Origin: a virus
IMG/VR virus record: IMGVR_UViG_3300046514_000858
Coordinates: 1 to 64,000 of that record
Length of the DNA: 64,000 nucleotides
Strand: one strand, 5' to 3'
Shown: positions 1 through 64,000 of the stretch, in pieces
Layout of the letters: the number at the start of each line of letters is the position of its first letter
Position numbering within the stretch: position 1 is the first letter of the stretch
The notes under the pieces: model-generated
Databases searched by the model: none
What the model saw: the letters and a program-made list of their open reading frames with translations, nothing else
Told to the model about the DNA's origin: nothing
Translations under genes and position numbers: made by a program

Positions 1-167
1 TTTCGCTGGAGCCCGACGTCGTCAAGGCGCGGGAGGCGCTGCAGGTCGCCGAGCGCCAGAGCTCGGAGGCGGCCCTGATCAAGGACGCCTATTACCATCG
101 CCTTCAGGCGCTCATCAGCCTGTCCGCCAACGTGCGCAAGGAACAGTCTCAGCAGTCGTCGACATAA
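1..167 (+). CDS. 3' end of probable UvsY-like recombination mediator (partial)
   Basis: Frame from base 3 reads ...ALIKDAYYHRLQALISLSANVRKEQ..* (TAA 165-167); helical C-terminus and position just before SSB/RecA. Confidence 0.4.
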   Translation, partial: SLEPDVVKAREALQVAERQSSEAALIKDAYYHRLQALISLSANVRKEQSQQSST

Positions 168-190
168 TTTCTAGATCAGGAGAAGAAACC

Positions 191-1231
191 GTGGCTTTCA
201 AAACGAACATGCAGTCCGTCCAGCAGCGCCGTGACGTGATCCTCCGCCAGCGCAAGGAGCGGGAGGACATGGCCAACTTCTTCGAGGTGCAGGAAGGCAA
301 CAACTTCGTGCGCATCCTGCCACCGTGGTCCGCGGCCGGGGAGTGGCGCAAGCAGGCCGCCTACCACTACGGCATCCGCGAGAAGGGCACGGTCGTCTGC
401 CTGCAGAAGGTGTACAACCAGCCCTGCCCCGTCTGCGCCGAGGTGGAGCAGCTCTACAAGATGAAGGACGACGAGGCGCGCAACCTCGCCAAGGACATGC
501 GGGCGAAGGATCGCTTCTTCTGCAACGTTCTCGACGCGTCGAAGTCCGACGGCAAGGTCATGATCCTCGCGTTCGGCCCCAAGCTGGAGGAGGACCTCAC
601 GACCATGATGTTCGGCGGCACGGGTCCCGACGGCACGTCCTCGTTCGGATGCGGTGACGTCACCGACATCCAGTCCGGCCGGATCCTGCAGATCACCAAG
701 AAGACCAACCCCAAGGACAAGAAGCTGACGGACTACGGCGTCACGCCCGACTCCGTCGCTCGCCCGCTGGCCAACGCCGACGCCATCTGCGCGAAGCTGC
801 ACGATCTCGACGTGCTGGTGAACAAGGACACCTTCACCTTCGAGCAGATCGTCGGCATGATGAACAAGACGGCCCCCGCCCCCGCCCCCGCGGCGGCAGC
901 TCCCCACGCCCCCGCGCCCGGCGGCTTCGGAGCTCTTCCGGCCCAGCAGAACCAGCAGCCCACGCCCTCGCCGAGCACGTTCGGCGCTCCGCCCCCGGCC
1001 GCTCCGCCGCGCATGACGTCGGAGTTCGTCGCCCCGGGCGGGTTCGGAGCCGCCCCGGCGCAGCCGCAGGCGCAGGCCGCCCCCGCGCCCTTCACGCCGC
1101 CCCCCGCGGCCCAGACCCAGCCCTTCAACGCCGAGGCCGCGGGTGTCGCCCCGGCGCAGCCGTCCAACGCGCTGGAGCGCCTGAAGCAGATGCAGCGCCA
1201 GCAGAACCAGCAGCCTCCGGCCGCCAAGTAA
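191..1231 (+). CDS. T4 gp32-like single-stranded DNA-binding protein
   Basis: N-x-VRILPP, VCL...CPVC zinc motif, Pro/Ala-rich tail; recombination-cluster context. Confidence 0.75.
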   Translation: MAFKTNMQSVQQRRDVILRQRKEREDMANFFEVQEGNNFVRILPPWSAAGEWRKQAAYHYGIREKGTVVCLQKVYNQPCPVCAEVEQLYKMKDDEARNLAKDMRAKDRFFCNVLDASKSDGKVMILAFGPKLEEDLTTMMFGGTGPDGTSSFGCGDVTDIQSGRILQITKKTNPKDKKLTDYGVTPDSVARPLANADAICAKLHDLDVLVNKDTFTFEQIVGMMNKTAPAPAPAAAAPHAPAPGGFGALPAQQNQQPTPSPSTFGAPPPAAPPRMTSEFVAPGGFGAAPAQPQAQAAPAPFTPPPAAQTQPFNAEAAGVAPAQPSNALERLKQMQRQQNQQPPAAK

Positions 1232-1249
1232 ACGTCCCTTTCCTGATCC

Positions 1250-1282
1250 GCTCGGCTCTCCGCGCCATCCGGAGAGCCGAGC
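1250..1282 (+). other. 13-bp perfect stem hairpin after the SSB gene
   Basis: GCTCGGCTCTCCG-cgccatc-CGGAGAGCCGAGC; no U-tract, so more likely an mRNA stabiliser or processing site than a terminator. Confidence 0.5.
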
Positions 1283-1301
1283 AATATTCTGGGAGACAGC
1301 C

Positions 1302-1658
1302 ATGGGTCCGACCGAGCTCAAGCCCGAAGAGTCCGTGTGCGCCGAAGCCGACCGCATTGTGGCGGGCGACCGCCGCGGGGACTACGGACATCCGCTCGAC
1401 GACTTCTGCCGCGGTGCGGTCCTGTGGAGCGCCATCATCGGCAAGCAGGTCAGCTACAAGCAGTACGCCCTCTGCATGGACGCGGTGAAGACCAGCCGCG
1501 AAATCAACAAGGAGAAGCGCGACAACCGCACCGACAAGTGCGGCTACACGAAGTGCCTCGACATGTGCTACTCCGAGGAGAAGCGCCGTCTGGCCGACGG
1601 ATGGACCTTCGACCCGTTCACCGGATGGTGGCACAAGCCCGAGGACAAGAAAGTCTAA
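1302..1658 (+). CDS. DUF6378-like phage protein
   Basis: EADRIVAGDRRGDYGHP...WS...VKTSR...DN..D..GY pattern. Confidence 0.7.
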   Translation: MGPTELKPEESVCAEADRIVAGDRRGDYGHPLDDFCRGAVLWSAIIGKQVSYKQYALCMDAVKTSREINKEKRDNRTDKCGYTKCLDMCYSEEKRRLADGWTFDPFTGWWHKPEDKKV

Positions 1659-1659
1659 G

Positions 1660-2013
1660 ATGAAAAAGCTCGTCTACGTCGCGGGCCCGATCTCGAAAGG
1701 GCCGTACTGGATCAACGTCCGGAACGGCATCGACATGGGTCAGAAGATCCGGCAGGCCGGGATGGTGCCTTTCATCCCTCACCTCGACTTCCTCTGGGTC
1801 CTGATCTATCCCGAGACGACGTGGGAGGACAATCTGGTGTACGACGAAGAGATCATCCTTCGTTGTCAGGCCATCTTGCGACTGCCCGGCGAATCCAAGG
1901 GAGCTGACCGCGAGGAAGCCTTCGCGCTCGCCCACGGCATCCCGGTGTTCCACGAATTCTGGGAATTGAAGCTGTGGAACGAGAACAACGCCGATCCCGA
2001 ATTCAAAACGTGA
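1660..2013 (+). CDS. Nucleoside 2-deoxyribosyltransferase-like (DUF1937/DUF4406-type) protein
   Basis: VYVAGP...PFIPH...RC..ILRLPGESKGADRE...GIPVF. Confidence 0.65.
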   Translation: MKKLVYVAGPISKGPYWINVRNGIDMGQKIRQAGMVPFIPHLDFLWVLIYPETTWEDNLVYDEEIILRCQAILRLPGESKGADREEAFALAHGIPVFHEFWELKLWNENNADPEFKT

Positions 2014-2014
2014 G

Positions 2015-3028
2015 ATGATGCCCAAGAAGACCGCCGAGAAGAGGCCCAAGGCCGAGAAGAAAGTCAAGGCCGAAAAGCCCGCCGAGAAGCCGAAGACTCT
2101 ACAGGCTTTCCTTTCCAACTTTCACCACGTCGAGCCGTTCATCTGGCAACCCTCCGGCATCGTCGGGTTGGATCTCGCCATCGGCGCGGGCATCCCCCGC
2201 GGGCGGACCATCGAAATCTTCGGAGCAGAAGGCAGCGGCAAGAGCCTCATGGGCTGGTCGATCCTGAAGAGCATCCAGAACGCAGGCGGCGAGACGATGC
2301 TGCTGGAGAACGAAGCGACCGCTCCGCAGAAGTTCATGCGGCTGGTCGGAATGAACATGGAGCGCCTCGTCTACGAGCGCCCGGAGACCGTCGAGGAGTT
2401 CCGCGACACGACCGTCCGCTACGTGACCGGCGTGCGCAAGTTCACCAAGGCCCCCATCGGCATCATGCTCGACAGCATCGCCGGGGCCAGCGCCGAGAAG
2501 GAGTGGACCGACGAGGACGCCGAAGACATGGGCGGCGAGCGACCTCGTGATCAGGACATGGCGAGCAAGGCCATGGCCCTCTCCAATTTCTTCAAGCAGC
2601 ACACGGTCTGGATGGCCGAGAACGACGTTACGCTGATCTGCATCAACCAGCTCCGCGACAAGCCCGGCGTGAAGTTCGGCCGGACCAGCGATTCGCCCGG
2701 CGGGCGGGCGCTCAAGTTCTTCTCCTCCGTTCGGATCGAGCTCTACAAGGGCAAGGTCTTCGAGCGCGGCGGAGCGGAAGCGGGCTGTGATTGTGTCATG
2801 CGCGTCGAGAAGAACAAGTGCGCGCAGCCTCATCGCAAGACGACGCTGCGCATCAACTACAACGTCGGGTACGACCCGCACTTCGGCGCGCTGGACATGC
2901 TGGTTCAGGCCGGGCGCGTATCGGTCGAGCGGCCCGGCGTCTTCAAGGTCGGCGAGGAGACGTTCGCCGAGAAAGAGCTCCCGGATGTCCTGATCAAACA
3001 CCCCGAACTATTGGAGCCATGGCAGTGA
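2015..3028 (+). CDS. recA: RecA/UvsX recombinase
   Basis: GIPRGRTIEIFGAEGSGKS Walker A, LDSIA Walker B, INQLR, PGGRALKFFSSVRI, KNK. Confidence 0.93.
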   Translation: MMPKKTAEKRPKAEKKVKAEKPAEKPKTLQAFLSNFHHVEPFIWQPSGIVGLDLAIGAGIPRGRTIEIFGAEGSGKSLMGWSILKSIQNAGGETMLLENEATAPQKFMRLVGMNMERLVYERPETVEEFRDTTVRYVTGVRKFTKAPIGIMLDSIAGASAEKEWTDEDAEDMGGERPRDQDMASKAMALSNFFKQHTVWMAENDVTLICINQLRDKPGVKFGRTSDSPGGRALKFFSSVRIELYKGKVFERGGAEAGCDCVMRVEKNKCAQPHRKTTLRINYNVGYDPHFGALDMLVQAGRVSVERPGVFKVGEETFAEKELPDVLIKHPELLEPWQ

Positions 3029-3297
3029 TGACGAACTACAACATCTACAGGGTGACATACTTCTACAGCGCCCGCTGCGGCCGGGATACCACGTCGGAAA
3101 TCTCCGACAAGGCAACCGTCCGCGTCATCGCCCGCGACTTCGTACGAGCCATCAAGGGCGCGAAGCAGCAGTGCAAGGAGGAATGGAACATCCCCGAGAC
3201 CGACGAGCACGACCACAAGACGGGTCGGCACTACAACATGTGCCACTTCGAGGTCGACTCTGTGGAGAAAGAGAAGGACGGGGAGGTCTGGCTGTGA
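3028..3297 (+). CDS. hypothetical protein
   Basis: ATG overlaps the recA stop (TGATG); stop overlaps the sbcD start. Confidence 0.6.
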   Translation: MTNYNIYRVTYFYSARCGRDTTSEISDKATVRVIARDFVRAIKGAKQQCKEEWNIPETDEHDHKTGRHYNMCHFEVDSVEKEKDGEVWL

Positions 3298-4421
3298 AGA
3301 TCGCCGTCTTCTCAGACATCCATTTCCATCCGTTCCCGACTTTCGCCAAGGTCGGCGCGGATGGTCTGAACTCCCGACTGCAGCACACCTTCGACCGCGC
3401 CCGCGACATCGTGCGGATTGCGCGGGAGCAGGAGTGCGATGCCATTCTCTTCGGCGGGGATCTCTTCCATACGAAGAAGATCGACGCTGAGACCATCGAC
3501 ATTGCCGAACGAGCTTTTGCTGATTGTAGGATTCCCATCATCGGAGTGCCCGGCAATCACGACATGGCCACATTCGGCCCCGGGGCGCGGCACTCGGCCC
3601 GCGCCTTGTCGAAGCATATCCGTTGGTTGGATGGTACGGATCAATATGGGCGGAGCGCCGACATCACGATCTACGCCAGTCAGTCGAATCAGCAGACAGT
3701 GAAGGTATGGGGCATCCCATACGTTCATGACAAGAATCTGCTGCTGCAGGAGCTCGACAAGGTGCCCAAGGGGACCGACATCCTCTTGATGCACTGCGGC
3801 TTCGCGGGCGGATTCATGGGAAGCGACTACATCGCCGACCTCGGCGATTGCATCGACTACTTCTCGTGCAACGGCAAGGCCGATCTCGTCGTGTCCGGAC
3901 ACTTCCACCAGCCCCAGCTCATCACATGGAACGAGAAGGGCGACGTGAAGAACGACCGGCCGAGTGCGAACGGCCCGCAGTTCGGACGATGGGAGAAGGG
4001 CCGCGGCATCCTCGTGCCGGGCTCGCCCGAGCAGCATACGTGGGGCGACAAGGGATCGGCCCGCGGCTTCTGGATCGTGGACGTCACCGAGCGCAAAGCC
4101 CACTTCCAGCACCTCATGTCGCCGGAGTTCGTGGAGATTGACAAGGACTGGATGAGTACCGGCGCATCCATGAAGCACAATCAGTACGTGCGAGTGATAG
4201 GGACGCCCTCCGATGCCGATCTCACAGAGCTCAAGATGTGCACGCCGCATCTCGTCATCGAGGCCGCGCCGACGTCGATCACGCGCCCGCAGCGTTCCTT
4301 CGAGGTCGCTGTGGGAGATGCTCCGGGCGCACTGGTTCAGAAGTACGTCGCTGCGTCCGGCACCCCGCTGGATCAGGAGCGACTGATCAAGGAAGGGAAG
4401 AGGCTACTCGGATGCAACTGA
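3294..4421 (+). CDS. sbcD: SbcD/Mre11 (gp47-like) metallophosphoesterase nuclease
   Basis: SDIH, GGDLFH, PGNHD, GHFH, PGSP motifs; GTG start at 3294. Confidence 0.9.
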   Translation: MKIAVFSDIHFHPFPTFAKVGADGLNSRLQHTFDRARDIVRIAREQECDAILFGGDLFHTKKIDAETIDIAERAFADCRIPIIGVPGNHDMATFGPGARHSARALSKHIRWLDGTDQYGRSADITIYASQSNQQTVKVWGIPYVHDKNLLLQELDKVPKGTDILLMHCGFAGGFMGSDYIADLGDCIDYFSCNGKADLVVSGHFHQPQLITWNEKGDVKNDRPSANGPQFGRWEKGRGILVPGSPEQHTWGDKGSARGFWIVDVTERKAHFQHLMSPEFVEIDKDWMSTGASMKHNQYVRVIGTPSDADLTELKMCTPHLVIEAAPTSITRPQRSFEVAVGDAPGALVQKYVAASGTPLDQERLIKEGKRLLGCN

Positions 4422-6448
4422 AGACGCTGATCCTCGAAGACTTCCTGAGCTACAAGAGCGAGACCGTCGAATTCCCGACCGGCCTTGTCGCGGTCGTCGG
4501 CCACAATCACGACAGCGCAGGCAGCGGCTCGAACGGCGGCGGCAAGTCCGCTCTCTTCGACGCCGTGACGTGGGCGATCTACGGCAAGACTCTCCGGGAC
4601 ATCGGCACGGACGACGTGATCCGGATCGGGGAGAAGGCGTGCGAGGTCGCGCTGTCCTTCGAGCTGGACGGCGAGACCTATTTCATTCAGCGCAAGCGCA
4701 GCCGCAGCACCGAGCTGGTGTTCCTCCGCGGGCAAACCGATCTGTCCCAGTCCCAGCTCGCGCTGACGCAGGAGAAGATCGACCAGACCATCGGCATGGA
4801 CTACGCCATGTTCCGCACCGTCGCCACGTTTCAGGGCGATGCATTGCGGTTCGCCAACGCGACCGACAAGGAGCAGAAGGAGATCCTCGAAAAGCTCATG
4901 GGGCTGGAGGATTACGCGAAGGCCCTCGACGTCGCCCGGCGTGAGCTGAACCAGATCGTCCCCCGGATCGCCGCCAAGGTTCAGATCGTCGAGCAGGAGA
5001 AGGGCCTCCTCAAGATCCGCGCGGGCGAGATTCTCAAGCTGCAGATCCAGCAGGACGAGGCGCGCCGCAAGATGGCGCAGGCCGTCGACAGCATCAAGGA
5101 CAAGGTCAACGCGTGCAATGAAAACATCGCCCGGAACAATGCGGAGATCCTCAGCAACAAACACCTACGGACTCAGTGCGAAGCCAATTTGGCAGCGCTC
5201 GGCGGCGGAGACGATTCGTTCTATCGCGAGCTGGCCGAGGCGAAGAGCCATCACCGCTTCCATCTGAACTCCAAGGTGACCGCCGACCGCGAGGTGGCCC
5301 GCCTGAATCAGGAGTTGGCCCGGGTGCAGGCCCGCGTCGGGACGCCCTGCGGCGAGTGCGCCCGCAAGATCGAGGCCGCGCAGGTCGAGGCGCTGGCCAA
5401 CTCTCTGGCCGAGAAGATCATCGCCCAGATGGACGAATCCGCCGCCGCTCAGACCAAGATCGATTCGGCCGCCATCAGGGTCAACGAGCTGGAACAGAAG
5501 GAGAAGGCTTTCAGCGACGCCCTCGCGCTCGCCGCCCAGAAGCGAAACGAGGTCGTCAGTCAGATGCAGAACTACAGCCGTCGTAACGACGTGCTGGAGT
5601 CGGAGAATCGCGAGCTGACGGCTGTCATGGAGAGCCACCGCCGCTCGAAGCTGCAGATGGAGAACGAAGTCACGAACTACGACGGCCGGATCAAGGATGC
5701 CCAGAAGCGACTCGACGACGCCGAGAAGCTCATCGCCGAACGCTCGAAGGAGATCGAGCAGGAGCAGGAGCAGGCCGAGTATCTGAAGTTCTGGGAGAAG
5801 GGTTTCGGTTTCAGCGGCATCCGCTCCATGCTCCTCGACGGCATCGCCGAGAAGCTGACCGAGGAGACAAACCGGTACCTCAAGATCCTGTCCAGCGGCA
5901 CGCAGTGGTGCGAGTTCACCACCCAGTCGACCACCAAGGACGGGGAGATGCGCGAGAAGTTCGCGGTCAAGGTCTTCAACCAGCACGGGGCCGCGACGTA
6001 CGCGGGCAACAGCGCCGGAGAGCGCAAGCGCGTCGACATCGCGGTGGCCCTCGCCCTGCACAATCTTGCCCGGCACCGCGCGAGCCGGTGTCTGGGCTTC
6101 GCCATCATGGATGAGCTCTTCGAGTGCCTCGACGAGATGGGATGCGAGAGTGTCGTGAATCTGCTACGCACCGAGAAGGATCAGCTCGGGACGATCTTCG
6201 TCGTGTCCCACAATCCGGCCATGGGGACACGTTTCGGAGCGACCATCGAAGTGGCCAAGAAGGACGGCATCACGTCCATCGTTCACCGAGAGAAAGCGAC
6301 AGCACCATGCGCCGAATCAAAGCCCAGCTCCACTTCAACGAAAAAGGAGAAGTCGTCGCCGCGTTCCCCAAAGGGTACGCGTGCACCAAAAACGAGCTCT
6401 CCGAAGACTGGATCACCACAAGAGACGGCTTCATCGAAGTCCCCCTGA
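4412..6448 (+). CDS. sbcC: SbcC/Rad50 (gp46-like) ATPase
   Basis: NGGGKS Walker A, CGEC zinc hook in coiled coil, SAGE signature, IMDE Walker B, VSH. Confidence 0.92.
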   Translation: MQLKTLILEDFLSYKSETVEFPTGLVAVVGHNHDSAGSGSNGGGKSALFDAVTWAIYGKTLRDIGTDDVIRIGEKACEVALSFELDGETYFIQRKRSRSTELVFLRGQTDLSQSQLALTQEKIDQTIGMDYAMFRTVATFQGDALRFANATDKEQKEILEKLMGLEDYAKALDVARRELNQIVPRIAAKVQIVEQEKGLLKIRAGEILKLQIQQDEARRKMAQAVDSIKDKVNACNENIARNNAEILSNKHLRTQCEANLAALGGGDDSFYRELAEAKSHHRFHLNSKVTADREVARLNQELARVQARVGTPCGECARKIEAAQVEALANSLAEKIIAQMDESAAAQTKIDSAAIRVNELEQKEKAFSDALALAAQKRNEVVSQMQNYSRRNDVLESENRELTAVMESHRRSKLQMENEVTNYDGRIKDAQKRLDDAEKLIAERSKEIEQEQEQAEYLKFWEKGFGFSGIRSMLLDGIAEKLTEETNRYLKILSSGTQWCEFTTQSTTKDGEMREKFAVKVFNQHGAATYAGNSAGERKRVDIAVALALHNLARHRASRCLGFAIMDELFECLDEMGCESVVNLLRTEKDQLGTIFVVSHNPAMGTRFGATIEVAKKDGITSIVHREKATAPCAESKPSSTSTKKEKSSPRSPKGTRAPKTSSPKTGSPQETASSKSP

Positions 6449-6942
6449 AGAAGGGGACCGGCCGCTCCAAGGGTAACGGCTTCGAGATCATCGTCGCGAA
6501 GGCGTTCTCGACGTGGTTGTACGGCAACGACAAGGTGATGCGTCGCACCCCGCTGTCCGGCGGCTGGGGATCCGGCAAGCTGGGCGACATCACGATGGAC
6601 CCGGCGCTCGCGCAGGACCTCAAGCTCGTGCCGCCCAAGGTCTACGTCGAGTGCAAGAACTACGCCGACCTGCTACAGCACTCCTTCTTCCGCTGGCAGT
6701 GCTCCGGCGACGCGGGTCTGATCGGCGGCTGGATCGCGGACACCGCCATGAAGGCGAAGGGCATGCCGTGGTTCCTCGTCATGAAGGGCAACGGCACCGA
6801 CGCGTGGATTCTGACGCCAGAAATTCCGACGCCCCTATTCGACAGCATCCGGATTGATCACAAGGGGAAGCACTACTGGATGGTCCCGCTCGTGTCGCTG
6901 CAGTCTGCTTTCGATCACATCAAGACCAAGCTCATCGGGTGA
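6307..6942 (+). CDS. PD-(D/E)XK Holliday-junction resolvase
   Basis: SKGNGFE...RTPLSGG...GDI...VECKN. Confidence 0.75.
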   Translation: MRRIKAQLHFNEKGEVVAAFPKGYACTKNELSEDWITTRDGFIEVPLKKGTGRSKGNGFEIIVAKAFSTWLYGNDKVMRRTPLSGGWGSGKLGDITMDPALAQDLKLVPPKVYVECKNYADLLQHSFFRWQCSGDAGLIGGWIADTAMKAKGMPWFLVMKGNGTDAWILTPEIPTPLFDSIRIDHKGKHYWMVPLVSLQSAFDHIKTKLIG

Positions 6943-6945
6943 ACC

Positions 6946-7581
6946 ATGGCCTACTCCGTCGACATTCCGCGCCTTGAGTCTGTCTTCACCAAGCTCCGCA
7001 AGGACCCGAAGGACCAGCAGGGTCTCGTGGATCTTTGGGATCTTCTGAAGCCGATCATCAACCTCACGGTCGAGCGCTTCCCCGCCCACATGCATGACGA
7101 CATGGGGCAGGAGATCCGGATGTTCCTCATGAAGCGCGCGGCCTACCTGTCGAAGGCGTACTTCGACGGGAAGATCAAGAACCCCACGAACTACCTCTTT
7201 CGCGTCTGCTTCAACGCGGGCATCAACTACTACAAGAAGGAAGCGAAGACCGAGGACCACCTGATGCCCCTCGACGATCTGAAGATGGAGCCGATCTACA
7301 GGCACACCAACGCGCGCAAGGACAAGATCATCACCGAGATCCGGGAGGAGACGCAGGCGTTCATCAAGATGCACTTCCGCAAGCCCAACCAGCGTCAGAC
7401 GGCCGAGCGCTTCATGGTGGCGATGCTCCGCGGCGAGCGGCCCAGCTTCACGACCTTGAAGGTCTCCAAGTTCGCGAAGGCCACCCAGCGCCCGGCGAAG
7501 GACACCTTCAGCATCGTGCAGATCAAGATCCGGGAGCTGATGGCCAAGCGGATCAACGAGCTGCTGGATCAGGACGAGTAA
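6946..7581 (+). CDS. phage sigma-70/ECF-like RNA polymerase sigma factor
   Basis: Region-2-like DDMGQE...NYLFRVCFNAGINYYKK; size 211 aa. Confidence 0.6.
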   Translation: MAYSVDIPRLESVFTKLRKDPKDQQGLVDLWDLLKPIINLTVERFPAHMHDDMGQEIRMFLMKRAAYLSKAYFDGKIKNPTNYLFRVCFNAGINYYKKEAKTEDHLMPLDDLKMEPIYRHTNARKDKIITEIREETQAFIKMHFRKPNQRQTAERFMVAMLRGERPSFTTLKVSKFAKATQRPAKDTFSIVQIKIRELMAKRINELLDQDE

Positions 7582-7602
7582 CTGCTGCGTCGCAGCGTTC
7601 TT
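7578..7602 (+). promoter_or_regulatory. Class II (middle?) promoter RTWWY-N13-CGTTCYT, representative copy
   Basis: CGTTCYT at 7596, 9612, 9987, 14279, 16587, 23732, 26618, 28852, 28944, 32276, 34735, 38077, 43640 (+) and 42152, 43621 (-); usually 6-7 nt before ATG/GTG. Confidence 0.75.
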
Positions 7603-7609
7603 ATCTGTT

Positions 7610-8032
7610 ATGGAAAAACTTCTCACCGACCACCAGAGACAGATCGTCGATACCTGCGACTACCTCGATCTGGTTTCCTTCCGCAACCCCCAGCACAACA
7701 TCCTGAACCTGCGAGACATCGTCGGCGACGAGAAGTACTTGACCCTGATGGACAAGTTCGCCGGGAACTACACCCGCTTCCCCACGGCCAAGAATGCGCT
7801 GGAAGCCGTCGACGATCTGATCCTCATCACGCTGTGGGAGGATCTGAACGACAAGAAGAAGAACGGCACGACCGACCAGTGGAACGCGGCCGAGGCCGTC
7901 TTCATCAAGCACGGTCAGAAGATGGGGCTCAAGTTCATCAACGCCAAGCGCCGGGCCCGGGCCGTCACCAAGGAGCTGGTGCAGGCGCGCAACTGGGTGA
8001 ACGATCATGAGAAGAAGGGCACGGAGCATTGA
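7610..8032 (+). CDS. possible Mor/C-family transcription activator
   Basis: IVGDEKYLTLMDKFAGNYTRFP resembles the Mor G-x-E...L..FGG..Y.P motif; adjacent to the sigma gene. Confidence 0.35.
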   Translation: MEKLLTDHQRQIVDTCDYLDLVSFRNPQHNILNLRDIVGDEKYLTLMDKFAGNYTRFPTAKNALEAVDDLILITLWEDLNDKKKNGTTDQWNAAEAVFIKHGQKMGLKFINAKRRARAVTKELVQARNWVNDHEKKGTEH

Positions 8033-8115
8033 TGGATCCAGTACGAGAATGTCCACGTCCCGGGGCAAGACCCGACGATGAGGCGTTTCGAATGGTGGCA
8101 GAATGCAAGGAGATA

Positions 8116-8433
8116 ATGATGAACGACACGAAACAACTTGGGATGATCTGCCTTACGATCCTTCTGTGCGCAGCAATGATCCTCTGCGGGGTCTCGATCA
8201 GCATCAAGAGCGATGTCGCGCACCTGAAGACCGAGAACGAGAAGCTGACGCAGAGCGTCTTCTCGCTGGAGTCCCGCGAGCGCAGCTCGTCATCGGAAGC
8301 GAAGAAATACAAGGATCAGTACGACGAGATGATCCTTCGGCTGGAAACGAAGCTGGGCAAGGCGGAGAGCGTCGTCGACAAGATCATGAAGATGTCGCTG
8401 GCCGAGCTCAAGAAGATCGCAGAGGAGCGTTGA
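8116..8433 (+). CDS. membrane-anchored coiled-coil protein
   Basis: AAGGAG RBS, N-terminal hydrophobic helix, heptad-rich C-terminus. Confidence 0.6.
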   Translation: MMNDTKQLGMICLTILLCAAMILCGVSISIKSDVAHLKTENEKLTQSVFSLESRERSSSSEAKKYKDQYDEMILRLETKLGKAESVVDKIMKMSLAELKKIAEER

Positions 8434-8435
8434 TC

Positions 8436-8645
8436 ATGGACTTTCCGTACAAGTGCTTTCACGTCGTGATCTCGCTGCTGATCTGGGCCGTCGCAGCTCT
8501 CGTGCTGTGCTTCCCGATCCGCGTGATCTGGAACCATTCCATCTTCCATGGCGCGCCCGTTGGCTGCGTCACGTCATTCTGTTCCCTGCTCATCGTGGGA
8601 TGGATCGTCGTGTTGCTGCGCAAGCCTCCTGAACGAAAGGTCTAA
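8436..8645 (+). CDS. small two-TM membrane protein
   Basis: Two hydrophobic stretches; packed into the operon. Confidence 0.5.
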   Translation: MDFPYKCFHVVISLLIWAVAALVLCFPIRVIWNHSIFHGAPVGCVTSFCSLLIVGWIVVLLRKPPERKV

Positions 8646-8646
8646 G

Positions 8647-8955
8647 ATGCCATACATCGATCCCGCCCGCCGTCCCGAGCTGAACGATCACATGAAGCGT
8701 CTGGAGCAGGTCGTCAAGAACCCGGGCGATCTCAACTATGTGATCACCCGTCTGCTCGTGGGAATCCTCAAGGAGCGCCGCTTCCGGAATGGGCGCTGGG
8801 GCTACACCGACATCAACGAGCTCGTCGGCGCGATGGAATGCGCAAAGCTGGAGCTCTACCGCCGGGCTGCCGCGCCGTACGAGAACCTCAAGATGTCCGA
8901 GAACGGCGATGTCTACGACGATCTCTTCCCCAACGAATTTATGGAGAAGCCATGA
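8647..8955 (+). CDS. DUF6899-like phage protein
   Basis: MPYI...R...GDLNYVIT...GAMECAKLELYRR.AAPYE..K...NGDVY. Confidence 0.7.
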   Translation: MPYIDPARRPELNDHMKRLEQVVKNPGDLNYVITRLLVGILKERRFRNGRWGYTDINELVGAMECAKLELYRRAAAPYENLKMSENGDVYDDLFPNEFMEKP

Positions 8956-9344
8956 CCCGCACCGAAAGGCTCGACAAGATCATGTCCACGTTCTCCCTGC
9001 GCAAGGGGGAATGGGTGGAGTCCGAGAAGATGTTCTGCTGCGAGGCCGCGGTCAACATCGAGAAGGCTCAGCATCGTCTCATCAGCCGATGCTACATCTT
9101 GCCCGATGCATTCGATGATCCCGATCTGATGCTCATGCTGACGGATCGACTCAAGACCACCCTTCGCCTCTCGGCCGCGCTCTACATCGACGAGTCGGGA
9201 GAGAAGACGGTCCGGGCGGACGAGGCCGCGGAGCTCTTCCAGAATCCCAACTTCCGGGATCTCGGCAAATACTTCGAGGGCGAACTCATCGACGAAGGTG
9301 AGATCGGCACGATGGATGGCGTCCGGTACTTCGTCGGACAATAG
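8952..9344 (+). CDS. hypothetical protein with capsid-like C-terminal segment
   Basis: ATGA-coupled start; C-terminus LGKY...I..GEIG..DGV. Confidence 0.6.
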   Translation: MTRTERLDKIMSTFSLRKGEWVESEKMFCCEAAVNIEKAQHRLISRCYILPDAFDDPDLMLMLTDRLKTTLRLSAALYIDESGEKTVRADEAAELFQNPNFRDLGKYFEGELIDEGEIGTMDGVRYFVGQ

Positions 9345-9352
9345 GGGGCATC

Positions 9353-9595
9353 ATGAGCGATGTCATCAACAATCCCGCCCACTATGGCGGCAAGGACAAT
9401 CCCTTCGAAGTGATCAAGGTGCTCCGCGCGTGGGGCATGTTCGCCAACGCGCTTCGCTTCAATACCATCAAGTACCTCGCCCGGGCCGGGAAGAAGGACG
9501 ATCTGCTCCAAGACCTCAAGAAAGCCAAGTACTACTTGGAGGCGGAGATCGCCGAGCTGGAGATCGAGCGCGCCAAATCCGCTCCGCCAGTGTAA
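9353..9595 (+). CDS. DUF3310 protein
   Basis: INNPAHY...NTIKYLARAGKK...QDLKKA.YYL. Confidence 0.85.
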   Translation: MSDVINNPAHYGGKDNPFEVIKVLRAWGMFANALRFNTIKYLARAGKKDDLLQDLKKAKYYLEAEIAELEIERAKSAPPV

Positions 9596-9625
9596 TTGTC
9601 TGGATATCGCGCGTTCCTATAGGGC

Positions 9626-9739
9626 ATGTGCGATCACTTCTGTCCGAACGACGCCCAGCAACTCCTGTATGGATTGATGGGATTCCTCGCGTTCATCCCG
9701 TGGGTTCGAGCTCGACTTCTTTCAAGGAGAAAGCGTTGA
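9626..9739 (+). CDS. 37-aa leaderless membrane peptide
   Basis: ATG 7 nt after CGTTCCT; MCDHFCPNDAQQLLYGLMGFLAFIPWVRARLLSRRKR. Confidence 0.5.
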   Translation: MCDHFCPNDAQQLLYGLMGFLAFIPWVRARLLSRRKR

Positions 9740-9999
9740 ACACCTACCGCATGGAGTTCCAGAGCGTCGCGAGTCACAAAGACGGCGGCGTGATGGCGAC
9801 CAAGCATCTGGTCGTGCTCGAAGCCATCTGCGCGACCGAGGCGCTGGCGGAGGCCAATCGCCGCTTTGCTTCCGCCGGGCTGTCGTCGGCCAAGTTCAAG
9901 CGCATGCTGGCCATCCGCGTGGCGCGCAAGTCCATCACCACCCGCGTGCGAGTTCAGCCGGTCCTCGCGTAACCCCTGAGCAGGAGCGTTCCTTTAGTT

Positions 10000-10218
10000 A
10001 TGGCCCACATCGAACGGAAGCCGGTCGTCTCGACCAATATCGCGTCCATCGGATACGACAAAGACGCGCTGGTGCTGGAGGTGGAGTTCCGCAAGGGCGG
10101 GATCTATCGCTACAACGATGTGACCTTCGGCGAGTACAACGCCCTCATGACCGCCGAGTCGCAGGGACGGTACTTCGCCCAGTTCATCAGGGGCAAGACC
10201 TCGGAGAAGGTGGACTGA
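10000..10218 (+). CDS. KTSC domain protein
   Basis: VVSTNIASIGYD...LEVEF..G.IYRY.DV...Y..L..AES.GRYF. Confidence 0.9.
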   Translation: MAHIERKPVVSTNIASIGYDKDALVLEVEFRKGGIYRYNDVTFGEYNALMTAESQGRYFAQFIRGKTSEKVD

Positions 10219-10511
10219 TGGGCCGCCGTAATCAGTACCTGACCGAGGGCATGGCGCAGGTCCTGCGCATCATCGACGAGAGCGACGAGAAAGAGCTCGC
10301 GCAGTCCATCCCCGGCGGCTGGTGGGTGGGCGACCAAGAGGTCGACGGGCGCGTCTGCATGGCGCTGCTACGATTCTGCCTCCTCCATCAGGAGCATGAC
10401 AGCAGCGAGACGTTCATCCGCTACACGATCAACGAGGACGGCCGAGGTGTCATGAACGATCCGACCTACGTGCCAAAGATCGTGACGGCGATGAAGGAGA
10501 AGAAGCTGTGA
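10218..10511 (+). CDS. hypothetical protein
   Basis: TGATG coupling; codon usage typical of the genome. Confidence 0.55.
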   Translation: MGRRNQYLTEGMAQVLRIIDESDEKELAQSIPGGWWVGDQEVDGRVCMALLRFCLLHQEHDSSETFIRYTINEDGRGVMNDPTYVPKIVTAMKEKKL

Positions 10512-10737
10512 ACGAACACGCGCTCATGATCGTCATCACGGTGCTGAGCCTCTGCCTTTTCCTGTGGGCCTGCTTCCCGACGCGTAAGGGCACCTACGTC
10601 GCGGGCAACTGCTTCTTCTGCCACCACTTCCGCATCATCGGGACCTGCACCAGCGTCTACACCGGCCACAAGCGCCATTGTCTGGAGTGCTGCGAGGGCA
10701 GCACTGACTGGACGCCCGAGCGCAACCGCTGACCGAG

Positions 10738-10750
10738 GTCCAAGTGGGTG
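10738..10750 (+). promoter_or_regulatory. Class III (late) promoter GTCCAAG-N4-YR before the ART cassette
   Basis: GTCCAAG-tggg-TG; same motif precedes most morphogenesis genes. Confidence 0.75.
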
Positions 10751-11505
10751 TGCAGAACGACCGTCCGCCGAGTGATTTCGACCATCCCTTCATCAAGGGT
10801 GGCTCAGGCTCCGGCAACTACGGACATCAGGGTCGCAGCGGTGAGCGAGGCGGCAGCGCGCCCGGCCAGCCCCGATCCGTGGCGGGCAAGGAGTTCAAGG
10901 GCTTCCCTCCGGCCACGAGCCCCCGCAAGGGCAAGGGCGAAAAGGTCGACGGCAAGAAGTTCGGCGCAAAACTTACAGAAGCAGAATCCAAGGCGCTGTC
11001 CGATTACGTGAATCAGGGCAGCAGCAACATCAACGATCATCTTCGCAACGGCAAGGCGTTGTTTCCCGAGTACAACGACCACATTGCCGCGGTCAATTCC
11101 GCCATCGCCAAGGGCGACAACTCCGAGCGTCTGCTCTATCGCGGCGCGCGGATCCAGTCCATGGAATCTCCCGCCTTCGACTACAGCACCGAGCGCCGGG
11201 CGTTCGTGCAGAAGTTCGAGGACCAGATCGGGAAGACCGTCACCATGAAGGGCTTCCAGAGCACGACGACTAGCCCCGAGCTGGCGGCCGAATTCGCTGG
11301 CGTGAACGACAATCCGATCTTCGAGATCCGCGCGAAGGGCGGCGCGCCCATCGGTGATCTGTTCGGCGCGAAGGAGAACGAGGTCGTGCTGCCTCACGGC
11401 GCGAAGTACAAAGTGCTCGACGTTGTGCACAACGTGAAGTTCAACAATCCCAAGTACGGTGATCGCCGGAATCGGTTCACGGTGATTCGACTGGAGATGC
11501 AGTGA
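10750..11505 (+). CDS. Arg-type ADP-ribosyltransferase (VIP2/Alt-like) with Gly-rich virion-targeting-like leader
   Basis: LYRG, FQSTT and ENEVVLP (R-S-ExE); N-terminus FDHPFIK|GGSGSGNYGHQGRSGERGGSAPG; GTG at 10750 preferred because it lies at the motif's YR position. Confidence 0.85.
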   Translation: MQNDRPPSDFDHPFIKGGSGSGNYGHQGRSGERGGSAPGQPRSVAGKEFKGFPPATSPRKGKGEKVDGKKFGAKLTEAESKALSDYVNQGSSNINDHLRNGKALFPEYNDHIAAVNSAIAKGDNSERLLYRGARIQSMESPAFDYSTERRAFVQKFEDQIGKTVTMKGFQSTTTSPELAAEFAGVNDNPIFEIRAKGGAPIGDLFGAKENEVVLPHGAKYKVLDVVHNVKFNNPKYGDRRNRFTVIRLEMQ

Positions 11506-11588
11506 TGCACGATCCGAAGGAACGGCCCGAGTCCGAGCTCGAAGACAAGTTCCAGCAGCCGGTCGACGGGATCGAGTTCGATAATTAG
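11505..11588 (+). CDS. 27-aa acidic peptide, candidate ART immunity protein
   Basis: TGATG-coupled to the ART; MHDPKERPESELEDKFQQPVDGIEFDN*. Confidence 0.5.
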   Translation: MHDPKERPESELEDKFQQPVDGIEFDN

Positions 11589-11869
11589 ACCGCCGGGCAA
11601 TCCAAGAAATGGATCTGGGATGCCTGCGCAGTCCACGATCCGCTGCCCTTGAAGTCCCAGTAGAAGCGCAGCGACATCATTCCTTTCGCGATTTTCTGTC
11701 CGCACTCCTTACAGGTCGCGCGCCCGGTCGCGGTTACCAGTTCGAGGCAGCCGTACTCGATATACTGTCCGCCCCGGTCGAGATTGTCGAGCCGCTCTCC
11801 TGACACGGCATGTTGCTGGCCCACTTCGCGGATCCCCTGAGCCTGCCACTCCTTCAGCATATTCGCCAT
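11585..11869 (-). CDS. PARP-type zinc-finger protein
   Basis: ATGRATCKECGQKIAKG...IHFLDC (C-x2-C...H-x3-C); GGAGG RBS. Confidence 0.65.
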   Translation of the reverse strand: MANMLKEWQAQGIREVGQQHAVSGERLDNLDRGGQYIEYGCLELVTATGRATCKECGQKIAKGMMSLRFYWDFKGSGSWTAQASQIHFLDCPAV

Positions 11870-11877
11870 ATTTCCTC

Positions 11878-12420
11878 CTACCCTGCAGCGCTCACGATCA
11901 GGTCCACTGCCGCGGCAATCACCTCTGTCGCCAGCGACCGATCCACCCCGCCGATCATATCCACCAGCGCCAGAGATTCTATCCCGTACATCTCCCGGAA
12001 TTTCGGATCCGGGTTCGCGAGCATTCCCCGCAGATTGTCGAGCCGATCCAGCATCTTCAGGATCTTCACGGCCGGGCACTGCTGCCCAAGCCGCGCCGTT
12101 TCCATCTTCTTCCGATCCTTCCGCGGCACCACGCCCTTGAGGGCCTTCGTCGAGTTCGTCAGCCCCATCACCAAGACAAGCACATCCATCCCGCAGGCGG
12201 CCTCGATTTCCGCGGGGGTCAATGCCGTGTCCTCCAGTGAATCGTGGAGGAAGGCAGCGGCCACGAGCTCCGGCGTCGCGTCCGCCCGCGCGGCCATCAT
12301 CGCAGCCACCCGCGAGGGATGGACGAAATAGGGGGTTCCTTCAAACTTCCGCATCTGGCCTTCGTGGGCCTTCTGGCCCAGCTCCCGGGCCCGGACCACG
12401 AGGGGATCGCTCATCAGCAC
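11878..12420 (-). CDS. small alarmone hydrolase (Mesh1/SpoT-type HD domain)
   Basis: AHEGQ.RK..G.PY..HP, AA.LHDSLEDT, LV..LT, K..DRLDNLR. Confidence 0.85.
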   Translation of the reverse strand: MLMSDPLVVRARELGQKAHEGQMRKFEGTPYFVHPSRVAAMMAARADATPELVAAAFLHDSLEDTALTPAEIEAACGMDVLVLVMGLTNSTKALKGVVPRKDRKKMETARLGQQCPAVKILKMLDRLDNLRGMLANPDPKFREMYGIESLALVDMIGGVDRSLATEVIAAAVDLIVSAAG

Positions 12421-12428
12421 GTATTGGA

Positions 12429-12490
12429 GACGACCAGCCGTGCGAAATATAACGAAGAATTTGTTGTAATATCCAGAGGGGTGCGAAGTC
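12429..12490. promoter_or_regulatory. divergent Class I (early, ECF-type) promoter variants
   Basis: Minus strand CGTTAT-N16-CGTC (12454-12429); plus strand TGTAAT-N16-AGTC (12465-12490). Confidence 0.6.
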
Positions 12491-12506
12491 TCAACAATGG
12501 AGGTGA

Positions 12507-13322
12507 TTGATGGCGATTCGAGTGATGGTCAGCAAGGAACGGGCCGAGGAGCTGCTCGCGGCGGGCTCCAAGAAGATCGAGATCGTCCGGGACTATCCCG
12601 GCGCGGAGGAAGGTCGGATCTACCACGATTACGACAACTGCCCGATCCGGCAGGAAGAGAAGAAGACGGGTTTCATCGTCGGGAATCCCATCGCAGTCAT
12701 GATCGGCTGCACCAGCAACTGCCGCCCCGGCGGCCCGCTCTACATGGAGACTTCCCACGAGGGACTGGTTCTTTCCCTGCGCGAGCGGAACGGCTACGAG
12801 GACTCGGACTTCTATGCCCGGGTCTGGGATCCCATCAAGAAGACGACCAACGAGGTGACGTACGCCACGACCCGCGGCTGGAGCTATCCCAACAACGCGT
12901 GGGTCGACGCCACGCCCGAGGTGCTGGCGGAGTACGAGGAGTACAAGACCAAGCGCGACGAGGCCCTCGCCCGGGCCGCCGACAAATGCCGGAAGGACGA
13001 GGCCGCCCTCCGCTTCGCCCAAGAGCTCCTGATGCCCAAGCTGGGCCGCCGGGTGGTGGTCTTCAAGGGCCGGAAGGTTCCGGTCGGCACCGAGGGCGTC
13101 GTGATCTGGGAAGGCGACGGACAGTGGGGCACGCGGATCGGCATCAAGCGGGACGACGGCGGGCTGGAGTGGACGGCGGCCAGCAACGCCAAGGTGATTG
13201 CGCCCGACGCCGACGCGCTCCTCGACGTGGTCCAGATCGCCCTGTCCACCATCGCGTCGGAGAAGGAAATCAACGACCTCAAACTGTGCCACCTGATGGC
13301 GTCTGTGGGGATCCCGTGGTAA
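12507..13322 (+). CDS. hypothetical protein with SH3/KOW-like C-terminal barrel
   Basis: GGAGG RBS; VVVFKGRKVPVGTEGVVIW. Confidence 0.65.
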   Translation: MMAIRVMVSKERAEELLAAGSKKIEIVRDYPGAEEGRIYHDYDNCPIRQEEKKTGFIVGNPIAVMIGCTSNCRPGGPLYMETSHEGLVLSLRERNGYEDSDFYARVWDPIKKTTNEVTYATTRGWSYPNNAWVDATPEVLAEYEEYKTKRDEALARAADKCRKDEAALRFAQELLMPKLGRRVVVFKGRKVPVGTEGVVIWEGDGQWGTRIGIKRDDGGLEWTAASNAKVIAPDADALLDVVQIALSTIASEKEINDLKLCHLMASVGIPW

Positions 13323-13510
13323 TGCCCAAGTGCAAACTCTGCCGGAACGCGGCGGAGATGAGCTACGAGGTCCAGCGCGACAAGCCTATCCCGCTGTGCG
13401 GCAAGTGCTTCGGAAGCTGGGCTCCGCCGGAGCTGAACAGCCTACTCGGCATCACGCCCGACGACGAGCCCACGATTCCCTGTAATGCCGCGCCCCCGGC
13501 GGCGTCTTAG
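13322..13510 (+). CDS. small Cys4 zinc-finger protein
   Basis: MPKCKLC...LCGKC; coupled start. Confidence 0.5.
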   Translation: MPKCKLCRNAAEMSYEVQRDKPIPLCGKCFGSWAPPELNSLLGITPDDEPTIPCNAAPPAAS

Positions 13511-13517
13511 AATCGTG

Positions 13518-14069
13518 ATGAGCAAGGAGAAGCGAGTGGAAAAAGTGGAAGAGATGCGCGTCAACTCGAACGGCATGGAGATCGAGTCCTGCGGGCGCTG
13601 CGGCGGCTCCGGGCATTACTCCTACTGCCAGATGTACGGCACGACCTGCTTCGGCTGCAGCGGCTCGGGCCTGCGCTTCACGAAGCGCGGCGCGGCGGCG
13701 AACGCGTTCCTGACCCAGATCCGGTCGAAGCCCATCGCGGAGCTCTCGGTCGGGATGGAAATCTGGGATGATCCCTACTTCTCGAAGGCGGGCTGGGCCA
13801 AGATCGTGGCCTTCACGCCCAGCGAGCAGAGCTCGTGGAGCGTGGTGAACGGCGAGAAGGTGATCGTGCCCGGCACCTACGTCACGATGGAGACCGAGAA
13901 GTGCACCCACTCCGCGCTGCGGATGGAAGAGAGCAAGCTCTACCGGGTGCGGCAGAGCGCGGCCGACGCCGAGATCACGCGGATCCGGGCGATGGCCTTT
14001 CAGGACACGCTGAGCAAGAAGGGCGAACCCAAGAAAGTGAAACCCGCCAAGTCGGCGGCGAAGAAATAA
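13518..14069 (+). CDS. DnaJ-type CxxCxGxG zinc-finger protein
   Basis: CGRCGGSG...CFGCSGSG; Class I promoter at 13481-13506. Confidence 0.65.
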   Translation: MSKEKRVEKVEEMRVNSNGMEIESCGRCGGSGHYSYCQMYGTTCFGCSGSGLRFTKRGAAANAFLTQIRSKPIAELSVGMEIWDDPYFSKAGWAKIVAFTPSEQSSWSVVNGEKVIVPGTYVTMETEKCTHSALRMEESKLYRVRQSAADAEITRIRAMAFQDTLSKKGEPKKVKPAKSAAKK

Positions 14070-14295
14070 GGAGAACGGACCATGGGCAAGCGCAAGATCG
14101 TTCTGAAGCAGCTCGCGTCGTCCCCACTCGCGAAGTCGCCGGGCGTGCAGTACGAGGTCGTCCAGATGTCGAACACCGTGCAGTTCTCCATCGGCGACCG
14201 CCTCGGCAAGGCCGACGTCGACCACCTCCTCAGCAAGTCCTACATGGAAGTCGTGATCAAGTAATGCGCGAGCGCGCGCGTTCTTAGGAGAAGAG

Positions 14296-14631
14296 ATGGA
14301 CGCTTTCACGAGACTCAAGGCCAAGTTGCAGACGCTCGCCACCAATCGGTGGCGGAAGCTCTCGATCAAGGATCGCGAGGGCTGCATCCGCCTGACCTAT
14401 GTCGGCGCGCCCGAGAAGTCCATCAAGCGCATGGCCCGGGCCCGTACGCCCGCCGATTACCACGAGCTGCGCGTCATGATTCGTCTCTACACCGAGCTGG
14501 TGATCAAGAGCAATCCCAAGAAGCGCGCGGCCGAGCTCAAGCGTCTCAAGGATCGCTTCCCGTTCGCGGATACCGTCAAGGAATCCAACTGGCTGCGCGA
14601 GAAAATCCGTTTCTACGAGAGCGAGGATTGA
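14296..14631 (+). CDS. basic hypothetical protein
   Basis: AGGAG RBS and Class II motif upstream. Confidence 0.55.
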   Translation: MDAFTRLKAKLQTLATNRWRKLSIKDREGCIRLTYVGAPEKSIKRMARARTPADYHELRVMIRLYTELVIKSNPKKRAAELKRLKDRFPFADTVKESNWLREKIRFYESED

Positions 14632-14632
14632 C

Positions 14633-15250
14633 GTGAAGAAGCTGACCAAGAAAGACTGGGTCGCCCGCGGTGTTCACAACAACTCCGAAGTCGCCAAGCT
14701 CGGAGGCGCGACGATCTATCTCTCGTATCGTACAGCCGAGACCGGCCGCGCGTCTCAATCCGCCGCGTGGCAGGTCATCGACGTGAATGGCAAGAGCGAC
14801 CCGAACGCACATTGGCGCGACTACGGCAACGCGACCTTCTCGCTCTGGAATCGCACCGAGAACCAGAAGCGTCTCGACGAGGCAAAGAAGTTCGCGACCG
14901 AGAAGTATGGGATCAAGGAGTGGGAGAAGGGCGGCCCGTACGGCGACTGGTTCCCCGAAGGAACGCTGGCCATGGCCGCTCACGCGACCGAGGCGTTTGA
15001 TCCGAAGAATCGCATGGACGTCGAGATCATTGTCCGCGGGCCGATAAGGTGCGGCAAGACGACGTTGTCGCACATGATCGACGGTCTGCTGAAAAGCAAA
15101 GCCTTCGAGTCTCAGGTCATCGACCGCGTCAAACCGGGCGTGGTCGAAAATGAGAAGGTGAACGACGAAGCCCTGAATCATCCCTATCATGTCTTCGGCA
15201 AGCGCGTCAAGATCACGATTCGGACGGAGCAGACGCAGCGGACTTCGTAA
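14633..15250 (+). CDS. hypothetical protein with C-terminal P-loop-like motif
   Basis: IIVRGPIRCGKTT near the C-terminus; possibly a fusion. Confidence 0.5.
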   Translation: MKKLTKKDWVARGVHNNSEVAKLGGATIYLSYRTAETGRASQSAAWQVIDVNGKSDPNAHWRDYGNATFSLWNRTENQKRLDEAKKFATEKYGIKEWEKGGPYGDWFPEGTLAMAAHATEAFDPKNRMDVEIIVRGPIRCGKTTLSHMIDGLLKSKAFESQVIDRVKPGVVENEKVNDEALNHPYHVFGKRVKITIRTEQTQRTS

Positions 15251-15413
15251 TTGAACGCTATGAAGAAGCCTAAAAGAAAACGAAGGCTGCCACTCTGTTG
15301 GCTGTGCCGCAGCAGACTCCGGGAGGGATGGAAGTGGGTCGCCAGCAAATGCGGCCTTGTGCGAATGCATCCCAAGTGTCGTAAATTTTACTGGACATAG
15401 ACGAAAGAGCTAT
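15250..15413 (+). repeat. 164-bp repeat, copy 1 (inverted copy at 41181-41344); encodes a 46-aa basic Cys/His peptide at 15260-15400
   Basis: Direct comparison gives 11 substitutions over 164 nt and no indels. Confidence 0.92.
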
Positions 15414-15428
15414 TCGAGGGTAGACACT

Positions 15429-15848
15429 ATGCCGAAGACGCTATACGCCTGCCTGATTTGCGGACGCAATTTCGAGGCAGAACCACAAGCCGTCCTGTGC
15501 GAGACGCGGCCCGAGGACAAGCCGCTTGCCAAGGTCGGGGACATCTGCACGGTCGGTGGCGACCGCTTCGGTTGGTGCGACGGCGACCGACGCTGGCTGG
15601 TCAATCCGAAGGCCGAGAAGGGGCTCCAGTTTTACTACGTCCTGACCCACATCGACGGAGATCCGGAGAACCCCCATAGGACTCGCTACCACTTCTTCAC
15701 GAAAGCGATGAGCCCCAAGAGCGGCTACAACAAGGGTACGACGTTCAACGTCCACCACTTTACGCCGCGATTGATTCTGGAGCCCCCGGCCTTCGTCGTG
15801 AATGACTCAAAGGATCTGGTTGGGAAGATCGCGGAATACATTCTGTGA
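15429..15848 (+). CDS. hypothetical protein with N-terminal CxxC
   Basis: MPKTLYACLICG...; ORF integrity. Confidence 0.55.
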   Translation: MPKTLYACLICGRNFEAEPQAVLCETRPEDKPLAKVGDICTVGGDRFGWCDGDRRWLVNPKAEKGLQFYYVLTHIDGDPENPHRTRYHFFTKAMSPKSGYNKGTTFNVHHFTPRLILEPPAFVVNDSKDLVGKIAEYIL

Positions 15849-15859
15849 GAGACGAATCG

Positions 15860-18800
15860 TGACTACTGCGAATGATATTACACAGGCGGATTTCGATCTT
15901 GCTTGGTCGATCTTAGCGTGCCGTCCATGCAAAAACACCTACGCATGTAGCGAAGGTGAGGGCGGAAATAAGTGGGCAATTCAAGGGGCCGCCGAATGCG
16001 GCTCATGTTTGGCTGAACTGATTGCCGGACTTCGCCAATCCCAAGAAGGGCAGTAGACGAATAATGACAACTCCAAATCACGTCGACTTCGGCACCCTTG
16101 GCGTGCACAACATCCAGTACTACAACGACGACACCGGTTATGGCATGACCGAGTGTGGTCTGTGTATTTTCCCCGGAGATGTGGCGAACACCGACAAGCC
16201 GATTGACGGTTGCAACTATTGCACGCCAGAGAAAACTCAGGAGAAAGCATGAAGGCGATCAAGGTCGACAAATATCTATGCTCCGTCTGCGAGACGGCCT
16301 TCGATCACACATCGAACGCCGAACGATGCGAAGCTGTACATGCGCGTCTCCTTGCGATCTATAAGATCGGAGCCAACGTCAGATGGTCCAGTAGCTGTGG
16401 CGATTACGGTTACTACGTCTACGGACAGGTGGTCGGCTTCGCGGGTCTCGGCAAGCTGGTCATTCAGCAAAAAAATTACGACATGCAAGGGAGTGACCGC
16501 AGCATCAAGGATACGGCAGTGCTCACGCTCGTTGACGACGACGGGAAGGAAATCAGATGAAGATCCCGAATGTCGCGCAGTGCGAACGTTCCTAGAGGAT
16601 AGATGAAACAGTTCGGTGAAGTTGGGGGCCTCAGCATGCAGAACCACGGGCGCAAGGCGCGCGTGGGTTCGATCCGTCTCAAGGATCGCTGGAAGGTGCA
16701 GATCCAAATTGCGCCAGTGCCGGACAACGGCAACGCCCCCACCGCCATGTGCATGGAGCCCGCGACCGCGAGAGAGTTTGCGGCACATATCCTCAGCGTC
16801 GCGCATCTCGTGGATTCTATGCCCAACGAGGTGGCCGCGGTCAAGCACGATGCCGCGCAGACCGCCAAGATCAACTCCGGCATTCGCTACGAACAGCAGC
16901 GCCGTGCACGCGACATCATGCAGGCGGAGAACGAGGTCGCCCGTCTCAAAGGCCAGAAGCTGCCACATCCCGAGGAAGATTTCTGATGCACACGAAAGAG
17001 CCGTGGAGTCGTGGCCAGCTCCTGAATACCGCGATCACGCGGACGTGGAGCAAGGAAGCTCGTGAGGCCGCCGAAGAGGAAGAGCGCCAGTACGTTTTCG
17101 CAAATTTCTCGCCCTCTGATGAGGGCCGGGGGCGAAAACTAATCGCGCGCGTCTTCCCCGGTCACGACTTCGAGGGCAACCACCGGCTCATCACCGCGGC
17201 ACCCGATCTACTGTTCGCGGTGAACGCCGCGATCTCGGTGATCAATCCGTGCCGGGAGATCGATTTCACAGTACTGGAGATCCTGCGCTCCGCGCGCAAG
17301 ATCGCGACGAGAGGGAGAAAGAGTGATGCGTGACAATATCTGGGAAGTGCAAATCCTCCAAAACGGCGTCCATGCGACGTACAGATTCGAACCGAAGCCC
17401 GACGTCGAATTCGTGAACTCCCATTACACCAAGGTCAGCGGCATCACCGAGATGGGCGACCAACTGGAGCTCCGCATCGGCACTCAGCAGGTATGGAGCA
17501 TGATGGGGCCGATCAAGGAACGCGATCTGTGCGACAGGGGTAGCTGATGCCCGTGAAACTCCCATTCCCGGAGAAGGTGATCCAGCGTCTCGCCGCTCGC
17601 ATGTATCGAGCCGCGGTGGACTTCGGTTACCCAGACGTGACGATGCAGGAGATCGAGGACGCCACACGCAAGGCTCTGCGTGGCGAAGTCCCGTCTGGTC
17701 CGCCTTCGAGACTTGTGATCGAGATGCTGATCCGCGGATGGATGGAGGATGCGAAGGTCATCGATCCCATCCGGAAGAATCCCATCAAGAAGCCCCGGAA
17801 GAAACGGCACAAGGTCCATTTCTGCACCGGCTACTCCTGCACGACGTGCAACAAGCCCCATCCCACCAAGTGCGGGTCCTGCGGGAAACAGAGCCACTTC
17901 GGGAGATGCCATGAGTGATCCGCGCGTGCAGGCCGCCTACGAGTTCTCCCGGATCCTGATCGACGAGTACACGCAGGATCAGTACCTGCATCGGGAGGAC
18001 GCCAAGGCCATCGTCAAGGTCGCCAAGCGTATGCAGGACCTCCTGCTCACCACCAAGCCGCTGGACGAGCCGATCACCGAGGGCAAGAGACTCTCGTGCA
18101 TCTGCGGGTGGGGCCGGATCAGCCCCATCACGCCCAACAAGCTGACCACCGAGCAACTGATCCGAGACGTCGAGAAGCTGCCCGGCCACAATGACGAGTG
18201 CCCGGGATGCTGCGAGGGCATGAGGCAGCAGGTCATCCATTACCTCAAAGGTGGATTGCTGTGACCGAGACAGTCTACACCGATCCGGATTTTTTCAGTA
18301 GTGACTGGATCCGGGCGCACGGACCCCCTGACGCAGAGCCGGTCCATCTTGCCTTGAAACCAAAGGCGGGCGGATCGATTCGACAACTCGACGTCAAAGC
18401 TCGTTTCGACAAATGGTCTGGCCAGCTCACATTCTTCAACTGGGCTGTTCGACAGCTCAAGGGAGAGCATGGCGACACCCTCTGGATCGACTACCGCGAC
18501 CGCGGAGGGTTCAGCAAGGCGTATCGGGTCGTCGACGCCGCGGTCCACTACGGATCCATCCAGCGTGTACCTGAGAGCACATTCCGATATGAAGGGGTTG
18601 ACGCATGAGCCGTGAAACAGTCGAGGTCAAGTGGTTGCGTTCCGGACAGCCCCGGCGCTATGCCGACACCGTTCGGGAGGCCGAGATCATCGTGAAGGGG
18701 TACGTCGACGACGGCACCATTGAGAAGCAGAGCTCGTGGGATCCGGGAGAATCCGTCATCCGGGATCTCGCGCGCGTGCTCGTTGCGGACTTCGACGATC

Positions 18801-19820
18801 AGCCCACCCACGGACTCCAGCATCATCTCGAATCCATCAAGAAGCTCGCCCCGGGCCACTGGCGCGTCCTGATCATCGAACCGTATTGCGACTGAAGGAG
18901 ATCCCATGAACACCGCCGCCGCGATCTGTCTCGCCCTGACCTGTTTCTTCGGCATCGTCGCCGCCGTGCTCGCCTGCATTGCCATCCTGAGCATGCTCCT
19001 GATGCCCACGTACGTGGAACCCCCGCCCGAATCGAGCAATAGCTGGCGGGACCCCCGCGGGCACCGCTGGAGCGGCTGGCCGGGCGCGTACTGCTGGTAC
19101 TGCTACCACGAAGACCCCATGGAGATCGCCATCGCCGACTGGCTTGATCCGTTCGACGAGATCAGCGTGCGACACTTCACGAGCACCCTACAGCCCTGCC
19201 CCATCGGCGACGCAATCAAAGACCGCATCGACCTCGACATGAACCCGCGGAAGCCCTTGTGACCGTCTGGAAGTGCTACAACGGGTGGATGGGGAACGGC
19301 CCCGTGCGCGTGTACGTGATCGCCGAGACCGCCGCGCGCGCCCAAGAGCTGGCCCACATGCAGTACCGCAAGGAGAAGCCCCGCGACCCGAGCTGGTTCA
19401 AGACCCCGGCCGAGATCGACGTGGAGAGGCTGCTGGACTGCGCGCCGGGCCATGTGACCCCTTCGAGCGACGATTGACCCCATGAACCTCAAAGAGCTCG
19501 TCCCGTGTCGGGAATGCGGGAAGCACATCCCGGATTTCGACGTGCCGTACCTCGTCTGCCGCCAGTGCTTCAACCAGCCCGCCCCACGGGAGAGGGCCAC
19601 CAAGAGGCACTGGTGCCCGATCTGCCGCTACGGCATCATGCCCGGCGAGCGTGTGAAGCTCAACTACGGATCCGGCCGCTGGGTGCACGACTACTGCTGG
19701 AAGCCCGCCTTCCGCATCCCGGAGATCCACTGCCCCTGCCGGGACTGCGGCCGGGCGATCCATTACCGCGGAGGCCGATGTGCCCCGTGTGCCCGGAAGA
19801 CCGAATACTCCCAAAACTGA
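15860..19820 (+). other. tightly packed array of about 13 small hypothetical ORFs, many Cys-rich (e.g. 16603-16986, 16986-17333, 17547-17918, 17911-18264, 18605-18895, 18906-19262, 19482-19820)
   Basis: Overlapping ATGA/TGATG junctions on one strand; 16986-17333 has HTxxPW...RLITAAPDLL; no functional motifs recognised. Confidence 0.6.
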
Positions 19821-20042
19821 AAGGACAGCGCCCAGTGCGGAGGCCCTAGAAGGCGATTTAACGCGTTTTCCGGCGAGGGGTGGTGCTCTGAGTCCTCCTG
19901 CACGGAATGCGCTCGATGGCGACGGCAGCGCGCGCGGCGGCAGGGGGTTCTGGGGGAAGGGGACCCCGGGAGGACATAGGCCACAAGTCCGGTCCAAGAG
20001 AGTGTAAAGCGGACCTTACATCGAGTAAAGCGGGGTTTACAA

Positions 20043-20720
20043 GTGACCGACGAACGCCAGCCCGTACAGCCCGAAGCCCTTGAGCACAAAGAGGATAAGT
20101 CTCAGGAGCAGGCGGCCACTACGAAGGGGGGTGATCAAGCCGTCCCGGTGCAAGACACTGAGGGCGAGAAGGTTGTAACCGTTCCCGTGGGGAAGAAGAA
20201 GGGCGTCAAGGGGGATGTGGCGACAGGGGGCAAGGGTACGGCGGGAGGGGAGCCACCCGGGCCCGCCGGACAGGGCGACCTCGACCAGCCCCAGCTCGAC
20301 TACACGATCCCGGAAAGCGACACCGCCAACGGCCAGTCCCGCCCGCGCGCCGTCCGGATCCGGCTCGACCAGCTCACCCTCGCCGTGCAGGCCGAGCTAC
20401 AGGCCCTGCTGGACGCCCGGCGCACCATGACGTGGCACCAGCGCGAGCTGACCCGGCTGGCCCTCAAAGAGCTCACCGAGGTGCTGGTGGCCCTGCAGGA
20501 CCAGCGCGCCGCGCACCACCTGATCGAGCGGTACATGGAGATCATCGCCAGCGACCCCGCACACGCACAGAAACTGCCCGGCATGAAGGCGTTCAAGAAG
20601 GTTGCGGGCGCGATGGCCAACGCCGAGAAGGCGAGCAAGGGCGACGGGCGCAAGCAGGCTGAGAAGGGCAAGAAGGCAGGCGAGGCGCAGCTCGACGACC
20701 TCCTCAAGGACAGCGGTTAA
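20043..20720 (+). CDS. late-class hypothetical protein, candidate terminase small subunit
   Basis: GTCCAAG motif at 19992; low-complexity N-terminus plus helical core; flanked by two long non-coding palindrome-rich tracts. Confidence 0.35.
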   Translation: MTDERQPVQPEALEHKEDKSQEQAATTKGGDQAVPVQDTEGEKVVTVPVGKKKGVKGDVATGGKGTAGGEPPGPAGQGDLDQPQLDYTIPESDTANGQSRPRAVRIRLDQLTLAVQAELQALLDARRTMTWHQRELTRLALKELTEVLVALQDQRAAHHLIERYMEIIASDPAHAQKLPGMKAFKKVAGAMANAEKASKGDGRKQAEKGKKAGEAQLDDLLKDSG

Positions 20721-21005
20721 CTCGCACGGTTCCGCTAGAAAGCGTGCGAGTTCCCACCCCAGCAGCCCACAATCCAGCAGGGAAGCGTGCGAGTTCCACC
20801 TACCCGTTCTCGCGCGCGTGCTCGTCGAGGCCCGCGGCCGTGGCATGCCGTTTGCTCCCAGCAACTCTCGTGCCACGCGGAATTTTCCGCACTGTCAAAG
20901 TGGCACTGCCATAATGGCAGGGTGGGTCATTTTGGCGCACTCGACCGGTCGCCCGGTATAGTGGTGCTCCCGAAAAATACCCACTGCATTTCTGACCTCT
21001 TTCTC

Positions 21006-21031
21006 TGAAACGCCCCACGCCCCCGGGCGTC
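21006..21031 (+). promoter_or_regulatory. Class I (early) ECF-type promoter TGWHAY-N16-CGTC, representative copy
   Basis: Exact 16-nt spacing at 13481, 21006, 21258, 21584, 22023, 22975, 23516, 25743, 26152, 27455, 29826, 30499, 30788, 33712, 34259, 36198, 42171 (+) and 33662-33687 (-); often preceded by a T-tract. Confidence 0.85.
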
Positions 21032-21300
21032 CTACTTCCGTGGGATTCAGATACGCGAATGGCTTCCGGGTGTGCGGCCGGTGCGGTTCCGGATTCGCCG
21101 GATCTCCCGTCGGTCGGTACGGTGGGAAGTGCCGGACCTGCCGCGTCATCTGCAAGCGCGAAGATCAGGCCGCCGCTGCTGCGCGCCGCGCTGCGAAGGC
21201 TGCGGGGCCCGCGTTCCCTTGCTGACGTCCCACTCTCGTGCTCTTGGCCTGATTTCCTGAAACGCCAGCGCCCCCTCGCCGTCTCATCTCTGGAGGAACG

Positions 21301-21573
21301 ATGAAGAAGACGCTGGCCGCGACCCTGCCGGATGGCCGCCTCACCTCGCGCTCGACGGCCCACGCCTACGCCTTCGTGCTGGCCGGGCAGGACACCACGG
21401 AGACCTTCGACCCCCATGTCCGGACGATCCTGCCGGGCTGGCACGCGGTCTCGTGGCACGGCTCCCGCGCCCTCGCCCAGAAGGCCCTGAACGTGAAGCT
21501 CGGCTGGGAGGCGGACTGGGCTGCCGCCGGGAATCCCACCCGCGCCCTGAAGATCGTCCCGGTGAACGCCTGA
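21301..21573 (+). CDS. hypothetical protein, paralog A1 (of 26197-26472)
   Basis: Shared TLPDG..T.RST.HAY.FVLA...WH.VSWH.S...IVPVN. Confidence 0.75.
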   Translation: MKKTLAATLPDGRLTSRSTAHAYAFVLAGQDTTETFDPHVRTILPGWHAVSWHGSRALAQKALNVKLGWEADWAAAGNPTRALKIVPVNA

Positions 21574-21647
21574 TCGCTTTTCCTGAAACGGATGGCGGGG
21601 TGGGGCGTCCTACTCTCGTGATCGGTACGTGTGGAAAGGAGACCTCG

Positions 21648-22025
21648 ATGACCGTGGCAGCACCCCCGGTGGTGACCGAATACGAAAAGATGCGGCGCGG
21701 CGGCTGCGGGCGTTACGCGCTGATGGCTCTGGGGCTCCCCTCCGGCGGCCTCGCGCTCAACGACGACGGAGGCACGACCATGTGGGCCTTGCAGCTCGAA
21801 ATCGAGCGTCTAGGAGGTAAGATTCGTCGCTACTTCCGGCCCAACCTGACTGCGCGCGCGTTCGCCCGCCGTGAACAGTCCAGCAACAACATCTACCTCG
21901 TGATGGTGAAGAACCACGTCATGGCCCTGAAGCAGGGGCATCTGTTCAACTGCCTAGGGTTCGGAGAGGCGCAGATCCTCTGTGTGTGCCACGTCGAAAT
22001 CCCTCCAGAAATCGTGATCGCCTGA
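21648..22025 (+). CDS. papain-fold (C39-like) Cys peptidase-like protein, paralog B1
   Basis: GGCG..AL...HVMAL..G.L.N (candidate C-H-N triad); AAGGAG RBS. Confidence 0.55.
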   Translation: MTVAAPPVVTEYEKMRRGGCGRYALMALGLPSGGLALNDDGGTTMWALQLEIERLGGKIRRYFRPNLTARAFARREQSSNNIYLVMVKNHVMALKQGHLFNCLGFGEAQILCVCHVEIPPEIVIA

Positions 22026-22262
22026 CACAACGGGCAGTGGTGGGCGTCTTACTCTCGTGATGACTGTGAAGGAGACCGGCATGGAGAAGGTGCTCTTCGG
22101 AGTGAAGGTGGGTGATGAGGCGTGGAAGGAAACCGTCCTCTGCACTCAGCCCGCCCGGTTCGCCGAGGTGAAGAAGCTCGCCGCGAAGGATGGCTGGGGT
22201 CGCTTCCGGATCGCCACCATCGATCTGTCCGTTCCTCCTGATTTCTCGAAAGGGGTGAAGGC

Positions 22263-22595
22263 ATGACTCTCCCGCTCGACGCGCTCGACCAGTGGCCGGT
22301 CGACCAGTACCTCGAACACCTGCAGTCCCTGCCCGACTCGGTCGGCGAGATCGACCGCGAGTCGGCGCGCGAACGCGGCTCCCGCCAGCCGCACATCTGC
22401 TGGATCTCGTCCGACCGCGACGCGTGGTACCGGAACCCGTACTATCAGGGCCCGGACCAGCCCCATCCCGACGACCAGTGGTACGACGAGACCCCGCTCC
22501 CGCCCTCGAAGCCCGATCCGCTCGGTGACATCTTCCCGCCCATCGACCCGGCACCGCCCTTTGTGAACGGACAGGATTTCGACATGCCCTTTTGA
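22263..22595 (+). CDS. acidic Pro-rich hypothetical protein
   Basis: WI.SDRD.W..NPYY.GP.QPHP. Confidence 0.55.
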   Translation: MTLPLDALDQWPVDQYLEHLQSLPDSVGEIDRESARERGSRQPHICWISSDRDAWYRNPYYQGPDQPHPDDQWYDETPLPPSKPDPLGDIFPPIDPAPPFVNGQDFDMPF

Positions 22596-22604
22596 GGTTC
22601 CTCT

Positions 22605-22994
22605 ATGAAGCCTGAAACTCTGATGCCCGGGATGTACGTCATCACCAAGACGCTCGTCAATCCGAAGCCCGACAGGCGCAAGACCTGCAACTTCGGTGCG
22701 CAGATCGAATGGAAGAAGGGCACGCGCGTTGCGGTGGCGGCGGGGCTGTTCGACTCGCTCGACATCTTCCCGCCCGGGACCTACTCGTTCAATGGGGTCA
22801 CGGGGCGGCGGGGCTGCGACCGGAACCACCCGGGATGGCTCGCCGTGATCGAGGCGCTGGAGCCGGTTGAAATCACGGATGAGGAGTGGCTGAAGCTCAA
22901 CTGCTCGACGCCGCACCACACGCTCGTCAGGCTGATGAAGGCCGGGAAGCTCTCGCGCGCCGACATCGAATCCGTGAAACGGAAGACCGACTGA
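22605..22994 (+). CDS. hypothetical protein
   Basis: ORF integrity, codon usage. Confidence 0.55.
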   Translation: MKPETLMPGMYVITKTLVNPKPDRRKTCNFGAQIEWKKGTRVAVAAGLFDSLDIFPPGTYSFNGVTGRRGCDRNHPGWLAVIEALEPVEITDEEWLKLNCSTPHHTLVRLMKAGKLSRADIESVKRKTD

Positions 22995-23006
22995 GTCGTC
23001 TCATCT

Positions 23007-23510
23007 GTGGAGGTGATGATGATCGAAACCTGCTGGGACCGGAAGCTCGGGTCGGAGAAGTGCTGCGGGGCGTCCATGCGCGGCGACCACTGGTGCGAGA
23101 TGATGTCGCTCGCGCGCGCCAACGAGGCGCTCGTGGGGCTCTCCCCTCTCGACTCCCCCGGGACCGACGCCTATTTCGCCGCGGTCATGGCGGCCCACCG
23201 CCGCGATGCTGCCGCCCTCGGCACGCCCCCTGTGCCCGCCTCCAAGGCCCCCAAGCCCCGCGCCCTCAAGCTCTCCGCCGGGAAGGTCTTCTCGGGCCAA
23301 GCCTGCTTGAAGTGCGACCGGGCCATCCTGCCCGGAGAGTCCCTGTTCGCCGTCCCGGATTGGCCCGCGGTGGTGTGCGCCGCCTGCCAGCCCCACTGTG
23401 AGCACGACCGGTCGGCCGTGAAGGTGGTCGCGCTGGATGAGTGGTCCCCGCCGACGGGGAAGTGGGCGTATCGGTCCCCGCCGGTTCTCGTGCCGGTTCT
23501 GGCGGTCTGA
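23007..23510 (+). CDS. Cys-rich hypothetical protein
   Basis: Class I promoter; GGAGG RBS suggests the true start is near 23016. Confidence 0.55.
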   Translation: MEVMMIETCWDRKLGSEKCCGASMRGDHWCEMMSLARANEALVGLSPLDSPGTDAYFAAVMAAHRRDAAALGTPPVPASKAPKPRALKLSAGKVFSGQACLKCDRAILPGESLFAVPDWPAVVCAACQPHCEHDRSAVKVVALDEWSPPTGKWAYRSPPVLVPVLAV

Positions 23511-23745
23511 TTTCCTGAAACGCCAGTGTCTCTTCGACGTCTCATCTCTGGAGGTGATCCGATGACCTGCGAAGACCCCGCCTGTGGCGCGCCCCTGACC
23601 GCCGACCTGCAGTGCTCGAAGTGTGGCGTTTCCCACACGCATCCCGGTTGTCCGGAGTGTGGTCGGACCGGCTTTCACAAGGATGATTGCTCTCTGATCG
23701 GAGAGTACGTCGGATAACTCCTGTGGCCGGACGTTCTTGTATGTC

Positions 23746-23998
23746 GTGCAGCGTCTCGGCCTTTTGCGTTATCCCGGCGGCAAGGGCAAACTCTGGTCAC
23801 AACTCTCCGGGCCTCTGCAGCACATCATCGACCACGAGAAGCCGACGACTTACTGGGAGCCATTCTTTGGCGGTGGGTCTGTGGGCCTCTCGCTCATGAG
23901 TAGCGGCGCACAGTTCGCCGACTGGTATTTCAACGACAAGGACGACGCGCTCATCAAGCTCTGGACTGCCGTGCGCGACGAGCCCGCGAGGCTCTCTC
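23746..23998 (+). pseudogene. truncated Dam-family DNA adenine methyltransferase (N-terminus only)
   Basis: LRYPGGK...YWEPFFGGGSV...NDKD..LI.LW, then similarity stops; no DPPY motif. Confidence 0.75.
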
Positions 23999-24078
23999 GA
24001 AGTCGCCCGGGCCACTCCGGAGGAGGCGGCCAGTCTCTCGTACGCCTACGCCGACGCGATGATGATGGAGCGCCGCAA

Positions 24079-24528
24079 GTGAACATCGACGACATGCCCG
24101 CCGGGCCCGAGATGGACGCGCTCGTCGCCGAGAAGGTGTTCTGTGTGAAGCGAGCTGAGCACCCAGAGCATCTCTGGTATCTCCACAAGGACGGCACGCG
24201 TGACGACTGTGCGATGGACAACGACTTTCACAGTGGTCCCTGCTGTCAACGCTGCGGATACTCCTTCTGTCTGAGTTGCAAAAACGAAGGTCGCGAAAGA
24301 GGCGGGCTGCCCTGCATAGATGACGCCCTGCCATCGTACTCTACCACCTTCGCAGCCGCAGGGAAGGTACTGGAAAAATTCAAGTGGTTCACTCTGACCT
24401 CCTTCCCGAGTGGATGCCCCGAGGTCACCCGCTACGACTGCGGTCTGGCGGTGCCGAACGTGTACGGCCACGGGGAGACGATGCCGCTCGCGATCTGCCG
24501 TGCAGCTCTGAAGGTGGCAGGTCTATGA
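24079..24528 (+). CDS. phage ABA-sandwich-like domain protein
   Basis: AGPEMDALVAEKV...PSYSTT..AA..V.E...T.PLAICRAAL. Confidence 0.7.
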   Translation: MNIDDMPAGPEMDALVAEKVFCVKRAEHPEHLWYLHKDGTRDDCAMDNDFHSGPCCQRCGYSFCLSCKNEGRERGGLPCIDDALPSYSTTFAAAGKVLEKFKWFTLTSFPSGCPEVTRYDCGLAVPNVYGHGETMPLAICRAALKVAGL

Positions 24529-24989
24529 AGACCTCCAAGCTGAAGATCACGAAGCTCGGCGCGAGCCCGGAGCTGGACTACCTGATCGCCATCAAGATCA
24601 TGAAATTCCAGCCCCATCAGTGGCACAAGGGCGGCTCATGTCCGAGCGACGCCAAAATCATCAACCCCAACGATGCGTGGAGTGCTCGCGGCGAAGGCGG
24701 AACCTATCCCTACATTCTGTCCGGCAGCAACACCATGTTCCGCGTTCCGCACGCGTTCGGATTGACGTGGGCACCGAGCAAACTGATCGAGCAGGCGTGG
24801 GAGATCGTCGAACTCTTTCGCACCAAGAAGACATTGAAGTTCCGCGTTCAGGACATGGGCACGTTCTGGCGCGCCGCCCTTCGCGGTGAGCCGACGCCGT
24901 TCTACAACGACCGCGAGAAGTATTACGCTACCGGCGAGACTGCGGCCGAGGCCATCTGTCGCTGTGCCATGAAGACGGTGCAGCAGTGA
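24525..24989 (+). CDS. second phage ABA-sandwich-like domain protein
   Basis: ELDYLIA.KIM...PS..IEQAW.IVE...TAAEAICRCA. Confidence 0.7.
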   Translation: MKTSKLKITKLGASPELDYLIAIKIMKFQPHQWHKGGSCPSDAKIINPNDAWSARGEGGTYPYILSGSNTMFRVPHAFGLTWAPSKLIEQAWEIVELFRTKKTLKFRVQDMGTFWRAALRGEPTPFYNDREKYYATGETAAEAICRCAMKTVQQ

Positions 24990-25189
24990 AGACCACCTTC
25001 GCTCTCTTCCTGCTTCTCCTCTGCGGCTGCTCGGTGATCCCGCAGGACTTCACCAACGAGCTGAAGCGTCTGAACGACAATCTCGAAGCCTACAAGGCCG
25101 ACGTTCACCAGTTCGCGGCGACCGCCAAGAAGATCGAGGAGCACATCAAGTGGATCCGTCGGGAGTATCTGGAGAAGAAGGACGAGTGA
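24986..25189 (+). CDS. small lipoprotein
   Basis: MKTTFALFLLLLCGC lipobox-like signal. Confidence 0.6.
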   Translation: MKTTFALFLLLLCGCSVIPQDFTNELKRLNDNLEAYKADVHQFAATAKKIEEHIKWIRREYLEKKDE

Positions 25190-25776
25190 CCTCAGACGAG
25201 AAGGTCGGCGTCTTGACCGCGGCGCTGGAAACGATTCGCGAGGCCACGTTCGCCGAGTTCCAACTCGAATCCGACCCGCGGTTCGGGTTCCGCGCGCGTC
25301 GCGACGCCTGCCCCCTCTGCCGCCGCGCCAGCACGGCGCAGCACCTCGCGCAGAAGTGGGCTCTGATCCAGTCGGCCGCGGCCGATGCGCTGAGGAGTGT
25401 GGGCGAATGATCGATCTTCTCGACCGCACTGTGACGTGGCTGGAAGCCCATCCCGTTATGACCATAGTGGCTCTGCTTGTCTTCATCGCCGTGGTGATGA
25501 GCCTTCTTTCGGGCTGTGATAATTAGTATGCGCCGCTTCTCCAGCATCTCCGAGACACGCTTCCGCCGACGCCTTCTCACGGCTCTGCAGGATCGTCGTC
25601 TCCGAGCCCAGATCGCGCTGGACATCGCCCGAGGGATCGACGAGTACATCCTCTACGGCGGCCTGACCTTCCCGGAGTTCCAAGCCTTCCACGCGGCCAA
25701 CCGGGCATGGAAGAATCGCTGGTATACGACCCGCTGATTTCCTGAAACGCGGCATACCCTTGGGCGTCTCAGGTAC

Positions 25777-26154
25777 GTGCCCGTGATGAACGCGCCCGCC
25801 CGCCCGGCCCCCGTGACCGAGGCCCAGAAGATGGCCCGGGGCGGTTGCGGTCGGCTCGCCCTGATGCACCTCGGCTTCCTTCCGGATGATCTCGCCCTGA
25901 ACGACGGCGGCGGGGCTCAGGTGGGTGCCATTGTGGCAGAGATCGAGCGGCAGGGCGGTGTGGTGGATGGTCCCTTCTGCCCGGAGCCGGTGACGGCCCG
26001 GGACTTCGCCAAGAAGATGGGCCCCCTCGGGGAGTTCCTCGTGATCACGCCGGGCCATGTGATGGCCCTGTCCGGCGGTCGCCTCCTGAACCAGTCCGGT
26101 TGCGGGAATGACCGGGTGGCCGCGGTGTTCTGGCTGAAGGAACGGATTTCCTGA
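25777..26154 (+). CDS. papain-fold Cys peptidase-like protein, paralog B2
   Basis: KM.RGGCGR.ALM.LG...LALND.GG...HVMAL..G.L.N shared with B1. Confidence 0.6.
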   Translation: MPVMNAPARPAPVTEAQKMARGGCGRLALMHLGFLPDDLALNDGGGAQVGAIVAEIERQGGVVDGPFCPEPVTARDFAKKMGPLGEFLVITPGHVMALSGGRLLNQSGCGNDRVAAVFWLKERIS

Positions 26155-26196
26155 AACGACCGGCCCCCTCGGGCGTCTCATCTGTGGAGGAAAGAG

Positions 26197-26472
26197 ATGA
26201 TGAAACTGACCGTGACCCTTCCGGACGGTGTCCTCGCGACCCGCTCCACGGAACACGCCTACGAGTTCGTGCTGGCGGCCTTCGGGAAGGTCTGGGACAA
26301 GAAGACCTCGGCATGGGCCCCGACCCCCATCTGGCACGAGGTCTCGTGGCACCACTCTCTCCCCGCCGCGGAGAAGGCCCGCGCCCACAAACTCTCGGTC
26401 GCCGCGCGCCGGGGCTACGACACGAAGACTTTCCAGATCGTCCCTGTGAATCCCACGGAGGTGAAGGCGTGA
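26197..26472 (+). CDS. hypothetical protein, paralog A2
   Basis: See A1; has its own Class I promoter at 26152. Confidence 0.75.
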   Translation: MMKLTVTLPDGVLATRSTEHAYEFVLAAFGKVWDKKTSAWAPTPIWHEVSWHHSLPAAEKARAHKLSVAARRGYDTKTFQIVPVNPTEVKA

Positions 26473-28201
26473 TCCGCTTCTTCGAGGCCAACTGGATCCC
26501 GGTGCTGTGCCTTCTGGCGTTCGCCGTGGTCCTGCTCTACACGGAATTCCGTCCACACAAGAATTGACGAACCGTCAGTTACATTTCATTTCGCGCCCGA
26601 TTTCCCAAGAGACCATGCGTTCCTGAAAGTATGACCCGTGCCGACCGTACGCTCTGGATAGAGGCCGTGAAGGTGGTCGCCACGCGCGCGCGTACGCCCA
26701 AGCGCGCGAGATTCTTCTGGGACTGGCGCGCCGCGATTCGCTTCCGCCGTAAGCCTATGCCGGATCGATATCTCGCTTCGTTCTGTTGCGGCGGTTTCGG
26801 CTGTGTGCATAGGGGTCAAATGTGAAGCATCTCAAATCGTTCGGCGTGACCGTCTACAACGCCGCCATCTTCGCGACGACGTGGTTCTTTGTGGCGAAGT
26901 TCTGGATGTGGGTTCTCTCATAATCTCGGAGGCATCATGGAAGAGTTCGGAAAGTTCATGGTCTTCGTTCTGGCGTTCGCAGCCATCGTCACTATGTTCG
27001 TGCAGGCTTGCGGCCGGGCCGAGTACCGCCGGTACCTGCACGCGAAGGGCCTGACGGATGATTTCCTGAAGTGGCAGACAGACGACGCAATGGATCCGAG
27101 GGTCTGATGGCCGACTTCTGCCAGACCTGTGATCCCCTGCTGGGCGGCCTCGCCCACATCGCCCCTCCCCACGGCGTGGCGTGGGTGGTATGCGAGTGCT
27201 GCGGCCCCACGTACGTGAACTATGCAGGCGACTGTGTCTGGCGTGGCTGCGTCTGCTCGCACGACTTCTGCATCCACTCCGGCCCCATGAACGGCCACCA
27301 CGACCGGCAACTGATCATCTCCTCCCACTTCACGATCCTCCCCCGGCGGCTGGCCGACGGCGGGTGGTCGTGGTGGAGCTGGACCGTCAAGGTCTGGACG
27401 CCCTCCCGCACCCGCTACTACAGCGACGCCATCCATACCTAAAATCGCTTTTTCTGTTACGCCCGCCGGGGTGGGGCGTCTCAGATACGTGATGATTGCG
27501 TGTGGAAAGGAGACCTGCGTGAAGAAGGTGTGGGTTCTGGTGCTGTCCGGTCCGGCGGGAAAGAGCGAGTTCTACGCCGACCCGAACAAGAAGACGGTCG
27601 CGAAGATGTGGAAGAAGCTCGCCCCCAGCGCCAAGAAGGTGACGGCGGAGATCGTGAAGAAGGTTGCGTGAAGGAGATGAAAGCCATGAAATGCGCTCCA
27701 GTCCTTGAGGGTGACGCCCTCGACACTCTGCTGGAGGCCGTCCACTGCGCCGTGATCGACGGCAAGGGCGGCGTGTCCGCGAAGAAACTGAAGAAGTTCC
27801 TCTACCGCGCGTCGTTCGCGACGGTTCTTGATCTGGAGAAGGTCGCGAAGAGCATGCAGTTCTACTCCCTGTCCGTCGCGCTGGGCGCGCTGGCCAAGGA
27901 GCTGGTGGATCAGGCGGCCTTTGAGATGAAGGTGGTGACCCAGTGAACGCTTGGAAGAAGATCCACGCCGCGATGGTAGCCAACGAGCGCACGATGTTCT
28001 CGGCGGTGCGCGCCGCGAACAAGCAGGGCAAGCGCTTCAGCACCTGCAACGGCCTCTGGGGCAACTGGGCGAGCAAGGCCATCGACCGACTCGTGGAGAA
28101 GGGCCGGATCAAGTATCTCCCGTTCGTCTCGCGCCAGAACGCCCGCTCGACAAACGGCGGGTACATCGTGTCCGGAATGAAACTTCGGTAAGGAGGACGG
28201 C

Positions 28202-28831
28202 GTGGTGGATTTCAAAGCGAAGATGCAGGCAGAGCAGGACGAGAGACTCGCAAAGGCGAATCTGGTGGTCAAGGACTACCTCGCCGAGGTCGTGCGATTC
28301 ACCTCGGAGATCGGGCTGAAGATCTTCGTTCGCGAGCAGAGCAGTGCTCGCACGGTCTACATCAAGGACGAGATCGGGAATCCCGGTTACGACGAGTATT
28401 ACATCATCATCGAACCGGATTGGGCTGGATATGCCCATTACGGCCCAACCGGCGAGGTCAAGGTCAAGACGACCGAACCCAAGCCCGGCCGTGCGTATCG
28501 TCGGAAGACCGTGTCCCGCGATGCGATGAAGAACGGCGAGCTGAACACGGTCGAACTCTTCAAGTGGCTCAAGCGCCTCGTCGAGCTCCGCGACCATCGC
28601 GTGAAGTACCTCGCCGAGCGCAAGGTGGCAGCCAAGGCCGAGGCCGAGCTGCAGAAGGAATCCGAACGCATCCAGCAGGAACAGATCGGAGAAGTTCCCG
28701 CGGGCATGCGCGTCCTTCGTCAGGCATCTGGCGAGCACGCGGGCATGTACGTCGTCGAGTTTAACGTCGACGGCAACCGCTGGCTCAAGCCCGAGCAGGT
28801 CCGGGACATCATCAAGATCCTGAAGAGCTAA
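28202..28831 (+). CDS. hypothetical protein
   Basis: AAGGAGG RBS, 209 aa. Confidence 0.65.
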   Translation: MVDFKAKMQAEQDERLAKANLVVKDYLAEVVRFTSEIGLKIFVREQSSARTVYIKDEIGNPGYDEYYIIIEPDWAGYAHYGPTGEVKVKTTEPKPGRAYRRKTVSRDAMKNGELNTVELFKWLKRLVELRDHRVKYLAERKVAAKAEAELQKESERIQQEQIGEVPAGMRVLRQASGEHAGMYVVEFNVDGNRWLKPEQVRDIIKILKS

Positions 28832-28862
28832 CGATTTCTCAGGAACGAGAGCGTTCCTAATT

Positions 28863-28925
28863 ATTCCACCTCCTTCTCTCCTCTGCCCGGACCCCGCGCC
28901 GCCGAAAGGTTACGCGGGGTTTTTT
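28863..28925 (+). ncRNA. candidate anti-Shine-Dalgarno small RNA
   Basis: Perfect ATTTC-N13-CGTTCCT promoter, no ORF, CACCTCCTT at 28867-28875, intrinsic terminator at 28891-28925. Confidence 0.45.
28891..28925 (+). terminator. intrinsic terminator
   Basis: ACCCCGCG...CGCGGGGT stem plus T-run. Confidence 0.8.
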
Positions 28926-28972
28926 ATTTCCCATGCGCGTGCGCGTTCCTGTAGGTGTAGGAGAAAATCATT

Positions 28973-29590
28973 ATGAGCCAGTGGTTGATCGCAGGCAAGA
29001 CCAAGTTCGGTGTCTATGAGGCCATGGACATCATGAAGGCCGAGCCCGCCGAGTGCGATGACGAGGGCCGGGACCGCTGGATCGAGTTCCTCAAGAAGGA
29101 AGGGCGCTGGAACGACGAAGTCTGCGGCGCGCGGCCCATCGCCTCGGTCAACGTCGACGGCGGCGGCATGATGATGATCGGCGAGCCCGATGTCGCGTGG
29201 GAAGCCAACGGCTGCAAGTTCGAGACGCCCATGCGGCAGGTCCGCGATCTGCTGGAGCTGTTCAAGCGCCGCATCTTGAAGCCAGTCGAGGCGTTCCCGA
29301 GCTGCGGCGGCTTCGGCGGCTTCCATCGGAAGTACTTCTTCGCCCTGAAGACCATGCAGGACTCGATCCCGCTCCTCGAAAAGCTGGCCGACGAGTCGGA
29401 CAAGAAAGTCGAGGAGATCGAGAAGAAGCTGCAGGCCGCGCTGAACGCCTGTCCCAACGCGGTGAGCGTCCGGCCCTGCTCCTGTGCCTCCGGCCGCCAG
29501 TACGGCGACTGCTGCGGCAAGGCCGTGGAGTCGGCCGAGCACAAGGAGATGCGCCGGGGCATCAACGCGGGGGAGATTCAGAAGAACTAG
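28973..29590 (+). CDS. SEC-C motif protein
   Basis: PCSCASGRQYGDCCG near the C-terminus. Confidence 0.65.
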   Translation: MSQWLIAGKTKFGVYEAMDIMKAEPAECDDEGRDRWIEFLKKEGRWNDEVCGARPIASVNVDGGGMMMIGEPDVAWEANGCKFETPMRQVRDLLELFKRRILKPVEAFPSCGGFGGFHRKYFFALKTMQDSIPLLEKLADESDKKVEEIEKKLQAALNACPNAVSVRPCSCASGRQYGDCCGKAVESAEHKEMRRGINAGEIQKN

Positions 29591-29593
29591 GAG

Positions 29594-29809
29594 AATCCCC
29601 TAAGTGATCAGCCTCTGGTGCAGGGATCGAATCCCAGCGGGATCACGGCCGAGGATGAACCCTGATGAGGGGAGAACTCAGATCGCGAGTGAACTCGCCG
29701 ACAGAGAATAAGCGCCCCCGTATCTGCACGAATTCTAGACTCCCGTGCAGGGGCAAGGGTGACGAACCACCGGCCGATGCCGGGTAACAGGCTGATCACT
29801 TAGGGGATT
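29594..29809. ncRNA. 216-nt multi-hairpin element closed by a 21-bp perfect inverted repeat
   Basis: AATCCCCTAAGTGATCAGCCT (29594-29614) / AGGCTGATCACTTAGGGGATT (29789-29809); at least 5 internal hairpins; no credible ORF. Confidence 0.6.
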
Positions 29810-29876
29810 TTTGAATCGCTTTTCCTGTCATACCCTCCTCGTTCGGTCGTCTCTAATACGGCTGATGAAAGGAGAA

Positions 29877-30152
29877 ATGATGGGTGCCTCGCGACTGGTT
29901 CCGGTGATCGTGAAGTTCGTCTGCGCGGGAAACGTGGCTATGACGCCTTCCGCGTGGCAGTCGAAGTACTGCGGCAAGCCCAACGACGCGAATCTGGCCA
30001 AGCACATCGACCACCTCTCGAAGTCCTTCTTGCCCGGCGGTGTCAACGAGCACTGCGGCCCCACCAAGATCGTGTCCGCCGAGGTCATCCGTCAGTCGAC
30101 CGGTGAGGTGCTGGCGAAGTGGATGATGCCGATGTTCGAGGTGATCGCGTGA
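29877..30152 (+). CDS. hypothetical protein
   Basis: Class I promoter plus AAGGAG RBS. Confidence 0.6.
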   Translation: MMGASRLVPVIVKFVCAGNVAMTPSAWQSKYCGKPNDANLAKHIDHLSKSFLPGGVNEHCGPTKIVSAEVIRQSTGEVLAKWMMPMFEVIA

Positions 30153-30457
30153 GCGCCCCGACCTGCGGATGTCCGGTCGACGCACCCGAGGCCGACTCGA
30201 CCCAGTACCCGTGTCCCTGCGGGGATCATTGTCAGATTTGTAAGTGAAGTCAGAGGACACTATGAACAGCCTCGACAAGCAGATCGCCGCAGCCGACCGA
30301 GTATGGCGCGCACACGGGCAGCGCCTACTCGCTGTAGGCGCGATCTGGACACCCGTCCTGCAGCATCTCTTCGACATGAAGGAATACCTTGAATCCCAGC
30401 GTCGACATGCCCGGAAGTCCAAGCGTTCCTGTAAGAGTTGACTTCTTTCCGCAACCG

Positions 30458-30496
30458 CCCCCGGGATCGTACCACACACGATTCCGGGGGTTTTTT
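30458..30496 (+). terminator. intrinsic terminator
   Basis: CCCCCGGGATCGT / ACGATTCCGGGGG plus T6. Confidence 0.8.
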
Positions 30497-30550
30497 ATTG
30501 TTACGCTCCGCGCGCCGGGTCGTCTTACTCTCGTGATGAATGGAGGAAAA

Positions 30551-30763
30551 ATGATCGTGAGCAAGGAAGCCAAGGCCGCCGCGCGCGCCGAGAAGGCGCT
30601 GGACAAGCAGATCGAGGCCGAGTACTACAAGCAGGGCTCGGGCGTGATGGTCGACATCATGGACATCGGGAAAATCTTCCGCGACGTCAAGCTGGAGCTC
30701 GCCGCGGGGACGCCGTTGCCGACTGCCATTTCGGCAGCTATCGCCAAGTACCGCAAGAACTAG
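30551..30763 (+). CDS. hypothetical protein
   Basis: Class I promoter plus GGAGG RBS. Confidence 0.6.
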   Translation: MIVSKEAKAAARAEKALDKQIEAEYYKQGSGVMVDIMDIGKIFRDVKLELAAGTPLPTAISAAIAKYRKN

Positions 30764-31075
30764 ATTCCGTTTCCCGCGTCACTTTCCTGTTACGGCCGAT
30801 ACGGTGGGTCGTCTTACTTCCGTGATGAGAAAGATGATCGCGGCCCTGCGGGAGTGGTTCTCTGCGGGGCAGGTTGACCCGGCGGAGTTGAAGAAGGTGC
30901 TCGACGGGTTCTGGATCTAGCGGAAGGGAGACTCGGATGGAGATGAAGATGTCGGAAGGGGAGCTGCTGGTGATGGCGCTGGGCGGAGATCCGGCGGAAG
31001 CGTGGGAGCTGTTCGAGCCCGCCCCGGTGGCCCCCGCCCCGGCTCTGGTCTTGGTGGAAGCGTAAGGAGGATCGG

Positions 31076-31990
31076 ATGGCGAAGAAAGAAGAGAAGCTGA
31101 CCCCGGGCCTCGACAAGGTGAAGGCATCGCTCGACGCGACCTTCGCCCGTATCGAGCCCAAGCTGAAGAGCATCCTGCAGGCGGCCTACCGCAAGGACGC
31201 GGATCGAGCCTTCGCGGCTCTGATGGAGTACGCGCCGAAGGCCAAGACGGGAGACCGACTGGGTGAGTACGGTTCCCCGTCGGAAAATTACTACCACTGG
31301 ACCCAGTACGACAAGGACGCCGCCATGAAGGTGTGGTACGCGTCCTTCAAACGCACCGCCGACGACTCGGTGCCCGCCGCGGCTTACAAGACGATGCCTC
31401 CAGATCACATGCAGTCTTTCGCCGACATCGTGGAATGGGCCAAGTACCTCTCGGTCAGCTACCACAACGCTGACAAGCGCGCGAAGGATTCCGTCGAGAA
31501 CGCGCGGGACTCCTTCGTTCGGAAGAACGTCGCGAAGTTCGGCAACGTCCTCGTCGCCTGCGACATCACCACGGTCGACGGTCGCGTCGAGTGGAAGGGT
31601 GGATACTTCGAGGGCTTTCTGAAGATCGGCCTGCCGACCGGCCTGATCACGGCCGAGGTCTCCCTGAAGTACGTGCTGCGCCGGATCCCCCGGACGACGC
31701 CCTACTACCAGTATCCCCTGATCTTCCTCTGCGCCAAGATCGGCGAGAAGGAAATGAACCGTCCCTCGGAGGCCGAGCTCCGCGAGGCGCTCGGCAACGG
31801 CAAAGCCCCGACTCCCGCGGAGGTCTTCGCCGCCAAGGGCTACTGCCCCGGGTCCGGGAAGGAATCGCACCCGACGTTGAAGGCGTGGGGCCGCGACCGC
31901 AAGATTTGCAGCGAGTGCAAGGGCGTGTTCTACGCGAGCCCCACGTCCGGACTCGTGCGTGCCCACCGCGCCTACGTGAAGAAGAGCTAG
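31076..31990 (+). CDS. hypothetical protein with C-terminal zinc finger
   Basis: CPGSG...CSEC...H; AAGGAGG RBS. Confidence 0.7.
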   Translation: MAKKEEKLTPGLDKVKASLDATFARIEPKLKSILQAAYRKDADRAFAALMEYAPKAKTGDRLGEYGSPSENYYHWTQYDKDAAMKVWYASFKRTADDSVPAAAYKTMPPDHMQSFADIVEWAKYLSVSYHNADKRAKDSVENARDSFVRKNVAKFGNVLVACDITTVDGRVEWKGGYFEGFLKIGLPTGLITAEVSLKYVLRRIPRTTPYYQYPLIFLCAKIGEKEMNRPSEAELREALGNGKAPTPAEVFAAKGYCPGSGKESHPTLKAWGRDRKICSECKGVFYASPTSGLVRAHRAYVKKS

Positions 31991-31999
31991 GAGGATTCA

Positions 32000-32272
32000 A
32001 TGAGTCGCTACGACGAGAATTCGCCGCGCGCGCTGATCGCCAAGATCCGCGAGAGCTACAAGCAAAACTGCGTGATCGACATGCGCGGCTTCTGGATGCC
32101 CGCCGACGAGAGCGGCAAAGAGCCGGTGCAGCTCACGGACGAGCAGAAGCTCGCCGTCGAGACGCGTCTCAAGGACAACTTCCGGATCTGGTGGCAGACG
32201 TGGGTCGGCCCGCGGCTCGATATGATCGAAGACCGCGTCGTCAAGAATCGCAAGCCGATTCCTCCGGCCTAG
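32000..32272 (+). CDS. hypothetical protein
   Basis: GGAGG RBS. Confidence 0.55.
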   Translation: MSRYDENSPRALIAKIRESYKQNCVIDMRGFWMPADESGKEPVQLTDEQKLAVETRLKDNFRIWWQTWVGPRLDMIEDRVVKNRKPIPPA

Positions 32273-32545
32273 TCGCGTTCTTAGATGGTATGAACGTCAC
32301 AAGGTGGTACAAGACCTTCGCAGCAATCGCCGGGTGGAAGAAGCGCCGCCTTCATGATCGTGCCGAGTACGTCGGCACCGACTTCCGCTGCTTCGTGGTG
32401 AATCACGACGCGCTGGTGAGCTGGTCGCGCAAGTTCAAGTTCGATTTCTACATCAGCGACGACAAGGTGTCCATCCACGAGCCCGGACTCATCATCCACG
32501 CGGGCTGGATCGTCGCCGTGATCCGCTGGCCGTTCGGCCGTCGCA

Positions 32546-33079
32546 TCAGGTAGGCTTGGCCGCGTAGCGTTCCAGCGCCCCGAGGCTGCGCTTGGCGCGC
32601 TTCAGTCGCGTGGTGAGAGCCTTGATCTTCCGCTCCAGTCCCTTGATCTGCCGCTGGCGCTTCTCGATCTTCTTCGCCCGGATGTCAGCGATCAGCGGAG
32701 GAGGGATCGGCGGGAGCTCGGCTTTCTTCAGAGCGCCATTCATCCAGCCGTTCTTGATTGCCCATGCCCGCAGCTTCCGCTCGATCCGCGCGTGCACTTT
32801 CGAGTGGGGCCGCCCTCCGATCTTCTCGGTGTAGTACCAGTGCGAGAAGAGGTGGATCAGATCACCCCATCCCTTCTCGACGTTGACACGGAACTCGCTT
32901 CCGCGCAGCCACGTATAGCGGTTGCCGGAAGTCTCCGTGATCCGGTAGGGGAATTTGTGGCCGCTGAGATGTCGGTACATCTTCCGGACTGCTCGGGTGG
33001 CCTCGTCGAGGGTCAGTGGAGTGACCGGGTCGACCGGCTTGATCAGGTTCACTTTCTCGTACGCCTGCGCGATGTTCAC
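32546..33079 (-). CDS. hypothetical protein (HxxxH...H, SprT-like) with basic coiled-coil tail
   Basis: LIHLFSH...PHS; AGGAGG RBS; last gene of a minus-strand Class I operon. Confidence 0.55.
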   Translation of the reverse strand: MNIAQAYEKVNLIKPVDPVTPLTLDEATRAVRKMYRHLSGHKFPYRITETSGNRYTWLRGSEFRVNVEKGWGDLIHLFSHWYYTEKIGGRPHSKVHARIERKLRAWAIKNGWMNGALKKAELPPIPPPLIADIRAKKIEKRQRQIKGLERKIKALTTRLKRAKRSLGALERYAAKPT

Positions 33080-33088
33080 GCCGTCCTC

Positions 33089-33409
33089 CTAGAATTTCAA
33101 CTGGCCGTTGATCTTGTCCCGTAGATTCCTCGCAGCCACGAGCCGCCCGCGGGAATCGACGTCGTTGTTATCGCTCGCGATATCGATGATGCTTCCGCAA
33201 ACGGTCTCAGCCAACCACTTCGCATCGCGGTCATTCAACTCCAGCCACGACCGTGTCTCCTCCGCGCGCGCGAGGCGCGCGTACAGGTGCGTCGCATACC
33301 CCAGCGCGCAGGTCTTGTACTGCTCGACGCCCTCGTCTTCGATCCATGCTTCGAGGTCGTTCCACACCGCGCGTTCCTGAGCCCGCGTGACTTTCACCCG
33401 CACCGTCAT
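33089..33409 (-). CDS. hypothetical protein
   Basis: AAGGAG RBS before MTVRVKV. Confidence 0.55.
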   Translation of the reverse strand: MTVRVKVTRAQERAVWNDLEAWIEDEGVEQYKTCALGYATHLYARLARAEETRSWLELNDRDAKWLAETVCGSIIDIASDNNDVDSRGRLVAARNLRDKINGQLKF

Positions 33410-33419
33410 ATCTCTCCTT

Positions 33420-33623
33420 CTAGCTCTGGGCCAGAACCGCCAGTCCGAACACGATGGCCTTGTCGAACGCGTCGTCGTCCAGTTTCTCCAGTTTCTCCCA
33501 CGACTCCGCACTCACGAGGTACCCGTACTTCGGGATCACGCCCGAGGTTTTCGCGAAAATCTTGAAGCCCTTCTTGGTTTGCTGGGCTTTGAAATTCGCC
33601 GTCTCTTTCACCGCAACGCCCAT
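33420..33623 (-). CDS. hypothetical protein
   Basis: Class I promoter at 33687-33662 and GGAAAGGAG RBS. Confidence 0.6.
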   Translation of the reverse strand: MGVAVKETANFKAQQTKKGFKIFAKTSGVIPKYGYLVSAESWEKLEKLDDDAFDKAIVFGLAVLAQS

Positions 33624-33927
33624 GCCGATCTCCTTTCCACACGTACCGATCACGTAATATAGACGACCCACCCCGCCGATCATGACACGAAATCGCGATT
33701 ATCATTTTCTTTGTTATACCCGCCCGGGTGCGGCGTCTTACTGTCGTGATGAGCGAAGGAGGTCGAGTGAGTGTGAAGCGCGGGCCCGGGAAGAAGAGCT
33801 ACTGGCTGACCTGCTGGGCGATGAAGGCAAGCGCGGCTGGCATGCCCATGGAAGAGATCAAAGTGAAGATGGCGGAGATGAAGAAGAAGTCCATCGCCGA
33901 GATCATGGCGTGGACGAAGGAGAACTC

Positions 33928-34248
33928 ATGAAAGCGAAACTGAAGCGCCTCCCGGTGTACCGCTCGGCCCTCGGCGATTCCTCGAACGACGGGATCTCCG
34001 GGAAGGAATCCCACGTCTATCTGATCGAGCTCGACGGCTTGATCCCGCCCCAGATCCCGCTAGAGGCCGTCTTCCGCGCCGAACAGCGCGGTCCGAAGTA
34101 CTTCGCCCTGATTCCCTTCGTGTCGCCCGTCAAGATGTGCGGCCCGATGTTCGGCGGGAACCTCGCCATGGACGAGGATTCCGGCCGGATCTACAAGATC
34201 CACGACCGCTTCGAGACGCCGGAGCTGAATGCACTGTTGAGTTCTTGA
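33928..34248 (+). CDS. conserved-looking phage hypothetical protein
   Basis: D.SN.GIS...GPMFGGN...IHDRFE. Confidence 0.6.
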   Translation: MKAKLKRLPVYRSALGDSSNDGISGKESHVYLIELDGLIPPQIPLEAVFRAEQRGPKYFALIPFVSPVKMCGPMFGGNLAMDEDSGRIYKIHDRFETPELNALLSS

Positions 34249-34331
34249 CGCTTTTTCCTGTCACGGGCGTCGGGGTCGGGCGTCTCAGATACGTGGCGAT
34301 GATGATCGGAAACTGCGGAAAGGAGATCGGT

Positions 34332-34712
34332 ATGAGCGAGCTGAATCTGGTGGCCCTGTTCGGGAAGGCCCACGCGGCGGGGAACGCGGCGGCTGCGGCC
34401 TTGATCCCGGTTCCCATGATCGTCGCGGAGCACGCGAGTCCGCTGGATGACGCCTCCCCGGTGGTCCAGAGCTGGCAGGTGGAAGGCGGGGTGTGCGGCT
34501 TCGCGTGGGTGACGATCTCCCCCGGGACCTCGAAGGCAGCGCGGTTCGCGAAGGAGCACTACGGCGCGCGGAAGGGGTACTACGGCGGAATGGAGCTCCG
34601 GGTGTCCCAGTTCGGGCAGAGCATGCAGAAGAAGGAAGCCTACGCCGGAGCGTTCGCCGCGGTCCTGAGCGCCGCGGGGATCACGGCCTACTCCGGTTCT
34701 CGGATGGACTAA
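34332..34712 (+). CDS. conserved-looking phage hypothetical protein
   Basis: GVCGFAWV...QSM..KEAYA.AFA.VL...GI.A..SR.D. Confidence 0.7.
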   Translation: MSELNLVALFGKAHAAGNAAAAALIPVPMIVAEHASPLDDASPVVQSWQVEGGVCGFAWVTISPGTSKAARFAKEHYGARKGYYGGMELRVSQFGQSMQKKEAYAGAFAAVLSAAGITAYSGSRMD

Positions 34713-34748
34713 GCGCATTTCTTCCGAGATCACGCGTTCTTGTCTGGT

Positions 34749-35210
34749 GTGAAATGTACGCAATGTCCCCGTATCGCGCAATACGATAGGCGACGTTGTC
34801 CTAAGTGTTTGGCAACTTCGCGCGCTTGTGCTAGGGCATATTATGCCGCCAACCCCGAACGTGCTCGTGCTGCGGTTCGAGCCTATCAGGCAACTCACAA
34901 GGCGGCGCTGAGACTCTACAACCGAAAGTGGCGCACCAAGAAATGTCGGGAGTACAATTCTTGGGCGTGCATGATTCAGCGTTGCACAAATTCCAAACAC
35001 CATGCCTTTCACAACTACGGTGGCCGCGGCATTAAGGTCTGCGCGCGCTGGCGTAATTCCTTTGAGCACTTTCTCGCCGACATGGGTCCGCGGCCAAGTC
35101 CGAAGCATTCCATCGACCGCTTCCCCAACAACGACGGCGACTACGAGCCCGGCAACTGTCGCTGGGCTACGGCGAGAGAGCAGGCGCGTAATCAACGAGG
35201 GCGTGTATGA
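34749..35210 (+). CDS. HNH homing endonuclease
   Basis: W..MIQRC...YGGRGIKVC.RW...F..DMG.RP...SIDR..N.G.YEPGNCRWAT..EQ.RN; visibly lower GC. Confidence 0.85.
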   Translation: MKCTQCPRIAQYDRRRCPKCLATSRACARAYYAANPERARAAVRAYQATHKAALRLYNRKWRTKKCREYNSWACMIQRCTNSKHHAFHNYGGRGIKVCARWRNSFEHFLADMGPRPSPKHSIDRFPNNDGDYEPGNCRWATAREQARNQRGRV

Positions 35211-35473
35211 CCATAAAATTTATCGACGTCGACCAGAAAGCCATCGCGGATCGGGACCCGAACCCCATCAACATCCGCATCCGGACGCCGATGCCATCTC
35301 CCCTCGGAGAGTTCGCGTGCCTGCGCGCGCGCGAGGTATTTATCTCCGGCCCCAGTGAGATCCGCTACTGCCCGGTTCATCCCCAGCCGTTCGGTGCGCG
35401 CGTCTGGGTTCAGACCGATTCACCGATCATGTACAAGTCCAGCGAATTATTGGACTGGCAGCGAATCCCGTGA
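35207..35473 (+). CDS. hypothetical protein
   Basis: Coupled start; GPS...Y.P......GARVW. Confidence 0.55.
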   Translation: MTIKFIDVDQKAIADRDPNPINIRIRTPMPSPLGEFACLRAREVFISGPSEIRYCPVHPQPFGARVWVQTDSPIMYKSSELLDWQRIP

Positions 35474-35961
35474 ACTCCACGCTGGCCGCCCCGACCCTCG
35501 ATCTCAAGGTTGAGCCGATCCTGCGACCCGACGGCAAGGCCCGGGCCTACGCCATCAACGGGCGCATGCACACGCTGATCGACCGGGACAACCAGCGCTA
35601 TCTCTACCGCCTCGGGCGTTTCATCGTCAAGGTCGGCGTGCAGAGCAAGATGGAGGCCGCTCGCGCAGCCGGGTCGTGCGCCGGGTCGCCCTACTTCTGG
35701 CCGCTCGTCGGCTCGGGCAAGGTGAACGGCCTCAAGTACGACGACGTCTGGTGGACCGCGCAGGAGATCCTGCCGTTGAAGCGCGCGATCTACACCTACG
35801 ACCGGGACGAGTGGTGCGCGGCCTACCATGTGATCCTCGGGGTGGCCGCCGATCACCACATCTACGATATCGAGCTGGACGAATTCCCGGACGGCCTGAT
35901 GAGGCCGCACAACTGGACCATTTTCCGGGACACCCCGGTCATCTACGACTACGGCATGTAA
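35470..35961 (+). CDS. divergent protein-kinase-like fold protein
   Basis: FIVKV...E...W..QE...RPHNW...VIYDYG. Confidence 0.4.
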   Translation: MNSTLAAPTLDLKVEPILRPDGKARAYAINGRMHTLIDRDNQRYLYRLGRFIVKVGVQSKMEAARAAGSCAGSPYFWPLVGSGKVNGLKYDDVWWTAQEILPLKRAIYTYDRDEWCAAYHVILGVAADHHIYDIELDEFPDGLMRPHNWTIFRDTPVIYDYGM

Positions 35962-36249
35962 GGAGGACAACATGGGACAGCAGAAGAAAGACGCGCCCGT
36001 TCAGAAAACCCCCAAGAAGGGCAAGAGTGTGCACACGGTGCACTCCTCGGTGAAGTACGCCATCCGGCACGGCTACACGCCGGGATCGAGCCCGCGTCGC
36101 ACGGGCAAGCGCTGGAATTCCGGCCGTCGCGAGCGCATGCTCAACGCCCCGACGAAATCGGCGGGCCTGCCGAAGGTGCACTGACCGCCGCTTTTTCTGT
36201 TACGCCGCGCCTCCATGGTCGTCTCTATTACGTGATGAATGGAGGAAGC

Positions 36250-36720
36250 ATGGACGCCAAGGCAGCCGGTCCGATCAAGCAGGTCTGGGAAGGCGCGGTC
36301 GGGACGGCCAAGCGCTGTCGCGCGGTTCTAAAAGCCAAGTTCCCCGGCACCAAGTTCTCGGTCCGCTCCAAGACGTACTCCGGCGGATCCTCGGTTTACA
36401 TCGACTGGACCGATGGTCCCCTGACGGAAGCTGTCGACAAGCTCGTGAAACCCTTCGAGGGCGCGTCCTTCGACGGCATGGTCGACCTGATGAGCTACGT
36501 CGACGTGGTCGTGGTGGATGAGTCCGGCGAGCTGGTTCAGATCCACGGCGCGAACTACATCCTGACCCAGCGTTCCCGCTCGGCTGAGCGCGAGAAGCTG
36601 ATCGAGGCGGAGCTCCGGCAGTACTGGTGCGAGAAGGAAGCAGAGGAAGCGATCAAGTTCCACGACTGCCGCCTGTACGCGGAGTCGGAAGCTCGGATGA
36701 TGAAGGAGGGCAAGCTGTGA
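36250..36720 (+). CDS. LPD29-like (large polyvalent protein domain) protein
   Basis: LKAKFPGTKFSVRSKTYSGGSS..I.WTDGP...FDGM.D. Confidence 0.75.
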   Translation: MDAKAAGPIKQVWEGAVGTAKRCRAVLKAKFPGTKFSVRSKTYSGGSSVYIDWTDGPLTEAVDKLVKPFEGASFDGMVDLMSYVDVVVVDESGELVQIHGANYILTQRSRSAEREKLIEAELRQYWCEKEAEEAIKFHDCRLYAESEARMMKEGKL

Positions 36721-37052
36721 TGGATCAAGCGAAGATGGTCGGCGTGCTGGTGCTGGCTCGGGTCGCCGCGGAGGACTCCGTGCGTCCGTTCTCGGACGGC
36801 GGGACCTGCAATATGGATTCCTGCGTGATCGTCGCCCCGCCGGAGGTGAACATGGCGCTGGCGTGCGCCGCGGCCGGGCTGGGCTCCTACTACCGCGGAG
36901 GCAGCAAGAAGCGCGACATGTGGGCCGGGAAGTGGTTTCTGCACGCGCCCAAGGGCGGGCAGGGCGACGCCCGCACGAAGCAGGCCGAGGCGATGGACAA
37001 GGTCATGAAGGAGTACGGCATCGAGTCGACGGTGTACTACCAGATGGATTGA
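36720..37052 (+). CDS. hypothetical protein
   Basis: DGGTCNMD...QG..RT..AEAM...YY.MD. Confidence 0.6.
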   Translation: MDQAKMVGVLVLARVAAEDSVRPFSDGGTCNMDSCVIVAPPEVNMALACAAAGLGSYYRGGSKKRDMWAGKWFLHAPKGGQGDARTKQAEAMDKVMKEYGIESTVYYQMD

Positions 37053-37068
37053 TGGTCCAAGAGGGTGC

Positions 37069-37818
37069 ATGTTGAAAGCGTCTCGTCCCAGTTCTCCCTT
37101 CGACGACCCCTTCCGTAAGGGCAACGCGAACTCCGGCAACCATGGCCATTCCGGTCGCCCGGGCCAAGTCGGAGGCAGCGCCCCCGGCGGCGGGCAGAAC
37201 GCGGCGGTCAATCCCGTGATCCGGGCCCAGACCGAGCACGTCATGGCGCAGGCCCGGGCGATGGACAACAAGATCACGCCTCTGATCGCCATGACCGTCG
37301 ACACGAGCGGTGGCCAGATGATCGGTCTCGAACATCGCATCAAGACCTCGGCCGACCGCATCTCCCAGAAGATCGCCGAGAAGATGGCCACCGAGAATCT
37401 CACGCCTGAGCAGGCGCGTAACAACATCTACGACTCCCTCCGCTTCACGGCATCGTTCAGTCCGGACCAGTACACCGCCGGAGTGGAGAAGCTGTTGTCC
37501 AACCTCAAGGCGCAGGGTATCGAAGCAGCCCCGGGCAAGGACAAGAATTATTGGCCCCCGCCGCCCGGTGTCTACCACGGCCTCAACTACGTGATGACCG
37601 ACAAGAGCGGCTTCAAGTTCGAGCTCCAGTTCCACACGCCCGAGAGCTTTGCCATCAAGCAGCAGAACCACACCGTCTACGAAGCATTCCGGAACGCGGG
37701 AGGCAGCAAGGAGCAGCGCCTCCAGCTCTGGAACGAGATGAACCAGCGCTGGGCTGGCGTGACCGTGCCGCCGGGCGTCAAGCGGCTCGGCCGGTCGGTG
37801 AATCAGGAACAGGCATGA
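37069..37818 (+). CDS. RelA/SpoT-family toxic nucleotide pyrophosphokinase (Apk2/Tas1-like) with Gly-rich leader
   Basis: GLEHRIKT...KI, DSLRFT, KNYW, YHGLN, FELQFHTPES, H.VYE..R; N-terminus FDDPFRK|GNANSGNHGHSGRPGQVGGSAPG; GTCCAAG at 37055. Confidence 0.85.
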   Translation: MLKASRPSSPFDDPFRKGNANSGNHGHSGRPGQVGGSAPGGGQNAAVNPVIRAQTEHVMAQARAMDNKITPLIAMTVDTSGGQMIGLEHRIKTSADRISQKIAEKMATENLTPEQARNNIYDSLRFTASFSPDQYTAGVEKLLSNLKAQGIEAAPGKDKNYWPPPPGVYHGLNYVMTDKSGFKFELQFHTPESFAIKQQNHTVYEAFRNAGGSKEQRLQLWNEMNQRWAGVTVPPGVKRLGRSVNQEQA

Positions 37819-37828
37819 GGAGGATGGT

Positions 37829-38059
37829 ATGACGAAGATCCGCTACTTCGAGTTGCAGCCCGCCACGGAACCCAAGCCGACCGGGATCCTGCGCCTCACG
37901 ATCACGGACACCCAGCTCACGCTGGAGCACTACGATCCCAAGTCGGCCACATGGATCGATGACCCCAAGGCCCTCGACTTCCTCAACGGCGACGACGCCG
38001 ACGCCGAGGAGATCCCGTCGGGCGAGGCCCTCAAGTTGATCTTGCAGCTCACCGTCTGA
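37829..38059 (+). CDS. cognate immunity protein (IapK-like)
   Basis: 76 aa, acidic; RYF...LRL...E.Y...W...G....EEI...EA..LI; own GAGGAGG RBS directly after the toxin. Confidence 0.65.
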   Translation: MTKIRYFELQPATEPKPTGILRLTITDTQLTLEHYDPKSATWIDDPKALDFLNGDDADAEEIPSGEALKLILQLTV

Positions 38060-38089
38060 TTTGTAGCATCTGGCGGCGTTCCTACAAGT

Positions 38090-38767
38090 ATGAGGATGCT
38101 GCTGGCCCTCCTATTCCTGATCCCGCAGGACTGCGAACAAGAGCACCCCAACCGCGACGGCCTGAGTACGGACGATCTCGTCGAGGCCCTCGAAGCGGCC
38201 GATATAGACGCGGCCAACTGGCGGGCGTCGTACCATCGCATTGACTTAGAGAACGACGAGATCATAGCGCGCATGTCGCTCGTCTCCGCCGAGTGGGAGT
38301 TCATGGTCAATGAGTGCGAGCGCGCGGGACAGGCCCACGTCCTGAACACTCTTGAGCGCGTGCTGGTGCAGCGCTTTATCGAACCTCTCGATCTCTGGAT
38401 GTCGAATCCCCATGTGACGGGCCATCCCTTCCCTCGCTTCGTCGACGGCGAGTGCTGGTACGCCATCGTGATCCAGCCTCTGGACGCACTGAAGAGCGAT
38501 CCGGTCTGGCTGAAGTTCCCGCTGGAGACGAAGAAATACGGCAGCGCCCTCGGTTATGGAGACGATAAGAACGAGAGCATCCTCCAGCTCCACTACAAGC
38601 GCACGATGCGCAAGAGCATCTTGGATTCGCTGGAGCACCATCTCGTGCTGCTATTGGACCAGCCCGAGTGCGTCACCACACTCATCACCGGAACGCCGCA
38701 CCTCTACCGCCTGACCTTCCGGGAGAGCAACATAGAGCATCTCCGCAAGGAAGATCGGATCTATTGA
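38090..38767 (+). CDS. signal-peptide hypothetical protein
   Basis: MRMLLALLFLIPQD; leaderless Class II start. Confidence 0.6.
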   Translation: MRMLLALLFLIPQDCEQEHPNRDGLSTDDLVEALEAADIDAANWRASYHRIDLENDEIIARMSLVSAEWEFMVNECERAGQAHVLNTLERVLVQRFIEPLDLWMSNPHVTGHPFPRFVDGECWYAIVIQPLDALKSDPVWLKFPLETKKYGSALGYGDDKNESILQLHYKRTMRKSILDSLEHHLVLLLDQPECVTTLITGTPHLYRLTFRESNIEHLRKEDRIY

Positions 38768-39219
38768 TGGGCGCGCACATCCTTGGCGATTTCCGCACGC
38801 AGCCGCACTGCGAATTGCCCGAGTCCTACTTCACCGGCCGAGACTGCTGGGTCGACTGTCGCGCGCCCGACATGTTGCACATCTCCCGGGACTGCAACAT
38901 CGGCTGGGAGGCCCGGCTGGTCTGTCAGTCCCACAACCCGATGCCCGGCAAGTTCGGCGACGTGACCGCGCGCTCGATTATCATTCGGCCCAAGGCGTTT
39001 ATCGCCGGGTTCGCGACGCTCTACAACTGCGAGATCGGCGAGGGGTCTGTCGTGGCGCTCGGGGCCGTGGTGAGAAGTCGGATCGTGCCGCCGTGGGTGA
39101 TCGTCGAGGGGAATCCGGCGCGCATCGTGAGCAGCTTCGACCATGTGCTCGGGAAGTGGGTCGAGGTGCCGGGGGAATCAGGACTTGGGGAGAACCTTCC
39201 AATGCGTCATCGGCGGTAG
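38767..39219 (+). CDS. left-handed beta-helix O-acetyltransferase
   Basis: EIGEGSVVALGAVV...VPP..IVEGNPARIV. Confidence 0.8.
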   Translation: MGAHILGDFRTQPHCELPESYFTGRDCWVDCRAPDMLHISRDCNIGWEARLVCQSHNPMPGKFGDVTARSIIIRPKAFIAGFATLYNCEIGEGSVVALGAVVRSRIVPPWVIVEGNPARIVSSFDHVLGKWVEVPGESGLGENLPMRHRR

Positions 39220-39729
39220 GACCTCGCCATCGGGCACGACGATCCCGTAGCCCGCGACCGGCACGGGCACCGAGTAGTCGGGCACGATCACCCGGCCGTA
39301 CTGCTGGAGCACCGCGGGCGGGACCTTGTGGCATCCGGCCTGCCCGCAATCCAAGTCGACGTTGTTGACGTAGAGGATCCCTTCCGGGAAACGATTGTGG
39401 ACGATAGCCAGCTCTTCGCCGAGCGGTCTCTCCGATCCCCACGTCGTGTCGAAGTAAAACACCGACGGCCGGGGCGCGTCGACCTCGCGCAGGTATTCAA
39501 CGGAGCTGGCGACCTTGAGCTGCAGCCACGGGTACCGGCCCCGCGCGATCTCCAGCGTCTCGGCGTTGATGTCGCATCCCATCCCGATCTTGCCGGGCAC
39601 GAGCTCCGAGAAGTACCCGACGGTCTCGCCCTCGTGCACGCCGACCTCGACCCAACCCTTGATCTGGAACCGGCCGATCATCCAACCCGTGATGCACATG
39701 CGCTGGAAATTGTCTTGATGAGTGGTCAC
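39178..39729 (-). CDS. class I SAM methyltransferase-like protein (glycan-associated type)
   Basis: VEVGVHEGET...GCDIN...SS..YL...FYFD; late motif on the minus strand at 39741-39735. Confidence 0.6.
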   Translation of the reverse strand: MTTHQDNFQRMCITGWMIGRFQIKGWVEVGVHEGETVGYFSELVPGKIGMGCDINAETLEIARGRYPWLQLKVASSVEYLREVDAPRPSVFYFDTTWGSERPLGEELAIVHNRFPEGILYVNNVDLDCGQAGCHKVPPAVLQQYGRVIVPDYSVPVPVAGYGIVVPDGEVLPPMTHWKVLPKS

Positions 39730-39734
39730 GTAAT

Positions 39735-39750
39735 CTTGGACCAGTCCAAG
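39735..39750. promoter_or_regulatory. back-to-back divergent late promoters
   Basis: CTTGGAC-CA-GTCCAAG palindrome between divergent genes. Confidence 0.75.
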
Positions 39751-39770
39751 AGAATATCAAGGGAATAATT

Positions 39771-40376
39771 ATGATCGACAAAGGACTGCTGTGGGACGAC
39801 ACCAAGATGATGGGATTCTATCCCGTGATCGATCCCGTGTACGGCCCGGACTATTGGGCCAAGTACGAGGGCTACGGCAAGACGCCCATGGGCAAGGCCA
39901 TCACCGCGTGCCGGGCGTGGTTCGTGGGCCAGTGCCTGAAGCCGGACGAGCAGCTCCTTGACGTCGGCATCGGATCGGGCGACTTCGTTCGGTCCCGTCC
40001 TAACACGTTCGGGCAGGACGTGAACCCTGTCGCGCTGGCGTGGTTGCAGGGCCTCGACCTGCTCGGCAACTACGACGAGATCCCCAACTACAGTTTTTGG
40101 GACACGCTCGAACACATCTTGGACGCGAAGGGCGTCGTCGCCAAGATCAAGAATTACTGCTTCGTCTCGCTCCCGATCTTCCGCGACCGCGAGCATGTCC
40201 TGAAGAGCAAGCACTTCCGGCCCGACGAGCATTACTGGTATTGGACTGAAGTGGGTCTGATCAACTGGTTCGATGAGCAGGGCTTCGCTCTGCGCAGGAT
40301 GACTTCGATTGAGTCAGTGCTCGGCCGCGAAGACATCATGAGCTACGCCTTCCAGCGCTACGGCGTTCGGTCGTGA
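39771..40376 (+). CDS. class I SAM-dependent methyltransferase
   Basis: LLDVGIGSG.F...G.DVN...FWDTLEHI...EHYWYW. Confidence 0.8.
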   Translation: MIDKGLLWDDTKMMGFYPVIDPVYGPDYWAKYEGYGKTPMGKAITACRAWFVGQCLKPDEQLLDVGIGSGDFVRSRPNTFGQDVNPVALAWLQGLDLLGNYDEIPNYSFWDTLEHILDAKGVVAKIKNYCFVSLPIFRDREHVLKSKHFRPDEHYWYWTEVGLINWFDEQGFALRRMTSIESVLGREDIMSYAFQRYGVRS

Positions 40377-41074
40377 ACGCAGCCGTCCTTGTCCCTAGCT
40401 ACGACAAGTACGCGGACGTCTGGCCCATCGCCGAGACGTGCTTCTCCCGCTTCTGGCCCGACCGCTCCATCCCCATGTACTGGATGACGAATGGGCTTCC
40501 GGTCCCGCGCATGGCCACGGGCGTGTGCGTGCCCGCGCGCGCGAGGCAAGAGTGGGGTGAGGGCATTGCTCAGGCGCTGGACTCCGTGCCCGAGGATCTG
40601 GTGCTCTTCTGGATCGAGGAGGTCTTGCTTCTCAGTCCCGTCCCCAATCAGCGGATCATGGAAGCCATTCGTCTGATGAACGAGGATCCCACCATTCAGG
40701 TCGTCAACGTCAACCGGTACTACTACGCCGCCGCTGCGGGCGATGGCTTCATTGACGCGCCCGACAAGATGTTCGACGTGATGGCGATGCCCGCGATCTA
40801 CCGGAAGTCCGTGCTGAAGAGGCTGGTGTTAGAGAACCCGGACCCGCCGGAGTTCGAGCGCCGCTCGGCGATCAGCTTCCACAAGCTCTACCCCGACGGC
40901 CGAGTCCTGATCCCGGGCTCGAAGATGTTTCGCTTCTGCGACAACCTCATGATCATCGGCCGCTGGCGGAAGTGTGCGCTGAATCACTTGCAGGAGTTGC
41001 AGATCCCGGTCGACGCGTCCATCCGCGGCGTCGCCGATGACGACTGTCGCTTCATGAACGGGACGGATCAATAA
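40373..41074 (+). CDS. GT-A-fold glycosyltransferase-like protein
   Basis: VLVPSYDKY.DVW...F..FWPD...W...AL..V....VL...EE. Confidence 0.6.
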   Translation: MNAAVLVPSYDKYADVWPIAETCFSRFWPDRSIPMYWMTNGLPVPRMATGVCVPARARQEWGEGIAQALDSVPEDLVLFWIEEVLLLSPVPNQRIMEAIRLMNEDPTIQVVNVNRYYYAAAAGDGFIDAPDKMFDVMAMPAIYRKSVLKRLVLENPDPPEFERRSAISFHKLYPDGRVLIPGSKMFRFCDNLMIIGRWRKCALNHLQELQIPVDASIRGVADDDCRFMNGTDQ

Positions 41075-41075
41075 T

Positions 41076-41164
41076 TGGTCGCAGGTGGAGGAGTCGAACC
41101 TCTGCCCACCGCCGGAGACTTGGCCTTGGGACACGGGAGCTACCCGTCCTCCGGATCACCCGCG
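41076..41164 (-). tRNA. non-canonical tRNA-like RNA (89 nt, encoded CCA)
   Basis: CGCGGGT/ACCTGCG acceptor stem, discriminator A plus CCA, GAGG-TTCGACT-CCTC T-arm; D and anticodon arms irregular (central CAA). Confidence 0.55.
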
Positions 41165-41180
41165 ATTTGTTGTGCACCGT

Positions 41181-41344
41181 ATAGCTCTTCCGTCTATGCC
41201 CAGTAAAATTTACGACACTTGGGGTGCATCCGCACAAGGCCACATTTGCTGGCGACCCACTTCCATCCCTCCCGGAGTCTGTTTCGACACAGCCAGCAGA
41301 GCGGCAGCCTTCGTTTTCTTTTAGACTTCTTCATAGCGTTCAAT
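41181..41344 (-). repeat. 164-bp repeat, copy 2; encodes the 46-aa peptide at 41334-41194
   Basis: Reverse complement matches 15250-15413. Confidence 0.92.
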
Positions 41345-41675
41345 CGTGTGTCTGCTTACAAGCAGGGCACGGGTAACCGGGAACGTAGGCCGCCGCCTCG
41401 CACTTCGGGGTTGGACGAATCCGCTTTTCTGTTGCCGTCAGAATATCTTCCATGCTGTTCGCGGCCTGCCGGATCGTGAACCAGTGGCGTTTTAGTTCGT
41501 CAATCTGCAGGTTTGCTGTGCGCAATTCGAGGGTTCGCGTATTGGCGAGATCCCACCCCTCCTTCGCGTGCTTCTTCATCAACTCCAATTCGGCCTTGTT
41601 GCAGTAGCTTTCCGGGTGTGGCTCATGCGGTAGAGACTTGCTCCCGCAAATCTTGCACGTTCTAAAGTCGCTCAT
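41340..41675 (-). CDS. Cys-containing hypothetical protein
   Basis: MSDFRTCKICG...CPAC; coupled to the cupin gene stop. Confidence 0.5.
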   Translation of the reverse strand: MSDFRTCKICGSKSLPHEPHPESYCNKAELELMKKHAKEGWDLANTRTLELRTANLQIDELKRHWFTIRQAANSMEDILTATEKRIRPTPKCEAAAYVPGYPCPACKQTHD

Positions 41676-42145
41676 GCTTCGATCTCGTAGCGGTCGTGCC
41701 GCACCCAGCCCTTCTTGGTCCAGAACCCCCAGCTCCGGCGGATCGCGCCGCAGAAGACTAGAGTCACGATGGGGCGGCTGCTGACCCAAGTGATGGCGTG
41801 CCTGTCTTCGGCGCGCTTCCAGTTCACCCACCGGACGTGCCGCGGCTCACGGTCGGCATCACAGTCGTCGCACCGGCACGGGCCGCAGCAGGGTTCGGTC
41901 GGCACGTCCTCGACGTAGCTGCCCCAGAGCACGAGGGACAGGAACGACCACGGATGGTCGTGCAGGTCCCGCTGCTGGTCCGGGCGGTAGATCAGGTGCA
42001 GCTTGATGGAGAACCACGGGGTGAGGAGAATGTTCAGGCGGCGCATGTACACGCTGCGCCCGTCGCCGATGATCTTCCAGTACCACCAGCCCCACTTGCG
42101 AGCGGCCTTGGGGTCGGTCAGCTCGTCGCCTTCCAGCTTCTCCAT
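41672..42145 (-). CDS. cupin-fold phage protein
   Basis: LH.I...D..RDLHDHPW.F.S..L.G.Y.E...H...WGF. Confidence 0.75.
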   Translation of the reverse strand: MEKLEGDELTDPKAARKWGWWYWKIIGDGRSVYMRRLNILLTPWFSIKLHLIYRPDQQRDLHDHPWSFLSLVLWGSYVEDVPTEPCCGPCRCDDCDADREPRHVRWVNWKRAEDRHAITWVSSRPIVTLVFCGAIRRSWGFWTKKGWVRHDRYEIEA

Positions 42146-42222
42146 GTCTACAAGAACGCGCGCATTTTCCTGTAATGCGCATGGGCGTGGGTCGTCTTAT
42201 AGGCGTGATGAAAGGAGCCGAC

Positions 42223-42441
42223 ATGACCTGCGAAAACTGTGGGAAGCGCACGATCACCGCGACGTTCGTCTACTGTTGCGCCCGCGCGACTTTCCTGCCC
42301 ATCGCCTGCTCGGCCAAGTGCCAGAAGGCCCTCGGCGGTGTCGACCCGACCAAGGTCGCCGACTGCGGTGAACACTGTGCCTGCGGGGACTGCGTCGACT
42401 GTGATCTGGCGGCCCGCGACAAGGCCGCGCTCAAGAGCTAG
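42223..42441 (+). CDS. Cys-rich small protein
   Basis: Class I promoter at 42171 plus AAGGAG RBS. Confidence 0.55.
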   Translation: MTCENCGKRTITATFVYCCARATFLPIACSAKCQKALGGVDPTKVADCGEHCACGDCVDCDLAARDKAALKS

Positions 42442-42450
42442 GAGACTGCG

Positions 42451-43053
42451 ATGAAACAGTGGGATCTCCACCGGACCGAGCTACTTCAAGATCGCGAGTG
42501 GTCGAAGCTGAAGCGCTTCCTCGACGACGAGTCGGATCTCGCCGAGTTGAATGGCAACCGCACTGCCATCCAGAACCGCGTGATCTGTTACGTAGCGGTC
42601 TGGGCCGGGCTCCGGCGCGCCGAGATCGCGAGCCTCGACCTCGACGACTTGTACCTGACGAACGACTCTCCCTTCCTCGTCGTGAAGGACGGCAAGGGCG
42701 GCAAGCGCCGGGAGGTCATGATCTCCCCGATCCTCCGGGCCATCCTTAAGAAGTTCATTCGCGGCATGGAACCGGGCCCCGTCTTCCGGCCCCAGCGCGG
42801 CGAGCGGTACACGGGCAACGGCCTCTGGCGCGTGTGGGCGGTCGCCTGCGCGGGCGCGGGGATCCTGCCTCGGTCGATCCACAAGGCCCGTCACTTCTAC
42901 GGTCAGAAGCAGTACGAGGCGACCAACGATCTCCGCTTCGTCCAGAAGCAACTCGGCCACTCCCGGATCGTGACCACTCAGGTCTACGTCGAGATTTCCA
43001 ATACGAAGGCGGTGGAGAATCTGGCGGGCCTCGACAAGGTGCTGCGGGCTTAG
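42451..43053 (+). CDS. tyrosine recombinase (catalytic domain only)
   Basis: GLRRAEI, GKGGK.R, H..RH, LGHS...TQVY. Confidence 0.9.
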   Translation: MKQWDLHRTELLQDREWSKLKRFLDDESDLAELNGNRTAIQNRVICYVAVWAGLRRAEIASLDLDDLYLTNDSPFLVVKDGKGGKRREVMISPILRAILKKFIRGMEPGPVFRPQRGERYTGNGLWRVWAVACAGAGILPRSIHKARHFYGQKQYEATNDLRFVQKQLGHSRIVTTQVYVEISNTKAVENLAGLDKVLRA

Positions 43054-43337
43054 GCTATTGCGGCCTGTGGGGTGCGGTTACCTTTTATCTTATTACATTT
43101 AGCGCAGAGAACCTGCAACTTCCCTTCCTTCTCCTCCTGCTCGTAGCGCCTCACGCGGCCGAGCTGGGAGAACGCCCGGAGGTACCAGTCCCGCGGCTTC
43201 TTGTGGTCGACTTCGAGCTTGTTCTTCTTCGAGCCCTTGGTGCCGCAGTGGACGCACTTCCGACCGAGGCGATCAATGATCGCTTCCCGGCGGACCTGCG
43301 CCCGCAACGCCCGCTGTCGTGTCTCTAGGTTGCCCAC
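43050..43337 (-). CDS. HNH endonuclease
   Basis: CVHCG...LEVDH...LC.KCN..K. Confidence 0.8.
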   Translation of the reverse strand: MGNLETRQRALRAQVRREAIIDRLGRKCVHCGTKGSKKNKLEVDHKKPRDWYLRAFSQLGRVRRYEQEEKEGKLQVLCAKCNKIKGNRTPQAAIA

Positions 43338-43614
43338 TCTCTAAGGAATGCTCGGATCCTGCAGCTTTCAACGCCGCCATGATTTTCGCCATCTCTGTGG
43401 CGTCCTTGATCGTGCCCTGCTGGTCTCGCTCGGTGATGAGACGGTCGACGATCTGCCGCGGGCCCGGCCCCGGCAGGTCGACGTAGGCGTTCATGAAGAA
43501 CTCCAGCGCCGCGGCGATCACCCGGCCCCGTCCCATGCGGGTGGCCGTGCACAGATGGACCAGCACGTCGTCGGCATCTCCCACCATTTGGATTGTTTCG
43601 AGTTCGTGCTTCAT
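43273..43614 (-). CDS. hypothetical protein (possible ribbon-helix-helix)
   Basis: Leaderless Class II start; overlaps the HNH gene 5' end. Confidence 0.45.
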   Translation of the reverse strand: MKHELETIQMVGDADDVLVHLCTATRMGRGRVIAAALEFFMNAYVDLPGPGPRQIVDRLITERDQQGTIKDATEMAKIMAALKAAGSEHSLESGQPRDTTAGVAGAGPPGSDH

Positions 43615-43652
43615 ATTTACAGGAACGCTTGTGTGCGCGCGTTCTTATTGGC

Positions 43653-43991
43653 ATGGAAGCAACGCCCAAAGAAATCGCGCTGAAGACCATCGCCCGGATG
43701 CGGCCCGAAGTCGCCCGCCGGTCGCTGCTGGTGGGCCGCTGGTACAACGGCGGCTTCTACGTCGCGCCCGACTTCTCGTGCTGCTGCCCCTTCGGTGCTG
43801 GCGTGATCACCAATCCCCGCCACGCAACAGCCGAGTCCTACTGCGCGGTCGACGAGGAGGTCAGCCGCGCGTTCCGGATGGCCGGGTTCTACGACGCCGA
43901 GCAGATGCTCCTCTCCAAGTTCGTGGCCGGACTGCCCGAGCTCACGCAGGAGGAGATCCGCGCGGCCATCGCGGAGGCGATGATCCAGTGA
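43653..43991 (+). CDS. hypothetical protein
   Basis: Leaderless Class II start (CGTTCTT at 43640). Confidence 0.55.
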   Translation: MEATPKEIALKTIARMRPEVARRSLLVGRWYNGGFYVAPDFSCCCPFGAGVITNPRHATAESYCAVDEEVSRAFRMAGFYDAEQMLLSKFVAGLPELTQEEIRAAIAEAMIQ

Positions 43992-44259
43992 AGAAGATCG
44001 AGATGTTCTACGTCCAGCGCAGCACGGACGGCCACGTTTTGTACATCCGCAAGGCTCCCAACAAGCGGTGGGAGGCGAAGATCGACCAGATCCACGGGTC
44101 GGCGTACCTGTTCGAAGACATCGCGCCGGGCACAGGGGGCTGGTATTTTTTCGAGCCCGTCGTTTCTCCGACACAGATCAAGAACATCGACGTCACAGAA
44201 GTATCGCTCGTGGCGAAAGCGCCACACGGAAAAAGATTTCTATTGAAAGGAGATAGGTC

Positions 44260-44694
44260 ATGAAAAGAGGTTTCACGCTCTTTGAAGGCATGGTTGTCTT
44301 CGCCGCCGTCGCGATCCTCGCACTCCTCTTCCTGCCGTTCGTCCTGTGCCTCTTCCCGTCCGGCTGCGATCCGTCGTATTCCGACGGCGACCGGGTCGGA
44401 GTGGTGACGAAGCTGAGCCACAGGGGCCTCAGCATGAAGAGCTGGGAAGGCCAGCTCAACGTGGGGAGCACGAGTACCGACGGGAACGGTGTCGCCGTTC
44501 CCACCACATGGGCGTTCAGCGTCGAAGACGAGGCCGTCGTGCAGCGGCTCAAGGAGGTCGCCCAGACCGGCCAGCGAGCAACGCTCCACTACCACCAGTA
44601 TCTGGTCAAACCGTGGCGATTCGACACGGAATACGTGATCGACAGCGTGGACGTCGAGAAACCGGACGGCACGAACAAGAGCCTCCGACACTGA
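44260..44694 (+). CDS. membrane protein with prepilin-type N-terminus
   Basis: MKRG|FTLFE plus hydrophobic helix, then SGC and YSDG.RVG...K.S..G...WEG.L. Confidence 0.65.
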   Translation: MKRGFTLFEGMVVFAAVAILALLFLPFVLCLFPSGCDPSYSDGDRVGVVTKLSHRGLSMKSWEGQLNVGSTSTDGNGVAVPTTWAFSVEDEAVVQRLKEVAQTGQRATLHYHQYLVKPWRFDTEYVIDSVDVEKPDGTNKSLRH

Positions 44695-44710
44695 AGTACG
44701 AGTCAACCGA

Positions 44711-44741
44711 AGCCCGGGGATGCAAAGTCCCCGGGCTTTTT
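44711..44741 (+). terminator. intrinsic terminator before the late packaging operon
   Basis: AGCCCGGGGA/TCCCCGGGCT plus T-run. Confidence 0.8.
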
Positions 44742-44782
44742 CTTTGCCCCGCACCCATACCGCAGGTGCGGTCCAAGATGGT

Positions 44783-44914
44783 ATGCTCCGCGCCATCGGT
44801 CGGAAGGTCGCCATCATCGCGGCGACCATCGTGCTCACCGCCTTCATCTTCGCGTTCGCGACGGAGTTCTTCCGGGCCGTCTCGCGCACCAAGCAGGATC
44901 TGCAGGTGCCCTGA
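44783..44914 (+). CDS. 43-aa single-TM late peptide
   Basis: ATG 5 nt after GTCCAAG (44771); coupled to terL. Confidence 0.5.
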   Translation: MLRAIGRKVAIIAATIVLTAFIFAFATEFFRAVSRTKQDLQVP

Positions 44915-46710
44915 TGAAGATCACCCCGCAGATCCTCGCCAACGACGACCGCATGACGGCCGACGAGGTGGACAAGATCACCGCGGCCTACGCCGGGAAG
45001 ACCCCCGCCCAGATCGTGGCCAAGGATGAGAAGATCCTCCTCCACTACCTCAAGAATCCGCCCCAGCGCGAGATCGAGCTCTACACCTTCCTGACCGCGC
45101 TGACGCATGAGCCGATGCCGTGGCAGTCGATCTGTGAAGACCACTGCACGCCTTGGGATTTCATCTGGTACAGCTACCGGGTCGACCTGCCGCAGTTCCG
45201 GGAGAAGACGTCCCGCCATCTCATCTACGTCGGCCCCCGCGGGGGCTACAAGACCCTGTCCGTGGCGAAGCTGATCGCCGCCGAGCTCCTGCTCAAGCGC
45301 GGCTGTTGGACCGTCGGGATGGGTGCCATCGAAGCGCACGCCAAGCGCACGTACCAGTACGTTCAGCGCTACCTGTCCCACCCAGTGCTGCTGAGCCTCA
45401 AGGCCGCCGAGCTGATGACGATGGCCGAGACCAAGATGTGGAACGGCTCGGTCTACAATCAGGTCTGCGCGACGTGGGCGGGCGTGAACTCCCAGCACCC
45501 GCACAAGATGCGCACCGAGGAGAACGACCTCATCTCCGACCCCTTCATTCTAGAAGAGGCGAAGATGATGCCGAGCTCGCACGGCAAGCTGCGGGCGCAC
45601 ATGTCCTACGTCTCCTCGCGCAAGTTCGAGGACGGGATCATGGACCAGCTCGTCGCCAACGCCGATGCCAAGGGCTACGACTACATGATCTCGTGCTACA
45701 AGGACTCGGCCGAGCAGTGCACCGAGGCTCGGCACGGTGAACGCGCCGTTGCGCCGCTGGAGGTCGAGGATCTGGAAGACCCCACCAAGACGGTCATTCT
45801 CCCGCCCGACAAGATTTTCAAAAACTGTGTAACCTGCCCGATCCTGCCGTCGTGTCAGGGCGACCTCGCGCGCGCGCACGGGGCCGTCGCCATCGACGAC
45901 GTCATCTCCGACTGGCGCGTCCTCGACCGCGACGTCTGGATGTGGCAGAAGGAATGCAAGCGCACCCGGTCCTCCGCGACGTTCTTCCAGTTCTGGAACG
46001 AGCATGTGCAGGAGGGCGATTTCAACTTCCGGCCGGAGTGGGGCCCCGTCGATCTCTCCTTCGACTTCACCGGAGGCGGCGAGGATCCGACCGTCATGGG
46101 CGTCTGGCAGACCGACCCCGTGAACGACAACGATTTCATGATCGGCGAGAAGGTCTGGGACGGCGCGAAGCTGGCCGACTTCGTCTTCGCCGACGCCATC
46201 GAATATCTGCAGAAGCTGGGCGTGCAGTCCATCCGCAACATGATGGGCGACTCGGCCGCCCAGACGTGGATCAACGAGCTCAACAGCAAGATCAACCCGG
46301 CGACCGGCAAGGAGTTCTTCCACATCAAGCCGGTCAAGAAGATCGAGCGGGTCGAGGGCTGGAAGCTGATGCGCCAGCGGGTCCGGGACAATTCCGGCTG
46401 GCACCACATCTTCGCGAACAAGAAGGAGTGCCCGCTCTTCTGTGCTGAGGTCCGGCGGGCGAAGAAGCACAAGACCATCAAGGACGACATCCCCAAGAGC
46501 TGCTCCGACCACTCCCTCGACCAGTGCCGGTACCGGCTGGTGGAGCTACGGTACAGCGGTCTCCGGCAGCCCAACATCCGATTCGTGGGGGAGGGGCACA
46601 CCTACCGAAGTGACCCCGCAGCCATCGCCGACCAGCGGTCCAAGGATTCAGCGAGCGGTGCAGGTCTGACCCGCATGCTCCACCTTGACCCTGATCTGGA
46701 CGACGAGTAA
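44914..46710 (+). CDS. terL: terminase large subunit
   Basis: GPRGGYKT Walker A, EEND Walker B-like, acidic nuclease residues (SFDF, GDSA, DHSLD..RY); precedes the portal gene. Confidence 0.85.
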   Translation: MKITPQILANDDRMTADEVDKITAAYAGKTPAQIVAKDEKILLHYLKNPPQREIELYTFLTALTHEPMPWQSICEDHCTPWDFIWYSYRVDLPQFREKTSRHLIYVGPRGGYKTLSVAKLIAAELLLKRGCWTVGMGAIEAHAKRTYQYVQRYLSHPVLLSLKAAELMTMAETKMWNGSVYNQVCATWAGVNSQHPHKMRTEENDLISDPFILEEAKMMPSSHGKLRAHMSYVSSRKFEDGIMDQLVANADAKGYDYMISCYKDSAEQCTEARHGERAVAPLEVEDLEDPTKTVILPPDKIFKNCVTCPILPSCQGDLARAHGAVAIDDVISDWRVLDRDVWMWQKECKRTRSSATFFQFWNEHVQEGDFNFRPEWGPVDLSFDFTGGGEDPTVMGVWQTDPVNDNDFMIGEKVWDGAKLADFVFADAIEYLQKLGVQSIRNMMGDSAAQTWINELNSKINPATGKEFFHIKPVKKIERVEGWKLMRQRVRDNSGWHHIFANKKECPLFCAEVRRAKKHKTIKDDIPKSCSDHSLDQCRYRLVELRYSGLRQPNIRFVGEGHTYRSDPAAIADQRSKDSASGAGLTRMLHLDPDLDDE

Positions 46711-49154
46711 TGCGCGCCATCGACTTCATCACCAACAGCGCCCGCCAGTACCTCGGAGCTCCGGAATCGATCCGTAAGGCCGCCCCACTCCCGCCGCCCG
46801 CCCCCGTGCGCGACACCCGCGAAGTCGAGCTGGAGAAGGCCCGGGAAGCACTGCGCTCGACGCAGGCGCAGATGGAGCGTCTGATCAAGGTCCAGCAGGG
46901 CCGCATCACCGACCCCAACGAGATTGAGCGGCACGAGCCGATGGAGGCTCCGCTCATCTCCGAGCGGTTCAGCTACGTCGACCTCCGCAACTTCCTCAAG
47001 CTCTACGGCAACCACGTCTGGACGTATCGCTGCTCCAGCGTGATCGCGGCGTCCTGCGCCTCGGTGAAGTTCGTCTGGAAAGAGAACGGCGACCCGGTCA
47101 AGCCCAACAAGCTGTCCGGATTCTACATCAAGCCGAACTCGTACATGACGTGGCACGACCTGATCGAGGTCGCGTTCATCCACATGGAGCTGGCGGGCAA
47201 CGCCTTCTGGGAAGTTCAGCGCGACTCCAAGGGTAAGATCGTCGCCATCTATCCCCTCCGCCCCGACCGCGTCCGCATCATCCCGGACGCCAAGAAGCGC
47301 ATCAAGCGGTACGAATACTGGGTCCCGGGCGCGGCCGACTACATCAAGTACGAGCCGCAGGAGATCCTGCATCTGAAGTACGCCGACTCCATGTCGGAAT
47401 ACTATGGCATCCCTCCCTGCGCCGCCGCGCAGAACGACATCATCCAAGACCTGTACATGACGGCGTGGAACAAGAAGTTCTTCATCGAAGGAGCCACGCC
47501 CGGCGGCGTCCTGAAGACCCCGAACACGCTGACCGAGATCGCCTACAACCGCCTCATGAAGGTGTTCGCGCGGAAGCACCGCGGGAACCCGGCGGAGATC
47601 GCGATCCTCGAAGAGGGTCTGGACTTCGTGCCCGTCGGATCCAAGCACACCGACATGCAGTACCTACAGGGCAAGGAACAGCAGCGCGACATCGTCATCG
47701 CCGCGTACGGCGTGCCCCCGGTGCTGGTGGGCGTCGTCGGCCGCTCGACGGGCGCGGTCAACGACGAGAAGAAGATTTTCTGGCAGCACAACATCATCCC
47801 GAAGATTCAGCGCTTCGAGAGTTTCCTGAACGACTTCCTCCTCCTGACCGGATTCCAGATCGACTTCATCACGAAGACGCTGGCGACGATCATTGAGGAC
47901 GAGAAGATCAAGGCCGACATCGCCCAGTCGAACGTCACCCACGGCATTTGGACCATCAACGAGGCGCGTCTCATTGAGTGGGACATGCCGCCGGTCGAAT
48001 GGGGTGACTCGTGGTGGGCTCCGGTCGGCCTCTACGACGTCAAGAACCCGACCAAGACCCATCCCACCGCCATCGCGGCCAAGTACGCCGCCCAGCAGGC
48101 GGCGGCAGCTCCGAGCGTGGGCAAGGATCCCATCGGCCGGGCGCAGCCCGGGGTCGGTGAGACCGCCGCCGCGGGGAGTCCGACGCAGGTCGCGAGTCTG
48201 CAGAAGCCTGTGGGGCGGCCCAAGACCAAGAGCGAGGACGACCACATCTGGATCGACAAGCGCGAGCTGGCCGAGCCGGACTGGACCAACCGCCAGCAAG
48301 TCGCGGACTACACAGAGTACCTCGTTTGGAAGCAGTCGGCCGGGCCGGACGAGCGCGAGCTGTACAAGCGCGTCCGCGGGCTCTTCGCCGATCAGGGCCA
48401 GCGGATCATCGCCTCCCTGAATAATCACTGGCCCTTCCGCAAGGCGGACGGAGAGAACGACGACCTGATCGTCGACGCTGTCTTCGACGCCCAGCAGGAG
48501 GACAACTCCACGCGCGTTGTGCTCATGGCGGGTGCGGAGAAGCTCCTCAAGAAGTACGGCTCGGCTCTGCTGAGCTCGCTCGGCATCAACAAGGACTTCC
48601 GCCTCACCAACGACCGCGTCCAGAAGTTCCTCGCGGACTACGCGGCCGAGAAGGTTCGGATCATCAACGAGACGACCCGCAACCTGCTGCGTGAGGCTCT
48701 GTCCGAGGCGTACAAGAACGAGACGCCGTACAAGGAGCTGATCGGGAAAATCGCCGACATCTTCGACGGCGACGTCTCCGTCAGCCGGGCCGAGCGGATC
48801 GCCCGCACGGAGATGGTCACGCTCACGAACACCGCGCGCTACGAGGCCGCGGTCGACAGCGGCGTCGTCCAGTACAAGCGTTGGATCAGCGAGCAGATCC
48901 CGACCACCCGCCAGCGTCCCGGCGGCGAGAACCACGTCATCCTGCACGGCGTTGTGAAGGCACTCGACGAGCCCTTCGAGGCGCGCAGCCGGACGGGTGT
49001 GGACATGATGAGCGCCCCCGGCGATCTGAACGCGTCCGGCGAGAACGTATGCGGCTGCTTGTGCATCGCCAGCTACTACTCGGGGACCTCGGAATTCGCC
49101 GACCTCCTCCTGCCGGACGGCGTTCCGGCGGCGGACTCGGGCGAAGCGCCCTAA
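46710..49154 (+). CDS. HK97-type portal fused to a MuF (SPP1 gp7-like) minor head domain
   Basis: GNAFW, PLRPDRV, YYGIPP, AYGVPP, TINEAR portal motifs; C-terminal RAERIARTE...K.W...H..LHG...PGD...C.C. Confidence 0.9.
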   Translation: MRAIDFITNSARQYLGAPESIRKAAPLPPPAPVRDTREVELEKAREALRSTQAQMERLIKVQQGRITDPNEIERHEPMEAPLISERFSYVDLRNFLKLYGNHVWTYRCSSVIAASCASVKFVWKENGDPVKPNKLSGFYIKPNSYMTWHDLIEVAFIHMELAGNAFWEVQRDSKGKIVAIYPLRPDRVRIIPDAKKRIKRYEYWVPGAADYIKYEPQEILHLKYADSMSEYYGIPPCAAAQNDIIQDLYMTAWNKKFFIEGATPGGVLKTPNTLTEIAYNRLMKVFARKHRGNPAEIAILEEGLDFVPVGSKHTDMQYLQGKEQQRDIVIAAYGVPPVLVGVVGRSTGAVNDEKKIFWQHNIIPKIQRFESFLNDFLLLTGFQIDFITKTLATIIEDEKIKADIAQSNVTHGIWTINEARLIEWDMPPVEWGDSWWAPVGLYDVKNPTKTHPTAIAAKYAAQQAAAAPSVGKDPIGRAQPGVGETAAAGSPTQVASLQKPVGRPKTKSEDDHIWIDKRELAEPDWTNRQQVADYTEYLVWKQSAGPDERELYKRVRGLFADQGQRIIASLNNHWPFRKADGENDDLIVDAVFDAQQEDNSTRVVLMAGAEKLLKKYGSALLSSLGINKDFRLTNDRVQKFLADYAAEKVRIINETTRNLLREALSEAYKNETPYKELIGKIADIFDGDVSVSRAERIARTEMVTLTNTARYEAAVDSGVVQYKRWISEQIPTTRQRPGGENHVILHGVVKALDEPFEARSRTGVDMMSAPGDLNASGENVCGCLCIASYYSGTSEFADLLLPDGVPAADSGEAP

Positions 49155-49188
49155 GCCCGACGCGCGCGACCTGTCCAAGAGGATAGCA

Positions 49189-50407
49189 ATGAACTCATTG
49201 AACGCACTCGCCCCCTCCAAGAAATACCGCATCGTCTACCGCGGCAAATCCTACCTCGCCGACGTGATCGACTGGGACCAGTCGAGCGGCATCCTGACCT
49301 ACGACGGCACCGCGATGATGATCTTCCGACCCGACGAGCTGGCCATCCTGCGTACTGATCAGATTTCTCTCTGACATTGAAGGAACATCGCATGTCCGAC
49401 GACGCCTCGAAGTTCAAGCCGTTCAGCGCCAAGGGTCGTGAATTCTTCGAAGATGGTATCTGGATCCTCGTCGTGGTGGGCGGGGCCGAGTACTACGTCA
49501 AGGTCGACAAGGACAACCTGAAGGCGGCCTTCGAGGGCAAGTCCTTCGACGCGCACATGCCCATGGCGATCCAGCTCCAGCAGCCGCCGATCTTCATGCC
49601 GAAGCTCTACGGCACCATCGACGCCTTCCGGATCCACGGCGGTTCGTTCTCGACGACCGCGCTTGTCCATCCGGAGCTCTCGGCCGCGCTGGACAAGCAG
49701 CTCCAGCATGGCCTCTCGATCATCGACGTCGTGACGGAAGGTGACGCTCCTCCTCCGCCGAAGCCCGGAGAGAAGGTGAAGCTCCACCTCACATGAACCG
49801 CCCGGCCCCGACCGGGGAGGGCGCATGGAATACAGACTCCGATGGGGAGTGATTGAAGTTCGGGCGACCCTCGACGTTCAGGGCCTCCTGCACTTCGCCT
49901 GCCCGTTCTACGGGCGGGATACGTTCTTTCGACCCGATGACTTCCGCGCGAGCGCGCGCGAGATCCGGACGGTCGGGGTAGCACTGTGCGAATTCCGCGG
50001 ATGTAACGTGCCGTACGAGATCGTGCACTCGTACTTCATGCCGTTGCGATTCGAGGACCTCAACAAAATGTGCATGTACCAGCAGTGGTACATGCCCGAG
50101 ATGATGCACGCAGTCTGGAAGGCCCGCAATGAGCGACGACGCGAATAACATTGACTTCACCCTCGACAATCCCAAGACTAAGAAGCGCCGCCGCATGCTC
50201 TTCTTCAAGCGGCCGAAGGGATCGAGCATCCCCGTCGGCCTCAAGTGGACCTGCCTCTGCGGGACGGTGAACGTGCTCAACGACAAAGAAAAGCAGTACT
50301 GCGCCGACTGCGGGAGTTGCCTGCAGAATCAGGAGAACCTGAACCCGGCGCACACGTACTACACCCTCGTGATCGTCGCGCATTTCAACCCCGCAATTCG
50401 CCGCTGA
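49189..50407 (+). other. four small ORFs inserted in the head module (49189-49374, 49377-49796, 49825-50148, 50129-50407 zinc ribbon)
   Basis: Late motif at 49173; same-strand packing; last ORF has WTC.CG..N...C..CG. Confidence 0.55.
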
Positions 50408-50459
50408 GTATTTCGGTTCCTATGGTCCAAGGGAATAGACCGTAGGAGCTGAAATACCC

Positions 50460-51212
50460 ATGCGCAACATCAAGCTGTCGAGCGTTTCCTTCACCATCTC
50501 CAAGGCCGCGAAGGCCCCCAAGGCACCCCTGAGCGCCCCGTCCGGCGCGCCCACGGATGTCGTCGATCCGAACGATCCCGGCGACATGGATCAGTGCTGC
50601 GACGACCACGCCCCCACCTCCCCCGTCATGAAGGGCATGTCCCACGTCGAAGCGTACGGCGTGCGCAAGCTCTGCAAGGCCGCGAAGGGCGAGCATTACC
50701 CCTTCAGCCAGTGCCTGATCGACCGCCAGAAGGACGGCTACTCGCAGGAGTCCGCCTCCAAAATCTGCGGTGCCATCAAGGCCGGGACCGTCGTGCACAA
50801 GAACGAGTTCATCGTCACCCCGAACGAGGATGGCTCGGTCAACTGGAAGCTCAACGTGGAGTTCACCAAGGTCGACGCCGAAGAGCGGATCGTCAAGGGC
50901 GTCGTCTACGAGCCCGACGTCGTCGATTCGCAGGGCGACAGCGCCTCCGCCGACGAGATCCGCAAGGCGTGTCACGGCTTCATGGCCGACTCGAAGACGC
51001 TCGGCGTGATGCACAAGGAGACCGCCGGACCCCGCGCGTCCATCGTCGAGAACTACATCACCGACAACGACCAACGAATCGGCAACCAGTCCGTCAAAAA
51101 GGGAACGTGGATGATGGCCGCGAAGGTCCACGACGACGAGCTGTGGAACGCGATCAAGAAGGGCGACATCACCGGTTTCTCCATGGGCGGGCGCGCGGAA
51201 AACGCGGACTGA
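50460..51212 (+). CDS. XkdF-like prohead serine protease with N-terminal extension
   Basis: ERIVKGVVYEPD..DSQGD...EI.KA...MH...VE.Y...KGTW...W..IK.G..TGFSMGG. Confidence 0.88.
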   Translation: MRNIKLSSVSFTISKAAKAPKAPLSAPSGAPTDVVDPNDPGDMDQCCDDHAPTSPVMKGMSHVEAYGVRKLCKAAKGEHYPFSQCLIDRQKDGYSQESASKICGAIKAGTVVHKNEFIVTPNEDGSVNWKLNVEFTKVDAEERIVKGVVYEPDVVDSQGDSASADEIRKACHGFMADSKTLGVMHKETAGPRASIVENYITDNDQRIGNQSVKKGTWMMAAKVHDDELWNAIKKGDITGFSMGGRAENAD

Positions 51213-51262
51213 CGCGAAAAACAGAAGCACCGCGCGGGATGTGCTGTCCAAGAGAGTAGACC

Positions 51263-51625
51263 ATGAAACTCAAGAACATGCGAATCGACGAGGTGAGCCT
51301 CGTGGACAAGGCGGCCAACCGCCGGGCGTTCGCAGTCGTGAAGCGCGACCTGTCGAAGTCGGCGGAAGACGAGGCGGTCAAGGCGAAGGCGGAGGCCGAT
51401 GCTAAGATCGCCGCGGAAAAGGCCGCGTCCGATAAGGCTGCCGCCGATAAGGTGGCCGCGGATGCGAAGGCCGAAGCCGACCGGAAGATCGCCGAGAAGA
51501 TCCGACTTGAGACAGAAGAGGCTCAGCGTACCGCCGCGAAAGCGAAGGAAGACGCCGAGCTGAAGGAAGCGAACGAAACGCTTCAGGCCGCGAAGGCTTT
51601 GCTGGAGCTGGTCACGCAGCTCTGA
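51263..51625 (+). CDS. scaffold-like protein with N-terminal EVSLVD-x-AAN protease strand
   Basis: LKNMRIDEVSLVDKAAN followed by an Ala/Lys/Glu helical repeat. Confidence 0.65.
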   Translation: MKLKNMRIDEVSLVDKAANRRAFAVVKRDLSKSAEDEAVKAKAEADAKIAAEKAASDKAAADKVAADAKAEADRKIAEKIRLETEEAQRTAAKAKEDAELKEANETLQAAKALLELVTQL

Positions 51626-51732
51626 GCCGCCCTCGCAAATTTTCACATCGACACCTCATTGAACCAACCGCATAGCGGGTATGTGCCCGCGCGGTCACGT
51701 CCTTAGACTCCAAGCAGCCGACGAGAAAAATC

Positions 51733-53091
51733 ATGGACCTCAAGAAGATTCAGGACGAGATCGCGCAGACGATGGCCGAAGCGCGCAAGCAGATCGAGAA
51801 GAAGAACGCCGGTCAGGGCTCCTTCAACGCCGAGGCGTTCGAAGCGAAGTTCATGAAGGCGCTCGCCGACCGCGACGCCATCCACGCCGCCGAAAAGCGG
51901 AAGGCCCCCTTCATCATGGAAGAGGAGCCCACCAAGCCCCAGCCCCGCGTGCTTCTGGAGAAGTCCGAGCGGCCGGAGGTCAAGGAGTTCCAGAAGTTCA
52001 ACGACGACTGCGTCATGCTGGCGTCGCTGACCCGGAAGCACCCCACCACGCTGGAGTACTTCCAGAAGAACAAGGACCGCTTCCTCGACGAGCGCGGCAG
52101 CACCGAAGTCGCCAAGGCCATGGCCGCCGCGACCGGCGGCTCCGGCGCGGACTGGGTCCCGACCGAGTTCAGCTCCGATCTCTACGACCGCGTCCGGCTT
52201 GACGCCGTGATCGCGGGGCAGTTCGCCGAGATCCAGATGCCGACGCCCATCTACAAGCTGCCCACGGGCGACACCGATCCGACCACGTATCTCACGCCCG
52301 AGAACACGTCGGACACCCCGAACCTGTACCCGGCGTCCACGCCCTCGACGGGCAACGTCACCCTGACCGCGTCGAAGCTGACCACGAACATGGTCTTCAG
52401 CGACGAGATCACGGAGGACTCGATCATCCCGATTCTGGAGTACCTCAAGAACCGCCTCGCGAAGTCCATGATGTACACGCTGGAGGACGCCTACCTGAAC
52501 GGCGACAACTCCACGACCCACATGGACGCCGACGTCACGGTTTCGACCGACGCCCGCAAGGTCTGGAAGGGCCTGCGCAAGCTGGCGCTGGTCTCGAAGG
52601 ACACGTCCTTCTCCTCGTGGGCTCCCGCGGTGGTCGCCACCGGCATCGGCCTGCTCCGCTCCATGCGCTCGAAGATGGGTCGCTACGGCACCCTGCCCAG
52701 CAAGCTGGCCTACATGGTCGGCGTGCGCGGCCTGATCGCGCTGCTGAGCATGCCCGAGATCATGACGCTGGAGAAGTACGGCCCGCAGGCCACGATCCTG
52801 ACCGGCGAGATCGGCAAGGTCGACAACATCTCGGTGCTCGTCTCCGAGAAGTTCCGCGAGGACCTGAACGCGTCCGGCTTCAACGACTCGACGACCAACG
52901 TCCGCGCGGCGATCCTGCTCGCCCACCTCCCCGCCTTCGTGCGCGGCACGCGGCGTGGACTCCGGGTCCGGCCGTGGGTCGACCCGCGCTCCGGCACCCA
53001 GAACCTCGTGCAGGACTGGCGCGGCGACTTCCAGCCGGTCTTCGCCACGGGCCAGCCCTACGTGGTCAAGGGCGTGGACTGGGGCATCTGA
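51733..53091 (+). CDS. HK97-fold major capsid protein
   Basis: N-terminal delta-like region, AK|AM...GADWVPTEFS, AYLNGD, GEIG; followed by a terminator. Confidence 0.9.
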   Translation: MDLKKIQDEIAQTMAEARKQIEKKNAGQGSFNAEAFEAKFMKALADRDAIHAAEKRKAPFIMEEEPTKPQPRVLLEKSERPEVKEFQKFNDDCVMLASLTRKHPTTLEYFQKNKDRFLDERGSTEVAKAMAAATGGSGADWVPTEFSSDLYDRVRLDAVIAGQFAEIQMPTPIYKLPTGDTDPTTYLTPENTSDTPNLYPASTPSTGNVTLTASKLTTNMVFSDEITEDSIIPILEYLKNRLAKSMMYTLEDAYLNGDNSTTHMDADVTVSTDARKVWKGLRKLALVSKDTSFSSWAPAVVATGIGLLRSMRSKMGRYGTLPSKLAYMVGVRGLIALLSMPEIMTLEKYGPQATILTGEIGKVDNISVLVSEKFREDLNASGFNDSTTNVRAAILLAHLPAFVRGTRRGLRVRPWVDPRSGTQNLVQDWRGDFQPVFATGQPYVVKGVDWGI

Positions 53092-53118
53092 TCCCGGCTC
53101 TGCAACCAAGTCACTAAG

Positions 53119-53160
53119 ACCCCGGGTCTGTCCAAGTGGATGGACCCGGGGTTTTTCTTT
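53119..53160 (+). terminator. intrinsic terminator after the capsid gene, containing a GTCCAAG motif
   Basis: ACCCCGGGTC...GACCCGGGGT plus T-run; GTCCAAG at 53130. Confidence 0.8.
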
Positions 53161-53178
53161 TTCATTGCAGAGCACCGC

Positions 53179-53985
53179 ATGACGCTATACGCCTGCCTGA
53201 ACGTCTATCAGGAGGAAGCGCTCCTCCCTGACTGCCTCCGCTCAATCCGTCACGTTCTTCCGCAGGCCAAGATCATCCTGATCGACGGGGCCTATGCGTC
53301 GTGGGTCCGGCACGTCCGGATCGAAGCCGCCGTCGAGCTGTCGCTCGGCAACACCGGCATCGGCAACGACATGCTGGCGCGCTTCGTCAGCGCCGAATCG
53401 ACCGACCGCACCATTGAGATCGCCAAGTCCTTCGACGTCGAGCACATCGTGATGCCGAAGACCCAGTGCATGTGCGGCGGCAAGAAGTTCGACTACGGGT
53501 ACTACGAGAAGGGCGCGTACCTGCCGTGGCCGACCGAGTGGGAGAAGCGCAATCGATTCTTCGAGTTCGGCAAGAACGGGGACTACTACTTCATCGTCGA
53601 CGGCGACGAGCGCCTGCGCGGCACCCTGCCGGAGCTCAAGGAGGACCACTACAACGTGATGCTCCAGCGCGACGACGAAATGGGGGCCTATCCCGTGCAG
53701 CGCGTCTTCAAACACCAGCCCGGCATCAAGATGGAGGGCGCGCACATGGCGGTCTGGGTCGACAGCCCCGCGGGCCCGCGGCTGCTGCGTCGCCTAGATC
53801 GCAAGGACAAGCAAGGCAACGTGATCGAGAAGTCCGACGCCCACCTCCTGCAGGGCATCACCATCGACCATCTCTTCAACGAGCGCGGCTCGACCGATCA
53901 GGTCCGGCACATGGCGAAGGGCGCGTATTACCGGCATGGCCTCAGCAAGGAAGAGGAAGGCTTCCGTCAGAAGTTCGACGTATGA
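53179..53985 (+). CDS. family 2-like glycosyltransferase
   Basis: LNVYQEE..L..CL.SI...IDGAY...STDRT...EKRN...VDGDE. Confidence 0.8.
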   Translation: MTLYACLNVYQEEALLPDCLRSIRHVLPQAKIILIDGAYASWVRHVRIEAAVELSLGNTGIGNDMLARFVSAESTDRTIEIAKSFDVEHIVMPKTQCMCGGKKFDYGYYEKGAYLPWPTEWEKRNRFFEFGKNGDYYFIVDGDERLRGTLPELKEDHYNVMLQRDDEMGAYPVQRVFKHQPGIKMEGAHMAVWVDSPAGPRLLRRLDRKDKQGNVIEKSDAHLLQGITIDHLFNERGSTDQVRHMAKGAYYRHGLSKEEEGFRQKFDV

Positions 53986-54551
53986 CCGAGCCAATTTTCA
54001 CGATTCAGGTCTCGGGCACGGTTGAGCTCATCGCCAAGCTGCAGCAGCTCGCGTACCTCCCGAAGTCGCCCCGCATGCGGGCGCTGCTGGAAGACGCGGG
54101 CAATGCATACGTCGTGCTCGCCATGCAGGACGTGCCCAAAGCGACCCGCTTCCTGAAGGCGTCGATCAACCATCAAGTCGAGGGCTGGGGCAGCGACAAC
54201 CCCGGCGTTCGGATCGGCGCGGGCGGCCCGGGCGCGGGCTACGCGTACTACGTCGAGGTCGGGACCCGGCCGTCGGTCCGCTTCGCTCGGCAGCGGCGCT
54301 TCATGCACTGGTTCATGGAGGGCGGCAAGACCCTGCAGGTCCCCTTCGGGCCCCGCGGCATGACCGCGTACGGCGTCTCCATCGCCAGCGGCTCGGCCGA
54401 GAGCGTCTTCGCCAAGAAGGTGCGCCACCCCGGCACCCGGCCCCAGCCGTTCTTCTTCAAGCAGATGGAGATCATCGGCCCGCGGTTCCTCGAAGCTCTG
54501 GCGCGCCTGATCAACGAAGACATGGCAGTCGGGGGACCCTCACCCTCCTGA
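53982..54551 (+). CDS. HK97 gp10-like neck/tail-completion protein
   Basis: VP..T..L..SI...YAYYVE.GT...V.HPGT.PQPF. Confidence 0.75.
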   Translation: MTEPIFTIQVSGTVELIAKLQQLAYLPKSPRMRALLEDAGNAYVVLAMQDVPKATRFLKASINHQVEGWGSDNPGVRIGAGGPGAGYAYYVEVGTRPSVRFARQRRFMHWFMEGGKTLQVPFGPRGMTAYGVSIASGSAESVFAKKVRHPGTRPQPFFFKQMEIIGPRFLEALARLINEDMAVGGPSPS

Positions 54552-54585
54552 AGAGGGTCCAAGGAAGTAGATCGTAGGAGCCGAT

Positions 54586-55167
54586 ATGACCGATTGGACC
54601 ACCCTCGCGCGCGTGAAGCGTCATCTCAACCTCGACGCTGACAACACGGATCTGGACGACAAGATCAACGACCTGATCCCGGCCGCGTCCCTCGCGCTCG
54701 AACATCACATCGGCCACCCGCTCCATGAGGCGACCTACACGGAGTACTACGACGGCGACCGCACGAACGAGATCATCCTCGACCACTATCCGGTCAGCGC
54801 GATCACCTCGATCAACGACGATCTGACGCGCGTCTTCGATGCCGCGTCTCTCCTGCTGCCCGCCAACTACGTGTACGACGCGAACGGCCAGCGCAACATC
54901 GGCAGCGTGCGCCTGTTTCAGGGCACGGCCACCTTCTTCCAGCGCGGCATCCAGAACGTGAAGGTCGTCTACGTCGCCGGGTACGCCACCCTCCCGGAAG
55001 ACGCGGAGATGGCGGCGGTGCACCTCGTCGCGTGGCTGCTCAGCCGGTCCGGCTCCGAAGGCATGTCCGCGGCCACTCTCGGCGCGAAGAGCGAGAGCTA
55101 CGAGCCCGATTCCATCCCGCCCTACATCAAGCGCATGGTGGCGGCCTACAAGAAGTACGCTGTCTGA
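54586..55167 (+). CDS. head-tail adaptor (gp6/gp15-like)
   Basis: TTLARVK.HL...L..YPV...V.Y.AGY...PED. Confidence 0.8.
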   Translation: MTDWTTLARVKRHLNLDADNTDLDDKINDLIPAASLALEHHIGHPLHEATYTEYYDGDRTNEIILDHYPVSAITSINDDLTRVFDAASLLLPANYVYDANGQRNIGSVRLFQGTATFFQRGIQNVKVVYVAGYATLPEDAEMAAVHLVAWLLSRSGSEGMSAATLGAKSESYEPDSIPPYIKRMVAAYKKYAV

Positions 55168-55520
55168 TGAACTACCGCTCGCTGCACTTCTTCAACCAGA
55201 AGGCTCGCATCCTCCGTGCCAACTACATGGTGGACGTGACCACCATTCGGGACCGCATCCTGACGGACTACTCGACCGTCAAGGACAAGGTGTCCTGCAT
55301 GGTGCAGGATGGCGGCAACGACGTGATCAATCACCCGCTCGCGGGCATGATCTCCGTCGACCGCGCCGATGTCTACTTCCCGGGGAATTGTGGCGTGCTA
55401 CCCAACGACCTCCTCTTGATCCGCGGCGTGTACTACGACGTCGGCCAGATGGACGATCATTCCTTCAACGGCTGGGAGATCGTCGCGCACTGCGTCAAGC
55501 GGAACATCCAGCGGAGCTGA
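55167..55520 (+). CDS. head closure protein
   Basis: Synteny, size, beta-rich sequence. Confidence 0.55.
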   Translation: MNYRSLHFFNQKARILRANYMVDVTTIRDRILTDYSTVKDKVSCMVQDGGNDVINHPLAGMISVDRADVYFPGNCGVLPNDLLLIRGVYYDVGQMDDHSFNGWEIVAHCVKRNIQRS

Positions 55521-55521
55521 T

Positions 55522-56016
55522 ATGACGACCAACGCCTACCCCGTCCTGCCGATCTGGAACGAGCTCGCACGCCTGCTGGAAGCCGAGCTGAAGTCTTCGA
55601 TGGGCCTGAAGTCCATCATCCAAGGCAGCTTTGCGTCCCAGCCCACCCCGGGCCTTGCCACCCTCGTGCCCGGCATCTGGGTCCATCCCTCCCCGGCCAT
55701 GACCGTCGAGGAGACGGAGATGCCCCGGGTCATGATCCAGAAGCACAATTTCCGCCTCATCTACCTCCGCAAGATGGGGCTCAACGAGAACCCCACCCAG
55801 ATCACGGCGGCCGACGCCGTCACCATCGCCAACATGCTGACGGCCAACTTCACCCTGCCCGCGGCCTCCATGCCCGCCAACGCCCAGATCCTCTGGATGA
55901 TGGTCAGGACCGTGGAGTTCGAGCCGCAGGAGGACGATCTCGTCGCCACTATCTCGGCCGACGTCCGCGCGGCGGCCCTGCAGGTCGAGGTGACGGTCCG
56001 GGTTAACGCCCGCTGA
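55522..56016 (+). CDS. tail terminator protein
   Basis: Synteny before the tail tube gene; size. Confidence 0.55.
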   Translation: MTTNAYPVLPIWNELARLLEAELKSSMGLKSIIQGSFASQPTPGLATLVPGIWVHPSPAMTVEETEMPRVMIQKHNFRLIYLRKMGLNENPTQITAADAVTIANMLTANFTLPAASMPANAQILWMMVRTVEFEPQEDDLVATISADVRAAALQVEVTVRVNAR

Positions 56017-56114
56017 GCCTGCAGAGCATCCTCGTACCTCCTGTCCAAGAGAATAGCCCCCGTCCTATGGGGATGGTCTCGTTTTACTCCACTCTTTGAC
56101 AGGACATTAGGACC

Positions 56115-57095
56115 ATGGCGCAGAATGTTGGCCTCGGCATGCGGTCTCACATCGGCTTCGGAGACGAAGTCGTTTGGGGAAGCGCAGTCGCCCGCACCCA
56201 CTTCATCGAACTCATCTCCGAAAGCATCTCGAAGCAGGTCGCGCGGATCGAGTCCAACTCCGTTCTCCGCCGCGGCGTCCTGAACGACCACGTCATCGCC
56301 GGGATGATCTCCGTGGCGGGCGATCTGGTCTTCGACGCGACGTACGGCGGATGGCTCAAGATCGCCAAGCACGCCTTCGGCTCCGTCGACACGACCCAGC
56401 CGGACGTGACGAACGCGCCCACCGCGTACCAGCACGTCTTCACAATCTCCGACACCCCGCTCGCGGGCATGACCATGGAGGTCTTCCGCGACAGCTCCCA
56501 GTTCGTGACGGAGCCCAACAAGGCGTTCGTCTACCGGGGCATGAAGGTGTCGAGCATCGAGTTCTCGTGCGGCGTCGACGAGATCCTGCGCGTGACCGCG
56601 AGCCTGATCGGCACCGACGAGACGCGCGAGGCGAAGAGCACGCCCTCGTACGGCACCTCGAAGGTCTCCGTCTACCATCAGGGCATCGTCAAGTGGAACG
56701 ACGTCGACGTCGAAGTCGACCACTTCACCCTGAAGCTCGACAACGGCTTCGGCCCCCGTCCCAAGCTGGGGTCCCAGTACAGCCGCGAGCCGGTGCCCGA
56801 GAACAAGCTGTCCCTGTCCGGCTCCTTCGAGATGGAGTTCGCCTCGTGGGCCGAGTACGACGACTTCTCGGCGACGACCCAGCGCGAGTTCAAGGTCTCC
56901 TTCACGGGCGACCTCATCGCCGCGGGGGTCTACGAGGAGATCATCCTGACCTGCCCCGTCTCGCTGCTCGACAACGTGCGCGTCCTGATCGACAAGCCCG
57001 GCCGCATCAAGATCGCGGCCGACTTCAAGGCGTACCGCACCACGCTGGCGAACGAGTGCACCATGACCGTGCGCAACACGGACACCGTGATCTGA
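56115..57095 (+). CDS. tail tube (major tail) protein
   Basis: G.E..WG...E..SES...YQHVFT...T.E...G.KV...F...L; no sheath gene seen. Confidence 0.8.
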   Translation: MAQNVGLGMRSHIGFGDEVVWGSAVARTHFIELISESISKQVARIESNSVLRRGVLNDHVIAGMISVAGDLVFDATYGGWLKIAKHAFGSVDTTQPDVTNAPTAYQHVFTISDTPLAGMTMEVFRDSSQFVTEPNKAFVYRGMKVSSIEFSCGVDEILRVTASLIGTDETREAKSTPSYGTSKVSVYHQGIVKWNDVDVEVDHFTLKLDNGFGPRPKLGSQYSREPVPENKLSLSGSFEMEFASWAEYDDFSATTQREFKVSFTGDLIAAGVYEEIILTCPVSLLDNVRVLIDKPGRIKIAADFKAYRTTLANECTMTVRNTDTVI

Positions 57096-57166
57096 ACCGG
57101 CTCGGGCCCCGCGGGACCTTGTAAGCCCCGGGGTCCAGCCGCCATTGCTGAGTTTTTGAGGAACGT

Positions 57167-57583
57167 ATGGAAACCGCCAAAGAGACCCCCACCTCCGAGC
57201 TGCGCGAAATGGCCAAGGGCAGTCTCGTGACCGCTCCGGTCGTCAAGGATCGCGACGGCAAGGATTGGACCCTCCTTCCCCTCGACCTCTCCGATATCGT
57301 CGACTACGAAGAGTCGGTCGGTGATTCGCTGTTCAGCGAGTCGCTCGGACAGATCAAGGCCAAGAACATCATGTTTCTGATGTACCTCTCGCTCCGCAAG
57401 ACCGGCTGCAGCGATGCCGATCTGGAAGCGAAGAAGTACGCCTTCCCCGGCTACCGCGCCTTCCTCCGCCGGTTCAACGTCGGAGCGTTCGTGGAGTCGG
57501 TCACGGCCCTGCCCGCGCTCCTGCAGATGTCGGGGCTGGATCAGGAGAAGAGTGCCGCAAACCCTCAGAAGGCGGACCAGTAA
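57167..57583 (+). CDS. tail assembly chaperone (gpG-like)
   Basis: Between tail tube and tape measure genes. Confidence 0.7.
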   Translation: METAKETPTSELREMAKGSLVTAPVVKDRDGKDWTLLPLDLSDIVDYEESVGDSLFSESLGQIKAKNIMFLMYLSLRKTGCSDADLEAKKYAFPGYRAFLRRFNVGAFVESVTALPALLQMSGLDQEKSAANPQKADQ

Positions 57584-57813
57584 AGCGGCGGCGCAAACTC
57601 AGGGACGCCACCATCGACTGGTTCGCCCTCTACAAGGGCCTCCGCAACGAACACATCGTTACGTCGCGCAGCGAGTTTATGCGACTGAACATCGGACAGA
57701 TCCGCTTCTTCCTCCGTAAGCAGGACGAGCAGGCGGCGCTGAAGAAGAAGTCCAAGGAGCTGAACGACAAGCTGAAGGCGCAGGAGGCTGCGCGTAAGAA
57801 GCTGGACACATAA
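57559..57813 (+). CDS. -1 frameshift extension of the tail chaperone (gpGT-like)
   Basis: A-AAC-CCT X-XXY-YYZ heptamer at 57559-57565; -1 frame open to TAA 57811-57813. Confidence 0.65.
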   Translation, partial: KPSEGGPVKRRRKLRDATIDWFALYKGLRNEHIVTSRSEFMRLNIGQIRFFLRKQDEQAALKKKSKELNDKLKAQEAARKKLDT

Positions 57814-57814
57814 G

Positions 57815-60316
57815 ATGGGCGTAACGAACGAACAGGTCCTGACCGCGGTCCTTCGCATGCGCGACGAGCTGTCGCCGGGCATGAAGAAGGCTCAGCAGGC
57901 GACCAGCGATTTCGACAAGACGATGGGCGGCGTCAAGAAGACGCTCATCACCCTCGGAACCATACTGGCCGGGCTACAGGTCGCCCAGTTCATCAAGAGC
58001 ATCATCAACACCGCCAGCGAGCTCGAAAAGCTGTCGAAGCAGACGGGCGTCTCCACCACCAACCTGCAGAAGATCGCCGCGTCCGCCAAGTCCGCGGGCG
58101 GGGACATTCAAGACGTCGCGATGGGCTTCCGCACGCTCAGCATCAACGCCCAGCAGGCCGCCGCGGGCAATGATGTGGCGCGGGCTAAGTTCGAAGGTCT
58201 CGGCATCAGCATTCGTGACGCCAGCGGCAAACTCAAGAGCGCCGAGATTCTCTTCGGTGAGGTCGCGGATGTCATCCACGACACCGAGAGCTCGACCCTG
58301 CGCATGACCATCGCTCAAGAGCTGTTCGGACACTCTGCCCTGCGCCTCCTCCCGACACTCGAACAGGGCCGGGATGGTCTGTACGCTGTCGGCGATGCAG
58401 CGGAGCGGTTCGGCGGGATCCTGAGCAAGGACTCGGTCAAGGCCCTCGACGATTTCGGGAATCAACTCACCGCGACCAAGGATGTCATGACGGCGGTGAT
58501 CGGCAACTGGCTGGTCCAGTCGGGCGTCACCGTGCCCGCGATCATCGACCTGTTCGGCAAGCTGGTGCAGGGCGTGCAGGGCGTCATGCTGGGCTGGAAG
58601 ATCATTTTCAATTCCGCGTGGCAGACGATCAAGTTCTTCGCCAACGCGGTCAATGATATCCTGACCGGCATTGTCACGACCATCGCGGTCTTTCTCGCCA
58701 AAGCCCTGCATCCTATGACCGAGTTCGCCAAGACTCTGCTCCAGTGGTTCGGCAAATACCTGCCGGATGGCATCAAGGATACCCTCGGCGGCCTGATTTC
58801 CTTCGCCGACAACCTTGCGGGCAAGGGACTCGTCGATCCGCTGCAGGAGACTATCTCCAAGATCGACAAAGGTTGGGAGCAGCTCGGCACGAACGTCGAC
58901 AAGTACAACAACGAGACCGCGGCGAACACCGTCGAAAAGGTCGACCTGACCCTCAACAAGCTCGAAGAGCTCAAGGCCGCCATCGGAGCGGTCAGCGGCA
59001 CGGCTAAGAAGGCCGCCGCCACGCCTGTTCTGAGTGCTTCGGCCGCGCTCGACGATCTCCTCCGTCTCGGCGGCGAGGCGACAAACGCCGGACCGAACGG
59101 CAAGGTCTCGGATGCAGAGCGCGAGATCCGCATGAAGGAAGCCTCTCTGCGGAGCAAGCTGCAGGCTTTTCAGGAGGAAACCGGCATCAAGGTCACCACC
59201 GAACAGCTCCGCCAACTCGCTATCGCGGCGCAGCAGGGCGATGAGTCGCTCAAGAAGATGCTGGACGACATCAAGCGGATGGCGGAGGCCGACCCGTTCA
59301 CCGGTTTCGAGCTGGCGATCTACGATCTGTCGAAGGCGTCCTACTCCTTCCGCGACGCGTGGACGGGGATTTTCAATGACCTGAAGTCTGGCTTCTCGGA
59401 CATGTTCGCCAACGCCATCGAGGGCACGGACAGCTTCTCGAACGGCTTCAAGAAGGCGATGAAGTCCCTTAAGCACGACCTGATCAAAATGTTCACGGAC
59501 TTCGCCACATCGTCGCTGTTCCAGTCGGCGGGCGGCGGCCTCCTCGGAATGCTGGGCCTCGGCGGGGGCGTGAGCGGAGCTCCGGGATCCACGACCGGCC
59601 CCGGCAGCAACAACATGGCGCAGCAGGGCACGAACATCGCCGGGCAGGCGCTCTCCTCCGGCGGCGTGACCATGTCCAACTTCACCACCGCTCTGGGCGG
59701 GGTCGGCATGAGCGCGGGATCGCTCGGTGCGGTGGCCGGGCTCGGCGCGGCCGGTACTGCGCTGGCGGTGAGCGGCGTCTCGAACGGCAACGTCACACAG
59801 GGCACGGTCGGCGGCATCGTGGCGGGCGCGAGCATGGGCGCTATCGTGGGATCCATCATCCCGGGCCTCGGCACCGTGGCGGGCGCGGTCATCGGTGGCA
59901 TCATCGGCGGCGTCACGGGCTACCTCGGCTCCAGCCGCAAGAAGCGCAAGAAGGCGCGCGAGGCCGCCCGGCACGCGGCGGAGGCGCTGGCCGCCTACAA
60001 CGCTGCCATCGCCAAGGCCCGCGTCGTCCTGAAGCAGGACATCCGGAATAAGATGGGCGGCGGGCTGGCGACCGAGGAAGCGGCCTCCGACTACGGGCGG
60101 CTCTTCTCCGGTGACCTCTCGGCCGACGAGATCATGGCCTTCGGCGATCCCGCCGCGGTGGCCGCGAAGGCGTCCGAGGTGAACCGGCAGACCAACGTCA
60201 ACGCGCCCATCACGGTGAACGCGCAGATCACAGGCTCGTACGACGTTGCCGTTCTCGCGCAGGAGCTGAGCTACCATCTGCAGAATCAGATGGGCGGTTC
60301 GGCGGGAGGCATCTGA
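57815..60316 (+). CDS. tape measure protein
   Basis: 833 aa, Ala/Gly-rich helical; LRMRDELS, LS..TG.S...LQ, F..LGI. Confidence 0.88.
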   Translation: MGVTNEQVLTAVLRMRDELSPGMKKAQQATSDFDKTMGGVKKTLITLGTILAGLQVAQFIKSIINTASELEKLSKQTGVSTTNLQKIAASAKSAGGDIQDVAMGFRTLSINAQQAAAGNDVARAKFEGLGISIRDASGKLKSAEILFGEVADVIHDTESSTLRMTIAQELFGHSALRLLPTLEQGRDGLYAVGDAAERFGGILSKDSVKALDDFGNQLTATKDVMTAVIGNWLVQSGVTVPAIIDLFGKLVQGVQGVMLGWKIIFNSAWQTIKFFANAVNDILTGIVTTIAVFLAKALHPMTEFAKTLLQWFGKYLPDGIKDTLGGLISFADNLAGKGLVDPLQETISKIDKGWEQLGTNVDKYNNETAANTVEKVDLTLNKLEELKAAIGAVSGTAKKAAATPVLSASAALDDLLRLGGEATNAGPNGKVSDAEREIRMKEASLRSKLQAFQEETGIKVTTEQLRQLAIAAQQGDESLKKMLDDIKRMAEADPFTGFELAIYDLSKASYSFRDAWTGIFNDLKSGFSDMFANAIEGTDSFSNGFKKAMKSLKHDLIKMFTDFATSSLFQSAGGGLLGMLGLGGGVSGAPGSTTGPGSNNMAQQGTNIAGQALSSGGVTMSNFTTALGGVGMSAGSLGAVAGLGAAGTALAVSGVSNGNVTQGTVGGIVAGASMGAIVGSIIPGLGTVAGAVIGGIIGGVTGYLGSSRKKRKKAREAARHAAEALAAYNAAIAKARVVLKQDIRNKMGGGLATEEAASDYGRLFSGDLSADEIMAFGDPAAVAAKASEVNRQTNVNAPITVNAQITGSYDVAVLAQELSYHLQNQMGGSAGGI

Positions 60317-61089
60317 TGGCCACTCCTTCGATCAAGTTCGATAGCGTCGACCTCGCCGAGTACATCGCGACGTGGGGCGAGAACGCCAACGCCCGCATCA
60401 ACGCCGTCACGGTCCCCCGGCGGCACGGTGCCCTCATCACGGAATCCGTGGTCGAGGACGCCCGGACCATCAACGTCGCGGGCCGGATCTCCGCCGACAC
60501 CGCCTCGGGCCTGCGCGATCTGCTGGACGCTCTGTCCGAGCTCTTCACGCGCCGCGGCAAGCGTCTGCAGCTCTGGGACGACCGGTACATCGTGGCCTAC
60601 AAGGCGACCTTTGCCTTCGCGTACGTGGTCGGCTCGGCCCTGCGGGCGGTCGACTTCACGCTCCAGTTCTTCTGCCCCGACCCGTTCTGGTACGGCACCT
60701 CGGCAGAGACCACGAACTACGACCTGACCGAGGCCGACGTCCCGCTCGACATCACCAACAACAAGTACCGCCGGACGATCACGATCAACAACCCCGGCAG
60801 CGCCTACATCTTCCCGCTCATCACGGTCACGACCGGCCTTGAGCCCCTGACCACGATTGTGGTGCGGAACATCACCAGCGGCCGGTATTTCGTGTACACC
60901 GGGACGCTTCCCATCGGCAAGGCGCTCGTGATCGACATGGCCAATTTCACGGTCAACAACGACGGCGTCGAGGACCTGACCAACTTTCAGGGCGACTTCT
61001 TTGCCCTCCAGCCGGGGGACAACGAGATCCAGATCGAGGGCACCGCCCCGGCCAACTACCAGTTCGACTACCCCATCCGGTACAACTGA
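60316..61089 (+). CDS. distal tail protein (Dit)
   Basis: VP.RHG...F.CPDPFWY...NPGS...P.I...GDFF.LQPG.N.I. Confidence 0.8.
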   Translation: MATPSIKFDSVDLAEYIATWGENANARINAVTVPRRHGALITESVVEDARTINVAGRISADTASGLRDLLDALSELFTRRGKRLQLWDDRYIVAYKATFAFAYVVGSALRAVDFTLQFFCPDPFWYGTSAETTNYDLTEADVPLDITNNKYRRTITINNPGSAYIFPLITVTTGLEPLTTIVVRNITSGRYFVYTGTLPIGKALVIDMANFTVNNDGVEDLTNFQGDFFALQPGDNEIQIEGTAPANYQFDYPIRYN

Positions 61090-61766
61090 TGAACCGGGAG
61101 GACTTCCTCTTCCCGGCCGGTACCGTCGCCGCCCGGCCCCGGCGGAGGGGTCTGGCCCGTATGATGGTGCTGGACCGCGCCACGGGCGATTTAACGCATC
61201 GTACGGTCCAAAACCTCCCAGAGTACCTTTCCGGCTGGGAAACGTGGGCAAACGCCTCCTACGCAGCGCAGCACCCCAATCCAGAGCTGCACCCCCTCTA
61301 CGCCGCCGTTCCGGGGTCCCACGCCACCCCCAGCGCCGGGATCCCCCTGCCCGAGGATGTGGTCAAACGGCTGGAAATCAAGACGTTCACTCTCCACATC
61401 GGCGGTCCAAGAGATCAGCCGGACATTCGCCAAGGATTCAAGACCGGGGTGGGCTGGCGGGAATGGTACCAAATTCCCGCCCCGCCCAAGACCCCGGTCG
61501 CTGCCATCGGAACGACGGCGGTCAAGGCCATGGAGACGTGGGCTCGAACCGGCCAGCTTGAAGGCTGGAGCGACCTCTTCATCCAGCCCCCCTTCGAGTT
61601 CAAGGCTGTCGGGAAGCTGCTGACGAATTGGCACTTTCCCGGCGAGCCGCTGCTGGCGCTGACCTGCGCCTTCGGCGGATATGAATTTGTGCGTGAGGCA
61701 TACGAGGCGGCTGTGGCCGAGAAGTATCTCTTCTCCTGCTACGGCGACCGCCTCCTGATCATCTGA
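61089..61766 (+). CDS. QueA-like SAM ribosyltransferase homologue lacking the inserted beta-barrel domain
   Basis: RMMVLDR..G...H, YA..PGS.A.PSAG, TLHIG, AIGTT.V.A.E, LFI.P, L.TNWHFP, AY..A....Y.F..YGD..LI. Confidence 0.8.
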   Translation: MNREDFLFPAGTVAARPRRRGLARMMVLDRATGDLTHRTVQNLPEYLSGWETWANASYAAQHPNPELHPLYAAVPGSHATPSAGIPLPEDVVKRLEIKTFTLHIGGPRDQPDIRQGFKTGVGWREWYQIPAPPKTPVAAIGTTAVKAMETWARTGQLEGWSDLFIQPPFEFKAVGKLLTNWHFPGEPLLALTCAFGGYEFVREAYEAAVAEKYLFSCYGDRLLII

Positions 61767-64000
61767 TGAGTTGCACGGGTCCGGCCCCGACCTTCGCGGA
61801 TATCGGCGATTGGGTCCTCTCTCACGACGGATCCGGTTGCGAGAACACCGCCACCATCCACGTCAACGCCGAGTGCGGCTCGTCCGGCTACACCGTCAAG
61901 CTCATCCGCACCATCGACGGATCCGACACGACGGTCTACACGGCCTCCATCCCCAACGGACCTTTGACGGCGATGGCGTTCTCGTACGAGGACCTTCCGC
62001 CGTGCGGGCACAAGACCATCGAATACCGCTGGGAGATCCAGTGCGACGGCGTCCTGCAGTCGACCAGCTACAACATGTCGACGGATCAGGGTGGCGGCCA
62101 GACCCTGACCGGGCACACGATCAATGTCTCCTCGTGCGAGGCCACCGACCAGATCCGGGTGCAGCAGAATTGCGGCAACTGCGCGGCCACCCTCAAGCTC
62201 TATCGGTCGGCCATCAACTCCTCGGTCACCTTCGATCCGGGCGAGGTGATTTACACGGTTTCCGTCGGCGCGGGCGTGACCGACCAGACGTACTCGTACG
62301 GCGACACTCCGACCTGCGGCTACGGCCAGTACCACTACCAGTGGCGGCTCACGCCGTCCGATGACGCGGCGATCACGTCGGACGAGCAGACGTACGATCA
62401 GGAAACCGCCCCGACAGTCGACGGCTTCACGCTGACCCCCGCAGGTTGCGACAACGTTGCCAGCGTCCACGTTCTCCAACCCTGCGGCCGGTGCGGTGCG
62501 ATCCTGAAACTATACCGCCACTTCAACGGCTCGGTGGCCTTCAGTCCCGACGAAGTCATCCACACGGAAGATGTGCCGCAGGGATTCTCCGATGCCACGT
62601 ACAGCTACACCGACACGCCCTCTTGCGGTAAGGGAACGTGGCACTACGCGTGGAAGCTGGAATGGGACAACGGCTCGACCGGCGTCGCGGAGCTCACGGC
62701 CGATGGCGCGCTCCCGGCAACCCTCGTCGATCACGAGATCGCCAAAGACGCCGAGTGCAACATCACCAACAAGATCAAGGTCACGAATCCCTGCCTCGCG
62801 TGCGCGGGCACGATCAAGCTCTATCGGAAGCTCAACTCCGCGCCCGCGGGCGTGCCGGGCGAGCTGATCTATACCGACGCCGTCCCGGCGGGGCTGATCG
62901 TCCACAAGCAGTACATCTACACCGAGCATCCGGGAGACGGGCACTGGTACTACGAGTGGTCGGTCGTGGATGTGGACGGCAACGTCGACGACACGCTGCC
63001 TCCCAAGGACATCACGGTCGACTGCACGGTCTACGTTCCCGCCCGGGTCACGCTGCCTTCGGATGCGTTCGAGAAGCAGGTCGTGCTCGTGCAGGTCACG
63101 GGATCCCCCGCGGGCGGGCTGATCTTCACCGACAAGCAGATTCTCAATCTCGCCGAGCAGCGGCTGGAGTGGTGGTACCACAAGAACGGCGGCTGTGCCT
63201 ACTTCCGGATCCTGACCCACGAGTTCCTCGACGGCGCGGACTTCACCGACGCGATGGATGAGTCGTGGGAGGTCCACGTCCGCATCAAGCTGGGCGGCGA
63301 GGACACGTACACGACGTGGTACCGCGGCGTCATCCGATCCATCAAGCAGCAGGAACAGGGCACCGACCTCTACATGGACGTCCGCGGCTACGGCTACGTC
63401 GAGATGCTCAACAACATCATGGTCCAGCGGGAGTATCCCGTGGGCATGACGGTCAAAGAGATCGTCGACGACATCATCGACAAGGACGTCCGGCCGTGGA
63501 CTCGCATCGTCCGGCCGAGCGACATCGACGTCACGAACGGCGACAGCGGCGTCGATCCGTCCGGCTATGCCATCAAAGACCGCGTCCACTTCGAGTGCTC
63601 CGCCCTCACCGCGATCAAGTTCCTCGCCGAGCTGCAGGGCGACCGTGAATGGGGAGTTGACGCCCTCCGGCGCTTCTACTTCCGGGCCAACAACTCGGAT
63701 GTCGTGGCCAACTTCTTCCTGCTGAAGGACGTCATCGACCGCGTCGCGGGCGGCAAGATCCTCGGCCAGACCAACAGCTACAAGATGGCGGGCAAGTCCT
63801 TCGGCGCACGCGACTATCTCAAGGTGCGCGCGGACGTGACGGACGCCACCGCCGTGGGCCGCCGCGAGAAGGCAGTCGAGCTGCCGTGGCTGGAGGGCGA
63901 CCTCGACGCCAGCCGCTGGGCCGACAACATCATCGGCATCAATCGGGGTGGGCAGCAGTGGGCCGTCATCACGAAGAAGCACGTCACCCAGCGCCTCGAC
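61766..64000 (+). CDS. baseplate hub/Tal-like protein with four N-terminal Cys-rich Ig/FN3-like repeats (runs off the window; absent from the ORF track)
   Basis: ATG at 61766 (TGATG); four ~100-aa repeats C...C(xxC)...KL(Y/I)R...Y.D.P.CG...Y.W, then NGGCAYF...WYRG.I...GYGY...L hub-like region. Confidence 0.7.
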   Translation, partial: MSCTGPAPTFADIGDWVLSHDGSGCENTATIHVNAECGSSGYTVKLIRTIDGSDTTVYTASIPNGPLTAMAFSYEDLPPCGHKTIEYRWEIQCDGVLQSTSYNMSTDQGGGQTLTGHTINVSSCEATDQIRVQQNCGNCAATLKLYRSAINSSVTFDPGEVIYTVSVGAGVTDQTYSYGDTPTCGYGQYHYQWRLTPSDDAAITSDEQTYDQETAPTVDGFTLTPAGCDNVASVHVLQPCGRCGAILKLYRHFNGSVAFSPDEVIHTEDVPQGFSDATYSYTDTPSCGKGTWHYAWKLEWDNGSTGVAELTADGALPATLVDHEIAKDAECNITNKIKVTNPCLACAGTIKLYRKLNSAPAGVPGELIYTDAVPAGLIVHKQYIYTEHPGDGHWYYEWSVVDVDGNVDDTLPPKDITVDCTVYVPARVTLPSDAFEKQVVLVQVTGSPAGGLIFTDKQILNLAEQRLEWWYHKNGGCAYFRILTHEFLDGADFTDAMDESWEVHVRIKLGGEDTYTTWYRGVIRSIKQQEQGTDLYMDVRGYGYVEMLNNIMVQREYPVGMTVKEIVDDIIDKDVRPWTRIVRPSDIDVTNGDSGVDPSGYAIKDRVHFECSALTAIKFLAELQGDREWGVDALRRFYFRANNSDVVANFFLLKDVIDRVAGGKILGQTNSYKMAGKSFGARDYLKVRADVTDATAVGRREKAVELPWLEGDLDASRWADNIIGINRGGQQWAVITKKHVTQRLD

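Follow-up and report, generated by a model that had tools for sequence, protein, structure and literature searches.

A stand-alone alarmone synthetase behind a conserved glycine-rich leader, with an IapK/Tis1-like partner: a predicted phage toxin-immunity pair

Results

A synthetase gene and a small downstream ORF among accessory genes

The window, i.e., the whole stretch of 64,000 nucleotides analysed here (positions 1 to 64,000 of the IMG/VR virus record IMGVR_UViG_3300046514_000858), carries a stand-alone small alarmone synthetase gene followed, after a gap of 10 nt, by a 76-aa ORF whose GGAGGA Shine-Dalgarno sequence overlaps the synthetase stop codon (Table 1). The phage is known solely from metagenomes of soil and rhizosphere. 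An original prediction made from the letters alone had described the small ORF exactly where it lies; the start that it gave for the synthetase gene, position 37055, turned out to be that of a GTCCAAG motif 7 nt 5' of the ATG, and the coding sequence begins at 37069. Contigs covering the stretch had the same sequence as the window throughout, without variation, and a Megablast search of positions 30000-45000 against annotated phages returned no match.

The pair is surrounded by small accessory genes, outside the head block and at a distance of 9 kb from the head genes. Two genes upstream of the synthetase is a stand-alone LPD29 protein, a domain that otherwise occurs in polyvalent proteins. 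As had been proposed, the MuF domain of this phage is uncoupled from the synthetase: it is fused to the portal in an 814-aa protein that ends ~55 residues past the MuF domain and is toxin-free. The phage also encodes a prohead protease, a short tyrosine recombinase of 200 aa, a stand-alone ADP-ribosyltransferase and, 25 kb from the pair, a small HD_4 hydrolase; no ADP-ribosylhydrolase, macro domain or serine recombinase was found in the phage.

Table 1. Positions in the window of the gene pair, its leader elements and the other genes discussed in the text.
Feature	Position	Strand	Remarks
GTCCAAG motif and 7-nt spacer before the synthetase ATG	37055..37068	+	near-identical 14-mer (GGTCCAAGWGGGTG) 5' of the ADP-ribosyltransferase gene
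Small alarmone synthetase gene, stand-alone	37069..37818	+	ATG start; 249 aa; leader, then SYNTH domain
Leader box 1, R6-K17	37084..37119	+	pattern RPxxxFDxxFxK; shared with the phage's ADP-ribosyltransferase and the closest stand-alone homologues
Gly-rich tag, G18-G42	37120..37194	+	consensus GGPGSGNxGHxGRPGxVGGSAPGGG; module spacer of phage polyvalent proteins
SYNTH (RelA/SpoT synthetase) domain, residues 47-249	37207..37815	+	key residues D122, R125, K157, N173, E185, Q187
Immunity-family ORF, 76 aa	37829..38059	+	IapK/Tis1-like; GGAGGA ribosome-binding site
ADP-ribosyltransferase, stand-alone	10750..11505	+	same two-part leader; ADPrib_exo_Tox, E 4e-17
Small alarmone hydrolase, HD_4 domain	11878..12420	-	possible enzymatic counterpart of the synthetase, 25 kb away
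Stand-alone LPD29 protein	36232..36720	+	two genes upstream of the synthetase; PF18847, E 4e-21
Portal-MuF fusion, 814 aa	46710..49154	+	Phage_portal 106-422, Phage_Mu_F 661-758; no toxin domain
Prohead serine protease, Peptidase_S78_2 / XkdF type	50460..51212	+	candidate processor of tagged cargo

The synthetase belongs with the toxin domains of phage MuF proteins

The AlphaFold2 model of the synthetase (mean pLDDT 82.8) exceeds a pLDDT of 90 over most of residues 50-245 and falls below 50 over residues 1-44; its sole domain, residues 47-249, has the SYNTH fold, a central antiparallel sheet flanked by helices, and residues 1-46 form a disordered leader. All four synthetase motifs are present, as the original prediction held, and its claim that hydrolase and regulatory domains are lacking agrees with Pfam, which finds no HD, TGS, ACT or other domain, as well as with the combined Pfam and NCBIfam result of no further domain. 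The Pfam RelA_SpoT model itself stayed below threshold, and the only other signal was a sub-threshold DUF4810. The catalytic and ATP-binding residues have been named for SaEAS and Apk1 (PMC12691689); those of SaEAS (D121, R124, K154, N169, E182 and Q184) align to D122, R125, K157, N173, E185 and Q187 of the phage enzyme, and D122, R125, N173, E185 and Q187 are invariant in 17 homologues.

Structure and sequence searches agree on the placement. Foldseek ranks SaEAS first (8VX3, TM 0.83 on the target, rmsd 2.2 Å) and Tas1 second (6OX6), within 33 matches at E<=1e-3 that also include RelP, RelQ and Rel catalytic domains, and the sole phmmer match in the PDB is again SaEAS 8VX3 (E 1.3e-13), with the catalytic residues aligned. 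The C-terminus of the NCBIfam XopAD model (positions 1940-2128) matches residues 51-239 at E 1.5e-33, and PHROGs matches, starting at residue 46-57, fall on the C-terminal ends of 'head morphogenesis' families. By tblastn, 92-94% of the domain is 32-33% identical to MuF proteins of pneumococcal phages (E 3e-21), and the SYNTH domain is 30-31% identical to the C-terminal ends of MuF proteins from Mannheimia and Pasteurella phages. These results uphold the earlier assignment to the Apk2/Tas1 toxin class, with the C-termini of MuF proteins as relatives and SaEAS, then Tas1/Apk1, nearest in fold. The enzyme also has motif variants of the Apk type, namely RFT (RYT in relatives), GxN and xHT. We are highly confident that the product is a synthetase toxin.

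With the same set of motif variants, some relatives produce only (p)ppApp, some produce both alarmones and some only (p)ppGpp (PMC12226406, PMC12691689); SaEAS makes both, and two relatives make (p)ppGpp alone (PMC12691689). Judged from its sequence, the phage enzyme may make either alarmone or both.

Short partial segments aside, metagenome and genome scans returned only relatives of 27-37% identity; the closest homologues (P0002-P0009) are 41-55% identical. A quick domain tree places the synthetase in a clade of its own (SH-aLRT 99), whose nine members all stand alone, and synthetase domains switch frequently among stand-alone, MuF-fused, protease-fused and polyvalent forms. In other viral contigs the synthetases with a homologous partner gene are fused to MuF in five cases and to an S78 prohead protease in three, and the same synthetase clade ends or sits inside polyvalent multi-enzyme proteins of 1,000-2,900 aa.

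The 76-aa protein belongs to a family that follows synthetase genes

The 76-aa ORF has no family in Pfam, PHROG or NCBIfam and is present as a single copy in the genome, and it clusters with 31 small ORFs located just 3' of synthetase genes. A profile HMM of this family gave 139 matches in 2.73 Mb of 239 loci, and 133 of these are encoded immediately 3' of a synthetase, on its strand; among the 133 are those of 57 of 75 metagenome loci and of 29 of 101 genome loci that had no part in building the model. Profile comparison by hhalign links the family to the ORF after the MuF gene of phage IPP60 (probability 96%, E 2.5e-9) and to that after the MuF gene of a Mannheimia phage (probability 93.5%). 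The suggestion that the small ORF is an immunity gene is supported by a profile that matches proteins in the position of IapK and by a family that nearly always stands right after a synthetase.

The structure model of the protein is confident (pLDDT 89). Foldseek found no significant match for it, and a VIA search of 48,161 PDB chains placed Tis1 (6OX6_B) at rank 3 with 64 of 76 residues aligned, a weak likeness at Z 4.7 in a search whose scores for this model reach only about 5. The sole PDB-sequence matches of the small-ORF profile were kelch repeats, which we set aside as they arise through a short 'ERYDxxxxxW' hairpin motif and reflect motif-level likeness, not homology. The 76-aa protein is in our judgement a likely inhibitor of the synthetase; by analogy with IapK and Tis1, it would most likely hold the enzyme inactive by covering the acceptor-nucleotide site.

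A two-part leader shared with an ADP-ribosyltransferase and with polyvalent proteins

The glycine-rich leader to which the original prediction had drawn attention is a real conserved element, common to a second toxin-type enzyme and to polyvalent proteins; its role in delivery we infer, and head loading is a prediction from sequence. It has two parts, box 1, whose last residue K17 directly precedes the tag, and the tag itself, which in the form GGxGSGxxGHxGRxGxxGGS (residues 18-42) stands directly before the enzyme module. There are only two copies of the leader in the ~94-kb (93.7-kb) genome, on the synthetase and on the ADP-ribosyltransferase. Both parts are kept in the stand-alone homologues P0003, P0004 and P0009, which are only 41-49% identical to the phage synthetase; the closest homologue (P0002, 55% identity) has a different motif in place of the leader.

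A profile of the tag matches 6,240 representative proteins at E<=1e-3. Individual proteins contain 3-10 copies of the tag, placed between modules that include ART, Zeta toxin, 2H phosphoesterase and ParB; one protein has it ahead of Ntox50, and another has it after MuF-PT-HINT. The residue just before the tag, which is K in both tagged proteins of this phage, agrees within proteins at 0.92 (vs 0.51 when shuffled), and the two positions preceding it at just 0.51-0.53; such agreement fits a lineage-specific recognition or cut site. Since this glycine-rich peptide heads enzyme modules in thousands of phage proteins, it may be a head-loading label. Whether as label or as processing site, a part for the tag in head loading or processing is a tentative proposal, to which we lean slightly less than we lean away. 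The broader idea, in which the tag works in general as a portable signal for both address and release, loading unrelated enzymes into heads and marking the site of release by the head protease, is conceivable to much the same degree. If this holds, injected toxins would be interchangeable as free tagged genes, polyvalent strings, or fusions to MuF or protease, and a phage with two tagged genes would be a minimal system for its proof.

A search of the literature found no paper describing the tag; neither the paper on polyvalent proteins (PMC5512222) nor those on MuF toxins mention a linker or glycine-rich motif. The 39-aa leader and a polyvalent ORF with five tags had no tblastn match in annotated phages, for which the low-complexity filter is possibly responsible; because this filter may hide the tag, the null result says nothing about cultured phages. 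For the tag-bearing ORFs of three further loci, Pfam returned one weak 2H match and one DRAT match, and no head-protein anchors.

The tag could also be what remained when the gene was cut out of a polyvalent one. In the alternative to which this belongs, the pair would be an intracellular toxin-antitoxin, abortive-infection or superinfection-exclusion module of the lysogen, as toxSAS pairs and mycobacteriophage Phrann gp29/gp30 are thought to be; the synthetase would never be packaged, and its leader would be left over from polyvalent or MuF-fused ancestry. The layout of a toxin gene followed by a small inhibitor gene with overlapping translation signals agrees with such a module, as do the position of the synthetase gene outside the head block and the tyrosine recombinase, with which lysogeny is possible; furthermore, relic linkers are to be expected where synthetase domains switch form as often as in the tree. 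We nevertheless consider it unlikely. Both parts of the leader are conserved in distant homologues and on an unrelated enzyme, which argues for selection and not decay, and tag-bearing stand-alone synthetases occur in at least two places of the tree, albeit a quick one. The recombinase is a mere 200 aa; CapRel-type toxSAS proteins appear distant in the Foldseek search (7ZTB, E 1.2e-3, TM 0.48), and PADLOC assigns none of the four proteins submitted to a defence family.

The presence of the tag before Ntox50, a classic polymorphic-toxin domain, and after the pre-toxin HINT domain, with a gene order as in polymorphic toxin loci, raises the question of interbacterial competition. Such a role was reportedly first proposed for MuF polymorphic toxins. 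It is raised as a possibility for Apk2 and Bxa (PMC10083569, PMC11699363). Here, a toxin released by lysis or borne on the particle would kill non-immune neighbours, and the immunity gene would protect lysogens. We hold this to be improbable as the purpose of the pair: lysogeny is only a possibility for this phage; no secretion signal is apparent on inspection of the N-terminus, where residues 1-46 are rich in Gly, Ser and Pro and have no hydrophobic core; and a cytoplasmic target requires entry into the target cell. Because such a target again implies delivery by the particle, the competition reading overlaps with the one we favour, in which the synthetase is loaded into the head.

An upstream motif common to head and tail genes

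The 14-mer made up of GTCCAAG and its spacer has exact matches only at 10737 and 37054, and with up to two mismatches five matches vs 0.79 expected. GTCCAAG itself is found 27 times in the genome vs ~12.7 expected, with 24 of the 27 copies on the + strand, mostly before head and tail genes; the left 39 kb hold just four copies, two of them directly before the two tagged genes. This distribution suggests that GTCCAAG is a candidate late promoter.

The motif also bears on the possibility that the synthetase is a host-takeover enzyme made in the infected cell rather than borne on the particle, with the 76-aa protein as a timing brake and the hydrolase resetting the alarmone. The genome has a single HD_4 gene, and no HD gene adjoins the pair. 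The best matches of the HD_4 protein are to the hydrolase domains of Lmo0812, MESH1 and Rel (E 1e-14 to 3e-16), vs only E 9e-5 for the (p)ppApp hydrolase Aph1 (7SMG), i.e., by sequence it resembles (p)ppGpp hydrolases more than Aph1. A synthetase and a hydrolase of Mesh1/Rel type on opposite strands, in different gene blocks, would suit timed control, and the neighbours of the pair are small accessory genes, including the stand-alone LPD29. An enzyme made in place, however, has no need of a conserved disordered leader or of stoichiometric inhibition by an IapK-like protein; relatives of the synthetase are fused to MuF and to the S78 protease, both of which enter procapsids; and the upstream GTCCAAG is common to head and tail genes. 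Host takeover from within is therefore, in our view, quite unlikely.

Discussion

We interpret the pair as a toxin and its immunity protein, namely a stand-alone synthetase of the Apk2/SaEAS/XopAD-C clade with a partner of the IapK/Tis1 family, the synthetase being directed into the head by its leader; for this whole statement, taken jointly, we would put the probability at roughly 55%. In the mechanism we envisage, the pair would be transcribed with the late genes and the inhibitor would protect the producing cell, while the tag would steer the synthetase, and likewise the tagged ADP-ribosyltransferase, into the procapsid, with possible cleavage at the K17-G18 bond by the S78 prohead protease. 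The synthetase, without its inhibitor, would then enter the next host along with the DNA and convert ATP and an acceptor (ATP/ADP or GTP/GDP) to (p)ppApp and/or (p)ppGpp, arresting host metabolism; the phage's own alarmone hydrolase could later turn the effect off.

The predicted toxin-immunity pair is of a known kind; what is new is that it stands alone behind a conserved glycine-rich peptide and is not fused to MuF. Among its closest described counterparts is Apk2-IapK-Aph1 of MuF polymorphic toxins, known from prophages of S. pneumoniae, M. haemolytica, P. multocida and B. caccae (PMC10083569, PMC12226406). Downstream of the MuF gene, the pneumococcal and Pasteurellaceae phages retrieved here have first a 69-72-aa gene and next one of the HD type, in agreement with the published apk2-iapK-aph1 order (PMC12226406). 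Both systems are phage-encoded and share a homologous synthetase domain (32-33% identity, E about 1e-20) with a homologous small gene directly 3'. However, Apk2 has an N-terminal MuF domain, whereas the synthetase studied here carries the Gly-rich tag instead and is without MuF because that domain is fused to the portal. The pair also lacks an adjacent hydrolase, the sole one in the phage being of the Mesh1/Rel type, 25 kb off and on the other strand; Aph1 is itself variably present in the Apk2 family. Whether Apk2- and Bxa-like phage toxins are carried in the particle and injected, and for what purpose, has been left open in the literature (PMC10083569, PMC11699363).

Among bacterial enzymes, SaEAS of Streptomyces albidoflavus (8VX3, PMC12691689) is the best match among solved proteins in both sequence and structure, with identical catalytic residues, but it bears a Sec signal peptide, acts extracellularly and comes without an immunity gene, whereas the phage synthetase is without a hydrophobic signal sequence and has one. 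Indeed, the Sec signal or secretion domain of the exported synthetases SaEAS, VpEAS and AaEAS is missing here, as judged by inspection and by Pfam, which finds no secretion-associated domain. The Apk1/Tas1-Tis1 pair of P. aeruginosa (6OX6) supplies the second-best enzyme fold match and, in Tis1, a protein of the same length as the 76-aa protein, which the structure search placed third; in contrast to the phage enzyme, Tas1 is delivered by a PAAR domain and the T6SS, and identity is only ~18% for the enzyme and 14% for the immunity protein.

The idea that a short peptide brings an enzyme into the phage head has a precedent in T4, in which Alt, an ADP-ribosyltransferase, and the internal proteins are loaded into the head for injection by a short N-terminal peptide that the prohead protease removes. 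Alt has been listed among virion-transferred proteins (PMC5512222). The capsid targeting sequence of T4 and the tag have no sequence similarity; it is the putative role that they would share. Polyvalent proteins with RelA/SpoT modules (Iyer et al. 2017, PMC5512222) are linked to the phage by the same synthetase clade, the tag as module spacer and the LPD29 domain nearby; unlike in those proteins, each module of this phage is encoded separately and has a start codon and a copy of the tag to itself.

In this phage an Apk2-type pair occurs apart from MuF, and its synthetase begins with a short conserved peptide that a second toxin-type enzyme carries as well. If this peptide is a loading or release signal, packaging could be tested with a reporter on the 46 leader residues, the building and shuffling of polyvalent proteins would be explained, and injected proteins would become predictable from sequence alone. 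On a cautious reading, the IapK/Tis1 immunity family and the Apk2/EAS synthetase clade are extended to stand-alone genes of soil phages.

We set aside 84 'Ralstonia phage' matches, which come from predicted-prophage records that are all identical and in which the match lies at the very edge; we suspect them to be a fragment of a XopAD/skwp effector. The XopAD/skwp type III effectors themselves (Xanthomonas, Ralstonia; NF041399) exceed 2,000 aa, contain SKWP repeats and are exported by the T3SS, and they share with the phage synthetase only their last domain, the one that matches residues 51-239.

Layout of the gene pair

The synthetase and the small ORF behind it most likely form a known toxin-immunity pair, and what is new is its layout, a stand-alone synthetase headed by a Gly-rich tag. 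The pair lies in a phage of 62% G+C from soil and rhizosphere samples (source record of 93,745 bp with direct terminal repeats, the window being its first 64 kb), and an identical copy of the window stretch occurs in two more metagenome runs (soil, rhizosphere). Both ORFs of the original prediction, placed at 37055-38059, are present, but the coding sequence opens at the ATG; 37055 marks a GTCCAAG motif that stands 7 nt ahead of it. The GGAGGA ribosome-binding site of the small ORF overlaps the synthetase stop codon, and since a promoter-like element directly follows the small ORF, the pair is apparently the last in its transcription unit. Modules usually found within polyvalent proteins seem to be separate genes here, as with the LPD29 and PHROG 23592 neighbours. 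The short tyrosine recombinase might serve either for integration or for resolving dimers.

Features of the phage genome considered here, in window positions
Feature	Position	Strand	Remarks
Stand-alone ADP-ribosyltransferase (ART)	10750-11505	+	ADPrib_exo_Tox, E 4e-17; same two-part leader as synthetase
Small alarmone hydrolase	11878-12420	-	HD_4, 52.7 bits; in minus-strand gene block; sole one in phage
LPD29 (stand-alone) and PHROG 23592 proteins	36232-37052	+	Just upstream of synthetase; translational coupling apparent
Synthetase ORF	37069-37818	+	249 residues
Small ORF	37829-38059	+	76 residues; 10-nt gap from synthetase ORF
Promoter-like ATTTG-N13-CGTTCCT	38060-38089		Directly after small ORF, ahead of ATG at 38090; resembles a promoter class noted elsewhere in the genome
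Tyrosine recombinase, short	42451-43053	+	200 aa; Phage_integrase, 73.5 bits
S78 protease gene	50460-51212		

Assignment of the synthetase to the Apk2/EAS clade

The Pfam RelA_SpoT model stays below threshold on the synthetase; phmmer against all PDB sequences returned a sole protein, SaEAS (8VX3; E 1.3e-13, residues 43-240), the exported alarmone synthetase of Streptomyces albidoflavus, whose catalytic and ATP-binding residues (named in PMC12691689) have aligned counterparts in D122, R125, K157, N173, E185 and Q187. The AlphaFold2 model (17 homologues, mean pLDDT 82.8) holds one SYNTH domain from residue 47, with residues 1-44 disordered, bearing out the original claim of complete synthetase motifs without a hydrolase or regulatory domain. 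Foldseek placed 8VX3 first (TM 0.83 on target, rmsd 2.2 A), then Tas1/Apk1 (6OX6), followed by RelP, RelQ and Rel catalytic domains, with CapRel far down. NCBIfam also gives a match to the XopAD/skwp type III effector model, in its final domain (E 1.5e-33), and in PHROGs three "head morphogenesis / minor head" families match by their C-terminal ends. In a tblastn search of 50,697 phage records the synthetase matches MuF proteins at their C-terminal ends, with 32-33% identity for S. pneumoniae phages and ~30% for Mannheimia and Pasteurella phages; the gene order in these phages (portal, MuF-toxin, 69-72-aa gene, HD gene) agrees with the published apk2-iapK-aph1 layout (PMC12226406; PMC10083569). 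Separately, 84 "Ralstonia phage" records are identical predicted prophages with a synthetase-domain match at their very edge (166-663 or 34806-35303), which we suspect to be an XopAD/skwp effector fragment at the prophage border.

Because the phmmer, residue, model, Foldseek, NCBIfam, PHROGs and tblastn results agree, the synthetase is a stand-alone member of the Apk2/EAS clade, and its assignment to the same toxin class as Apk2 holds in view of the pneumococcal identities and the two leading structural matches. We put the probability that it is a synthetase toxin at roughly 0.9. Relatives sharing its motif variants make either (p)ppApp or (p)ppGpp alone, or the two together (PMC12226406; PMC12691689), so the sequence does not tell which alarmone it would make.

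The small ORF as an IapK/Tis1-family gene

Across 80 viral contigs encoding a relative of the synthetase, an ORF of 63-104 aa lies -26 to +90 nt behind most synthetase genes, and the small ORF clusters with 31 of these (single-linkage), giving alignment A2. An HMM built on A2 and run over six frames of 239 synthetase loci (2.73 Mb) found 139 matches, 133 of them directly downstream of the synthetase on the same strand, including 57 of 75 metagenome loci and 29 of 101 genome loci independent of model building. Many Streptomyces synthetase loci are without an A2-type gene, in agreement with the report of Sec-type EAS genes without immunity genes. In profile comparisons A2 matches the IapK-position ORFs of phage IPP60 (probability 96.2%, E 2.5e-9, full length) and of a Mannheimia phage (93.5%), in line with the predicted small immunity gene of the IapK kind.

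The 76-aa protein is modelled with good confidence (pLDDT 89). Foldseek gave no match to the model; an independent search of 48,161 PDB chains placed Tis1 (6OX6_B, 76 residues), the immunity protein bound to Tas1, at rank 3 (Z 4.7), a match weak alone and consistent with the other immunity-family evidence. Given the synthetase-linked position, the profile matches to IapK, the Tis1 fold match and the Tis1-like nature of Apk2 immunity proteins (PMC10083569), we conclude that the product belongs to the IapK/Tis1 family; it is probably an inhibitor of the synthetase. What these results show directly is the fold, the catalytic residues and that both genes are homologous to MuF-linked pairs known from experiment.

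A two-part leader shared with an ADP-ribosyltransferase

Compared with its own genome, the synthetase has a second match at 10759-10884, covering residues 5-46 only, at the start of the ART gene. The shared leader comprises a box, RPxxxFDxxFxK, and the Gly-rich tag (G18-G42 in the synthetase; general consensus GGPGSGNxGHxGRPGxVGGSAPGGG), and a regular-expression search in six frames of the 93.7-kb genome found the motif nowhere outside these two genes. No ADP-ribosylhydrolase or macro domain was found in the phage genome. The Gly-rich leader originally noted on the synthetase is part of a conserved unit, both parts being retained in stand-alone homologues of just 41-49% identity. That the pair is a toxin-antitoxin or exclusion module, never packaged, whose leader is a relic, we consider unlikely. 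The closest homologue, P0002 (55% identity), has a "ESKHPRDENGRW" motif where the tag would be, which suggests that different short leader motifs are interchangeable at one position.

Upstream, the 14-mer GGTCCAAGWGGGTG has exact matches only ahead of the two tagged genes. Its GTCCAAG core occurs 27 times in the whole genome against ~12.7 expected, with 24 copies on the + strand and only four in the left 39 kb; it lies mostly a few bases ahead of head and tail gene starts and is followed by RRRRTAG-like bases (e.g., 49173, 50425, 51246, 54557, 56043). The motif may be a late promoter or leaderless-start element, and its placement suggests late co-expression. A takeover enzyme produced within the infected cell is a rather improbable account of the synthetase.

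The tag in other proteins

The tag recurs 3-7 times within long proteins, always between modules. One protein has it directly ahead of an Ntox50 toxin domain, and in a different one it follows MuF and a pre-toxin HINT domain; several neighbouring ORFs of other viral contigs carry it at residue 30-47. A tag profile (38 columns, 21 copies) run against 1.84 billion proteins matched 6,240 representative proteins at E<=1e-3, of which 990 reach E<=1e-10; a single protein holds up to 10 copies. ART, Zeta toxin, 2H phosphoesterase and ParB_N are among the modules of these proteins, as is usual for polyvalent proteins (PMC5512222). What the tag is, how widely it occurs and that the two genes share the leader are direct observations. 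We did not find the tag as a letter string in the literature, nor is a linker discussed in the two most relevant papers (PMC5512222 and one on MuF toxins); tblastn of annotated phages found no cultured phage with the tag, which the low-complexity filter may mask.

Among 116 proteins with at least three tags (468 tags; P0048-P0192), the residue immediately ahead of the tag agrees within a protein in 92% of cases, where shuffling gives 51%, and its identity differs from one protein to another (K, L, R, A, N, F). For the two positions preceding it, agreement within proteins is only 51-53%, so recent duplication does not account for the constancy. A lineage-specific recognition or cut site would do so. 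In both tagged proteins of this phage the residue is Lys.

Links to the phage head and a proposed mechanism

Elsewhere, synthetases paired with the small-ORF family are fused to MuF (contigs L027, L059, L074, L077 and L052) or to an XkdF-type S78 prohead protease (L019:5818-7392, L025:3855-4964, L075:5832-8561), a fusion of which we found no mention in the cited literature; others form the ends of polyvalent proteins of 1,000-2,900 aa. In this phage, as first proposed, MuF forms the C-terminal portion of the 814-aa portal protein and is toxin-free. The likely capsid protein maturation site, just ahead of the Pfam capsid domain, would likewise come after a Lys (VAK|A); we infer a likeness to the Lys before the tag. 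A role of the tag in head loading or processing is possible, and we put it forward tentatively.

In the mechanism that we propose, the pair would be expressed late, and the 76-aa protein would cover the acceptor site of the synthetase, protecting the producing cell. The tag would take the synthetase and the tagged ART into the procapsid, and the S78 protease may cleave after Lys17. The synthetase would then enter the next cell together with the DNA and produce (p)ppApp and/or (p)ppGpp there, an alarmone effect that the phage hydrolase may stop. That hydrolase resembles Lmo0812, MESH1 and Rel hydrolase domains most closely and is distant from Aph1, which hydrolyses (p)ppApp. A use as a competition toxin, overlapping this delivery mechanism, seems quite improbable.

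Comparison with known systems

The pair would work like Apk2-IapK, but MuF on the same chain, the defining feature of Apk2, is absent from this synthetase, and no Aph1 adjoins the pair as it does in Apk2-IapK-Aph1. SaEAS is structurally alike, whereas here there is no export signal and an immunity gene is present. In a quick version of a domain tree, the synthetase belongs to a clade whose nine members are all stand-alone (SH-aLRT 99), and a second stand-alone, tag-bearing group adjoins the Apk2 sequences; it therefore seems that the tagged stand-alone form had more than one origin.

Follow-up and report, generated by a model that had tools for sequence, protein, structure and literature searches.

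A 225-aa protein encoded in the tail operon of an uncultured siphophage is the alpha/beta domain of QueA alone, with the inserted barrel cleanly removed. Its gene is monophyletic, syntenic, coupled to its neighbours and under purifying selection, and it is carried by a clade of siphophages that are uncultured and have genome sizes of approximately 85–100 kb. We tentatively interpret the product as a functional protein of the QueA superfamily from which one domain has been deleted; its core for handling S-adenosylmethionine (SAM) may have been put to new use at the tail tip, with an acceptor other than tRNA. That the protein is an ordinary tRNA QueA, or a fragment in decay, is very unlikely.

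Results

Architecture and predicted fold of the QueA-like protein

The analysed stretch of 64,000 nucleotides (the window) belongs to a phage genome that is complete at 93,745 bp and has direct terminal repeats. The ATG of the QueA-like gene has one base in common with the TGA of the Dit gene, and its TGA has one base in common with the ATG of the downstream Tal gene, both junctions reading TGATG (Table 1).

Table 1. Features in and around the QueA-like gene of the tail operon (window positions).
Feature	Position	Strand	Basis or comment
Tape measure protein (TMP), 833 aa	57815..60316	+	weak PF10145 match (E 3e-4, below cut-off), Gly-zipper, position, size
Dit, distal tail protein, 257 aa	60316..61089	+	PF22768 E 1.8e-10, PF05709 E 2.3e-6, phrog_33 E 1.6e-35
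Barrel-less QueA-like protein, 225 aa	61089..61766	+	ORF, PF02547, AF2 model, structural superposition
N-terminal segment of QueA alpha/beta domain (Pfam profile 5-49)	61101..61232	+	canonical invariants R20 and N55 retained
Junction/linker; canonical QueA has the beta-barrel (~100 aa) and the motifs GxxPLPPYI and YQT here	61233..61292	+	region left unmatched between the two Pfam pieces; aligned with 94-183 full-length QueA
C-terminal segment of QueA alpha/beta domain (Pfam profile 151-322)	61293..61760	+	retained core residues and family-specific K146, E186, R221
Heptamer GTCCAAG within the QueA-like ORF, 355 nt before Tal begins	61405..61411	+	possible internal late promoter, feature membership uncertain
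Tal/baseplate-hub-like tail-tip protein, 1115 aa	61766..64000 in the window, to genome position 65113	+	phrog_196, size, position after Dit

The Pfam profile PF02547 (Queuosine_synth) matched the protein above its gathering score (134.6 bits, cut-off 25, E = 5.6e-39), in two pieces only: residues 5–49 aligned with profile positions 5–49, and residues 69–224 with positions 151–322. In the phmmer alignment with T. maritima QueA (1vky, E = 4e-27), query residues 5–49 and 66–225 corresponded to chain residues 19–64 and 170–347, and chain residues 65–169 (about 105 residues, the barrel) had no counterpart, a linker of approximately 10–16 residues being present instead. No barrel-encoding piece was found elsewhere in the complete phage genome. 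An earlier reading of the sequence alone (hereafter the sequence-only reading) had described a barrel-less QueA homologue of 225 aa, with the N- and C-terminal QueA parts joined directly (ANASY...LYAAVPGS) and TGATG coupling at both ends, and all these points are borne out by the profile match, the alignment and the ORF coordinates.

The AF2 model of the protein was of high confidence (pLDDT 89.7, pTM 0.89) and contained no barrel. A comparison of a predicted structure with QueA had been suggested by the sequence-only reading, and the alpha/beta domain does superpose: VIA-align matched the three QueA structures 1wdi, 1vky and 1yy3, the Z-scores obtained being, in descending order, 22.7, 21.4 and 21.2 (rmsd 2.3–2.4 A over 185–196 residues) and that of the next-best match 3.5, and Foldseek matched the QueA fold with E = 1e-13. 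Only QueA chains were clearly matched in the fold searches; no SAM lyase appeared in the result lists, an absence that in itself does not exclude such a family. The viral structure library BFVD yielded no match to the model.

Kept, lost and new conserved positions

As a reference we used the 44 columns conserved at 95% or more in 183 canonical QueA sequences, a column being considered as kept if the short family conserves it at 85% or more. By this measure, 21 of the 44 columns are kept, 10 are deleted and 13 are changed or relaxed. The kept columns include N55 and, in the C-terminal segment, a retained core of E125, G141-T142-T143, E149, T179-N180-x-H182, Y205, Y213 and G219-D220. Every column with 100% conservation in the homologous alpha/beta domain of canonical QueA (PF02547; TIGR00113; 1VKY, 1YY3, 1WDI) is retained, the polar ones included, and the mean conservation in the short family is 0.84 at the canonical columns against 0.52 elsewhere.

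The motifs GxxPLPPYI and YQT are missing together with the barrel, and LHF, GTFxP and one 99%-conserved His are altered. The short family has also acquired invariants of its own, K146, E186 and R221, in place of the canonical R, S and A. The sequence-only reading had noted SAG, NWH and GDR for the canonical TAG, NFH and GDA. The first and the last of these hold for most of the short family, with S found in 78% of the short family and R221 conserved at 90% or more across the 27 tail-type proteins, whereas NWH is restricted to the window protein and its two closest relatives, the family consensus being the canonical NFH. Among the solved QueA structures we found none with a ligand; Kozbial and Mushegian considered contact between the barrel and SAM unlikely, and located the ligand density that had been left unassigned at the alpha/beta domain (PMC1282579). 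The 13 changed positions, the 99%-conserved His and the GTFxP loop among them, could reflect a dead enzyme.

Origin of the short family and its place in the genome

The short tail-type homologues comprise at least 27 proteins of 220–250 aa, with the reading frame intact down to 30% identity; within the best 150 matches they fall into at least nine clusters when grouped at 50% identity. In a tree of the alpha/beta domain (78 rows), the 27 tail-type proteins fall on one side of a branch with an SH-aLRT of 98, which indicates a single origin. A peptide-pattern scan of 185,579 GTDB species genomes did not detect the short family, and among cultured phages (INPHARED) there was no member of it, only matches of less than 35% identity to canonical queA or to unannotated fragments. 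The tail tube protein of the phage has no cultured relative except a haloarchaeal virus at 25% identity. Longer or fused QueA-like forms were not found, the only exceptions being two canonical QueA sequences of slightly greater length. Approximately 27 IMG/VR contigs with a match to canonical-type queA at the very contig end were set aside as prophage host flanks and not counted as viral QueA; the one that was opened (L035) is full-length.

A survey of gene neighbourhoods, also suggested by the sequence-only reading, gave a uniform picture. In all seven loci with usable flanks, at 30–67% identity and a GC content of 0.44–0.63, the gene lies in the tail module and adjoins the 3' end of Dit, the 5' end of Tal, or both. 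It directly follows Dit in L005, L006, L009, L011, L013 and L036, and directly precedes a Tal of 1100–1465 aa in L005, L006, L012 and L013; the start and stop codons of the gene and its neighbours overlap or abut (0–4 nt). The survey covered IMG/VR and JGI loci; further homologues come from NCBI and Logan, on contigs of 84–99 kb. Identities of the QueA-like protein, Dit and Tal to their counterparts were 67, 65 and 60% in L005 and 32, 36 and 31% in L013, and those of the QueA-like protein and Dit were 56 and 55% in L009 and 37 and 38% in L006; thus the gene diverges at the same rate as its neighbours. More distant Dit relatives (24–34% identity) do not have a QueA-like gene next to them, and hence the gene is a clade-specific addition.

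The closest full-length relatives of the short family, with 46–54% identity over the common domain, form a near-full-length, barrel-containing lineage of 320–333 aa (P0024, P0025, P0027-P0030, P0125, P0126, P0128, P0132). It shares with the short family the derived K146 and E186 and the stretch LLALTCAFGG, but keeps the barrel and YRF and lacks R221. The only genomic context seen for this lineage is that of L007, a 44-kb virus record with direct terminal repeats, where the gene is situated beside integrase and ParB genes and not in a tail module; Pfam and PHROG gave no matches for the neighbours there beyond integrase, ParB and a nucleotide phosphatase-like protein. This lineage, too, is absent from the GTDB species genomes.

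Neighbouring tail genes

The TMP gene opens a TMP-Dit-QueA-like-Tal block, and TMP homologues are present in all related loci. The sequence-only reading had placed the gene between Dit and the baseplate hub. Its Dit flank stands, with matches to two Pfam families and a PHROG; the gene downstream may well encode the hub, but is less firmly identified than Dit, by its size, its position and a match to the phrog_196 'baseplate hub' in two of four Tal homologues (E from 3e-4 to 7e-6).

Tal begins with four Cys-rich repeats of about 100 aa, followed by a conserved hub region. Such N-terminal repeats occur in all four complete Tal homologues from loci bearing the QueA-like gene (4, 3, 2 and 2 repeats) and are absent from Tal in the single relative without a QueA-like gene that was examined, an association that comes from one clade only and is phylogenetically non-independent.

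No terminator-like or sigma-70-like sites were found on the + strand between TMP and Tal. The heptamer GTCCAAG is found 17 times in the window, where 8.2 occurrences would be expected, with 15 of the 17 on the + strand, mostly just upstream of gene starts.

Deazaguanine-related genes

If the protein acted on DNA, it would convert 7-deazaguanine (preQ1) in the phage DNA to a queuosine-like base, and deazaguanine DNA was one of the targets proposed by the sequence-only reading. The natural acceptor of QueA is indeed preQ1, which is found in some phage DNAs (PMC6884629). That reading had also pointed out that the window contains no tgt or other que genes; this extends to the complete 93,745-bp genome, where neither TGT/DpdA nor QueC nor FolE was found, and no TGT was found in three other virus records bearing the QueA-like gene (two relatives and G001). 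Moreover, the gene is located among tail genes and not among replication genes. Because the complete genome has no tgt/dpdA, queC or folE, deazaguanine DNA is an unlikely target, and we give the proposed conversion only a minimal probability.

A DegT aminotransferase is common to the phage and its close relative G002; it is uninformative for the more distant, incomplete records.

Discussion

The retention of the fully conserved polar core residues of QueA makes preserved SAM handling with a changed acceptor a reasonable inference. To this extent the proposal of the sequence-only reading, repurposed SAM-ribosyl chemistry on a non-tRNA amine, is partly supported; a tail protein or a glycan would be the putative acceptor. 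The retained core would still bind, and probably activate, SAM, and the lost elements (the barrel, PLPPYI, YQT, LHF, GTFxP and the 99%-conserved His) would be the former handlers of preQ1-tRNA; a retained SAM core combined with the loss of these elements would imply a different nucleophile as the acceptor. As a presumably fixed part of the TMP-Dit-QueA-like-Tal block, the gene would be expressed late, at a level roughly similar to that of Dit and Tal. Its most likely role would be that of a maturation or accessory enzyme of the tail tip, acting on the tail-tip proteins or sitting with them, and the candidate targets are the Cys-rich N-terminal repeats of Tal or a glycan on these repeats, rather than tRNA or DNA. 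It is doubtful whether one can go as far as to propose sulfonium-ylide SAM chemistry by which an amine or thiol group of a tail-tip protein, or of its glycan, would receive an adduct derived from ribose (of the cyclopentyl type), or, as a variant, a tail-delivered destroyer of SAM.

Some observations could be explained without any catalysis, if the QueA alpha/beta domain served as a tail-tip building block or assembly factor with no SAM chemistry. Enzyme-like proteins encoded among tail-tip genes have a precedent in lambda gpK, encoded between gpL and gpI: it is a small enzyme-fold protein whose gene lies between distal-tail and hub genes and is co-expressed with them, but it is of the peptidase type, with unrelated fold and chemistry and no homology to the QueA domain. 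The fixed position next to Dit or Tal with overlapping starts and stops, the divergence in step with these neighbours, and the deletion or change of every second position conserved in canonical QueA, the probable lid loop among them, all agree with a silent component. At the same time, every fully invariant polar residue of the domain is kept across 30–72% identity, and these columns are much more conserved than the rest, a pattern that is unusual for a scaffold; the failure to find a form fused to Dit or Tal counts slightly in the same direction. We regard silent exaptation as somewhat unlikely. A core that had lost its acceptor might instead destroy SAM, yielding adenine, methionine and a ribose-derived product, and as tail-carried cargo starve SAM-dependent restriction or BREX. 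In effect this would be analogous to the T3 SAM lyase, with which SAM would be the common substrate if this explanation is right; the T3-type enzyme is, however, an early gene product of a fold unrelated as far as known, in contrast to a tail-operon gene. Such an activity fits the retention of the core alongside the loss of acceptor-side elements, as well as the vicinity of genes for the tape measure and the tail tip, the products of which are released from the virion during infection. Phage SAM-cleaving enzymes are, to our knowledge, early genes with an unrelated fold, the model clearly matched only QueA structures, and passage through the tail tube would require the unfolding of a folded domain of 25 kDa. 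We consider this delivery of a SAM destroyer unlikely.

The remaining explanations assign the protein to QueA proper or to no conserved function. A minimal tRNA preQ1(34) ribosyltransferase-isomerase, encoded by an auxiliary metabolic gene and raising the queuosine content of host tRNA, would be in line with the clear homology and the retained core; no role has been established for the barrel (PMC1282579), and some members of the family carry the QueA label in public sources. Yet the protein does not reach the NCBIfam equivalog cut-offs (95.2 against 267.45 bits for TIGR00113; 116.9 against 324 bits for NF001140), it lacks the inserted barrel of about 100 aa along with ten conserved positions and has 13 more changed, and the family was not found in the species genomes. 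Furthermore, canonical QueA is encoded with tgt, whereas the phage gene resides in a late tail operon in every locus, in a phage without tgt or preQ1 genes. This explanation is highly unlikely, and the public QueA labels on the short-family proteins are probably wrong. A decaying fragment or a recently acquired moron could be suspected from the length, two thirds of that of QueA, and from a GC3 somewhat below that of the neighbouring genes (0.79 against 0.89–0.93). The sequence-only reading, too, had allowed that homologues might reveal a decaying fragment; the intact frame in at least 27 homologues from one clade, the clean and conserved deletion boundary, the conserved synteny and the confidently predicted fold leave this next to no probability. 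Hence our preferred, still tentative, interpretation is the repurposed SAM-handling enzyme of the tail tip.

Until now, QueA has been regarded as a bacterial tRNA enzyme with a single purpose, and two papers state that it is not encoded by any virus (PMC6884629, PMC8265664). The lineage described here is viral and monophyletic, has an altered architecture, is fixed in a structural operon, and provides the fold with a second biological context. The compact version of 225 aa, reduced to the catalytic domain, could help to separate the SAM-handling from the tRNA-handling parts of the QueA mechanism. Activity of the protein on a tail component would amount to a new virion modification, and an adduct on a tail-tip protein or glycan would represent a type of modification new for proteins or glycans, as well as the first reaction of the QueA fold on anything other than tRNA. 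If it is a tail-delivered SAM destroyer, it would be a second, unrelated fold for SAM destruction, and if it is inert, it would illustrate neatly how an enzyme fold can be recruited as tail hardware.

The QueA-like gene and its predicted product

The gene lies in the tail module of a 93,745-bp IMG/VR virus with direct terminal repeats, the first 64 kb of which form the window. Its ATG overlaps by one base the TGA of the preceding gene, encoding the distal tail protein (Dit), and its TGA overlaps by one base the ATG of the next gene, encoding a large tail-tip or hub-like protein (Tal), both junctions reading TGATG. No terminator-like or sigma-70-like sites were found on the + strand from the tape measure protein (TMP) gene to Tal. 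The match of Tal to a "baseplate hub" PHROG is weak but recurring (E 3e-4 in the window; 7e-6 in a homologue).

The QueA-like protein matches Pfam Queuosine_synth (E 5.6e-39) only at profile positions 5-49 and 151-322, and T. maritima QueA (1vky; E 4e-27) with no counterpart to chain residues 65-169; the scores with the NCBIfam QueA equivalogs (95 and 117 bits) are far too low for the cut-offs (267 and 324). The AlphaFold2 model, built from 21 homologues, is confident (pLDDT 89.7, pTM 0.89), and its predicted fold agrees with QueA: it superposes on the three QueA structures solved (Z 21-23, rmsd 2.3-2.4 A, 185-196 residues), the next-ranked structural match having Z of only 3.5, and Foldseek yields E 1e-13 against QueA. 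No barrel-encoding piece was found elsewhere in the genome. Thus, the ORF, the Pfam and PDB matches and the model bear out the sequence-only reading of a barrel-less QueA homologue in a tail operon, apart from one motif, NWH.

Coordinates of the features discussed (L003 and L004, pieces of the window's own genome beyond 64 kb; other L handles, related or compared loci; P handles, homologous proteins)
Feature	Location	Strand	Remarks
TMP, 833 aa	directly 5' of Dit gene		
Dit	window 60316..61089	+	PF22768, PF05709, phrog_33 at E 2e-35
QueA-like ORF, 225 aa	window 61089..61766	+	between Dit and Tal genes
Tal/hub-like protein	window, from 61766	+	1115 aa in full genome
Tal repeats, 4 copies	window 61766-63030		Tal residues 1-420
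Tal, 3 repeats	L005:10675-15069		
Tal, 2 repeats	L012:549-4475		
Tal, 2 repeats	L013:10725-14111		
Sugar-tailoring cluster	genome 69264-74933, 78635-79594, 83484-84302		L003:9264-14930, L003:18635-19591, L004:5484-6299
Barrel-containing QueA-like gene	L007:9722-10945		IMG/VR 3300031576_000109, 44,156 bp, DTR
Barrel-containing QueA-like lineage	L007		P0024, P0025, P0027-P0030, P0125, P0126, P0128, P0132 (L007 being the sole context available)
Gene after major capsid gene	window 53140-53985		L005:977-1774, L006:1291-2019, L013:2058-2810
GTCCAAG sites (include)	window 53130, 54557, 56043, 57750, 61405		
DNA polymerase III alpha subunit	genome 89654-93310		L004:11654-15307

The short family and its origin

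In a search of 5.8 billion proteins, homologues of 220-235 aa (37-72% identity) ranked before any full-length QueA. Further short forms came from searching 1.84 billion representatives with a profile; 9 or more of the 50%-identity clusters among the best 150 matches are of the tail type. A branch with SH-aLRT 98 sets the 27 short proteins of the tail type apart from all other sequences in a maximum-likelihood tree of the domain common to both (78 rows, from a quick IQ-TREE search). Four other short sequences are dispersed among the full-length ones, and hence have separate origins or are artefacts. The short proteins make up a conserved family rather than a remnant.

Some other short QueA-like proteins (P0129, P0136, P0140, P0146; 228-252 aa) lie outside the tail-type clade and may stem from separate deletion events or from faulty assembly; P0146 resembles canonical QueA (YQT, LHF and GDA are all there), the barrel alone being absent.

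The nearest full-length relatives (320-333 aa, 46-54% identical over the shared part) contain the barrel and share K146, E186 and the "LLALTCAFGG" stretch with the short family. Neither the short family nor this barrel-containing lineage was found in 185,579 prokaryotic species (one genome each). For the latter the sole context available is L007, a complete virus record in which integrase and ParB genes were recognised but neither Dit nor TGT. A plausible path leads from canonical QueA to a mobile-element or viral lineage that still had the barrel, after which the barrel was lost and the gene became fixed in a tail module.

Most other "viral" QueA matches are canonical-type queA lying at the extreme terminus of contigs from prophages: some 27 from IMG/VR (L035, L038-L064) stop within ~20 nt of such a match, and in the one opened (L035) queA is full-length. 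We read these genes as the host flank of prophages. The recurrent contig ends suggest a prophage insertion site next to queA, which may account for the QueA resemblance of PHROG phrog_28663 ("unknown function").

Conserved gene neighbourhood

IMG/VR and JGI metagenomes were scanned by pattern, and ORFs were called and compared with the proteins of the window genome; this revealed seven distinct loci with a short homologue (L005, L006, L009, L011, L012, L013, L036; GC 0.44 to 0.63, identity 30 to 67%). The Dit/Tal flanks are kept in 7/7 loci: the QueA-like gene is directly 3' of a Dit homologue in six and directly 5' of a 1100-1465-aa Tal homologue in four, with no exception where the flank exists, and start and stop codons at the junctions overlap or abut. 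The divergence of the QueA-like gene keeps pace with that of its neighbours, identities to the window for QueA-like/Dit/Tal being 67/65/60% in L005 and 32/36/31% in L013, and for QueA-like/Dit 56/55% in L009 and 37/38% in L006. In phages with Dit only 24-34% identical, Tal is directly 3' of Dit and the QueA-like gene is absent. Conserved position, matching divergence and absence beyond the clade thus indicate that the gene belongs to the tail-tip block in this clade specifically and is passed on vertically with it.

All four complete Tal homologues from QueA-like-bearing loci have 2-4 Cys-rich repeats of ~100 aa at the N-terminus (pattern C-x11-C-x2-C-x43-C plus KLYR, with CxxC and KLYR conserved), and the extreme N-terminus, M-x-C-x-G-x-x-P, is invariant at M1, C3, G5 and P8. 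Tal of a QueA-less relative (L016) has N-terminal repeats too, but only one Cys in the first 450 residues. The sugar-tailoring cluster 3' of the tail module encodes GT2, GT1-like and GT47-like transferases, methyltransferases or methyltransferase-like proteins, an NAD epimerase/dehydratase, a UDP-glucose dehydrogenase-like protein and a DegT/EryC1 aminotransferase (E 6e-74), also found in a close relative (G002), that would make amino sugars. The cluster suggests glycosylation of the virion or DNA.

Several other features of the genome were observed. The GTCCAAG heptamer occurs 17 times in the window (8.2 expected; 0/100 shuffles reach 17), with 15/17 copies on the + strand, mostly close upstream of late gene starts, and one within the QueA-like ORF, 355 nt 5' of the Tal start. 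All relatives have, directly 3' of the major capsid gene, a gene of 240-280 aa (39-62% identity) with no Pfam match. The DNA polymerase III alpha subunit is a single 1218-aa ORF with PHP, NTPase, finger and HHH domains and, C-terminally, a domain of the uracil-DNA glycosylase superfamily (E 2e-15 over residues 1062-1195).

Retained and altered residues

In the alignment of 183 canonical full-length QueA sequences with 27 short proteins, 44 columns are at least 95% conserved in canonical QueA; in the short family 21 of these are kept (residue identical in 85% or more of the short sequences), 10 deleted and 13 changed or relaxed. The kept ones (N55, G76, P81, A83, L102, E125, G141, T142, T143, E149, P167, T179, N180, F181, H182, A194, Y205, A208, Y213, G219 and D220) include every column 100% conserved within the canonical alpha/beta domain. 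The deletions cover the barrel entry, GxxPLPPYI, YQT and part of GTFxP, and LHF is among the changed or relaxed columns. In an earlier alignment pass, a His 99% conserved in canonical QueA was replaced by N or G. New invariants are K146 (canonical R), E186 (S) and R221 (A). Of the motif changes noticed in the window sequence, SAG and GDR proved to be family traits, whereas NWH is confined to the window protein and its two nearest relatives, the family consensus being NFH.

Within the short family, conservation is 0.84 at canonical-conserved columns against 0.52 at others, which points not to a simple scaffold but to a ligand or catalytic core that was kept while a second site was remodelled. 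Among solved structures, none was found of a QueA with a ligand that would place residues at SAM or tRNA; Kozbial and Mushegian considered the barrel unlikely to touch SAM, and noted an unassigned ligand at the C-terminal strand ends of the alpha/beta domain (PMC1282579).

Possible roles

QueA activates SAM at C5' to give a sulfonium ylide, the ribose opens and adenine leaves; then the amine adds and methionine is displaced. At the retained, putative SAM site a good nucleophile could in principle be alkylated, and water would turn the reaction into SAM destruction. As SAM is confined to the cytoplasm, the protein would have two opportunities to act: late in infection, while tails are assembled in the cell, or after its delivery into the next host.

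We tentatively favour a role in tail-tip maturation or an accessory one, the mechanistic steps being suggested by anatomy and context. In its favour are the coupled, presumably near-stoichiometric expression with Dit and Tal (six and three copies per tail, respectively), the co-inheritance with both, and the unusual Tal N-terminus in every QueA-like-bearing relative; given the sugar-tailoring genes of the phage, the acceptor might be the amine of a glycan carried by a tail protein. If the protein were a catalytically silent structural or assembly component, the canonical-conserved columns would hardly stay so much more conserved than the rest, and we regard this as rather unlikely. Still less likely is a delivered anti-defence enzyme that destroys SAM.

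An ordinary QueA acting on tRNA could draw preQ1-tRNA from the host; this role is improbable because of the altered, barrel-less architecture, the loss of canonical motifs and the late-operon position. The lack of tgt and que genes, noted initially for the window, extends to the complete genome, where TGT/DpdA, QueC and GTP cyclohydrolase I are all missing, and a search of three other virus records, two relatives and another virus genome (G001), found no TGT. Modification of DNA, with deazaguanine DNA as one target proposed by the sequence-only reading, is therefore very improbable. A decaying fragment is scarcely credible given the conserved family of homologues; the remnant reading was dropped, as the 27 short proteins fall on one side of a branch and the position is kept across loci.

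Viruses have been stated to encode no QueA (PMC6884629; PMC8265664), "QueA-like" turned up in a single paper of the literature searched, with a different meaning, and neither cultured phages nor BFVD structures gave a match to the family. The fold and superfamily are thus known, and it is the architecture and genomic role, and probably the substrate, that are new.
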